Shown in pieces: positions 1 to 32,000 of a stretch of 32,000 bases of DNA (its first letter is position 1; the number at the start of each line of letters is the position of its first letter). The notes beneath the pieces are model-generated. The model searched no databases, had not been told where the DNA came from, and saw nothing but the letters and a program-made list of their open reading frames with translations. This DNA is from Candidatus Electronema halotolerans (GTDB lineage: Bacteria > Desulfobacterota > Desulfobulbia > Desulfobulbales > Desulfobulbaceae). The stretch is taken from positions 2,790,001 through 2,822,000 of the forward strand of contig OW818675.1 of assembly GCA_942493095.1 (NCBI GenBank), in the 5' to 3' direction. A program made the translations under genes and the position numbers.

Positions 1-1371
1 CATATCCAACGGCGAACAGGCAGGACGACGGAATTCATTCTTCATGAGGATGTCAGCATAGCTTTTAGATTGTTGACTGCGGTAGAGCTTGCCATACATC
101 TTATAAGCCAGAACCTCAAGCACGACTGCATTGGTGGTGCAGGTCGCCGTGCGTTCATAGCCGCCGTCTTTTTCCCGCCGTCCCTCAAACCAGCCCTTCT
201 CAGGGTCATGCAGCGGACTGACAAGCTGCATCAGCCCATCTGTATAGGATGTTTTCCATAAAGCCCACATCCCAAAGGCTGCGGAATTGGCCACCAAGGC
301 CAGATCAGGATGCAGCTCGCCTTCCGGGGTCAGCGTGTTCCACGCATAGCCGTCAGCAAAAATCGAGTTGTAGAGAAGATAAGGCGGCTTGCTGCGCCGG
401 TAATTTGTCCGGGCCGTGAAAATTCGCTCGTACTGGTAGCGTTTTTCCTGCACTTTGTAGATGCGCCAAGCCAAATCTGCCAAGGCGGCATTGCTGCTGT
501 AGGAATCAGGACTGAATTGGTCGTTCAAGGTGTCCCAGTTGAATTCCAAACCCAGCAAAAGATAAGGCAGGCTGACCAAGGGATCAGAGATGCCGGTCTT
601 GCGGCTGTCTTCTTTGCTGGCAGGCAGGTCTATATCATAAATGCTGACGACCGGAGGCTCTTTCCGGTGTGACATAGGAAAGCCCCACGTTTTGTAGCCC
701 ATGAGCGCATAGTCATAATAACCAAGCGGCTCTTTTGGGGATGCTGGCAGCGGATTTTTGCTGCTGTTGCGGTTTATTCCTGACAGTTCACCGCATTCAT
801 TGATCACTTTGCAGAAATTCCAGCGCAAGATGGCCTTGTCAATATATTCACTGTACTGCGGGGCATAATCGCTGAGAATTTGCAGCCAGATCAGCAGACG
901 GCCAATATCGACTGCCGACCAGCCATCATTGCTTTCCTGCTCTCCGTTCTTGGCATTATAAAACAGATTGGGCAGCTGGCCATAAGACAAGGGCATGTTG
1001 TTGAGGAATTCCAGCAACGGCGTGATGCGGTGATCAAATTCGTAGTTGTCAATCAGGCCGAGACGATGCGCCGACACAGTTGCCGCCACAGTATCAGCGA
1101 TATTCCATACATTGGCAGTGACGAAGCTGTCAACTCCATTCACCAGCCCTGTTTCAGCGTTATAATTATTGATAAAATACTGCCATGCAATTTTTGCCCA
1201 TTCCATCTCCTGCTCGGTCAGCTTGCCGTGCCGACCCTGCCAGAACATTTCTGAATCTGCCACCTCAGTCAGTCCTTTCTTTGTTTCACGCACGACAAGA
1301 CCGCAGCTTTGCAGAAAGAACAAAGCGGTGACTGCAATCAAGCTGAAGGAGAGAAAACGGGAGGACAGCAT
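1..1371 (-). CDS. DUF3131-like periplasmic glycan-processing protein, paralogue A (probable lipoprotein; 3' end runs off the window)
   Basis: Absent from the ORF track because it leaves the window. I checked the frame by hand (codons 1-3 through 1369-1371) and found no stop in 457 codons. The ATG at 1369-1371 overlaps the TGA of the upstream gene (TGATG). The N-terminus MLSSRFLSFSLIAVTALFFLQSC looks like a signal peptide with a lipobox. It shares EWAKIAWQYF, SAVDIGRLLIW, RIYKVQE and PPY..YN blocks with the ORFs at 1371-2810 and 3734-5062. Confidence 0.8.
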   Translation of the reverse strand, partial: MLSSRFLSFSLIAVTALFFLQSCGLVVRETKKGLTEVADSEMFWQGRHGKLTEQEMEWAKIAWQYFINNYNAETGLVNGVDSFVTANVWNIADTVAATVSAHRLGLIDNYEFDHRITPLLEFLNNMPLSYGQLPNLFYNAKNGEQESNDGWSAVDIGRLLIWLQILSDYAPQYSEYIDKAILRWNFCKVINECGELSGINRNSSKNPLPASPKEPLGYYDYALMGYKTWGFPMSHRKEPPVVSIYDIDLPASKEDSRKTGISDPLVSLPYLLLGLEFNWDTLNDQFSPDSYSSNAALADLAWRIYKVQEKRYQYERIFTARTNYRRSKPPYLLYNSIFADGYAWNTLTPEGELHPDLALVANSAAFGMWALWKTSYTDGLMQLVSPLHDPEKGWFEGRREKDGGYERTATCTTNAVVLEVLAYKMYGKLYRSQQSKSYADILMKNEFRRPACSPLDM

Positions 1372-2810
1372 CACGTATGCTCACGCAGGCATTGAGCGCG
1401 ATCGCGGGCCTCCGGCGGGCACTCGTCCATGGTTTTGTCCCAGCGGGACGGCTGCGGCGACTGATTGAAGCGCAGTATTTTGCCCTGCGCTTTATAGAGC
1501 AGGCATTCTAAAATGATGCCATTATTGTTGGCAGTGAAGATATTGATGTTGCCCGATCCATTTTCATACAGCCCCTCATAAAAACCTTTTTCAGGATCAT
1601 ACAGATGGCCGACCGCATCAAGCAGCGTCTGCGAGTAGGGCATGTCCCAGACAGCCCAAATGCCGAATGCACCCTTCAGTGCCACGGCAGCGAACTGCGG
1701 CATGAGCTTTCCATCAGGGTCCATAGTGTTCCAAGGGTACCCATCGCTATAAATGGTGTCATAGACAAAGTACGGGGGCTGATCAAGCTGATGCTCGGTG
1801 CGGGCGGTGAGAATGCCGGTGTCCTTGTAACGTGCCTCCTGCACAGCAAAAATCCGCTTGGCAAAGTTTGCCAAGACCTGATCGGTGTGAACTTCTTGAG
1901 AGCTGCTGCGGTCAGATGACAAATCCCAACCCAGTTCAATGGCATCAAGCACATAACTTTCTGTGACGACATAATTATGAGCCACCAAGGTGCGCGGGTC
2001 GCGACTGTCGTAAGGAACTTCTATGTCATAAATGGGAATGGTCTGATACGGCTCCAGTTTTGAAGCCCGTTCCGTGTCAAATCCCCAAAGCTGGAAGCCC
2101 TTGGCTGCATATTCTTCATAACCGAGACGGCCTTCTTGCAGATAAAGAATTTTTCCATCTTTGAGCATGGCAGAGAACATAGTGCCAGTGTCATCAATCA
2201 TATTGGAAAAATTCCATTTCAGGATAAAATTGTCAATTGCAGCGGCATGAATGGGGTACCGTTCCTTGACAATTTTAAACCAGATCAGCATCCGGCCCAT
2301 GTCAACTGCGGAATAGCCAACCTCGCCGGGCTGATTGCTGTAATCAACTTTCGCGCCTGTCTGGGTGTGATAAACTTTGTTGGGAAGTTCGTTGTTGAAG
2401 AATTCAAGGCGGTTGAGCATGCCAATCAGCTTGGTCATGCGCATGTTGAATTCGTGCTTTTCAATCACCCCCAATTCATAGGCTGAAACTAAGCCGCCTA
2501 TGTAGGAGGCGGTATCCCACATAGTGGTTGATGGATATTGGTCAACCGCATTGCACATGCCGTTGTCCTGGGTATTCTTCTCAAAGAATTTCCAAGCAAT
2601 CTTTGCCAATTCAAATTCTTCTTCAGTCAGCGGCGCAGGAGTCCGCTCACGGATGCCTGCCAGCTTGGAAGAGACGGACGCGCTTTTGCCGCTGTTTTTT
2701 CCGCCTTCGTCAGAAAGTTTCACAGGCGCAAAGGGACTGTTATTGCCGGTGCAGGCGGAAAAAAACAGGAACACGCTGCAAGACAGGAGCAGAAAATTTT
2801 TTCGGCGCAT
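1371..2810 (-). CDS. DUF3131-like periplasmic protein, paralogue B (probable lipoprotein)
   Basis: This is the 494-aa ORF. I prefer the internal ATG at 2808-2810, which gives MRRKNFLLLSCSVFLFFSAC (signal peptide plus lipobox-like Cys); the track start is 2855. It is a paralogue of the genes at 1-1371 and 3734-5062. The family name rests on remembered motifs (AKIAW.FF, PNK.Y...G, SAVD.GR.LIW), not on a search. Confidence 0.75.
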   Translation of the reverse strand: MRRKNFLLLSCSVFLFFSACTGNNSPFAPVKLSDEGGKNSGKSASVSSKLAGIRERTPAPLTEEEFELAKIAWKFFEKNTQDNGMCNAVDQYPSTTMWDTASYIGGLVSAYELGVIEKHEFNMRMTKLIGMLNRLEFFNNELPNKVYHTQTGAKVDYSNQPGEVGYSAVDMGRMLIWFKIVKERYPIHAAAIDNFILKWNFSNMIDDTGTMFSAMLKDGKILYLQEGRLGYEEYAAKGFQLWGFDTERASKLEPYQTIPIYDIEVPYDSRDPRTLVAHNYVVTESYVLDAIELGWDLSSDRSSSQEVHTDQVLANFAKRIFAVQEARYKDTGILTARTEHQLDQPPYFVYDTIYSDGYPWNTMDPDGKLMPQFAAVALKGAFGIWAVWDMPYSQTLLDAVGHLYDPEKGFYEGLYENGSGNINIFTANNNGIILECLLYKAQGKILRFNQSPQPSRWDKTMDECPPEARDRAQCLREHT

Positions 2811-2884
2811 GACAATTGAATGACAGAGGGAAAGATAATTCGCCCGGCAGCGCAAAAAATGGGCGAGATACGAAGTGAAAGAAA

Positions 2885-3682
2885 CTATTCCTTATTTTCA
2901 CTGTCCTTGGTTTGATTTTCAGATGCGGAGACCGGAAACAGTGCGCCGTTCTTCTTGGCATACTCAATCAGCTTGATGTCCATTTCAGATTCTCTGACAT
3001 AGGAATCCTGCAAATTCGCATCTTCCAAATCTGCTTTGAGAAAGTTCACTCCGCCGAACTTGGCCTTGCTTAAATTGGCTTTTTTCAGCACCGCCTTGTT
3101 CAGGTTGACGGCCTGCAAGCGTGCTCCCTCCAGATTGCATGACTGCATCTTTGCCTCGACGAAATTTGACTGTTCAACAGATGCTTCCCGCAGATCAGCC
3201 TGCAAAAACATTGCTCGTAAAAAATTTACGGCTGAGGCATGAAGACCGAACAAGTTTGCGCCTGAGAAATCTGTGGAGGAAAAGTCTGACTGAGAAAAAG
3301 ATGCCTTTTTCGCCGAAGCGTTCTGAAAGTCAGCATCCTGCAAATGCGATTGAAAGATATGACTGTTGTTCAGATTGGCATCCTTGAAATTAGCATCTTT
3401 GCAATTCGCTTGAATAATTGAAACATACTCCAAGTTGGCTGACTGCAGATCAGCATCTTGCAGGCTTGACTGAAAGATATAGGCATCTTTCAGGTTTGCT
3501 CCGGTCAAGTCGGCATCCTGCAAATCAAGTCGTTCCAAGTTTGCGCCAGAAAGATCGCATTTTCTGCATTGCTTGCTTGCCAGCAGTTTGTCAAGATCGG
3601 CCTGATTGAAGGCTTGTGCTGAAAAGGAAAAAAGAGATTCAGCTGCAAGCAGCAAACTGATTGATAATATTGTTTTTTTCAT
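2885..3682 (-). CDS. Secreted pentapeptide-repeat protein
   Basis: The ORF has a signal peptide MKKTILSISLLLAAESLFSFSAQA. About 40 consecutive A(D/N)LxX pentapeptides follow (ANLERLDLQDADLTGANLKDAYIF...). It ends with TAG. The ATG at 3680-3682 is preferred over the TTG at 3691. Confidence 0.85.
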   Translation of the reverse strand: MKKTILSISLLLAAESLFSFSAQAFNQADLDKLLASKQCRKCDLSGANLERLDLQDADLTGANLKDAYIFQSSLQDADLQSANLEYVSIIQANCKDANFKDANLNNSHIFQSHLQDADFQNASAKKASFSQSDFSSTDFSGANLFGLHASAVNFLRAMFLQADLREASVEQSNFVEAKMQSCNLEGARLQAVNLNKAVLKKANLSKAKFGGVNFLKADLEDANLQDSYVRESEMDIKLIEYAKKNGALFPVSASENQTKDSENKE

Positions 3683-3733
3683 AATGATCAATGAGTTGAT
3701 TTAATACGAAACAATGAATTGAAGCAGAGCCGC

Positions 3734-5062
3734 TTACTTGACTCCGCTGTTTAAGCTGGTCAGTCTGCCAAACTGCATGGCGGCCAGACTTTCCAAGACA
3801 ATTCCGTTGGTGTTGGCGGTCAGCACCTGATTCGGCTTGCCATTTTTTTCGTAAATGCCAGCATACCAGCCGCGTTCCGGGTCATTCAGGTTCTTAACAT
3901 TATCTAAGAGCAGCTTGGTGTAATCTGTGCGGTAGAGCGCATGCCAGCCAAAGGCCGCTTTGGTGCTCAGGGTTTTGAACGGTTCGGCATCTTTGCCGTC
4001 ATCTGTGACAGCCTTCCAGAACTGGCCATTGACAAAGACTGTGTTGTAAACAAAATAAGGGGCCTGATCAATATGATCCTCACTCACAGCTGTGGGAATG
4101 CCGGTGGCCTTGTGCTGCTCCTCCTGCACGCGATACACGCGCCAGGCAAATTCACCCATCACCCGCCCGCCGCCGAATTCAAGTCCGTCAAGAATATACG
4201 GCTCGCTGACCACATAGTTGAGCGCATCAAAGGTTTTGGCGTCACGGCGGTCCGCAGGCACATCAATATGATGCTGCCGATGAAACTCCAAATAGGCTTC
4301 CGCGTTCTCAGCAATGCTGACATCCAAGCCCAGCAGAGCTGCGGCCCGGGCCGCATACTGCTCATAGCCCAGCCGCCCTTCCTGCACCTGCTCAGTCTGG
4401 CCGTTTCTGACCACAGCTCCTATGAGCTGCCCGTTTTTCACCAAGGCGGACCATTGCCAACGCTGGAGAAGTTTCCGCACCTCCACTGCGTGTTCTGGAT
4501 AATTCCAGACAATAATATGGAGCGGCACCAGCAGCCGGGCAAGATCAATGGCTGACCAGCCAATGCCTTCCGGGCTGGGGTTGTTGGCGTAATCCGTCAT
4601 GGCCAGCGTCTGGGTATTGTACGACTTGTTGGGCAGTTGATCAGCAAAGAGCGGCAGGCGGTCAAGACTAAGCAGAGCCTGCGACAGCCGGTCATCAAAG
4701 GTATGATGGGCTATGATCTCCAAGCGGTAGGCACTGATCAAGGCCATCATATATGAGGCAGTATCCCACAATGTGGTGGCTGGATAATCCTGCACCGAAT
4801 TGACCAGACCAGTTTCCTGCTGCCAGTTGTTTTCAAAATATTGCCAAGCAATCTTCGCCCATTCGCGCTCTTCGCTGTTCAGGGGTGCAGGCTGCGGCAC
4901 GGGAATGTCATCATGATAGGCTGATGCGGCAATTTTGCTGACCGTGAAGTCAACATCCCACAATTCCAAAGTGATCACCAGTCCGCTGGCTAAAATTAAG
5001 CCAATAATCATGGCAAGGTAACTGCGGGCCTGAAGCAGCCCCTGTTTGAATGAAATGCTCAT
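3734..5062 (-). CDS. DUF3131-like protein, paralogue C (N-terminal membrane anchor)
   Basis: The track ORF extends to 5191, but the ATG at 5060-5062 forms an ATGA overlap with the stop of the GT2 gene. That start gives MSISFKQGLLQARSYLAMIIGLILASGLVITL, a single TM anchor. The rest is collinear with paralogues A and B (EWAKIAWQYFENN, SAIDLARLLVP, RVYRVQEEQ, APYFVYN). Confidence 0.8.
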   Translation of the reverse strand: MSISFKQGLLQARSYLAMIIGLILASGLVITLELWDVDFTVSKIAASAYHDDIPVPQPAPLNSEEREWAKIAWQYFENNWQQETGLVNSVQDYPATTLWDTASYMMALISAYRLEIIAHHTFDDRLSQALLSLDRLPLFADQLPNKSYNTQTLAMTDYANNPSPEGIGWSAIDLARLLVPLHIIVWNYPEHAVEVRKLLQRWQWSALVKNGQLIGAVVRNGQTEQVQEGRLGYEQYAARAAALLGLDVSIAENAEAYLEFHRQHHIDVPADRRDAKTFDALNYVVSEPYILDGLEFGGGRVMGEFAWRVYRVQEEQHKATGIPTAVSEDHIDQAPYFVYNTVFVNGQFWKAVTDDGKDAEPFKTLSTKAAFGWHALYRTDYTKLLLDNVKNLNDPERGWYAGIYEKNGKPNQVLTANTNGIVLESLAAMQFGRLTSLNSGVK

Positions 5063-6897
5063 ACCTGTGGTTTCCAAAACGCGGCCAGAATCAGCCTGCT
5101 GAGAGCGATGATATTGTATGTGCCCCAGAAGGTGTTGATGATCACACCGCCGCAGGTGTGCGGCCCTGCGCCGCTGAGAAGCATGCTCCACGCATAGATC
5201 ATGCCGGTCAACGTCAGCAAGGATATGGTGAACTGCGGCAAGACCAAATAAAAGAAATTGCCTTCCTGCCGCTCCTTGGGCGTGACCGGGAATTTAATTC
5301 TTTCGCCTTTGATCACGGTCAGCAGAGCACGCAAATTTACCGAAAAGAAAGCAAGGTACAATGCTTTGCCCGGAAAGCCGTTCAAACCCCAAGTGCCTGT
5401 CATAAAGGCTAATTCTGTAAGCAGCAGAAAGGGCAGGATGTGTTTGAAAAAGTCCGGGGTGTAGGCGGAGACCGGTGAAATGCCGCTGAACAGATAGACG
5501 ATCGGGCCAAGCAGGAAAATCAGGTTCCATATTCCGCCGAGATAGGACCAGAGCGTGGCCCCGTACATCAGCCGCTGGCGCAAGGAAAGGCCGCGCCGGA
5601 AGAGCATCCGGTCCCGCAGCATGATGTCCAAGGTGCCGCCCGCATATTTGAACCGCTGCACCATCCAGCTTTGCAGGTCCTGCGGCGAGAGCATCTTGCT
5701 TTCCACTTCAGGATGCTGCACAGACTTCCAGTGTCGATCCGCATCGCTATGGAGAATGATCGAGGTGTAAATATCTTCAGACACGTGAAATTTATACGGA
5801 GTGAGCGGGATAATTCTTGCTGTATCCAGTCGCTGCGCATATTTCTCCGCAGTTTCTGGATTCAGGTTCTGCTTTACAAAGAACCGCTTAATTTTTTGGT
5901 TCAGTCTCTGCTCCAGCTTGTGCGTATTGTTGACAGTGTCCGAATAGTTTTTCAGTGCCGCCTCCATGACCGCATCCCGGCGATGGATGGAGCCTGCGCC
6001 GCAGCAGAACGCCGCGTTGACCCAGTTGCGCCGCCTCAGAATCACATCATAGAACATCTTGGGATCATTGGTCAAGGGATCATGGCCAATCTGCACCGGC
6101 CCGACCAAGCGTTCAATGCCCCGCGCCAGCCAGCGGCCCAAAGTGCTTTGCCAGACCGAAGACAATGGGCGGCCTTCCGGCAGGTCGTAAAACCATTGCG
6201 GAGTCTGCACCCACGCCACATCAGGATCACGAAAATAACCGAGCGTGTGCTCCAGCAAAGTGGGAAAAGGCCGGGTGTCCGCATCGCAGATGACTATAAG
6301 ATCACCGCTGGTCTGTTCCATTGCATGAGCAAGATTGCCAGCTTTGAAGCCAATGCTGCTGTCGCGGACAATATACTCAACCCCTTCCTCCTCAGCCACC
6401 TGCCGCATGGCTGGCCGACGGCCATCGTCCAGCACATGAATTTTCATTGTCAGCGGAAACGGATAGCTCATCAGCTTGGCATCTTGGATGCTCAGACGGA
6501 CCAGTTCCACATCCTCATTGACCGTGGGAAAGAATATATCCACCTTCAGAGGACGGTCTGGATAATGATCTGGCTGGGCCACACATTCCTTGATGGAATG
6601 TGGCGGTCTGCGACGGGGCGTGTCCTGCACCTTCCAGAGATTGATGGTGAACAGTGCCAGACCGATATAGGCGCAGGTTTCCGCTGCGGCCAATGGGATG
6701 GAAAACCACCACAGCGAGAACCATGTGCCGCTGCTGGCATAATCAATGGAGTAGCACCAGCGCCAGCTAATATACCACGCGCCGACCGCAAGATTCAGGC
6801 TGGCCAGCAGCTGCCAGAGAAATTCGGCAACCGGCTGGACCGGCAGCGGCGGCGGCGGCTGGCGGCTTTCAAATCTGCTGAAATAAAACTCAGGCAT
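5059..6897 (-). CDS. Processive family-2 glycosyltransferase (cellulose/curdlan-synthase-like beta-glycan synthase), no PilZ domain
   Basis: The 612-aa ORF has TM helices on both sides of a GT-A domain. VLDDG (aa 155-159), ICDADT (203-208), HVSEDIYTS (371-379) and QRFKY (414-418) sit where the D, DxD, TED and QxxRW motifs of BcsA-type synthases sit. It lies 9 nt downstream of the acyltransferase stop. Confidence 0.85.
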   Translation of the reverse strand: MPEFYFSRFESRQPPPPLPVQPVAEFLWQLLASLNLAVGAWYISWRWCYSIDYASSGTWFSLWWFSIPLAAAETCAYIGLALFTINLWKVQDTPRRRPPHSIKECVAQPDHYPDRPLKVDIFFPTVNEDVELVRLSIQDAKLMSYPFPLTMKIHVLDDGRRPAMRQVAEEEGVEYIVRDSSIGFKAGNLAHAMEQTSGDLIVICDADTRPFPTLLEHTLGYFRDPDVAWVQTPQWFYDLPEGRPLSSVWQSTLGRWLARGIERLVGPVQIGHDPLTNDPKMFYDVILRRRNWVNAAFCCGAGSIHRRDAVMEAALKNYSDTVNNTHKLEQRLNQKIKRFFVKQNLNPETAEKYAQRLDTARIIPLTPYKFHVSEDIYTSIILHSDADRHWKSVQHPEVESKMLSPQDLQSWMVQRFKYAGGTLDIMLRDRMLFRRGLSLRQRLMYGATLWSYLGGIWNLIFLLGPIVYLFSGISPVSAYTPDFFKHILPFLLLTELAFMTGTWGLNGFPGKALYLAFFSVNLRALLTVIKGERIKFPVTPKERQEGNFFYLVLPQFTISLLTLTGMIYAWSMLLSGAGPHTCGGVIINTFWGTYNIIALSRLILAAFWKPQV

Positions 6898-6906
6898 CTT
6901 CAGGAT

Positions 6907-7941
6907 TCAGCATATCTGGCGGAGATAGGAATTTTTTCTCATCACAGCAATGCCGCAATAAGAAAGAGCAAATGTTGCCAAAGAAATGGCCGGGATATGC
7001 GCATAGCCGGGCAGGTTGAATCTGTAAAACACAGATGAGAGTAAATCCAGCACCATTGGGTGGAGCAGATAAATGCCAAAAGAATTTGCAGAGACTGCGG
7101 CAATCAAGGCAATGCCTTTTGCAGGCGCAGATTTTTTGAAAAAAAGAAAAACTGCCATAGACAAAACAAAAGAAATGATTCCTTTGTCGTTCAAAACAAG
7201 ATAGTCTTTGACGATCTGATATTTTTCAATAAGGAAAAAATTTGTGCCTGCGCCGAGCAGGACTGTCAGAACAATCAGCAGGGCAAGGAGGATTCTTTTG
7301 ACAGACAAGGACTCTCCATATTTATCAAAATAATATCCGGCAATGAAGTAGATGATATACCACTGAAAGAGCAAATGCCAGTACATGAAGATGCCGCTTG
7401 TTTCTCTGGCCAGATCAGCAATGGTGTTCAAAAGAAAAAACAAGGCTGCTGCACTGAGAAAAACAGCGAGATCAGTCTGCGACGGTTTTTCGCCGAGCAC
7501 GAAACTGTTGATGAAGGGCACAAAGAGCATCAGGCAGGCAAACATGGACAAATACCAGAGATGCACATACGCGCTTCCTTCTGACCAGAAATCGACAGTC
7601 AGGAAACGGACCAGTTCTTCCTGTCCCATGCCTTTATATATCCTGAACAACAGATAAAAAATGGACCAGAAAAGAATCGGCGGCACTAACCTGACTGCCC
7701 GTTTGCGGTAAAAATCACCTACAGTCATCTGTCTGCCCAGTAGCACCGCTCCTGATATCATGACAAAGACCGGCACGGCGAAACGCGAGCCCGCATTGAG
7801 CAGATTGGCTGTCCACCAGCTTATCGGATCAATTTCGCTGATTCTGCCATACCATGCTGCGGTTGAATGAATAAAGATGACCGCAACAGTTGCCGCAGCC
7901 CGCAGATAATCAATATATATTTTTCTTGTTTTGCCGCTCAT
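6907..7941 (-). CDS. Membrane acyltransferase family 3 (OpgC/OafA-like glycan O-acyltransferase)
   Basis: A polytopic ~10-TM protein with the typical N-terminal IDYLRAAATVAVIFIHS block of Acyltransferase_3 proteins. The ATG at 7939-7941, 11 nt after the upstream stop, is preferred to the TTG at 7965. Confidence 0.75.
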   Translation of the reverse strand: MSGKTRKIYIDYLRAAATVAVIFIHSTAAWYGRISEIDPISWWTANLLNAGSRFAVPVFVMISGAVLLGRQMTVGDFYRKRAVRLVPPILFWSIFYLLFRIYKGMGQEELVRFLTVDFWSEGSAYVHLWYLSMFACLMLFVPFINSFVLGEKPSQTDLAVFLSAAALFFLLNTIADLARETSGIFMYWHLLFQWYIIYFIAGYYFDKYGESLSVKRILLALLIVLTVLLGAGTNFFLIEKYQIVKDYLVLNDKGIISFVLSMAVFLFFKKSAPAKGIALIAAVSANSFGIYLLHPMVLDLLSSVFYRFNLPGYAHIPAISLATFALSYCGIAVMRKNSYLRQIC

Positions 7942-7952
7942 TTTTTTTGCTG

Positions 7953-8807
7953 TCACCAGTGCCAAGTGATGCCGATGCCGCCTTCGGCAAAGCCGCCGTC
8001 ATAGGGCATGTCGTCATGCCACGGAAAACGGTTTCCCCGATAATTTTTATACGCTATCGTGAACGATTCATTGCGATAGCCTAACTCAAAGGTGTAGTCA
8101 GGACTCCAAGGTTGCTGCTGACTGCTGTCCAGATAATAAAACAGATTGAAGCTGAGATACCAGCCCTCATAGATCGGCGCGTCAAAACTGAGGCTCAGGC
8201 GGGTCTGATCTCGCTGGAGCTGTCCGTCTTGATCAACATACTTGGGTGCATGCAAAATGCTTGCCTTGCAGCCAATCGTTTTGTCTGTTTCTATCAGAAA
8301 AGGTCGCGCCAATTCACCGGACAAAGGCAGATTCCATGTCAGGGTGTAAGTTCCCTGATCATATTTTTCCACAATGTCGCTGCTGGAGCGGTTGCCTGAG
8401 TAATTGCTGTACACCAAGCTCAAGGCATAAGGCCGCCAGTCTTCACAGCCGAAGCGATAGACAAAATCAGGGTCCCACGGCTTGCGTTCGCTTCTCTCCA
8501 AGTAATGAAAAAAATTAGCTTCCGCAAACCAGAAACCCAATGGCGTGAATTTAACGGTCGCATTGGCAATCGGCGTGTAGCTGCTTTTATCGTTTTTGGC
8601 GGCGGTCAGTCCGGCATCAATTTTCCACGGATTGGCAAGCTGCTCCAGCAGGCCTTTGTCCTGAACATCCTCCAGCCATTCGCCGACCGGGAGGGTAAAT
8701 GATTCTTCCAAACCCTTCCAGACATCATCCCATGTTTCTTCCGCCTCCACGTTTCCGGCCAGCAGCAAAAGACATGCTGCACTGACAAAAATTGTGGAAT
8801 GGGTCAC
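7953..8807 (-). CDS. Secreted hypothetical protein, probable small outer-membrane beta-barrel with an internal duplication
   Basis: GTG start. The signal peptide is MTHSTIFVSAACLLLLAGNVEA. Alternating aromatic/polar strands are present, and the C-terminal ...GIGITWHW ends in an aromatic residue like an OMP beta-signal. Two homologous ~50-aa modules each end in Y-x-N-Y-x-G-N-R. I recognise no family. Confidence 0.6.
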   Translation of the reverse strand: MTHSTIFVSAACLLLLAGNVEAEETWDDVWKGLEESFTLPVGEWLEDVQDKGLLEQLANPWKIDAGLTAAKNDKSSYTPIANATVKFTPLGFWFAEANFFHYLERSERKPWDPDFVYRFGCEDWRPYALSLVYSNYSGNRSSSDIVEKYDQGTYTLTWNLPLSGELARPFLIETDKTIGCKASILHAPKYVDQDGQLQRDQTRLSLSFDAPIYEGWYLSFNLFYYLDSSQQQPWSPDYTFELGYRNESFTIAYKNYRGNRFPWHDDMPYDGGFAEGGIGITWHW

Positions 8808-8841
8808 GTCCTGAAACTCCTGCTGAATGAACTTTAAAAAG

Positions 8842-8871
8842 AGTATAGAGGCTGGCCTGATGATTTTGCAA
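8842..8871 (-). promoter_or_regulatory. Putative sigma70 promoter of the glycan operon
   Basis: On the minus strand: TTGCAA (8866-8871), an 18-nt spacer, then TATACT (8842-8847). An AGGAG lies upstream of the GTG at 8807. It sits in the 96-nt gap after der. Confidence 0.4.
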
Positions 8872-8903
8872 GAAATTTTTTGCCATTTGTTGTTGACGCA
8901 GCA

Positions 8904-10241
8904 TCAGCCCTTATCCCTGCCACTCCGCTCGCGGAAAAAGAGGCGCAGCGGCACTCGGTCTAAGCCAAGTCCTTCCCGGAAGCGATTGGTGAGATAGCGC
9001 TGATAGGAAAAGTGAATGCCTTTGGGCTGATTGGCAATCACAGCAAAAGTGGGCGGGGCGGTGCTGATCTGGGCTGTGTAGTAGAGTTTCAGGCGGCGGC
9101 CCTGATACATGGGCGGCTCATGCTTGGCTTTGGCCTCCTCCAAGAGCCGGTTGAGAGCCGCAGTGGGGAACCGCTGGGTGAACTGGCGATGGATTTTGCC
9201 GATTTCCGGGAAAAGCCGCTTGATGCCTGCGCCGGTCTTGGCCGAGACCTTGAAAATAGGAACAAAAGGAATGAAGTTGGTTGCCAGTCGCACTTTCTCC
9301 AAGAGCTGCTCCTGCCGTTTCTTGTCACCCTCAAGCAAGTCCCATTTGTTGAGCAGAATCAGCAAGGCGCGGCCCTGCTCCTGGGTATAGCCGATGATCT
9401 TGGTGTCCTGCTCGGCAATGCCCTCGTCTGCGTCAATCAGGACAACTGCTATGTCGCAGCGGCTCAGGGAATGCAGGGCCTTGAGCACGGAGAATTTTTC
9501 CAGCTTGTCGGTGGTCTTGCCCTTGCGCCGGATGCCGGCAGTGTCGATGAGCAGGTAGCTGTGCTGCCCGGCGGTCAGCAGGGTGTCAACGGCATCGCGG
9601 GTGGTGCCGGCCACATCTGAGACCATCATCCGCTCCTGACCCATGATGGCGTTGATCATCGAGGACTTGCCCACATTCGGACGGCCCAGAAAGGCCAGCC
9701 GGACTGTGCCTTCGGGCAGCTCTGCCGGAGTAGCGGTTTTGTCCAATTTTTCCGCCAAGGCTTGCATCAGGGTGTTGAAACCGTAGCCGTGATCTGCGGA
9801 TAAGGCCCAGAGCTGCTCCACGCCCAGCTCCCAGAAAGGCGTGAGCAGCTCGGTTTCAATATCTGGCGAATCAATCTTGTTGACCGCGAAAAAAACAGTC
9901 TTGTCGGTGCGCCGAAGCAGGTCTGCCAGCTCATGGTCGCCGGGCATCACGCCTTGGCGGCCATCAAGCAGGAGAATGATGATGTCCGCCTCCTCCAGAG
10001 CCTGCATGGCCTGGCTGCGGATATGACTGCTGAACTCGTCCCCGTCCTCCTCAATGCCGCCGGTGTCAACCAGCATGAAGGAACGCTCCTCCCACTGGGC
10101 GCGGGCATAGTGCCGGTCGCGGGTCACGCCGGGCAGAGAGTCAACCAGCGCGTCGCGGCTGCGGGTGATGCGGTTGAACAGGGTGGATTTGCCCACATTG
10201 GGGCGGCCCAGCAGGGCGACTAAGGGACAGGCAGTATTCAC
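8904..10241 (-). CDS. der: Ribosome-biogenesis GTPase Der (EngA)
   Basis: The 445-aa ORF has two tandem G domains, each with GRPNVGKS(T/S), DT(G/A)G and NK(I/W)D motifs. A C-terminal KH-like domain follows (YYTAQISTAPPTF..., RFREGLGLDRVPLRLFFRER). Confidence 0.95.
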   Translation of the reverse strand: MNTACPLVALLGRPNVGKSTLFNRITRSRDALVDSLPGVTRDRHYARAQWEERSFMLVDTGGIEEDGDEFSSHIRSQAMQALEEADIIILLLDGRQGVMPGDHELADLLRRTDKTVFFAVNKIDSPDIETELLTPFWELGVEQLWALSADHGYGFNTLMQALAEKLDKTATPAELPEGTVRLAFLGRPNVGKSSMINAIMGQERMMVSDVAGTTRDAVDTLLTAGQHSYLLIDTAGIRRKGKTTDKLEKFSVLKALHSLSRCDIAVVLIDADEGIAEQDTKIIGYTQEQGRALLILLNKWDLLEGDKKRQEQLLEKVRLATNFIPFVPIFKVSAKTGAGIKRLFPEIGKIHRQFTQRFPTAALNRLLEEAKAKHEPPMYQGRRLKLYYTAQISTAPPTFAVIANQPKGIHFSYQRYLTNRFREGLGLDRVPLRLFFRERSGRDKG

Positions 10242-10300
10242 GATTTCAGAGAAAGGAAGATTCTTGCGGGCTGATTGCGCGCATCAGTTGCGGATTTGCA

Positions 10301-10329
10301 AAGATACCCGCTTGGCGGAAATTTGGCAA
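10301..10329 (-). promoter_or_regulatory. Possible sigma70 promoter for der
   Basis: On the minus strand: TTGCCA (10324-10329), a 17-nt spacer, then TATCTT (10301-10306), about 55 nt upstream of the der start. Based on sequence pattern only. Confidence 0.3.
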
Positions 10330-10386
10330 GCAGGCTTCCTGCCCGCCCCTCGGCTTAATGCGGATGCACGCTCCGAGTCTGCTGTC

Positions 10387-12462
<2,076 letters not shown>

Positions 12463-12744
12463 TCAGCTCTGAATTATCAATAAAGCACGCTTGGGTGCTC
12501 AGGCTGCCGCCGTTACTATATATGCAGTTTAAAACGTTGTACAGAGGAATCGGCATGTCCTGCTGGCTGCAGAACTGCTTCAGCGCAGTGGAATTGACAA
12601 GGACGGCTGCTGGTCCTTGCCAAGCGCATTGAGCAGGCCGCGTGTGCTGCCTACCGCGAGGAGCTTACCCTGTATCGGCGAATGCCTCAGATTGCCTGCT
12701 GCTGACTTGCAGAATACGTACCTCCTTTGCTGTTTGTCCTGATC

Positions 12745-12752
12745 ACCGACAT
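12745..12752. repeat. Target-site duplication ACCGACAT, left of IS copy 1
   Basis: Identical 8-mer at 14239-14246, immediately outside the other IS end. Confidence 0.85.
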
Positions 12753-14238
12753 GTAACTGATCACAGGGTGTCTCTAAAAAACACTGGCGCTTGGCATCGC
12801 AACTGGATAAATTGTGAGCAGTAATTTTTTCCGCAGGAGAAAGCTGTGACCGCCCCGTTCCATTGTGAAAATTTTGAGATAAGCGAGGAAGACCTTGCCG
12901 CTACACCTCCTGCGGTGCGGAAGCTGCTGTCTTTTTTGATCGCTGAGGTAACGCGGCTGAGAAAACGGGTCGAAGAGCTTGAGGCGAAACTCGGCGAAGA
13001 TTCCTCGAACTCGAACAGGCCGCCTTCTTCCGACTCTCCGTTTACAGAAAAACGGCAGAGAGATCAGGCGGGGAAGCCCCGGAAAAAGCGGCGTGGATAT
13101 CGTCAGGAGCTGATGCCGCCGACAGAAACGCAAAAAATGTATCCTTCCGCCTGCTCCTGCGGTTGCGGCAAATTCAAAAACATACGGTCATATTATACGC
13201 ATCAGCATATTGAACTGCCGGAAATCGTGATGCAGGTCAGGCATTTCCTTCTTTATAAAGGGGAATGCGCCGCCTGCGGCAAAACCGTCAGAGGCTGTGT
13301 TCCCGATGAATTCAGAACCGGTTTCGGGGCGCGGTTCACCGCGCTGGTTGCCGAACTGAGCGGCATGGACGGCAGCAGCCGGGGAACTGTGCGGAAGTTC
13401 ATCCGTTCCGTGCTCGGCGTTCATATCAGTGCCGGGGCGGTGCAGAAGATCATTGACAGGGCTTCGGCGGCTGTCGCGCCGCACTATGAGGCCATTTGGG
13501 CTGCCGTCACAAGCGGGGATGTCGGGCATATTGATGAAACGACGTGGAAAACTGGCGGCAGACTGCGCTGGTTATGGGTTATGGCGAACCGGCAGGCCGC
13601 GTTCTTCATGATTCATCCGAAACGCTCTAAGGAAGCCTTTGAAGAACTGATCGGTGCTTGGAACGGTATTCTCATCAGCGACGGATACAACGTGTACCAA
13701 AAATGGGTCGGCAAGCGGCAGACTTGCCTCGCGCATCTTATCCGCCGGGCAGACGGCCTTGCGGAGCGCGCTGACCCTGAACTGGCCGCCTGCGGCAAAT
13801 GGGCCGCTGCGGAACTGCGGCGGCTCTGCCGCATGGCGAAAGACCCGCCGACCAAAGGTGAATGGTCCGCATTTTATGCCCGGCTCTGCCGACTTATCCT
13901 ACGCTGGCGCGATTGCGACAGTGATGCGGGGAGGTTTGTCCGTCATATTGACAAGGAAATGGAGGCGTTGTTCACTTTCTTGCTCGAAGAAGGCGTAGAG
14001 CCGACAAATAATCCAGCGGAACGGATGCTCCGCTTCGGCGTGCTGTGGCGCAAACGGAGTCAGGGCACTGACAGCGACAAGGGAAACCGCTGGGTTGAAC
14101 GAATCCTTTCCCTCCGGCAGACATGCCTGCTTCGGGGAAAATCCACTTTCGAGGTGCTCACCGAGGCCATGCGCTGCTATTTCAGAGGACAGATGCCGGA
14201 TTTAAGCTGGGTCTGAGCGGTACCCTGTGATCGCTTAC
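12753..14238 (+). mobile_element. IS66-family insertion sequence, single-ORF (ISBst12-like) type, copy 1 (1486 bp)
   Basis: The terminal inverted repeats are GTAACTGATCACAGGGTGTC (12753-) and, at the other end read as its reverse complement, GTAAGCGATCACAGGGTACC (-14238). An 8-bp direct repeat flanks it, as is usual for IS66 elements. It carries one transposase ORF. A second copy lies at 19471-20956. Confidence 0.9.
12846..14216 (+). CDS. IS66-family transposase (TnpC-type)
   Basis: The 456-aa ORF has a GTG start 6 nt after AGGAGA. It has an N-terminal leucine-zipper-like helix (LIAEVTRLRKRVEELEAKL), a Cys cluster (CSCGCGKF...CAACGK) and a DDE-type core (HIDETTW..., ISDGYNVY..., NPAERMLR). 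The predicted protein is identical to that of the ORF at 19493-20863. Confidence 0.9.
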   Translation: MTAPFHCENFEISEEDLAATPPAVRKLLSFLIAEVTRLRKRVEELEAKLGEDSSNSNRPPSSDSPFTEKRQRDQAGKPRKKRRGYRQELMPPTETQKMYPSACSCGCGKFKNIRSYYTHQHIELPEIVMQVRHFLLYKGECAACGKTVRGCVPDEFRTGFGARFTALVAELSGMDGSSRGTVRKFIRSVLGVHISAGAVQKIIDRASAAVAPHYEAIWAAVTSGDVGHIDETTWKTGGRLRWLWVMANRQAAFFMIHPKRSKEAFEELIGAWNGILISDGYNVYQKWVGKRQTCLAHLIRRADGLAERADPELAACGKWAAAELRRLCRMAKDPPTKGEWSAFYARLCRLILRWRDCDSDAGRFVRHIDKEMEALFTFLLEEGVEPTNNPAERMLRFGVLWRKRSQGTDSDKGNRWVERILSLRQTCLLRGKSTFEVLTEAMRCYFRGQMPDLSWV

Positions 14239-16844
14239 ACCGACATTGACCGGACAAGCGGGACAAAAGCCTTCTGGATGATTTCGTATGCCTGCGCAGT
14301 TGCCAGCACAAGCCAGCCTTCGGCACAGACATCGCCTGGAAATCGGTTATGTCGGTGAATGGAACCGTCCTGCCACCAGAGACTTTGCACCATCGGAGAA
14401 CCTTCAGCGTCCTCCCAACTGAAAAGGCCGGTCTTGCTGGATTTCCAGCCCAATCCTAAAGCCAGTTCAGGGTTAAAGGCCAGCCATTCCTGGCTGCCAA
14501 TTTCACGTGCGCGAGGACTTCCAAAAACAGCAACGGCTCGAACAAACTGCATGTGTAAATGCGGATACTCTTCAGCAGTCCACCAGTGTTCAGTCGGAAA
14601 AAAAGAGGGTGCATTGATTGGAGTGTCAAACAACCGCTTATCTGGATGAGCTAACATGCTGAAGCGATATTCAAATTGCTTGTCGTCATCCATCTGGCGA
14701 ATTTGTGTCAGTTCAGCCAATGCTATCAGACCATTTTCTTTGATCTGCTCAGGCATTAAAGCATAGCCATCCGTGCAGCAGCTCGGCCAGTCCTGCTCCC
14801 GAATTTCCTCCTTTCCTGGCAGCAAAATTTCGTTTGGACGCAAAGAAGGACGCTGGCAGGACATCACTTTGTCATTACCTCTGGTCAGCTGGATGAGGAA
14901 TGCCGCATCTTGGCCGCTCAGTTTTTCCGCATCAATTAGCTCGGCAATAACATGGCGCAGGGCTTTTAATGCCTGCTGTGGCCGCAGACGATAATTGACA
15001 AGTTTCAGTTCCGCCGCTTCCAGCCAGTTTCTCATATTTTCTTCAGCCTGTTTGTTCCATTCTTCCTGCGAAGAGAGGCTTTTCATTAAGATGGCAGCAC
15101 GGGCAATCAGATTTTGCAATGGAATGTCGGATGCTTTACTCATCAGGTCAAACAGATAATCAAACGGACGAATCATGTCCAAGGAATCATTCGTATCCGG
15201 GAAGGAACCGCCTTGCGGCAGAGCCTCAAAGGGAACAGCTTCCTCTTGAGTGGGAAAATCTGGCAGCTCCCAGGTGTAGGTGGGCGGCAACGCCGTAAAC
15301 GCGGGCAGAGCAAAGGGCAAATTCAAGGCTTGTGCCAACTGCACCGCCATTGCTCGGATAGTCATATTCGGAGAACTGATCAATGTTTTGAATTCAGCAG
15401 CAAACTCGGCAAGGTATTCCGGTCGTTGTTCCAAAATGGTTTCACAGACCGCCAAGGCATGACGTGCCTCGCTTTCACTGCCAGTCAGCAAATTGCGCAG
15501 TAACTGACTTGATGCGACATCGTATGCAGGAGCGAGACATATCCTGTGCAAGGCGAGATGCGCTTCGGTGCGGATTTCAGGAACCTCAATCTTCATTGCG
15601 TCTGCAACGAGCTGAAGCAGGACGGTCTGCCATGAAGAAATGTTTTCCAACACAGGCGGCGGCATCTCTTCAGAAAGAGAGAACTCGTGGAGCTGGTAAA
15701 CATGTTCTCGAATTTCCTGCCAGATTTTATCAAGTGGTGGGAATGCAAACAGGACTGGAAAAAAATCATCAATGCCTTCTACATATCTTCTTGGCCAATG
15801 CCAGTGGGCAATATAGTCTTTGACGAAACGTTGAAAGGCGTATTTACGGCCTTCTTCACCATCAAACTTGATCATTGCCAGCATCAACTTCAGTCGGATT
15901 CCTCCATCGAAATCTCGGTCCCATCCTCGCGGGTCTGAGCGTTCAGCCAGCTCCTTTAGGAATGCCCGGCCTTCTTTTTCATGGCCCAATGCCTTCAGAC
16001 GCTCTGCCAGCAACATTTCCACCAGAAGATTGCCCTTCAGCGTATCGCGCAACTGCCCAATTTGCGTATAATTGATCGTTTCAGAAATCTTTTCTACGGC
16101 TTCTTCCCAACGAAAATACTTCTGTTCTTCAATTTGATTGATAAAACTCAGAAGAGAGTTGCCGGATGTGATGCGCAACAGGACATCTTTTCTCCTTAGC
16201 TCTTCTCCGTTTTTCAAGCGGATCGCAATATCGTGATCATAGGTTTCCTCTTTGTCGTCCTGCACCACCTTTTCGCAGAAACGTTCAGCATCAATACCAG
16301 CAGCCTGCAAACCTTTGGCAATGCCGCGCCACCACCCGGCCCGATGCGAAGGGAATATCTTGGTGGCAACGGTTTGTTCGAGGTACTCAAGCAGCATCTG
16401 AGCTTCAGTTTCGGAATTCCTTGTGCTGATTGCCTGCGCAAGCACTGCCGGGAGTTTGTCGGGAACGCTATTGGAAAAAGGCAGCAGCAGGTGACAGGCA
16501 AGGATGCAGACCATCTCAATAGAAGCATCGGAAGATGAAGCAGCCGCAGTCAATATGCCGCTTAACGCATCCTCGTAAGCAATGCTGTGCTGATCCAAAA
16601 GCCAGTTTTTGAGCTGCACGGCATAGTCCGGCTGCCATTGTGCGACCAAAGTTATCAGATCAACAGCGGCATCACGGATTCCTCGGCCTCTGTACGTTGT
16701 TACAAAGGTCACAAGAGCAGCAGCAAACCTGCGGATATCCTCTTCTACCAACTCAGGATGTGCCGCCGCAGTCTTTGCCAGCAGATCGACCCAAAAGGAA
16801 AACTGGTAGTCTTTGTCGTAAACCACACCAAAGCTGTTCTGCAA
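14235..16844 (-). CDS. Helical-repeat (HEAT/TPR-like) C-terminal portion of the disrupted STAND gene, or a separate partner ORF; 3' end clipped by IS copy 1
   Basis: The 869-aa ORF uses a TTG 'start' with no SD. It is in the same frame as the upstream ORF and separated from it only by a TAG plus 38 sense codons. Its stop (14235-14237) lies inside the IS terminus. Removing the IS extends the frame by 19 codons to a TGA at 12687-12689. Confidence 0.6.
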   Translation of the reverse strand: MQNSFGVVYDKDYQFSFWVDLLAKTAAAHPELVEEDIRRFAAALVTFVTTYRGRGIRDAAVDLITLVAQWQPDYAVQLKNWLLDQHSIAYEDALSGILTAAASSSDASIEMVCILACHLLLPFSNSVPDKLPAVLAQAISTRNSETEAQMLLEYLEQTVATKIFPSHRAGWWRGIAKGLQAAGIDAERFCEKVVQDDKEETYDHDIAIRLKNGEELRRKDVLLRITSGNSLLSFINQIEEQKYFRWEEAVEKISETINYTQIGQLRDTLKGNLLVEMLLAERLKALGHEKEGRAFLKELAERSDPRGWDRDFDGGIRLKLMLAMIKFDGEEGRKYAFQRFVKDYIAHWHWPRRYVEGIDDFFPVLFAFPPLDKIWQEIREHVYQLHEFSLSEEMPPPVLENISSWQTVLLQLVADAMKIEVPEIRTEAHLALHRICLAPAYDVASSQLLRNLLTGSESEARHALAVCETILEQRPEYLAEFAAEFKTLISSPNMTIRAMAVQLAQALNLPFALPAFTALPPTYTWELPDFPTQEEAVPFEALPQGGSFPDTNDSLDMIRPFDYLFDLMSKASDIPLQNLIARAAILMKSLSSQEEWNKQAEENMRNWLEAAELKLVNYRLRPQQALKALRHVIAELIDAEKLSGQDAAFLIQLTRGNDKVMSCQRPSLRPNEILLPGKEEIREQDWPSCCTDGYALMPEQIKENGLIALAELTQIRQMDDDKQFEYRFSMLAHPDKRLFDTPINAPSFFPTEHWWTAEEYPHLHMQFVRAVAVFGSPRAREIGSQEWLAFNPELALGLGWKSSKTGLFSWEDAEGSPMVQSLWWQDGSIHRHNRFPGDVCAEGWLVLATAQAYEIIQKAFVPLVRSMSV
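14239..14246. repeat. Target-site duplication ACCGACAT, right of IS copy 1
   Basis: Matches 12745-12752. Confidence 0.85.
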
Positions 16845-16958
16845 AATCTTCGGAAAGAGCGTCTTTGCCCTTTCCCGCTGTCCCGCCTCCAGCCAAGCAA
16901 AAATTTGCTCTGCATATTCTGAGGCTAGGGTGCCGACATCGTCCCAAACACCATAACG

Positions 16959-19343
16959 CTATTCAATTCGATCCAGATGCCCTTGTAGATTTTCCTTTGA
17001 ACACCCCTGACGGAACAGCTCCAAGGCTATTTTTCGTTGCAGCCGGGGTTGCCAGTATTGAGGCTGCTCCTGCCAGAGTCGGTCAAATTCCGCTTCCAAT
17101 GCCTGAACTGCTGCCGGACCATGTTCGGCAACAGCACGAATGAGGAACGAAAAGAACTCGCTGGCCAATCGTTCATAGGCAAACCAGGAATGCCATTGCC
17201 GAGTATCCTGCCGCCTGCGATAGTACAAACGCAAAGCGGGCTGCAATTCGTGCAGAAGCATAGTCGGGGGCAATAGCTCGCCAGCCCAAGCCCTGCCCCA
17301 GATATTGGCGATGATAACCAAGCAGCGTTCAAACAGAACAGCACCATGCTCTTGCACCTTGTCATCAGGCACTGCCTGCACCGGGTCTTCAGGCCGACCA
17401 AGCATTGCCAGCAAGCGGTTGAGACGGATACGAGCAAAAAAAGGTGTGAGTCTGCCGTCATTTCCGTGCATGACACCAGCAAGAGTCAGCCTAGGCTGTC
17501 GGATACTTGCTATTGTTTCGGCTACCGTCTCTTTATCCTTGCGGATATGATAAATAAATTGAGAAATCAGTAGCTTGGTGTCATCATCATGCTCTGGTGT
17601 TGTTTGTTCCTCTAAGATGCGGGTAAGTGCTTCCTTGGCATTATCGGAATCAGGACGGAAAGAGCATATCCAGAAATCCAGTTTACGCAGGAGCCATTGA
17701 CTCTCTTCACGTCTCTTGAGCTGTTCTTTCAGTTGGGAAAGTTTATCGGCATCATTGCTGTTAAAGACAGCATAGGTCAGTTTCTCAAGCACGTTCTGCC
17801 TGAGTTCCTCATGCAAAGAATCAGAATCAGCAGCGTCATGGGGCTGCATATAATGTGTGTCAGCCCGAAGCTGCGTTATGATTTGCAGCAGATTATCCAG
17901 CGGACGAAAATAGTGAGCAATTTTTATCCAAGAGTCCAGAGTGTCCTTGTTTCCATTGATATGACCAATTTCCGTTGAGCCATTGAGCAGATCAAGCGGT
18001 TCGGCTGCATTGAACACTGACTCTGCCGCCCGCAGTTCGCCTTTTTCGATGAGCAGCGCGGCGAAATCAAGGGCATCTTTTGCAGCAATCCGCAACTGAT
18101 TCCCGTCCATGACAAAATGCAGAGCCTCATCCAAACCGCGAAGCTCAAGGAGCAGCCTTGGCAAATTCACGTCAGAGGAATCAATACACTCTTTTCGGTC
18201 GCTCAACTCTTTTTCAATCAGCAGGGCGCGGATGATTGCCAATCCGTCATACTGCTTACGGGCCGCATCAAAACAGAGCTTGATATCCTCAAAAATGGCC
18301 GTTGCAGGTCTGAGGCGCATGAACTGATCGCGGAAATGCTGCTGGGTGCCGAGCCGAAGAACAGCCTCCCATTCTTCCGCCTTTGCCCGATGGTACAGCT
18401 CTTCCCATGCCCAAAAAATTTCTGAAGAAGCCGCGAATTCAGCAAGACGGCGATGATATTCCCTGTCTTTTTCCGCATCCTCGTCACCAAAAATATTGCG
18501 CCGGGTTTGTGCAAGGATGAACTGGCGGAAGCTGTTGTGAAAGAAATGCCAACGGGTTTCTGTCTCTTCACGAAAATAATGGCGGGCATGTCGCAGCAAA
18601 TCCTTGATGACAGGCTCTCCCATCCGCCCCAGCCATTCCTTCGGATTGAACGGCCCTCTCAGTCTCGCCAACAGGGCAAGCAGGTCTTTCAGTTCCTCAT
18701 TATTCTCAAGCTGCTCCCAGTAAATACGATAAGTTGCCTCTATGTTCTCATGATAAGGAACCGTGTCGGCAAGAACGGCATCAATTTTTTCTTCAGCGGT
18801 ATTGCGAAGACGTTCCAGTAAATAGCGAAGTGTCAGCGGATGCCCGTTGACAAGCTGATGCACTGTTTCCTGCTGTGCCGAACTGAGCTGCACCGGCAAG
18901 CGGGATGCGCTAATGATGGCGGCCACAGCCTGTCTGGGCAACGGCTGCATGGTGAGCGTCCGCCCTGTTTGTTCGACTTGCTGCCGAATGCGGGAAGGGA
19001 AATCCGCAAGCTGCAAGGTCTGGCTGCCAAGGATCAGCAGCACTCCTTCAGGGAGATTGTCCGGTGACGGCAGCTCATTGAGCAGGCTTCTGACCGGCCT
19101 TTGCTCCCGTGCAATATGATCAAGCCCGTCAATAACGAGCAGAGTCATGATCTTGTCCTGCTGCCATTGTTCGTGCAGGCTCCTCAATTGTGCAGAGAAT
19201 GCTTCCCGAAATTCCTCCAGTGTCTTCGGCTGGGAGGGCTTCCCGGTTTGGGCGTAAATTTCCTGTCGCTGCAAGGCCAGATGCAGGTCGTGCAGAAAAG
19301 AAACAGCTTCGCCTCTGCCTTCCTGCCCGATGCTTTCCGGCAC
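16959..19343 (-). CDS. Central fragment of the disrupted STAND NTPase (Walker B to helical sensor region); lacks its P-loop because of IS copy 2
   Basis: The 794-aa ORF starts at an internal GTG. It contains TLLVIDGLDH (Walker B), LLILGSQ, and GHPLTLRYL (GxP motif of NACHT/NB-ARC-type STAND ATPases), followed by long alpha-helical repeats. The frame stays open upstream to the IS boundary, where it encodes GPPGTGKST. Confidence 0.7.
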   Translation of the reverse strand: MPESIGQEGRGEAVSFLHDLHLALQRQEIYAQTGKPSQPKTLEEFREAFSAQLRSLHEQWQQDKIMTLLVIDGLDHIAREQRPVRSLLNELPSPDNLPEGVLLILGSQTLQLADFPSRIRQQVEQTGRTLTMQPLPRQAVAAIISASRLPVQLSSAQQETVHQLVNGHPLTLRYLLERLRNTAEEKIDAVLADTVPYHENIEATYRIYWEQLENNEELKDLLALLARLRGPFNPKEWLGRMGEPVIKDLLRHARHYFREETETRWHFFHNSFRQFILAQTRRNIFGDEDAEKDREYHRRLAEFAASSEIFWAWEELYHRAKAEEWEAVLRLGTQQHFRDQFMRLRPATAIFEDIKLCFDAARKQYDGLAIIRALLIEKELSDRKECIDSSDVNLPRLLLELRGLDEALHFVMDGNQLRIAAKDALDFAALLIEKGELRAAESVFNAAEPLDLLNGSTEIGHINGNKDTLDSWIKIAHYFRPLDNLLQIITQLRADTHYMQPHDAADSDSLHEELRQNVLEKLTYAVFNSNDADKLSQLKEQLKRREESQWLLRKLDFWICSFRPDSDNAKEALTRILEEQTTPEHDDDTKLLISQFIYHIRKDKETVAETIASIRQPRLTLAGVMHGNDGRLTPFFARIRLNRLLAMLGRPEDPVQAVPDDKVQEHGAVLFERCLVIIANIWGRAWAGELLPPTMLLHELQPALRLYYRRRQDTRQWHSWFAYERLASEFFSFLIRAVAEHGPAAVQALEAEFDRLWQEQPQYWQPRLQRKIALELFRQGCSKENLQGHLDRIE

Positions 19344-19462
19344 GTAAGCGTAGTAACGAATAATTTTGTAGCCGGGGCGATAGCGGAAGGTCTGCGTCAG
19401 GGTGGTGGATTTTCCGGTTCCCGGCGGGCCGATCAGGGCCAGATAGCCGGAGTTGAACTGTG

Positions 19463-19470
19463 CCGCAGCC
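19463..19470. repeat. Target-site duplication CCGCAGCC, left of IS copy 2
   Basis: Identical 8-mer at 20957-20964. Confidence 0.85.
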
Positions 19471-20956
19471 GTAAGCGATCACAGGGTACCGCTCAGACCC
19501 AGCTTAAATCCGGCATCTGTCCTCTGAAATAGCAGCGCATGGCCTCGGTGAGCACCTCGAAAGTGGATTTTCCCCGAAGCAGGCATGTCTGCCGGAGGGA
19601 AAGGATTCGTTCAACCCAGCGGTTTCCCTTGTCGCTGTCAGTGCCCTGACTCCGTTTGCGCCACAGCACGCCGAAGCGGAGCATCCGTTCCGCTGGATTA
19701 TTTGTCGGCTCTACGCCTTCTTCGAGCAAGAAAGTGAACAACGCCTCCATTTCCTTGTCAATATGACGGACAAACCTCCCCGCATCACTGTCGCAATCGC
19801 GCCAGCGTAGGATAAGTCGGCAGAGCCGGGCATAAAATGCGGACCATTCACCTTTGGTCGGCGGGTCTTTCGCCATGCGGCAGAGCCGCCGCAGTTCCGC
19901 AGCGGCCCATTTTCCGCAGGCAGCCAGTTCAGGGTCAGCGCGCTCCGCAAGGCCGTCTGCCCGGCGGATAAGATGCGCGAGGCAAGTCTGCCGCTTGCCG
20001 ACCCATTTTTGGTACACGTTGTATCCGTCGCTGATGAGAATACCGTTCCAAGCGCCGATCAGTTCTTCAAACGCTTCCTTGGAGCGTTTCGGATGAATCA
20101 TGAAGAACGCGGCCTGCCGGTTCGCCATAACCCATAACCAGCGCAGTCTGCCGCCAGTTTTCCACGTCGTTTCATCAATATGCCCGACATCCCCGCTTGT
20201 GACGGCAGCCCAAATGGCCTCATAGTGCGGCGCGACAGCCGCCGAAGCCCTGTCAATGATCTTCTGCACCGCCCCGGCACTGATATGAACGCCGAGCACG
20301 GAACGGATGAACTTCCGCACAGTTCCCCGGCTGCTGCCGTCCATGCCGCTCAGTTCGGCAACCAGCGCGGTGAACCGCGCCCCGAAACCGGTTCTGAATT
20401 CATCGGGAACACAGCCTCTGACGGTTTTGCCGCAGGCGGCGCATTCCCCTTTATAAAGAAGGAAATGCCTGACCTGCATCACGATTTCCGGCAGTTCAAT
20501 ATGCTGATGCGTATAATATGACCGTATGTTTTTGAATTTGCCGCAACCGCAGGAGCAGGCGGAAGGATACATTTTTTGCGTTTCTGTCGGCGGCATCAGC
20601 TCCTGACGATATCCACGCCGCTTTTTCCGGGGCTTCCCCGCCTGATCTCTCTGCCGTTTTTCTGTAAACGGAGAGTCGGAAGAAGGCGGCCTGTTCGAGT
20701 TCGAGGAATCTTCGCCGAGTTTCGCCTCAAGCTCTTCGACCCGTTTTCTCAGCCGCGTTACCTCAGCGATCAAAAAAGACAGCAGCTTCCGCACCGCAGG
20801 AGGTGTAGCGGCAAGGTCTTCCTCGCTTATCTCAAAATTTTCACAATGGAACGGGGCGGTCACAGCTTTCTCCTGCGGAAAAAATTACTGCTCACAATTT
20901 ATCCAGTTGCGATGCCAAGCGCCAGTGTTTTTTAGAGACACCCTGTGATCAGTTAC
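19471..20956 (-). mobile_element. IS66-family insertion sequence, copy 2 (1486 bp, inverted relative to copy 1)
   Basis: It has the same termini as copy 1. My hand alignment of the two copies found only 5 nucleotide differences. It is flanked by its own 8-bp duplication. Confidence 0.9.
19493..20863 (-). CDS. IS66-family transposase (TnpC-type), copy 2
   Basis: The 456-aa product is identical to that of 12846-14216. Confidence 0.9.
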   Translation of the reverse strand: MTAPFHCENFEISEEDLAATPPAVRKLLSFLIAEVTRLRKRVEELEAKLGEDSSNSNRPPSSDSPFTEKRQRDQAGKPRKKRRGYRQELMPPTETQKMYPSACSCGCGKFKNIRSYYTHQHIELPEIVMQVRHFLLYKGECAACGKTVRGCVPDEFRTGFGARFTALVAELSGMDGSSRGTVRKFIRSVLGVHISAGAVQKIIDRASAAVAPHYEAIWAAVTSGDVGHIDETTWKTGGRLRWLWVMANRQAAFFMIHPKRSKEAFEELIGAWNGILISDGYNVYQKWVGKRQTCLAHLIRRADGLAERADPELAACGKWAAAELRRLCRMAKDPPTKGEWSAFYARLCRLILRWRDCDSDAGRFVRHIDKEMEALFTFLLEEGVEPTNNPAERMLRFGVLWRKRSQGTDSDKGNRWVERILSLRQTCLLRGKSTFEVLTEAMRCYFRGQMPDLSWV

Positions 20957-21812
20957 CCGCAGCCTTTTCCAGTTCCTGAACAGTTCCGGTGATCGGCTGA
21001 TAGATGCTTTGCTCGACCGGGAATTCATGTTTGAAGCGGAATTCAAAACGAGATTCCCAGCTCAACTCCTTCAGCAGCTCTGTTCGAGTGACTTCAGCAA
21101 CACGACGTTCTCCGCCGCCAAGTCGGGCAATCAGCCGGGCAATGGCTTCAATATCCTGCTCCCGCTGTGCCTCCGAGCGGGACATTACCCCATCTTGCTG
21201 CGAAAATTGATAGTTGAAATAGAGAAAACTGGCATCAATAAAGGCAAGAAAGTCAGCGTCGTCCAATCCTGTTTCCTGCCGCACAGCCTCTATTGCCGAA
21301 GACCAGCCCTGCGGAATGCCCGATAAACCTTTGTGCAGCCATTCTCTCTTTGCCTGCCAGCAATCGCGAATAAATGCCTGAAAGTTTTGTTGCCGAGGCG
21401 GCGAATCATCAAGTGGAAGTTTGATTTCTGGAGGTTTTTTTGGTGAAGGAAGGTGACGGTGGATAAGATGAACCAGAACTCGTCGTTCAGGATATTGCTT
21501 TTTTAAAGCAGACCAGCCATCAGCAAGTTGCAGTATCAGACTGGGGTTCGCTTTGTTTTTGCCGCTGGAACGGATGAAGTCGGCAAATGAGATAAATTCA
21601 ACCTTATCAGACCATTTGACCTGATAGGCAAGCAGTTGCCCATCTGTTGTGGCAACAAGAATATCGTCAACGCGCCCGGCGTTCGGATCGGCTATGTGAA
21701 ACCATTCAAGCCTGCCTTGGATAAGGAGGTCATAGATCAGGATGGCTGCACATTTATCCTGCGGCTCAAAGCCGATTCTTGCGTTGCGTTCACCGTCTGC
21801 CGGGTTCAGCAT
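20949..21812 (-). CDS. N-terminal fragment of the disrupted STAND gene: Cap4/DUF4297-like PD-(D/E)xK nuclease domain
   Basis: The 287-aa ORF has an ATG with GAGGTG upstream. RIGFEPQD, VDDILV and AYQVKW resemble the GFxYQ ... D ... QxK signature of DUF4297/Cap4-type endonuclease domains. The last codons (G-N-stop) are supplied by the IS terminus. Confidence 0.6.
   Translation of the reverse strand: MLNPADGERNARIGFEPQDKCAAILIYDLLIQGRLEWFHIADPNAGRVDDILVATTDGQLLAYQVKWSDKVEFISFADFIRSSGKNKANPSLILQLADGWSALKKQYPERRVLVHLIHRHLPSPKKPPEIKLPLDDSPPRQQNFQAFIRDCWQAKREWLHKGLSGIPQGWSSAIEAVRQETGLDDADFLAFIDASFLYFNYQFSQQDGVMSRSEAQREQDIEAIARLIARLGGGERRVAEVTRTELLKELSWESRFEFRFKHEFPVEQSIYQPITGTVQELEKAAGN
20957..20964. 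repeat. Target-site duplication CCGCAGCC, right of IS copy 2
   Basis: Matches 19463-19470. Confidence 0.85.
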
Positions 21813-21884
21813 TTCAAATCAGCACCTCAATCCCCTTTTGCGCCATCAAATTCAGCAGATTTGTTGCTAATTCAGTGAAACTTC

Positions 21885-24290
21885 TCATTGAAGGGGTGCT
21901 GGATTCAACTCAGCAAAGCGCGGCAGGAGCAGCCCGGCGAGCATGTAGAGCAGGAAGGCGGCGTAAACTGTCATCGTGAAGCCGATATAGATGGCGGCAA
22001 CCACACTCAGGACACTGCCGAGCACGGTGCAGAGGCCGTTCACTGCCCACGCCCAGCCCACTGCGCCCCGGCCCTTGTTATGGGAACCAGCAATGCCAAG
22101 GGCAAAGGGCATGCCCATGAAGACACCGAGCGGGAAAATCAGCAGCACCGTGGCGAGAATGCGGACTGGGGTCGGCCACTGGAGGAAGAAGTCGAGCAGC
22201 GGTGTTTTGAGCAGCATCAGGAGGAGGCCGCAGAACGGAATGCCGACAAAAGGCAGCAGCCGGGCCAGCCGTTTTTGCGATAAGGCCAAGGCATCGCAAA
22301 GCCAACTGCCCGCGCCTGCGGCCAGCAGGAAGGCAAAGACCACGCCTGCATAGGTGTAGAGCGGATAGCCAACCAGCTTGTGAAAGAACTGAATGAAGAT
22401 CAGCTCAATGGTGATGAAGCCCGCGCCCAGGCAGGCAAAGTAGGCGATAAAAGCAGGCTTGCCGCTCCACTTGGCCCGGCCTGTGGCGGAAAAGAGCAGC
22501 GGCCCGAACAGGCAGACTGCTGCCAAGGCCAAGGCGGCTCCGGCAGTGACGATCAGATGGATAATATCCATCGGCACCCCATGCTTGATGGAGTTGTTGA
22601 GCAGCACGCTGACGGAGCGGTCAACATACGGCTCTTTGCCGGAAACCGGCCCCAGATGCTTGCGCAGGTGGTTGAAAAAAGGCCGGTCATCAGTCGGCAC
22701 CTCAATCCGGTAGGGGATATTGGCCTCCAGCTCCGGCGGCAGCTGGCCCGTGAAAAAGCCAGGGGCGATGTGGCTGGCCTTTGGCTGGAGCGGATTATGG
22801 ACCAGCTTGAATTTACCGTGCATCAGCGCGTTCACACGGTCAAACTCCTCCTGCGTCCACGGTGACATCTTGATCAGCAGGGTGGGCAGATTGGCCCAAG
22901 CCGCAGAATAGTAGATCAGGACATGACGGGCAAAGTCCTTCCGGCCCATCTCGCTCCACGCTCTGGCAGCAGTGAGCAGCATCTTGGCCCAGACATGATG
23001 ATTGACATGCAGAACCCCGTTTGCGCTCAGATGGCTGAAGTATTCTTTATAGGCCTCAACCGTCTGGAGATAATTGGGCGAGACCGCACCGGAGCCGGAG
23101 GCAATGCTGGCCGAGGTGTGGTTGGACATCATCTGAATGATGTCATAGGATTTGTTGCTGGCCCGCAGGAAGCTGCGCCCCTCGCCTTGGACAGCGTTCA
23201 CCTTGGGATTGGTGTACGGTTCAACCGCATATTTTTCTTTGCCCAGCCGGATTACCGATCCCACCAGCTCGACCGCATCGACCTCGCTGGCTCCAAAGGC
23301 CACAGCAGCCTTGGTTTCCTGCCCGCCTGCCGCGCCAATGACCAGCACCTTGGCTCCGCTACCCTCTTTCAGCCAGTGCGAGGCAAAGACAAAGCGGCCC
23401 CAGAAGTGGCGGTTCGATTTTTGCGGCAGCTCGCGGCGCAGCTTTTGGTAATCACCGTCAAAATCATAGAAATAGCTGGTCTGGGTGCCGCCGTCATAAG
23501 CGATCCACGTGAACAGGTCGCTGTAGCGGATCAGATCAATACGGGAAATGCGGTCCCAAACCGTGAGCAAGGGCGGTTTTTCAGTCAGGGAGATGATGCC
23601 CCGCTTGTTCATATGGAAAGGAATTTCTAAATAATCGCTGTGTCCTTTGCCGATGAACGGCCATGCTGCTGTGAAAATGGCCAGCAAAAGCAGGGGAATC
23701 CTGAATCGGTTTTGGCGCAGCAGCAGAACAGCACCGATCAAGGTCAGTCCGGCCACAGCAAAGAGCAGGCCCGGCCCGCCAAAGGTGGGAATCAGCAATG
23801 GCACTAAGATGCAGCCGAGCGAGGCTCCGGCCAAGTCCCAAGCGTAGAGCCTGCCAAAGCGTTCCGCATGTTCGGTGAAAATCAAAGACAGGATCAGGCC
23901 GCTGAGAAAGAAGGGTGCCAGCAGGCCGCTGAAAGCGACAAAGACTCGCAGAGCCAAGGAGCTGATGCTCTTGAAGTCAATGAAATCAACCTTGAACACA
24001 CTGAGCAGGATAAAGACACCGACATAGCTTGCTGCCAAAGTCACGGTCAGCAGCACGGCCAGCGGCTGCCGCCAGACAAGTCGCTCGGCCAGCACTGAGG
24101 TGACAACTCCGGCAATGCCAAAGCCGAGCAGGGCCAAGGTGATGACCATGTAGGAAAAATGGGGATACCAAAGAATATCCAGCACCCGGATCAGGCTCAG
24201 TTCGTAGAACAGGGTTGAGAGGGCGATCAGGGCGACATAGCCGCCTGTTGCCTCGAACTTGCTCTGAGGCTGCGCTGAAAGATTTGTCAT
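21885..24290 (-). CDS. Polytopic membrane protein with a spermidine-synthase-like (SAM-dependent aminopropyltransferase fold) domain
   Basis: The 801-aa ORF has many TM helices at both ends. The central soluble part has the Rossmann-type segment VLVIGAAGGQETKAAVAFGASEVDAVELV. This is the architecture of proteins usually annotated as fused MFS/spermidine synthase. Confidence 0.6.
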   Translation of the reverse strand: MTNLSAQPQSKFEATGGYVALIALSTLFYELSLIRVLDILWYPHFSYMVITLALLGFGIAGVVTSVLAERLVWRQPLAVLLTVTLAASYVGVFILLSVFKVDFIDFKSISSLALRVFVAFSGLLAPFFLSGLILSLIFTEHAERFGRLYAWDLAGASLGCILVPLLIPTFGGPGLLFAVAGLTLIGAVLLLRQNRFRIPLLLLAIFTAAWPFIGKGHSDYLEIPFHMNKRGIISLTEKPPLLTVWDRISRIDLIRYSDLFTWIAYDGGTQTSYFYDFDGDYQKLRRELPQKSNRHFWGRFVFASHWLKEGSGAKVLVIGAAGGQETKAAVAFGASEVDAVELVGSVIRLGKEKYAVEPYTNPKVNAVQGEGRSFLRASNKSYDIIQMMSNHTSASIASGSGAVSPNYLQTVEAYKEYFSHLSANGVLHVNHHVWAKMLLTAARAWSEMGRKDFARHVLIYYSAAWANLPTLLIKMSPWTQEEFDRVNALMHGKFKLVHNPLQPKASHIAPGFFTGQLPPELEANIPYRIEVPTDDRPFFNHLRKHLGPVSGKEPYVDRSVSVLLNNSIKHGVPMDIIHLIVTAGAALALAAVCLFGPLLFSATGRAKWSGKPAFIAYFACLGAGFITIELIFIQFFHKLVGYPLYTYAGVVFAFLLAAGAGSWLCDALALSQKRLARLLPFVGIPFCGLLLMLLKTPLLDFFLQWPTPVRILATVLLIFPLGVFMGMPFALGIAGSHNKGRGAVGWAWAVNGLCTVLGSVLSVVAAIYIGFTMTVYAAFLLYMLAGLLLPRFAELNPAPLQ

Positions 24291-24305
24291 GAGTTGCAGA
24301 AGTGA

Positions 24306-24845
24306 TCAGATAAAGACTATCACCACAATGGTGAAGGCAATGGCCACGGCAAAGTAAATTGTCGGCACGTCAAGCCAGACAGGCGGCAGCCAGGCAATGA
24401 GATTCTGCGACGCTGTTGCGGCCAAAGGCGGGGTCATCTGTTCGCGGAAGGGATAACCGGTCATGTCAAGATAAAACCAGATGGTGCCGATTAAGAGATA
24501 TCCGTTGAAAGCCCCGATGATGCAGCCCAGCAGCCAGTCCTGGAAGCGGTCACGGGAAGTTGTCAGCTTGGTTCCGGCCATTTTATGCACCCTGGGAATA
24601 TGATAGCCGAACAGGGCAAAGGCCAGCAGCAGCAGCAGCCAGAGGCAGAATGGTCCGGTCGTGTTGGGATTATTGCTGGACATCATTTGGGAGGCCCAAG
24701 GCAGATAGGTCTGAACAATCTGGATGATGAAGAGCACCAGAATCATGCTGACCGTGACTAACAGCTCCTTGGCCCAGCCGCGCATTGCGCCGATCAGGGC
24801 GAACATGATGATGAATATCCAGAAAACAAGACTGAGCGAGAGCAT
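24306..24845 (-). CDS. cvpA: CvpA-family (colicin V production-like) membrane protein
   Basis: About 180 aa with 4 TM helices. The N-terminus FALIGAMRGWAKELL resembles the CvpA GxxRG motif. The ATG at 24843-24845 is preceded by GAGGAGG; the track start is a TTG at 24863. Confidence 0.5.
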   Translation of the reverse strand: MLSLSLVFWIFIIMFALIGAMRGWAKELLVTVSMILVLFIIQIVQTYLPWASQMMSSNNPNTTGPFCLWLLLLLAFALFGYHIPRVHKMAGTKLTTSRDRFQDWLLGCIIGAFNGYLLIGTIWFYLDMTGYPFREQMTPPLAATASQNLIAWLPPVWLDVPTIYFAVAIAFTIVVIVFI

Positions 24846-24901
24846 GGCCTCCTCTTTGTTCAATAGGTGAATGCCGCTGACTTCGGCAATGCCTTCCGCT
24901 C

Positions 24902-25906
24902 TCAGCCCCGGAGCAGTTTCGGTTTGAACAGATATTCTTCCATGTGATGAATTTCGTCAATGCCGGAGATGACAATTTCCGGGTCAGTGACAAGCTGCTC
25001 TGCCGCAGTTTTTTCCGGGTAGTCGATGTTGGCAAGAATGTGCTTGATGCAGTTGATCCGCGCCTTTTTCTTATTATCTGAGCGGACGATGGTCCACGGC
25101 GTGAGGCTGCGGTTGGATTCGTTGAGCATCTGGAATTTTTTGACGCTGTACTGATCCCAGTAGGTCTGAGCGAGATTGTCAACCGGCGAGAGCTTGTACT
25201 GCTTGAGCGGATCGCTTTTGCGGCCCTCAAAGCGGCGGGCCTGCTCCTGTTTGGAAACAGAAAAATAAAACTTGAACAGGATGATGCCGTCTTTGACCAG
25301 CATCTGCTCAAAGAGCGGCACATCCTTGAGAAAACGCTTGTGCTGCTCATCAGTGCAGAAATCCATGACCGGCTCAACCATGGCCCGGTTGTACCAGGAA
25401 CGGTCAAAGAGGACCAGCTCCCCGCCTGCCGGCAGATGGGCGACATAACGCTGGAAAAACCACTGCGTCACCTCAGTGTCACTGGGTTTGGCCAAGGCCA
25501 CCACGCGGGCATTGCGCGGATTGAGAAACTCGGTGATCCGCTTGATCGTGCCGCCCTTGCCTGCCGCGTCCCGGCCTTCAAACAGGACCAGCACCCGCAG
25601 CCCGGCCTCCTTGATGTGCATCTGGAGCTTCATCAGCTCAATTTGCAGGGACTTCAGCTCAAGCTCGTATTCAATGACCTTTTCACTGACCCAGACCGCC
25701 CGACGGCCTTTTTTTTCTTTTTTATCAATGTTCTCGACTGCAGTTCCTTCCATCAAGCGGATTTTCTCCTCCTGTCCATCAGCCTGCTCCTCCTGTGCAG
25801 CAGTCTCTTTTTCCTCTGCGGTCAGATCTCCGCCCGCAGGCTCCTCTGGAGATTTTGTCTCGTTCTCTTCGTTTTTCCGCTCATTTTTTTTCTTGTCATC
25901 TGACAT
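24902..25906 (-). CDS. ppk2: Polyphosphate kinase 2 (PPK2), single-domain type with a Lys/Glu-rich N-terminal extension
   Basis: It has FEGRDAAGKGGTIKRI (PPK2 Walker A), RSWYNR and TPWTIVRSDNKKKARIN blocks. The ATG at 25904-25906 is preceded by AGGAG at 7 nt; the track start of 25948 is unlikely. Confidence 0.85.
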   Translation of the reverse strand: MSDDKKKNERKNEENETKSPEEPAGGDLTAEEKETAAQEEQADGQEEKIRLMEGTAVENIDKKEKKGRRAVWVSEKVIEYELELKSLQIELMKLQMHIKEAGLRVLVLFEGRDAAGKGGTIKRITEFLNPRNARVVALAKPSDTEVTQWFFQRYVAHLPAGGELVLFDRSWYNRAMVEPVMDFCTDEQHKRFLKDVPLFEQMLVKDGIILFKFYFSVSKQEQARRFEGRKSDPLKQYKLSPVDNLAQTYWDQYSVKKFQMLNESNRSLTPWTIVRSDNKKKARINCIKHILANIDYPEKTAAEQLVTDPEIVISGIDEIHHMEEYLFKPKLLRG

Positions 25907-25936
25907 GATATTGCTCCTGATAATGGTGTTTGCGGA

Positions 25937-25965
25937 ATTGTAGCACAAGTGCTGCTGGATGGAAA
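25937..25965 (-). promoter_or_regulatory. Putative extended -10 promoter of ppk2
   Basis: On the minus strand: TTTCCA (25960-25965), a 17-nt spacer, then TGc-TACAAT (25937-25945). It is followed by the AGGAG and ATG of ppk2. Confidence 0.35.
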
Positions 25966-26103
25966 CAATTCTCCGTGCCGCAGCTCAGTTCAGCTTGCGG
26001 CCCTGCCCGCAGCCTACGCTGACCGTGAATGCGGCGGCGGATAAAAAATCTCCTTATAATTTTGCGGTCAAGACAATCATTAACAGGCTGTACAGAAGCC
26101 CTG

Positions 26104-26126
26104 CTCTGTGCTAATATAGCACAGAG
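26104..26126 (+). promoter_or_regulatory. Perfect palindrome CTCTGTGCTA-ATA-TAGCACAGAG overlapping a putative extended -10 (TGcTAATAT) upstream of argJ
   Basis: The 10-bp arms and 3-nt spacer were verified base by base. TAATAT lies at 26112-26117 with TG at 26109-26110. It sits 14 nt upstream of the argJ ATG. Confidence 0.4.
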
Positions 26127-26139
26127 AGCAGCAGCGGTC

Positions 26140-27363
26140 ATGCCGCAACAGAAGAAAACACACACCAGCGGACAGCAGATGCAGGTCAAAGGATTTTCCG
26201 CCGCCGCAGTCAGGGCAGGCATCAAGTATCAGAACCGGCTTGATCTGGGGCTGATTTTTTCTGAGACTCCAGCCGCCGCCGCTGGAGTGTTCACCACCAG
26301 CACGGTCAAGGCTGCTCCAGTCCTGCTCGGCATGGAGCGGCTGCGCTCAGGCCGGGCGCAGGCCATAGTGGTCAACAGCGGCAATGCCAATGCCTGCACA
26401 GGCGCAGAGGGCATGAGCATGGCCCGCGCTGTGGGCGGCTTGGCTGCCCAAGCCTTGCGCATTGATGAGGAGCTGGTTCAAGTTGCCTCCACCGGCGTGA
26501 TCGGGGCGCAGCTCAAGCTGGAGCCGTTTGCCAAGGCCATGCCTGATCTGGCTGCCGCTCTGTCACCGGACGGCTTTGCTGATCTGGCCCGCGCCATCAT
26601 GACCACGGACACGGTGCCCAAGACGGCTGCCGCAACGGTGATGATCGACAACAGGGAGGTCAACCTCTGGGCCTGCGCCAAAGGGGCCGGCATGATCATG
26701 CCCAATATGGCCACCATGCTCTGCTTTGCCGTCACTGACGCAAAGATCGCCCAGCCCGCTTTGCAGGCGGCAGTCAGCAGCGGGGCCGAGCTGTCCTTCA
26801 ACCGCATCACCGTCGATGGCGACACCTCGACCAATGACACTGTCCTCTGTTTAGCCAATGGCGCGGCAGGGAACACCTTGCTTGACCAGCACTGCCCAGA
26901 AGCTTTGGCAGTCTTCACTGAGGCTCTGCATGGCCTGTTCAAAGACCTTGCGGTGCAGATAGTCCGCGACGGCGAAGGCGCAACCAAACTTGTGATTATT
27001 CGGGTGGAAGGTGCCGCAACCCAGGAGGAGGCGGTTAATGCGGCCCGCACCATTGCCAATTCGCCCTTGGTGAAGACTGCTTTTTTTGGTGAAGATGCCA
27101 ACTGGGGCCGGATCATTGCCGCTCTCGGTCGTTCTGGAGCTGAGTTCCAGCCGGAGCGCGTCGCCATTGCCTTTGATGAGGCCCTTTTGGTGGAAAACGG
27201 CTTTGGTTTGGGTCAAGAGGCGGAGCATGCCGCTTCGCAGGTCTTGAAAAAAAAGGACTTCACAGTCACGGTCCGTCTTGGTCAAGGCGCGGCAGCGGCG
27301 GAAGTGCTGACCTGCGACCTGAGCTGTGATTATGTCAAGATCAACGCAGACTACCGCTCCTGA
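26140..27363 (+). CDS. argJ: Bifunctional glutamate N-acetyltransferase / amino-acid acetyltransferase ArgJ
   Basis: It is collinear with known ArgJ proteins. Shared blocks are KGFSAAAV, NSGNANACTG, ILTTDT-like IMTTDTVPK, the autoproteolysis site PNMATML, TVDGDTSTND, DGEGATK, DANWGRI and CDLSCDYVKINADYRS. The track ORF start of 26029 is too far upstream. Confidence 0.95.
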   Translation: MPQQKKTHTSGQQMQVKGFSAAAVRAGIKYQNRLDLGLIFSETPAAAAGVFTTSTVKAAPVLLGMERLRSGRAQAIVVNSGNANACTGAEGMSMARAVGGLAAQALRIDEELVQVASTGVIGAQLKLEPFAKAMPDLAAALSPDGFADLARAIMTTDTVPKTAAATVMIDNREVNLWACAKGAGMIMPNMATMLCFAVTDAKIAQPALQAAVSSGAELSFNRITVDGDTSTNDTVLCLANGAAGNTLLDQHCPEALAVFTEALHGLFKDLAVQIVRDGEGATKLVIIRVEGAATQEEAVNAARTIANSPLVKTAFFGEDANWGRIIAALGRSGAEFQPERVAIAFDEALLVENGFGLGQEAEHAASQVLKKKDFTVTVRLGQGAAAAEVLTCDLSCDYVKINADYRS

Positions 27364-27369
27364 GCGGCA

Positions 27370-28074
27370 ATGAGCGGCGAGCCTTTCCGAGTCCAGCCCC
27401 TGCACGGGGTGTCGCTGCCTGCTTTTCTCCAGCTTTTGGAGCATGAGCGGAGCACCTGCACCCTGACAGTGGCTGCCAAAGGAAAGAATGGCCGCTTTTT
27501 TTTCCGCGAAGGTCAGCTGATCGACGCAGCCTGTGATGGCAAGGCCGGGGTGGAGGCGGCGCATGTCCTGCTGGCCTTGAAAAAACCTGATTTTTCGGTC
27601 AGAGCTTCGGAAGATCGCATGACCCGGATTCATCAGCCTTTGGCCCGCATCTTGCTGCAAGCGCAAGACAAGGCCGGACTAAGCGGCTCGGTCACGGAGA
27701 CTCTGCCCGGCGAGGAAGCCTTTGCCGAAGAAGTGAAGTCCAGCCCCCTGCTGCTCCGCCTGCTTGCGGAACTGACCGCGATTCCGGCAGTGAAGCATTA
27801 CTGCCTGCTCAACCGGAAGGGCAAGGTGGCGGCCTGCTCCACTCATAACACCCAGTTCTGCAATTTCATCTCATACACCATCATGTGCAGTCTGCAGGTG
27901 CGCAAAGGCTTGGGCGGCGATGTCAAAGGGCCGAACCGCATTCAGATGCTGCTGCGCAGCGGCGATGCCCTGCTGATTCAGCCGGGGGCAGGCGTGATCA
28001 TTGGCCTGCTGGTGGACGGCAATGCCCCGCTGCCGGAGCTGTCAGCCAGAATACGGGCCTTGCTTGCCCATTGA
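27370..28074 (+). CDS. DUF4388 (PATAN-like) domain protein with a C-terminal roadblock/LC7-like domain
   Basis: The N-terminus LPAFLQLLEHERSTCTLTVAAKGKNGRFFFREGQLIDAACDGKAGVEAAHVLL matches my memory of the DUF4388 pattern. The C-terminus HYCLLNRKGKVAA...ALLIQPGAGVIIGLLVD looks roadblock-like. The gene starts 6 nt after the argJ stop. Confidence 0.55.
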   Translation: MSGEPFRVQPLHGVSLPAFLQLLEHERSTCTLTVAAKGKNGRFFFREGQLIDAACDGKAGVEAAHVLLALKKPDFSVRASEDRMTRIHQPLARILLQAQDKAGLSGSVTETLPGEEAFAEEVKSSPLLLRLLAELTAIPAVKHYCLLNRKGKVAACSTHNTQFCNFISYTIMCSLQVRKGLGGDVKGPNRIQMLLRSGDALLIQPGAGVIIGLLVDGNAPLPELSARIRALLAH

Positions 28075-28085
28075 GTCTGAAAAAT

Positions 28086-28712
28086 ATGTGGAATTTAGTG
28101 GAGGAAATCTTTGCCCAGCCCGGAGTTGCCGGAGCCTGTGTGCTGAACAGCAAGGGAAAACAGCTTTGCGGCAAAGGGCATGAAAAACTGGCTCCCAAAC
28201 TGCTGAACACCTTGGGGCTGCATACGGCCCGTCTTTTTCAGATGGGCAGCATGAGCGGGCTTGAGATCAACATGGCCCAGTTTGTTTTTGACCGTTATGC
28301 CGTGGTGGCCCAGCTTGTTCCTTCCGGCGAGATTTTTCTTGTCCTCTGCGCCGCTCATGCTGACTGCTGCCAGATTGCCAAGACCATCACGGGCCGGGCT
28401 GCGGCTGCGCTGCCGCCGGAGCTGCAGCCTGAGGCGGAGTCGGCGGCAGCGGACACCAGCTTGGCAAAGGAAGAGGCCTTGGAAGTCTGTCCGCCGCAGC
28501 TCCAAGTCATGTTTGACAGGATTGAGCAGGCCCTGACCGGAGCCATCGGGCCGGTTGCGGGAATGGTCATGCACGATTATATTGATCTTTGGCGGCAGAG
28601 TGGTCCGGCAGTGCCAGCCCGGCTGGTTGAGCTGACCAACATGCTGGTTGATGAGATCGGCGAGCCAGAGGCCGCTCAGGACTTTGTCGCCCAAATTGAG
28701 CAGATTATCTGA
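28086..28712 (+). CDS. Roadblock/LC7 (MglB-like) domain protein with a conserved-looking C-terminal helical module
   Basis: I take the ATG at 28086, which lies in the frame of the longer track ORF starting at 27885. The N-terminus PGVAGACVLNSKGKQLCG...EIFLVLCAAHAD fits a roadblock fold pattern. The C-terminus LTGAIGPVAGMVMHDYI...DEIGEPEAAQDFVAQI resembles a (L/I)GPxA module seen in many signalling proteins. Confidence 0.5.
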   Translation: MWNLVEEIFAQPGVAGACVLNSKGKQLCGKGHEKLAPKLLNTLGLHTARLFQMGSMSGLEINMAQFVFDRYAVVAQLVPSGEIFLVLCAAHADCCQIAKTITGRAAAALPPELQPEAESAAADTSLAKEEALEVCPPQLQVMFDRIEQALTGAIGPVAGMVMHDYIDLWRQSGPAVPARLVELTNMLVDEIGEPEAAQDFVAQIEQII

Positions 28713-28766
28713 AGTGCCGCAGTCTGCTCCTTGTTTGTCAATCCAGCCGTTCCGACGGTTTTTTTC

Positions 28767-30296
28767 ATGCGTTTTCCCATTCTGCTGATCACAGTCGCAG
28801 TTCTCCTGCTGCCGCCCCTGTCCTGCACCGCCGCCTGTCTGTCCGGCGACTGCCGCAACGGGACCGGCAGGCTGCGCAGCGCGGATGGACGCGAATATGA
28901 AGGAGAATTTAAAAACGGCTTTCTCTGGGGCAAAGGTGCTCTGACCACGGCTGACGGGCTGCGCTACACTGGTCAGTTTGTCAAAGGCCGCTTTCAGGGT
29001 CTGGGCACCTTGAAGAGTAAGGACGGCAGAACCTATCAGGGCCAGTTCGCACGCGGGGTGATCAACGGGCATGGCAGGCTGGTCGAGCCGGACGGACGCA
29101 TCTATCAGGGCGAATTTGTCATGGGCCGTTTTCATGGCCAAGGAGTCCTGAAGTGGCCGGACGGGCGCAAATATGCAGGCAGCTTTCGGGACGGCCAGCC
29201 TTATGGCCGGGGCAGAATGACCCTGCCGGACGGCAGTTTTTATGAAGGCAATTTCGAGGAAGGCAGGCCGGTCGGCGAAATTGTCCGCCGTTATGCGGAC
29301 GGCAGCTTGTACCGGGGCAGCCTTGTCGCAGGTCTGCGGGAGGGAAAAGGCTTTCTCAAGCTGCCGGATGGCGGCCGCTATGCTGGGTTTTTTCATAAAG
29401 ACAAGTATGAAGGTCAAGGCCGCCTGACTGCGGCGGATGGCCGGGTCCTCTATGAAGGTGAGTTCCACCTTGGCAAGCCAACGGCCCGGCGGCGGCCAGT
29501 TCAACCGCCAAAAGCGGCGGCGGCGCAGAAACCTGCTGATGCAGCCAGCATCAAAATTGCCCCCTTGACCGCCGTGGATGGCGAGCCAATGCTGGCCGAG
29601 CCGCTGCATGACACTCCGGCCCCAGCTCCGCCTGCGCCGAAGATCAGCAGTCCGCCTCAGGCAGGCCAGAAAAAACTCTTCTTTGCCCAAAACGGCTTGA
29701 TTTATCTGCGGGAAAACAATCAGCCTGCGCTCTTCACCGGCACAGCGGACATTGAGCGGTCAGATGGCTCCTTGTATCAGGGCGAGATCAAACAGGGCCG
29801 CTTGCAGGGCTGGGGCACTCTCCAGCTGCCCAACCGCGAAATTTATGAAGGCGAATTCAAGAACGGCGAATTTGACGGTCAGGGCACCTATGTTTTTGCC
29901 GACGGCAGGCAGTACACTGGCTCCTTCCGGCATGGCGCACGGGAGGGACATGGTCTGCTGACCTATCCAGACGGCTCCTCTTATGAAGGCGATTTTGCCA
30001 AAGACGTGTATGAAGGCAAAGGCACCTATATTTTCCCGGACGGCAGCAAGTATGTCGGCGAGCTGTCTGGCGGCTTTTTCTCCGGCCAAGGCACGCTGAC
30101 CTATAAGAACGGAAAAAAATACACGGGGTCTTTTCAACATGATCTGCCCAATGGCCAAGGAACCCTGATCATGCCGGACGGCAGTGTCTATAAAGGCATG
30201 TTCAAGGCTGGCAAACGCAACGGCAAGGGTGCTGTCACCCAGCCGGACGGGCGGGTGGTCAGGGGCCTGTTCAAGAATGACGAACTTGTCAAATAA
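28767..30296 (+). CDS. Secreted MORN-repeat protein (two MORN arrays joined by a Pro/Ala-rich linker)
   Basis: The start is the ATG at 28767, giving MRFPILLITVAVLLLPPLSCTAA; the track TTG start is 28731. There are about 17 repeats of Y.G.F..G...G.G with a 23-aa period. The linker is KPTARRRPVQPPKAAAAQKPAD...APAPPAPKISSPPQ. Confidence 0.85.
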   Translation: MRFPILLITVAVLLLPPLSCTAACLSGDCRNGTGRLRSADGREYEGEFKNGFLWGKGALTTADGLRYTGQFVKGRFQGLGTLKSKDGRTYQGQFARGVINGHGRLVEPDGRIYQGEFVMGRFHGQGVLKWPDGRKYAGSFRDGQPYGRGRMTLPDGSFYEGNFEEGRPVGEIVRRYADGSLYRGSLVAGLREGKGFLKLPDGGRYAGFFHKDKYEGQGRLTAADGRVLYEGEFHLGKPTARRRPVQPPKAAAAQKPADAASIKIAPLTAVDGEPMLAEPLHDTPAPAPPAPKISSPPQAGQKKLFFAQNGLIYLRENNQPALFTGTADIERSDGSLYQGEIKQGRLQGWGTLQLPNREIYEGEFKNGEFDGQGTYVFADGRQYTGSFRHGAREGHGLLTYPDGSSYEGDFAKDVYEGKGTYIFPDGSKYVGELSGGFFSGQGTLTYKNGKKYTGSFQHDLPNGQGTLIMPDGSVYKGMFKAGKRNGKGAVTQPDGRVVRGLFKNDELVK

Positions 30297-30314
30297 CAAC
30301 AGGAATAACATATC

Positions 30315-30608
30315 GTGCAATGGCAATATAAAACTATCCTTATTGAATTCCAGAAGGACGGGCTGCTGGGCGACAAGTACATTGATGAGGATGAGACCGA
30401 GGCGGCACTCAATGCCGAAGGCCGACACGGCTGGGAGCTGGTGACTGCGACCTTGGTCCCGGAGGGAATGCTGCTCTTCTGCAAGAAGGAGCTGCTGCCC
30501 GGCGAGGAGCCGGACAGCATGACGGAAGAGGAGGCGGAGGCTGAAGAAGATGAAGAGGAGCTGCCAGAGGATGACAGCAGCGGTCTTGGCAGCATCAAAA
30601 TTTTTTGA
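30315..30608 (+). CDS. DUF4177-like small protein with an acidic tail
   Basis: 97 aa with a GTG start. WQYKTILIEF...LNAEGRHGWELV matches my recollection of DUF4177. The C-terminus is Glu/Asp-rich. Confidence 0.5.
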   Translation: MQWQYKTILIEFQKDGLLGDKYIDEDETEAALNAEGRHGWELVTATLVPEGMLLFCKKELLPGEEPDSMTEEEAEAEEDEEELPEDDSSGLGSIKIF

Positions 30609-30623
30609 GCTGGGAATGATGCG

Positions 30624-31676
30624 GTGAGCTTTTACGTCTTCAAGCGCATTCTTCTCATGATTCCGACTCTGTTCGGCATCATGCTGATCACCTTTGCCGT
30701 CACCCAGTTTGTGCCGGGCGGGCCAGTGGAAAAAATGGTCGCCCAGCTGGAGCACCGGGGCGGCGAGGCGGCGGGCGGCAGTGCCGGAGTCTATCAGGGC
30801 AAGCAGGGCTTGGATCAGGAGCGCATTGAGCAGCTGAGAAAGCTCTACGGCTTTGACCAGCCGCCAGTGCAGCGTTTTTTCAAGATGATGGCTTCGTACT
30901 TGGTCTTTGATTTTGGTGAATCCTATTATCACCAGAAGGATGTGACCGAGCTGGTCATTTCCAAGCTGCCCGTGTCCATGTCGCTTGGTCTCTGGTCCTT
31001 TTTCATTGTCTATTCAGTCTGCATTCCGCTCGGCATCCGCAAGGCAGTGCAGGACGGCTCCCGTTTTGATGTCTTCACCAGCAGCGTCATTCTGGTCGGC
31101 TATGCTGTTCCCGGCTTTGTGCTCGGACTGGCCCTGATTGTCCTCTTTGGCGGCGGCAGCTTCTGGAACATTTTTCCGCTGCGCGGCTTGGTCTCAGATA
31201 ACTGGCAGCAGCTCAGTTGCACCGGCAAAATATTGGATTATCTTTGGCATATCGTCCTGCCAGTCACAGCCTCGACAGTGGGCAGCCTGGCCGTGATGAC
31301 CCTGCTGACCAAGAATTCCTTTTTGGAAGAAATCCGCAAGCAATATGTGCTGACTGCCCGTGCCAAGGGTCTGAGTGAACGGCAGGTGCTGTACGGCCAT
31401 GTCTTCCGCAATGCGATCATTCCAATCATCACCGGCTTTCCCGGCTCCTTCATCACCGCCTTTTTCACTGGCAGCCTGCTGATTGAGACCATTTTTTCCT
31501 TGGACGGCATGGGCCTGCTGGCCTACGAGTCAGTGCTCAACCGCGACTATCCAGTTGTGCTCGGCACCTTGTATTTTTTCACCATCCTTGGCCTGATATC
31601 CCGGCTTCTTTCAGACCTCAGCTATGTCTGGGCCGATCCGAGGATCAGCTTTGACAGCTTGGAGCGGCGCAGATGA
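30624..31676 (+). CDS. yejB: ABC transporter permease, YejB type (microcin C / peptide uptake family)
   Basis: It is collinear with E. coli YejB. Shared blocks are FKRILLMIPTLFGIMLITF, the YejB-specific loop before YGFDQP, GIRKAVQDGSRFDV, FPLRGLVS, YLWHIVLPV, LTKNSFLEEIRKQYVLTARAKGLSER, FRNA and DPRI. Confidence 0.9.
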   Translation: MSFYVFKRILLMIPTLFGIMLITFAVTQFVPGGPVEKMVAQLEHRGGEAAGGSAGVYQGKQGLDQERIEQLRKLYGFDQPPVQRFFKMMASYLVFDFGESYYHQKDVTELVISKLPVSMSLGLWSFFIVYSVCIPLGIRKAVQDGSRFDVFTSSVILVGYAVPGFVLGLALIVLFGGGSFWNIFPLRGLVSDNWQQLSCTGKILDYLWHIVLPVTASTVGSLAVMTLLTKNSFLEEIRKQYVLTARAKGLSERQVLYGHVFRNAIIPIITGFPGSFITAFFTGSLLIETIFSLDGMGLLAYESVLNRDYPVVLGTLYFFTILGLISRLLSDLSYVWADPRISFDSLERRR

Positions 31677-32000
31677 AACGAATTGACATGTTCAGGAACG
31701 TGGCGGCAGCAGGTCTTGTCCTGATTCTGCTACTTTCCAGCGCAGGACAATCAGCGGCGAACAGCATTTCACGGGAGGAACTGCTACAGATGCTCACCAC
31801 TGAGACAGATGTTGATCCGATTCAACTCCGTGCGCTGCCTGCGGAAAATTTTCAGGAGCAGGAGCAGGGCCAGGCTGTGGGCCGGGTGCAGTGGGTGCAG
31901 GGAGCGGTTATTTTTATTCCCAAGGGCGGCTACAGCGCCTATCATTTAAATAAAAGCGTGCCTGTGGCAGTGCATGACGGCGACACGCTCATCACAGCCA
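31673..32000 (+). CDS. Secreted protein, possibly FecR-domain (partial, runs off the window)
   Basis: The ATG overlaps the yejB stop (ATGA). The signal peptide is AAAGLVLILLLSSAGQSAA. GRVQWVQGAVIFIPKGG...VAVHDGDTLIT resembles the start of a FecR-type beta-sandwich. The frame is open to the window end. Confidence 0.45.
   Translation, partial: MKRIDMFRNVAAAGLVLILLLSSAGQSAANSISREELLQMLTTETDVDPIQLRALPAENFQEQEQGQAVGRVQWVQGAVIFIPKGGYSAYHLNKSVPVAVHDGDTLITA

Follow-up and report, generated by a model that had tools for sequence, protein, structure and literature searches.

The OPG system comprises the GT2 synthase OpgH, the periplasmic GH186 proteins OpgG and OpgD, which act as beta-1,2-glucanase or transglycosylase, and the succinyltransferase OpgC. 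Acyltransferases are also carried by acetylated cellulose systems. The characterised enzymes of the SGL clan act on beta-1,2-glucan (PMC12102758), the exception being PgSGL4 (Group 4), which shows no beta-1,2-glucanase activity. A literature search retrieved no experimental study of a system combining GT2 with DUF3131, of its pathway or of its polymer. The locus described here, from the cable bacterium Candidatus Electronema halotolerans, holds such a combination; its putative operon probably serves to make a beta-glucan of the periplasm or cell envelope by a synthase-dependent route.

Organization of the Locus

The window, a stretch of 32,000 nucleotides of contig OW818675.1, carries seven co-directional minus-strand genes, g1 to g7, at positions 1-8807. 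The features are as follows:

8904-10241: der, the neighbour gene beyond g1
8842..8871, minus strand: promoter candidate, sigma-70-like TTGCAA-18-TATACT, within the 96-nt der-g1 gap
7953-8807, minus strand: g1, secreted 12-strand outer-membrane beta-barrel (predicted) of an unnamed family, 284 aa
6907-7941, minus strand: g2, integral-membrane Acyl_transf_3 O-acyltransferase, 344 aa from ATG
5059-6897, minus strand: g3, BcsA-like family-2 glycosyltransferase (GT2), predicted synthase-translocase, 612 aa
3734-5062, minus strand: g4 (DUFa), N-terminally membrane-anchored periplasmic DUF3131 protein, predicted (alpha/alpha)6-barrel enzyme, 442 aa
2885-3682, minus strand: g5, secreted pentapeptide-repeat protein, ~265 aa, ~24 repeats
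1371-2810, minus strand: g6 (DUFb), lipoprotein DUF3131 paralogue, 479 aa, lipobox FSAC
1-1371, minus strand: g7 (DUFc), lipoprotein DUF3131 paralogue, lipobox LQSC

The tight spacing described in an earlier note on this DNA was confirmed on the sequence, with gaps of 11 nt between g1 and g2 and 9 nt between g2 and g3, an ATGA overlap of the g4 start codon with the GT2 stop, and a TGATG overlap between g6 and g7; wider gaps lie between g4 and g5 (~51 nt) and between g5 and g6 (74 nt). The export signals to the envelope are likewise present as described, in the form of N-terminal hydrophobic segments and lipoboxes. Gene g7 runs past the window edge, with 457 of its 466 aa inside, and both its full length and the operon end were supplied by the near-identical contig L081. 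In the source genome, a convergent STAS gene is located just downstream of the putative operon, outside the window. The single promoter-like site previously placed ahead of the seven genes does exist, but it matches only 9 of 12 positions, and 13 such sites occur in a region where chance alone would give 8.3; as evidence for a promoter upstream of g1 it is therefore weak. No Rfam element was found upstream of g1, and the der-g1 interval contains no terminator-like site, so read-through from der is possible.

A Predicted BcsA-Like Synthase

Pfam assigns g3 to GT2, without a PilZ domain. Its score against the CelA model TIGR03030 (205 bits) is far under the 699-bit cut-off, although it matches CelA (1.5e-60) far better than PgaC or NodC (~3e-5), and no OpgH match was obtained in the HMM search. 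The closest solved relative is BcsA (E ~5e-28, transmembrane region included). The motifs DDG, KAGN, DAD, QTPQWF, FCCGAGS, SED, and QRFKY are invariant in 71 homologues, QRFKY standing where QxxRW is expected, and the gating-loop motif FPVTPK (FxVTxK) is highly conserved among them. As judged from these motifs, g3 has the residues predicted for donor binding and catalysis in processive synthase-translocases, along with their gating loop; it groups with the processive synthases, BcsA being nearest and D, DxD, SED, and FxVTxK being kept, rather than with non-processive transferases.

Compared with the BcsA-BcsB, BcsZ (GH8), and BcsC system, g3 shares the catalytic core, the interface helices, the transmembrane channel region, and the FxVTxK loop, and in both cases a gene for a periplasmic (alpha/alpha)6 enzyme lies beside the synthase. 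However, g3 falls far below the family cut-offs and has QRFKY for QxxRW, and the operon is without BcsC and, as the earlier note had stated, without BcsB and PilZ, neither of which was found by Pfam/HMM annotation of the operon genes. The nearest GT2 relatives make beta-1,4-glucan, a point against a beta-1,2-linked product.

DUF3131 Proteins and Their Relation to Beta-1,2-Glucan Enzymes

All three paralogues match PF11329 (DUF3131), with E-values of 4e-144 (g4), 5e-123 (g6), and 5e-89 (g7). The AF2 model of g4 (pLDDT 90.2) has an N-terminal helix at 5-40. When a DUF3131 model was compared with the PDB by Foldseek, the best 18 matches, and 19 of the 20 best, were beta-1,2-glucan enzymes; the structural matches belong to GH192, GH144, GH189, GH194, and GH162 (E 2e-11 to 4e-6), GH8 BcsZ coming next (~1e-5). 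The model resembles SGL-clan structures to a moderate extent (TM 0.52-0.62, identity 9-14%). On these models, DUF3131 is a carbohydrate family with a predicted (alpha/alpha)6 barrel nearest the beta-1,2-glucanase/cyclase (SGL) clan, and the comparison with six-hairpin (alpha/alpha)6 glycosidases proposed in the earlier note did not point to a non-carbohydrate family. The members of this clan (clan GH-S: GH144 CpSGL, GH162 TfSGL, GH192 EeSGL1, GH193, and GH194 PgSGL3), the best structural neighbours of DUF3131, are also single (alpha/alpha)6 barrels of ~420 aa, many of them secreted. In contrast, DUF3131 has no sequence-level match to any of these five families, and its genomic context is biosynthetic, not degradative; it does not appear among the seven groups in the text of PMC12102758.

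Similarity in sequence links DUF3131 to cyclic glucan synthase (Cgs): PF11329 matches the N-terminal portion of the Cgs GH189 domain, the DUF3131 profile A1 matches the TiCGS cyclisation domain (E 1.9e-4), and cyclic glucan synthase fragments show PF11329 matches followed by PF10091 matches. The (alpha/alpha)6 fold is common to both, and the DUF3131 'QEGR' may, tentatively, match the GH189 'SEAR' acid/base motif. The acidic residues D100, D173, E228, E234, E295, and E328 of g4 are conserved, and acidic residues are invariant in both the DUFa and the DUFb class. Placement of the general-acid Glu, a conserved residue, at E228 is tentative, since the catalytic half aligns to GH189 without statistical support (hhalign probability 0.04%) and only in a MAFFT merge. 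The whole conserved set is retained in g6, whose orthologues are 53-80% identical, while in the DUFc class W99/D100, E287, and N417 are lost and E228 and E328 are relaxed. DUF3131 differs from Cgs in being stand-alone and periplasmic, whereas GH189 is a cytoplasmic domain of a ~2800-aa protein, and in lacking the GH189-specific helical insertion (~190 aa); the H1536/H1537 pair is absent as well, since DUF3131 has no family-wide invariant histidine. In addition, the polymerase here is GT2 instead of GT84 and GH94, and there is no Cgt/ChvA exporter.

Outer-Membrane Barrel, Acyltransferase, and Pentapeptide Protein

The g1 product, whose signal peptide ends VEA/EE, has no match in Pfam or NCBIfam and 86 homologues. 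Its AF2 model (pLDDT 89.7) has 12 strands, with an internal two-fold repeat, and resembles FapF, NanC, the KdgM-like VhGalP, OmpG, and Tsx only weakly in fold (query-normalised TM, TMq, 0.35-0.42). It is 31% identical (E 1e-33) to a hypothetical protein beside OpgC in a Salmonella plasmid cluster, and g1-type barrels occur at most 10 kb from the anchor in 31 of the 80 related loci. The modelled barrel makes g1 a candidate oligosaccharide/glucan channel. A porin exporter had been listed as missing; since this 12-strand barrel is co-conserved with the cluster, a putative outer-membrane channel is present.

The acyltransferase g2 belongs to PF01757 (E 9e-41, Pfam) and has at least six hydrophobic segments; its ORF reaches further, to a TTG at 7965. 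The "OpgC-like" label given to it previously does not hold, as it is PF01757 and not PF10129 (OpgC_C), could not be aligned with the OpgC of the Salmonella cluster, and is non-orthologous to the OpgC gene of related clusters. A close relative (65% identity) exists only in the cable-bacterium locus L002, with 25%-identical matches in L055 and L066. The g5 product (PF00805 Pentapeptide, 7e-35, Pfam), with a signal peptide ending AQA/F, has a relative among the 80 loci in L002 only and is absent from Electrothrix gigas (L001). GC3 is 0.50 in g2 and 0.49 in g5 versus 0.67 in the GT2 gene. From their distribution, g2 and g5 appear to be lineage-specific additions of cable bacteria, and acylation appears to have been recruited twice, as the OpgC type in 10 of 80 loci and as the PF01757 type in cable bacteria.

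Conservation across Genomes

In all 72 informative loci (related loci with sufficient upstream sequence), GT2 is directly upstream of DUFa and co-directional with it, with a median gap of ~41 nt. Many genera show GT2, DUFa, DUFb, and DUFc in this order together with the barrel. GT2, three DUF3131 genes, and the barrel are combined again in Vibrio, Photobacterium, Shewanella, Ferrimonas, Noviherbaspirillum, and Desulfoluna, as well as on plasmids of Salmonella and Pantoea. Co-conservation, the point on which the earlier note had staked its reading, thus extends over several phyla and confirms that the arrangement is more than chance; the full seven-gene set, however, occurs in cable bacteria only. 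What is conserved at the core, in many bacterial phyla, is GT2 and DUF3131, usually with a putative partner-switching module absent from the window: in 53-64 of 80 loci, genes for a response-regulator PP2C phosphatase, an RsbW-like kinase, and a STAS protein lie beside GT2. Partner-switching control of a polysaccharide glycosyltransferase is known from HenR/All4160 in Anabaena, where the STAS domain is fused to the glycosyltransferase (PMC13555669). Of the module, only the STAS gene just outside the window accompanies the operon here.

The Salmonella plasmid cluster contains OpgC, a barrel homologue, three DUF3131 genes, and a GT2 with 56% identity, and in Klebsiella a cellulose synthase has been reported with three DUF3131 genes and OpgC (PMC12974863). 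In Shewanella piezotolerans, the DUF3131 genes are co-expressed as a module in response to salt shock (PMC8371737). Other genes of the relatives, none of them in the window, include a GH2 enzyme in 33 of 80 loci, nearest to beta-mannosidases (2e-37), a PIG-L deacetylase in the Nostoc cluster, and a Photobacterium nucleotidyltransferase that matches PDB 8x7s ("UTP-glucose-1-phosphate uridylyltransferase") at 6e-126 and mannose-1-phosphate guanylyltransferases at ~1e-35; its best NCBIfam model is a mannose-1-phosphate guanylyltransferase, far under the cut-off. The GH2 enzyme and the Nostoc PIG-L are points against a pure glucan. Filamentous bacteria (Thiothrix, Beggiatoa, Leucothrix, Desulfonema, and cable bacteria) account for many of the best homologues.

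Alternative Functions

The kinship of g3 with BcsA, the BcsZ hit among the fold matches, the acyltransferase, and the filamentous habit of so many relatives would also fit a cellulose-like (beta-1,4) or mixed-linkage exopolysaccharide, a structural glucan secreted to build the matrix of a biofilm or the sheath of a filament, with DUF3131 as endoglucanases trimming the chain in the role of BcsZ and g1 as exit pore. This is unlikely, as BcsB, BcsC, a TPR protein, and PilZ were absent on Pfam/HMM annotation of the operon genes, the CelA score and the invariant QRFKY set g3 apart, beta-1,2-glucan enzymes precede GH8 in the fold search, and a 12-strand barrel is small for polymer export. Slimmer still is the chance of a non-glucan polymer, such as a beta-mannan or an amino-sugar polymer, in which case DUF3131 would add a novel specificity to the six-hairpin superfamily. 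PgSGL4 indicates that membership of the clan is no guarantee of beta-1,2-glucanase activity, and the mannosidase-like GH2, the guanylyltransferase model, and PIG-L point in the same direction; yet these accessory genes are absent from the window, the nucleotidyltransferase is far closer to 8x7s, and g3 lies much nearer CelA than PgaC/NodC.

A catabolic or scavenging role, in which the barrel imports beta-1,2-gluco-oligosaccharides from the environment, DUF3131 glucanases degrade them, and GT2 is functionally unrelated, seems highly improbable. Most characterised SGL-clan enzymes are degradative, the weak fold matches of the barrel include substrate-specific porins (NanC and the KdgM-like protein), and GH2 is frequent in related loci; against this, GT2 invariably adjoins DUFa and overlaps it in the window, no sugar ABC/PTS transporter, TonB receptor, phosphorylase, or cytoplasmic glucosidase was seen in the operon or among the annotated genes of related loci, and a catabolic system would have no use for an acyltransferase.

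Proposed Pathway

Under the favoured reading, a synthase-dependent envelope beta-glucan pathway, GT2 would polymerise a UDP-sugar, probably UDP-glucose, and extrude the growing polymer into the periplasm. DUFa would be tethered to the synthase through its conserved membrane-spanning helix and would cut or transglycosylate the nascent chain, so setting product size; DUFb and DUFc would carry the processing further, g2 would decorate the product, and the g1 barrel would let oligomers cross the outer membrane. The comparisons of fold, gene neighbourhood, and GT2 grouping, any of which could have told against it, support the earlier proposal that the GT2 and DUF3131 locus makes an envelope beta-glycan, the presumed product being a substituted one. 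Beta-1,2 linkage is the single most likely chemistry, at somewhat less than an even chance, and the glucan is possibly OPG-like. The 8x7s match of the Photobacterium nucleotidyltransferase and the Shewanella salt-shock module are hints that the sugar is glucose and the role osmotic.

The likeness to the OPG system lies in an inner-membrane GT2 followed by periplasmic hydrolase/transglycosylase paralogues and a membrane acyltransferase, in the true OpgC-family gene of 10 of the 80 related loci and of the Salmonella and Klebsiella clusters, and in the salt-shock co-expression of DUF3131 genes. No component is orthologous, however: g3 has no OpgH match, g2 is PF01757 and not OpgC_C, and (alpha/alpha)6 DUF3131 proteins take the place of GH186 in the periplasm; a dedicated outer-membrane barrel and, in most related lineages, partner-switching regulators are further differences. 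Enterobacteria with the cluster are known to have opgGH in their core genome, so that it would not simply stand in for opgGH there, a point against the OPG-like reading. By analogy, the pathway would parallel OpgH/OpgG/OpgD/OpgC and Cgs functionally, with non-orthologous parts.

Organization of the Operon

In this window from the cable bacterium Candidatus Electronema halotolerans, seven genes of one direction occupy positions 1-8807 on the minus strand; der (EngA GTPase, 8904-10241) lies immediately upstream of them. They encode a barrel (g1), an acyltransferase (g2), a GT2 synthase (g3), a first DUF3131 protein (g4, class DUFa), a pentapeptide-repeat protein (g5) and two further DUF3131 proteins (g6 and g7, classes DUFb and DUFc). 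The close junctions described in an earlier note were confirmed: there are gaps of 11 and 9 nt, the GT2 and first DUF3131 genes overlap by ATGA, and g6 and g7 overlap by TGATG. Larger gaps, of about 51 and 74 nt, separate the pentapeptide gene from its neighbors. Pfam returned the families that the note had named (Acyl_transf_3, GT2, three times DUF3131, and Pentapeptide), and the export signals were found again as signal peptides, lipoboxes (FSAC and LQSC) and the N-terminal anchor of g4. At 8871-8842 a promoter-like sequence is present, but its match to the consensus is weak, and Rfam gave no match to an RNA element or riboswitch upstream of the operon. The gene g7 exits the window; the near-identical contig L081 (99.96% identity, from another sample) showed that it is the last gene of the operon, with a full length of 466 aa. 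Three single-base deletions distinguish L081 from the window, at window positions 8840, 7433 and 6937, all of them in homopolymer runs. The first shortens T5 to T4 just 3' of the -10-like hexamer, and the other two lie inside g2, which they break into two ORFs, 170 and 161 aa long; the deletions could stem from faulty assembly or represent natural frameshift variants in which g2 is inactivated. Just past window position 1, L081 also carries a 109-aa STAS-domain gene (10291-10620), convergent with the end of the operon. In most other lineages, the STAS protein encoded beside the GT2 belongs to a partner-switching module, together with a PP2C phosphatase and an RsbW-like kinase.

On the other side of der, the window contains two IS66-family copies of 1486 nt (456-aa transposase) at 12753-14238 and 19471-20956, in perfect inverted orientation, which flank 5232 nt with two large minus-strand ORFs lacking a Pfam match. 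Their layout resembles that of a composite transposon. The C-terminal 450 aa or so of the HAD-like protein listed here gave no family match.

10387-12447, minus strand, HAD-like protein directly upstream of der, 686 aa, N-terminal HAD-like hydrolase domain
14235-16844, minus strand, ORF between the IS66 copies, 869 aa, no Pfam match
16959-19343, minus strand, ORF between the IS66 copies, 794 aa, no Pfam match

Conservation of the Gene Set

With g4-type DUF3131 proteins as anchors, the neighborhood was surveyed in 80 loci drawn from GTDB species genomes. A g3-type GT2 (53-82% identical) lies directly upstream of the anchor on the same strand in every one of the 72 loci whose upstream sequence reaches 1.9 kb or more, with a median inferred gap of about 41 nt, so the co-conservation of GT2 and DUF3131, proposed earlier as a check, was found throughout. 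The complete order GT2-DUFa-DUFb-DUFc occurs in Vibrio, Photobacterium, Shewanella, Ferrimonas, Noviherbaspirillum, Desulfoluna and Kapaibacterium, among others. Other components are less constant: a g1 homologue lies within 10 kb of the anchor in 31/80 loci, while the response-regulator PP2C phosphatase, STAS and RsbW-like kinase genes of the partner-switching module (53-64/80), a sugar-1-phosphate nucleotidyltransferase (32/80) and a GH2 gene (33/80) are frequent elsewhere and missing from the window. On a Salmonella IncF plasmid the layout is divergent, with genes for RsbW, STAS, a SpoIIE phosphatase, a g1 homologue (31% identity, E 1e-33) and OpgC on one side, and for a GT2 (56% identical), three DUF3131 proteins, a globin, a hybrid regulator and GH2 on the other. 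A related gene set is found on Nostoc plasmids.

Carriers of the cluster include Klebsiella, Salmonella and Pantoea plasmids, vibrios, Shewanella, sulfur-oxidising filaments, cyanobacteria and cable bacteria; a DNA similarity search of complete E. coli genomes found no match. Accessory genes that follow the main ecological axis of the species in Klebsiella include those of the cluster (PMC12974863). The stalk cluster of Zetaproteobacteria and the bcsI-III operons of Enterobacter proved unrelated. A full-text literature search found no functional study of the cluster or of DUF3131, in agreement with the earlier statement that the pathway had not been worked out experimentally.

The GT2 Synthase

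The closest solved relative of g3 is BcsA (E about 5e-28), with an alignment that runs through the transmembrane region. The motifs DDG, KAGN, DAD, QTPQWF, FCCGAGS and SED are invariant in 71 homologues, and the gating-loop motif FPVTPK (FxVTxK in BcsA) is highly conserved, its F, T and K being present in 69-71 of the 71. Checked against the motifs of processive GT2 enzymes, g3 thus has the D, DxD and SED elements and a transmembrane region aligning with BcsA, and it deviates at QxxRW, which is replaced by QRFKY in 71/71 homologues (window 5650-5664, region of g3 residues 412-416, with the motif at aa 414-418). The Trp of QxxRW, which in BcsA stacks on the acceptor sugar, is Tyr in all of them. 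The BcsA equivalog models score far under their cut-offs on g3 (TIGR03030, 205 bits vs 699; NF008558, 153 vs 992). The absence of PilZ and BcsB, asserted earlier, was borne out: g3 has no PilZ match and stops after its last transmembrane segment, and BcsB was found neither in the operon nor in annotated related clusters. Because of the missing PilZ and BcsB, the CelA score far under the cut-off and the replacement of QxxRW by QRFKY, g3 is, as far as sequence comparison goes, a distinct subfamily of putative processive synthase-translocases.

The DUF3131 Proteins and Their Fold

All three DUF3131 proteins match PF11329 far over its cut-off of 20.3 bits (g4, 480.6; g6, 411.2; g7, 299.3), covering model positions 1-367. 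The family comprises 1,342 representatives (E<=1e-3, clustered at 50% identity). In some members, a single polypeptide contains three or four DUF3131 domains in tandem (P0327, P0328 and P0329; 1393-1820 aa), and N-terminal extensions of 250-650 aa without a Pfam match are present in many others; no GT2-DUF3131 fusion was found among the long members. Searches of PDB sequences with g4, g6 and g7 as single sequences returned nothing useful, and GH189 was reached by the DUF3131 profile only, and weakly.

Structure prediction was more informative. The AF2 model of g4 (pLDDT 90.2) begins with an N-terminal helix and continues as an (alpha/alpha)6 barrel, and in a Foldseek search of the PDB, ranks 1-18 and 20 were beta-1,2-glucan enzymes, namely GH192 EeSGL1, several GH144 structures, GH189, GH194 PgSGL3 and GH162, the sole exception in the top 20 being CPF_2247 at rank 19. 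The top matches have TM values of 0.52-0.62 and identities of 9-14%, and GH8 BcsZ and other six-hairpin enzymes follow further down, from about 1e-5. The model thus supports the six-hairpin glycosidase fold that the earlier note had suggested looking for. These enzymes belong to the SGL clan (GH144/162/189/192/193/194), in which all characterised members act on beta-1,2-glucan, orphan Group 4 excepted (PMC12102758). Given the fold matches within this clan and its shared activity, the modelled DUF3131 fold looks like that of a further, uncharacterised branch of it.

A closer placement, as GH189 proper, was weighed against the cyclic glucan synthases (Cgs), in which GH189 is one domain of a multidomain protein. 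In the Cgs genes of loci L085 (3964-5872) and L086 (10001-11431), PF11329 matches the first 100 residues or so of the GH189 domain, and PF10091 ("Glycoamylase", a model of GH144 type) matches further on; Pfam therefore divides one homologous domain over two families. A homology search with a fragment of the cyclic glucan synthase TiCGS returned only frameshifted Cgs fragments, and two GH189 domains were stitched from L085 and L086 for mapping catalytic residues. In these, E1356, E1400, E1442 and H1536/37 were located by offset from the published construct boundaries. The general-acid Glu of the clan was taken as E239 of XcSGL, E211 of CpSGL, E262 of TfSGL and E1356 of TiCGS; aromatic residues, Y367 and F286 in XcSGL, are also conserved in the clan, at subsite -3 and close to the nucleophilic water. 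Aligned with hhalign, DUF3131 and GH189 correspond over the N-terminal 87 columns only (probability 50%), the catalytic half reaching 0.04%. A MAFFT merge sets E228 (motif QEGR) opposite TiCGS E1356 (SEAR), a position where hhalign gives no support (probability 0.04%). The position of the GH189 nucleophile, E1442, is ambiguous in DUF3131, with E295 nearby; a mapping by eye, with E328 as the nucleophile and ANTNG equated with AHHQG, was contradicted by the merge and dropped. The nucleophile of GH189 is backed by the conserved pair H1536/H1537, whereas the 25-sequence DUF3131 alignment holds no invariant or near-invariant histidine, and in the merge the HH position is occupied by A428/M429 in g4 and by Y/K in g6 and g7. 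In GH189, moreover, alpha5 is long and is separated from alpha4 by additional helices; the DUF3131 domain, of about 375 aa compared with 587 aa for TiCGS 1005-1591, is without this helical insertion of about 190 residues. Unlike the Cgs domain, the DUF3131 proteins stand alone and are predicted to be periplasmic, with a signal anchor or lipobox. The missing insertion, the lack of a conserved His pair and the stand-alone architecture rule out assignment to GH189 proper.

Within the DUFa and DUFb classes, D100, D173, E228, E234, E295 and E328 are conserved at or near 100% (>=94%), and the QEGR motif of E228 is 100% conserved. The DUFc class, which includes g7 (window 1-1371), has lost W99/D100, E287, D292 and N417, and retains E228 in only 68% of its members. 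This loss of otherwise almost fully conserved residues suggests that the role of DUFc has diverged, and it may be changed or non-catalytic.

The Barrel, Acyltransferase and Pentapeptide Proteins

The g1 family has no Pfam or NCBIfam match at E<=10. Its description as a small outer-membrane barrel agrees with the AF2 model (pLDDT 89.7), a 12-strand barrel, and the protein contains an internal repeat. Fold matches are weak and comprise FapF, NanC, the KdgM-like oligogalacturonate porin VhGalP, OmpG and Tsx; NanC and VhGalP, which belong to the 12-strand KdgM/NanC oligosaccharide porins, match with TM values of 0.4-0.5. A small substrate-specific channel, as modelled, would fit oligosaccharides better than a polymer.

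The acyltransferase g2 matches PF01757 with 140.5 bits (cut-off 31) over model positions 2-323 of 326 and has at least six hydrophobic segments; of its earlier description as OpgC-like, the acyltransferase assignment stood, but the OpgC_C family was not matched. The pentapeptide protein g5 matches PF00805 with 118.7 bits over six stretches, with about 24 repeat units. Among the 80 loci, g2 (6907-7941) and g5 (2885-3682) of the type seen in the window occur only in cable bacteria. Their GC3 is clearly lower (0.50 and 0.49) than that of the conserved core genes (0.58-0.67) and of der (0.75), the entire operon being less GC-rich than der, which fits a later acquisition of g2 and g5. An acyltransferase of the OpgC_C family, non-orthologous to g2, is present in 10/80 loci of other lineages, which suggests two separate recruitments of acylation.

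Proposed Pathway and Product

In the pathway we propose, the inner membrane is the site where the GT2 would polymerise a sugar (probably glucose) and extrude the chain, which DUFa, anchored beside the synthase, would cleave or transglycosylate. The lipoprotein paralogues DUFb and DUFc would process the product further, the acyltransferase g2 would substitute it, and the barrel g1 would pass it across the outer membrane. The OPG (OpgH/OpgG/OpgD/OpgC) and cyclic-glucan systems follow the same logic with non-orthologous parts: the OpgH, MdoG and OpgC_C families gave no match among the seven operon proteins, OpgC_C being present only in related loci.

The identity of the sugar is approached through the related loci. 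In Photobacterium aphoticum (L078), a 395-aa sugar-1-phosphate nucleotidyltransferase with a left-handed beta-helix tail (6392-7579) is a close homologue of PDB 8x7s (6e-126), an entry named "UTP-glucose-1-phosphate uridylyltransferase" for which a literature search found no paper; this in-cluster match supports glucose. The product may instead be a non-glucan, in whose favor the GH2 genes of related loci are nearest to beta-mannosidases. For a glucan, a beta-1,2 linkage is favoured because of the fold neighbours of the DUF3131 model. The Photobacterium gene stands inside the partner-switching module, flanked by its STAS and RsbW-like genes, a position suggesting that the switch may also act on the supply of nucleotide sugar. 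DUF3131 genes of Shewanella piezotolerans are co-expressed under salt shock (PMC8371737), which fits an osmotic role. An enrichment in filamentous bacteria was rejected as specific evidence of a sheath polymer, since the cluster occurs just as well in unicellular vibrios, Shewanella and enterobacteria.

We read the cluster as a probable synthase-dependent periplasmic glycan system. We advance only tentatively, and regard as rather unlikely when taken whole, the wider proposal that DUF3131 is an unrecognised SGL-clan family of glycoside hydrolases or transglycosylases which, with a PilZ-less, QRFKY-bearing BcsA-like synthase, forms a third widespread route to periplasmic beta-1,2-glucan, possibly cyclic or size-defined, independent of OpgH/OpgG and Cgs, present in at least six phyla and, in most lineages, switched on through phospho-dependent partner switching instead of c-di-GMP. 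Periplasmic and cyclic beta-glucans are required for osmoadaptation, symbiosis and virulence, and to our knowledge the only routes to them are of the OpgGH, Cgs and NdvB types. If the cluster does make a glucan, it would represent a large blind spot in envelope glycobiology. It would then also give a function to DUF3131 and to an unnamed outer-membrane barrel family, would mean that a cellulose-synthase-type enzyme can pair with SGL-clan enzymes, and would tie polysaccharide synthesis to partner-switching control. For cable bacteria the cluster, which none of these results connects with conduction, is a candidate source of an envelope or periplasmic glycan, and the enterobacterial plasmid carriers offer tractable systems.

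Follow-up and report, generated by a model that had tools for sequence, protein, structure and literature searches.

Remains of a probable Avs-type antiviral STAND receptor gene, broken by two insertion sequences and a nonsense codon, in Candidatus Electronema halotolerans

The minus strand of the 32,000-nucleotide window that we analysed (the whole stretch of Candidatus Electronema halotolerans DNA) most probably carries, at 12687-21812, the wreck of one 2045-codon gene for a single-protein antiviral STAND receptor, that is, an NLR-like protein of the Avs type. The gene is clearly inactivated. A sequence-only reading of the same DNA had joined three 'hypothetical' ORFs and two insertion sequence (IS) copies into one such gene and declared it dead, and we agree on both points: two IS insertions and one nonsense codon have put it out of action. 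It had also named the effector, STAND ATPase and sensor plan of the Avs proteins. We find this plan in a nuclease fold, an Avs1b-type NTPase and a SeAvs3-like sensor. The ancestral gene of about 6.1 kb thus encoded, in this order, a Cap4-like nuclease as the N-terminal effector, a central STAND NTPase and a large C-terminal sensor, all in one polypeptide. The coordinates of these parts, and of the lesions between them, are collected in Table 1.

The reconstructed gene and its three lesions

The sequence-only reading had suggested, as checks, that both IS copies be deleted in silico and that intact full-length homologues be sought. Deleting 19471-20964 fuses the ORF at 20949-21812 in frame with the ORF at 16959-19343, and the join across the IS copy 2 site reads ...LEKAA followed by AQFNSGYLALIGPPGTGKSTTLTQTFRYRPGYKIIRYYAYVPESIGQ, just as it had been written down before. 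The first of these ORFs ends in ...ELEKAAGN and a stop. Its final two codons and the stop are supplied by the IS end, so the ORF does stop solely by running into IS copy 2, as had been supposed. When 12753-14246 is deleted as well, the frame runs on to a stop at 12687-12689 and a single minus-strand frame is restored. The repair is incomplete in one respect. Both deletions restore the frame, but an in-frame TAG had been overlooked, and because of this internal stop at codon 1120, the only one in the 2045 codons, three repairs are needed and not two.

A frame of 2045 codons with one stop is not due to chance, since homologues align across the junctions and the stop without gaps. There are many intact proteins of about 2050 aa, with 30-79% identity, that cover 99-100% of the reconstruction and have no gaps at either junction. 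It is these intact homologues (2040-2090 aa for those spanning 99-100%) that make one gene of the three ORFs and the two IS copies. The orphaned 3' tail is identical to the matching stretch of one homologue, P0002.

Table 1. Features of the broken gene, in window positions (aa, residues of the reconstructed protein).
Feature	Position	Strand	Details
Whole ancestral gene	12687..21812	-	2045 codons after removing both IS copies and one duplication copy each; in-silico reconstruction
Orphaned 3' end	12687..12752	-	...(MSV)IRTNSKGGTYSASQQQAI, then stop
IS copy 1, IS66 family	12753..14238	+	transposase 12846-14216
C-terminal sensor half, aa 1121-2024	14247..16958	-	helical repeats, then beta-rich terminal domain
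Beta-rich terminal domain, aa ~1860-2024	14247-14741	-	
In-frame TAG, codon 1120, third lesion	16959..16961	-	between 'ORF 2' and 'ORF 3'
STAND NTPase, aa ~284-773	18000..19470	-	PADLOC Avs1b; Pfam AAA_22, AAA_16, NPHP3_N, NACHT
IS copy 2, IS66 family, single ORF	19471..20956	-	transposase 19493-20863
Effector domain, aa 1-282	20965..21812	-	Cap4/DUF4297-type PD-(D/E)xK fold, motif D49-D50...Q64-V-K66

The two IS copies are each 1486 bp long and mutually inverted, and they differ at 5 positions, all of them synonymous. Copy 2 interrupts codons 283-285, 11 residues short of the P-loop, and parts the nuclease from the ATPase. Copy 1 lies directly behind codon 2024, so that the final 21 codons are severed; this second, independent insertion of the same element costs the protein its last 21 residues. 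Both 8-bp target duplications are perfect, namely ACCGACAT at copy 1 (12745-12752 and 14239-14246) and CCGCAGCC at copy 2 (19463-19470 and 20957-20964). With a matched duplication of its own around each copy, the insertions are separate events, and an inversion between the copies is ruled out.

Near-identical, inverted copies that bracket 5232 bp could also be taken for a composite transposon with a 5.2-kb internal fragment, or for an assembly error at a repeated IS, and the short-read contigs of the same samples do end at IS ends. We give this next to no credence. A composite transposon is at odds with a perfect 8-bp direct duplication at each single copy, the 5 synonymous differences mean that the copies are not collapsed repeats, and the DNA outside and between them holds a single continuous reading frame. 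Two separate insertions into one gene are what we see.

The element itself belongs to the IS66 family, with which it shares a DDE_Tnp_IS66 transposase (Pfam, E=2.5e-34, plus zf-IS66), an 8-bp target duplication and terminal inverted repeats (GTAACTGATCACAGGGT / GTAAGCGATCACAGGGT, beginning GTAA). The canonical three-ORF layout of the family (tnpA, tnpB, tnpC) is not found, the tnpA/tnpB accessory ORFs being absent; one 456-aa transposase ORF in 1486 bp fits the single-ORF subgroup, which we take to be the ISBst12-like one. The closest plasmid-borne relative, and the sole match in the plasmid collection, has 66% identity over 39% of the length. An exact look-up of the transposase protein returned no record, and the literature on IS load in cable bacteria yielded nothing useful.

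This leaves the nonsense codon. In a gap-free alignment the two closest homologues both carry Gln at the position of codon 1120, hence CAG>TAG is the simplest change, and it truncates the sensor. Another gene of the window, at 2885-3691, likewise ends in TAG. One may ask if this TAG is a natural boundary, with a two-gene, split-sensor variant (a 1119-aa protein with nuclease, NTPase and N-lobe, plus a separate C-lobe of ~900 aa) in which the IS insertions are the only lesions. The literature does mention an Avs1 variant with a split TPR (PMC13601566), and a few database proteins of ~900-960 aa start near the equivalent position. We think a split very unlikely here, as the two closest homologues continue through codon 1120, coding sequence is conserved in the 38 codons that follow the TAG, and the earliest possible start beyond it, a TTG at 16844, lies within a conserved block. 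The apparent split cases that we examined turned out to be a truncation at a contig edge (L086) and a frameshift with homology going on in another frame (L087), and on these two a natural split gene was rejected. The TAG is best read as a third lesion in one gene.

Nuclease, ATPase and sensor

Two parts of the reconstruction were modelled with AF2, aa 1-282 and aa 1121-2024. The set of PDB structures used reaches up to April 2026 and may lack more recent Avs structures, for example Avs7.

The model of aa 1-282 has a pLDDT of 85.2. Its top Foldseek match is SeAvs3 (8dgc_A, E=5.6e-7, TMq 0.53), followed by Cap4 (7yib, 1.7e-6), HamA (8zue, 1.5e-5), LmuA (9hr5, 7e-4) and 6wan (6e-3). The motifs GFEPQ, VDDILV and YQVKW, from which the sequence-only reading had called a DUF4297-type nuclease, proved informative, for they contain the invariant residues G14, Q18, D49, D50, Q64 and K66; the catalytic D-D...Q-x-K is invariant across 42 sequences. 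The call itself is supported by the structural matches to SeAvs3, Cap4, HamA and LmuA, but not by the Pfam HMM: Cap4_nuclease (PF14130, DUF4297) stays below its cut-off, with 12.0 bits vs 26.2 (E=0.23). This sub-threshold alignment, of aa 48-115 with profile positions 38-98, is the sole Pfam match at E<=10 on the domain. NCBIfam gave no match there, while one homologue (P0078) matches PADLOC SAVED_PDDEXK, a Cap4-type model, at 7e-4 over aa 18-106. Searching PDB sequences with the family profile returned P-loop matches only, plus a weak one to HamA (E=0.32), and SeAvs3 was not found. Cap4 (a CBASS effector), HamA (Hachiman) and LmuA (Lamassu) have the same nuclease fold and the same G..Q...DD...QxK signature. 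The difference lies in the partner: here the nuclease is fused to a STAND ATPase, whereas in those systems its companion is a SAVED domain, a helicase or an SMC protein.

The NTPase module is the part that sequence models recognise. Walker A (GPPGTGKS, aa 297-304, window positions 19407-19430), Walker B (LLVIDGLDH, aa 393-401, 19116-19142) and the STAND GxP motif (GHPLTL, aa 492-497) are all intact, and across 42 homologues their residues vary little or not at all. Walker A had been placed about 15 residues beyond the junction, with Walker B and GxP downstream, and this is where they are, Walker A beginning 14 residues beyond the join. The PADLOC model for Avs1b (PDLC02159) matches aa 279-773 at E=5.8e-32, covering positions 211-695 of 1924 only; four diverse homologues match it at 1e-28 to 5e-31, also in the NTPase only. 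The NCBIfam Avs1b model (NF041810) matches a 78%-identical homologue, P0001, at E=4e-29, again over part of the model only (positions 214-693 of 1931), and with 100.5 bits against a curated cut-off of 1500 this is not a full-length Avs1b match. Among the Pfam models AAA_22 and NPHP3_N score above their cut-offs, and AAA_16 and NACHT just below. With matches at 6e-32 for the reconstruction and 4e-29 for P0001, the earlier assignment to the STAND NTPases stands.

Avs1b of the Avs1 (AVAST type 1) system is therefore a relative in its NTPase and in the helical region that follows, and its model, of ~1930 positions, is similar in length. NCBIfam names this model a protease, whereas the reconstructed protein starts with a Cap4-type nuclease, and the Avs1b models leave its sensor unmatched by sequence.

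For the 904-aa C-terminal part, the model has a pLDDT of 87.9 and a pTM of 0.89. SeAvs3 is once more the best Foldseek match (8dgc_A/B, E ~8e-8, TMq 0.52/0.48), and all other matches, to karyopherins and other helical repeats, have a TMq of <=0.20. The rmsd is ~14 A, and a TM of 0.52 is a fold resemblance, not proof of a shared ligand. The sequence-only reading had seen nothing recognisable in this half and had suggested a new specificity. Here we have to differ: because the model specifically matches SeAvs3, whose sensor binds terminase, the sensor is not unrecognisable. That said, it has no match in Pfam or PADLOC, and the PADLOC Avs3 models find neither the reconstruction (E<=0.1) nor the diverse homologues.

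SeAvs3 (Salmonella enterica, PDB 8DGC) is a terminase-sensing protein with a Cap4-like nuclease. It has the same tripartite plan as the reconstruction, with a chain of 2028 residues vs 2045 aa, and it heads the Foldseek matches of the N-terminal nuclease and C-terminal sensor models alike. The two share no detectable sequence similarity (family profile, E<=1), and their structural identity is 12-13%. The reconstruction belongs, as a pseudogene, to the Avs1/Avs3-like group of antiviral STAND proteins, a kind of defence protein that is already known.

By analogy with SeAvs3 we can propose how the intact protein may have worked. The sensor, of ~1270 aa with helical repeats, a beta-rich end domain and a fold like that of Salmonella Avs3, would clamp onto a conserved protein of the phage, the most probable candidate being the large terminase subunit. 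The central STAND ATPase, the putative oligomerisation switch, would then drive an ATP-dependent assembly that brings the nuclease domains together. These, as predicted Cap4-type PD-(D/E)xK DNA endonucleases, would cleave dsDNA indiscriminately and so abort the infection.

Of the possible ligands, the large terminase is in our view the likeliest. Avs1 has been reported to resemble Avs3 in structure, and both have been reported to sense terminase; Avs1b is the nearest match of the NTPase, both end models match SeAvs3 far better and more specifically than any other structure, and the overall lengths of SeAvs3 and the reconstruction agree. These points weigh against a less probable but still plausible alternative, in which the same dead Avs-type gene had a sensor for a non-terminase phage protein, or for some other protein, and belonged to an Avs family of its own, with a distinct specificity. 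In its favour are a sensor without sequence-level similarity to the Avs1b and Avs3 models or to SeAvs3, and a Foldseek TM of only ~0.5. Moreover, Avs sensors fall into at least 90 families that differ in structure, and Avs families of similar TPR architecture bind different protein ligands (PMC13581612).

A large and scattered family

We found 558 homologues at E<=1e-3. Among the best 120, all but 7 are 1994-2106 aa long, and these cover 97-100% of the reconstruction, with one exception. Searching for the sensor gave 889 representatives of 50%-identity clusters at E<=1e-3. The full-length ones are nearly all of ~2050 aa, and in nearly all of them the sensor half is at the same position. At E<=1e-10 there are at least 629 such clusters. 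The sensor has changed faster: its identity to the most distant homologues is ~24-27%, vs 33-41% for the nuclease domain. In the searches that we ran, family members were annotated as 'ATP-binding protein' or 'hypothetical' only.

The distribution of the family is horizontally scattered, with 223 loci among 185,579 species genomes, in many bacterial phyla as well as archaea, and matches in 16 plasmid records, 10 of which are conjugative. A convenient example is WP_172692825.1, a 2021-aa 'ATP-binding protein' from the IncC plasmid p24845-Ct2 of Enterobacter hormaechei, with a DEAD-box helicase gene next to it. It has 22% identity to the reconstruction, and tblastn picks up residues 5-809 only; by profile it is homologous over the full length (hhalign, E=3e-138, 1942 aligned columns). 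As for the reconstruction, Avs1b matches its NTPase only.

A conserved neighbour gene was not found in 79 loci, and we thus regard the gene as a standalone, single-gene system. Of these loci, about 6 have a type I restriction R subunit, RadC or YhcG nearby and 4 a resolvase, and toxin-antitoxin genes adjoin P0001. The window itself is no defence island, and housekeeping genes lie on both of its flanks. One of its genes, for the Der GTPase, has a product that shares 85-86% identity with its counterparts in a Candidatus Electronema sp. and close relatives. An insertion-free site was sought in relatives through synteny with this gene, and the synteny is not conserved.

Could this be a STAND protein outside immunity, such as a signalling or regulatory ATPase, with a nuclease-like domain that is no effector? 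The housekeeping flanks would suit such a protein, restriction genes adjoin only a minority of the homologous loci, and STAND clades with and without a role in defence are intermingled (PMC13581612). We hold it to be most unlikely, given that the Cap4-type catalytic D-D...Q-x-K does not vary in 42 sequences and that defence proteins are the best structural matches at both ends. The patchy distribution, across domains of life and on plasmids, also speaks for an antiviral receptor, as do the frequent independent truncations of family genes in other genomes, which are expected of costly defence genes.

A more speculative view is in our opinion doubtful but worth stating. The ~2050-aa family might be a distinct, unnamed Avs family that uses an Avs3-like sensor scaffold, maybe for another conserved phage ligand, and the triple inactivation, together with the truncations elsewhere, might stem from selection against a receptor that is autoimmune or costly, and not from neutral decay.

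Uses for annotation and defence biology

Three 'hypothetical' ORFs and two transposase genes have become one pseudogenised NLR-like immune receptor. This illustrates that reconstruction which takes IS copies into account can find defence genes that are missed by per-ORF annotation and by standard HMM libraries; PADLOC, NCBIfam and Pfam detect the ATPase core only. The current picture of Avs biology is unchanged by this result. It does point to a large family in which effector and sensor can be recognised by structure only, and which would be a sensible choice for a phage-trigger screen. For the Desulfobulbaceae, it adds an example, from a relative of the cable bacteria, of the loss of a costly single-gene defence system.

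A gene interrupted by two insertions and a nonsense codon

With both insertion sequences (IS) taken out in silico (19471-20964 and 12753-14246 deleted) and the minus strand translated from 21812, the stretch reads as 1119 codons, one TAG, 925 codons and a final stop. The join across IS copy 2, ...ELEKAA|AQFNSGYLALIGPPGTGKS..., is in frame and matches the text of the sequence-only reading exactly. A single frame is thus recovered apart from the internal TAG, which that reading did not mention, and without which its 'ORF 2' and 'ORF 3' form one frame. A search with the 2045-aa reconstruction returned 558 proteins at E<=1e-3. The best 120 of these range from 79% down to 30% identity and include Methanosarcina barkeri; all but seven are 1994-2106 aa long and these, with one exception, span 97-100% of the query. 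In a 16-sequence alignment, both IS junctions and the stop are free of gaps. The full-length homologues and ungapped junctions bear out the proposal that three ORFs and two IS copies were once one gene.

Conserved coding sequence fills the 38 codons that separate the TAG from the first possible start (TTG at 16844), Gln occupies the TAG position in the two closest homologues, and another gene in the window ends with TAG as an ordinary terminator. The codon is therefore best read as a nonsense mutation, for which CAG to TAG is the simplest change. It might instead mark the boundary of a naturally split gene, but this is not supported, since the same two homologues read through it. IS copy 2 alone or the TAG alone is enough to kill the protein. 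IS copy 1 sits exactly after codon 2024 and costs only the last 21 residues, a poorly conserved tail; one homologue (P0002) matches the orphaned tail, IRTNSKGGTYSASQQQAI, residue for residue at the corresponding stretch. Short contigs of two sequencing runs carry an identical copy of the N-terminal fragment truncated by IS copy 2. The 6.1-kb frame bears no damage other than the three lesions, which indicates that inactivation was recent.

A repeat search of the window found a single long inverted repeat, whose arms (1486 nt each) are the two IS copies. Both contain a 456-aa ORF that matches Pfam DDE_Tnp_IS66 (2.5e-34) and DUF6444, with zf-IS66 below its cut-off; the termini, read from the ends and then checked by script, are GTAACTGATCACAGGGT and GTAAGCGATCACAGGGT. 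Each copy has its own matched target duplication, so the two were inserted separately and no inversion took place between them. Five nucleotides distinguish the copies, all at synonymous third codon positions, and the transposases are therefore identical in protein sequence, which suggests purifying selection. The variant positions in IS copy 1 (13628, 13637, 13655, 13787 and 13796) cluster within 170 bp; the differences may stem from two source copies that had diverged slightly, or from a patch of gene conversion. An inverted pair could also be a composite transposon or a misassembly, but both are contradicted by the separate target duplications and the five differences.

Coordinates of features in the window
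Feature	Position	Strand	Observation
DUF3131 paralogue	1371-2855	-
Pentapeptide-repeat protein	2885-3691	-
DUF3131 paralogue	3734-5191	-
Der/EngA GTPase	8904-10241	-
Stop of the reconstruction	12687-12689	-
IS copy 1	12753-14238
Target duplication, IS copy 1	12745-52 / 14239-46		perfect 8-bp direct, ACCGACAT
'ORF 3'	14235-16844	-
Internal TAG	16959-16961	-
'ORF 2'	16959-19343	-
IS copy 2	19471-20956
Target duplication, IS copy 2	19463-70 / 20957-64		perfect 8-bp direct, CCGCAGCC
801-aa ORF	21885-24290	-	72-bp gap to the Avs-like gene
MORN-repeat protein, 521 aa	28731-30296	+	Pfam MORN 3.5e-74
Direct repeat D2	29843-30052

Distribution and genomic setting

Relatives are encoded at 223 loci (one genome per species, 185,579 species) in Thermodesulfobacteriota, Gamma-, Alpha- and Betaproteobacteria, Nitrospira, Chloroflexota, Acidobacteriota, Bacteroidota, Planctomycetota, Cyanobacteria and archaea. 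Homologues are plasmid-borne in Nitrosococcus, Vibrio cholerae, Rhizobium, Agrobacterium and Sinorhizobium, and 10 of the 16 matching plasmid records are conjugative. With the C-terminal 904 aa as query, 889 representatives of 50%-identity clusters were found at E<=1e-3 (629 at E<=1e-10). The full-length proteins among them are essentially all about 2050 aa long, with the sensor half at the same place, and the architecture is therefore fixed across this family resembling the antiviral STAND (Avs) proteins.

An all-against-all comparison of flanking ORFs at 79 loci found no conserved neighbour gene, and the Avs-like gene is thus a standalone gene. The commonest flanking cluster occurs at 7 of the 79 loci, in mixed positions and orientations; its three scanned members, two histidine kinases and one Lon protease, have a response-regulator receiver domain alone in common. 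A type I restriction R subunit, RadC or YhcG lies near about 6 of these loci and resolvases near 4.

The flanks in the window are housekeeping genes (Der, a glycosyltransferase and an acyltransferase, two DUF3131 paralogues, PPK2, ArgJ, CvpA and an ABC permease). Der shares 85-86% identity with its counterparts in a Candidatus Electronema sp. and close relatives, 83% with that of Desulfobulbus sp. F5 and 77-79% with those of Candidatus Electrothrix, which places the host in the Desulfobulbaceae, near the freshwater cable bacteria. In the two relatives examined, the genes around der are arranged differently. The DUF3131 paralogues, which lie on either side of the pentapeptide-repeat protein, adjoin the family-2 glycosyltransferase and the acyltransferase, possibly forming a glycan-modification cluster. 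An 801-aa ORF, rich in hydrophobic stretches and with no Pfam match at E<=1e-4, sits just upstream of the Avs-like gene and is read from the same strand. The MORN-repeat protein accounts for direct repeat D2.

The Avs-like gene has about 50% G+C against 53-57% in its flanks. Its closest intact homologue (P0001, 78% identity) adjoins toxin-antitoxin genes in chromosomal surroundings that bear no relation to those of the window. Base composition and setting are both consistent with horizontal acquisition. Directly before P0001 in its locus (L001, 8835-9859) are small genes whose products carry Gp49 and HTH_37 domains, and PhdYeFM; we read the Gp49 and HTH_37 genes as a putative HigB/HigA-like toxin-antitoxin arrangement.

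Loss of the gene appears to be recurrent, as there are truncated or frameshifted relatives elsewhere. Three homologues (P0023, P0076 and P0079, the last on 40 contigs) are truncated at different points and their tails no longer align to the family; another locus (L087, 640-800) is frameshifted close to the counterpart of the TAG.

Domains and relation to known Avs systems

The central STAND NTPase that had been proposed is supported. Residues 279-773 match PADLOC Avs1b (5.8e-32, profile positions 211-695 of 1924), the Pfam models AAA_22 and NPHP3_N pass their cut-offs with AAA_16 and NACHT just under theirs, and the Walker A, Walker B and GxP motifs are conserved and intact. NCBIfam Avs1b also matches, in the homologue P0001, at 4e-29, yet with just 100 bits against a cut-off of 1500; four diverse homologues score alike against Avs1b.

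The suggestion of an N-terminal DUF4297-type nuclease holds by fold and by residues, not by profile. For aa 1-282 Pfam Cap4_nuclease gave E=0.23 (12 bits, under the 26.2-bit cut-off) and NCBIfam no match; PADLOC SAVED_PDDEXK was matched by one homologue at 7e-4. An AF2 model of this domain (42 homologues supplied; pLDDT 85, pTM 0.81) has as its best PDB matches in Foldseek only Cap4-type nucleases: Salmonella enterica Avs3 (SeAvs3, 8dgc_A, E 5.6e-7, TMq 0.53), Cap4 (7yib, 1.7e-6), Hachiman HamA (8zue, 1.5e-5), Lamassu LmuA (9hr5, 7e-4) and AbCap4 (6wan, 6e-3). G14, Q18, D49, D50, Q64, K66 and W67, within the motifs first singled out, are invariant in the homologue alignment. The invariant nuclease site, together with the structural matches to defence proteins, makes a non-immune STAND protein unlikely.

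The sensor had been thought to match nothing recognisable. Its sequence has no match in Pfam, PADLOC or PDB sequences, but its predicted fold does. The AF2 model of aa 1121-2024 (pLDDT 87.9, pTM 0.89) has helical repeats and, after them, a beta-rich end domain, and its top Foldseek match is SeAvs3 (8dgc_A/B, E about 8e-8, TMq 0.52/0.48). The remaining matches (karyopherins, SF3B1, PPR proteins etc.) have TMq 0.20 or less and E 3e-4 or worse, a contrast that provides an internal control for generic solenoid similarity. When the most distant homologues are compared, the sensor retains about 24-27% identity and the nuclease domain 33-41%; this faster divergence of the sensor is typical of immune receptors.

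Avs1, Avs2 and Avs3 sense the large terminase of phage, and SeAvs3 tetramerises upon binding, its Cap4-like nuclease then degrading dsDNA. That the sensor described here has a ligand other than terminase is a real but less likely possibility. A 2026 survey recognised 589 STAND clades and at least 90 structurally distinct defence-associated families, among them other Cap4-bearing ones such as Avs7 (PMC13581612).

One full-length remote homologue (hhalign E=3e-138, 22% identity) is WP_172692825.1, a 2021-aa 'ATP-binding protein' of Enterobacter hormaechei. It is encoded at 5941-12006 of locus L083 (NZ_MF344572.1, p24845-Ct2), a multidrug-resistance IncC plasmid, directly after a gene for a 1020-aa DEAD/DEAH helicase with weak PbeA and type I REase matches; the two genes may be a plasmid-borne defence pair.

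The family resembles Avs1b in its NTPase by sequence and Avs3 in its nuclease and sensor by fold, which makes it a member of the Avs1/Avs3-like group, although it fails strict sequence tests for both named families. The view of the sequence-only reading that this is a dead defence gene is upheld: the pseudogene belongs to a known kind of system, in a family that sequence-based annotation leaves unnamed.
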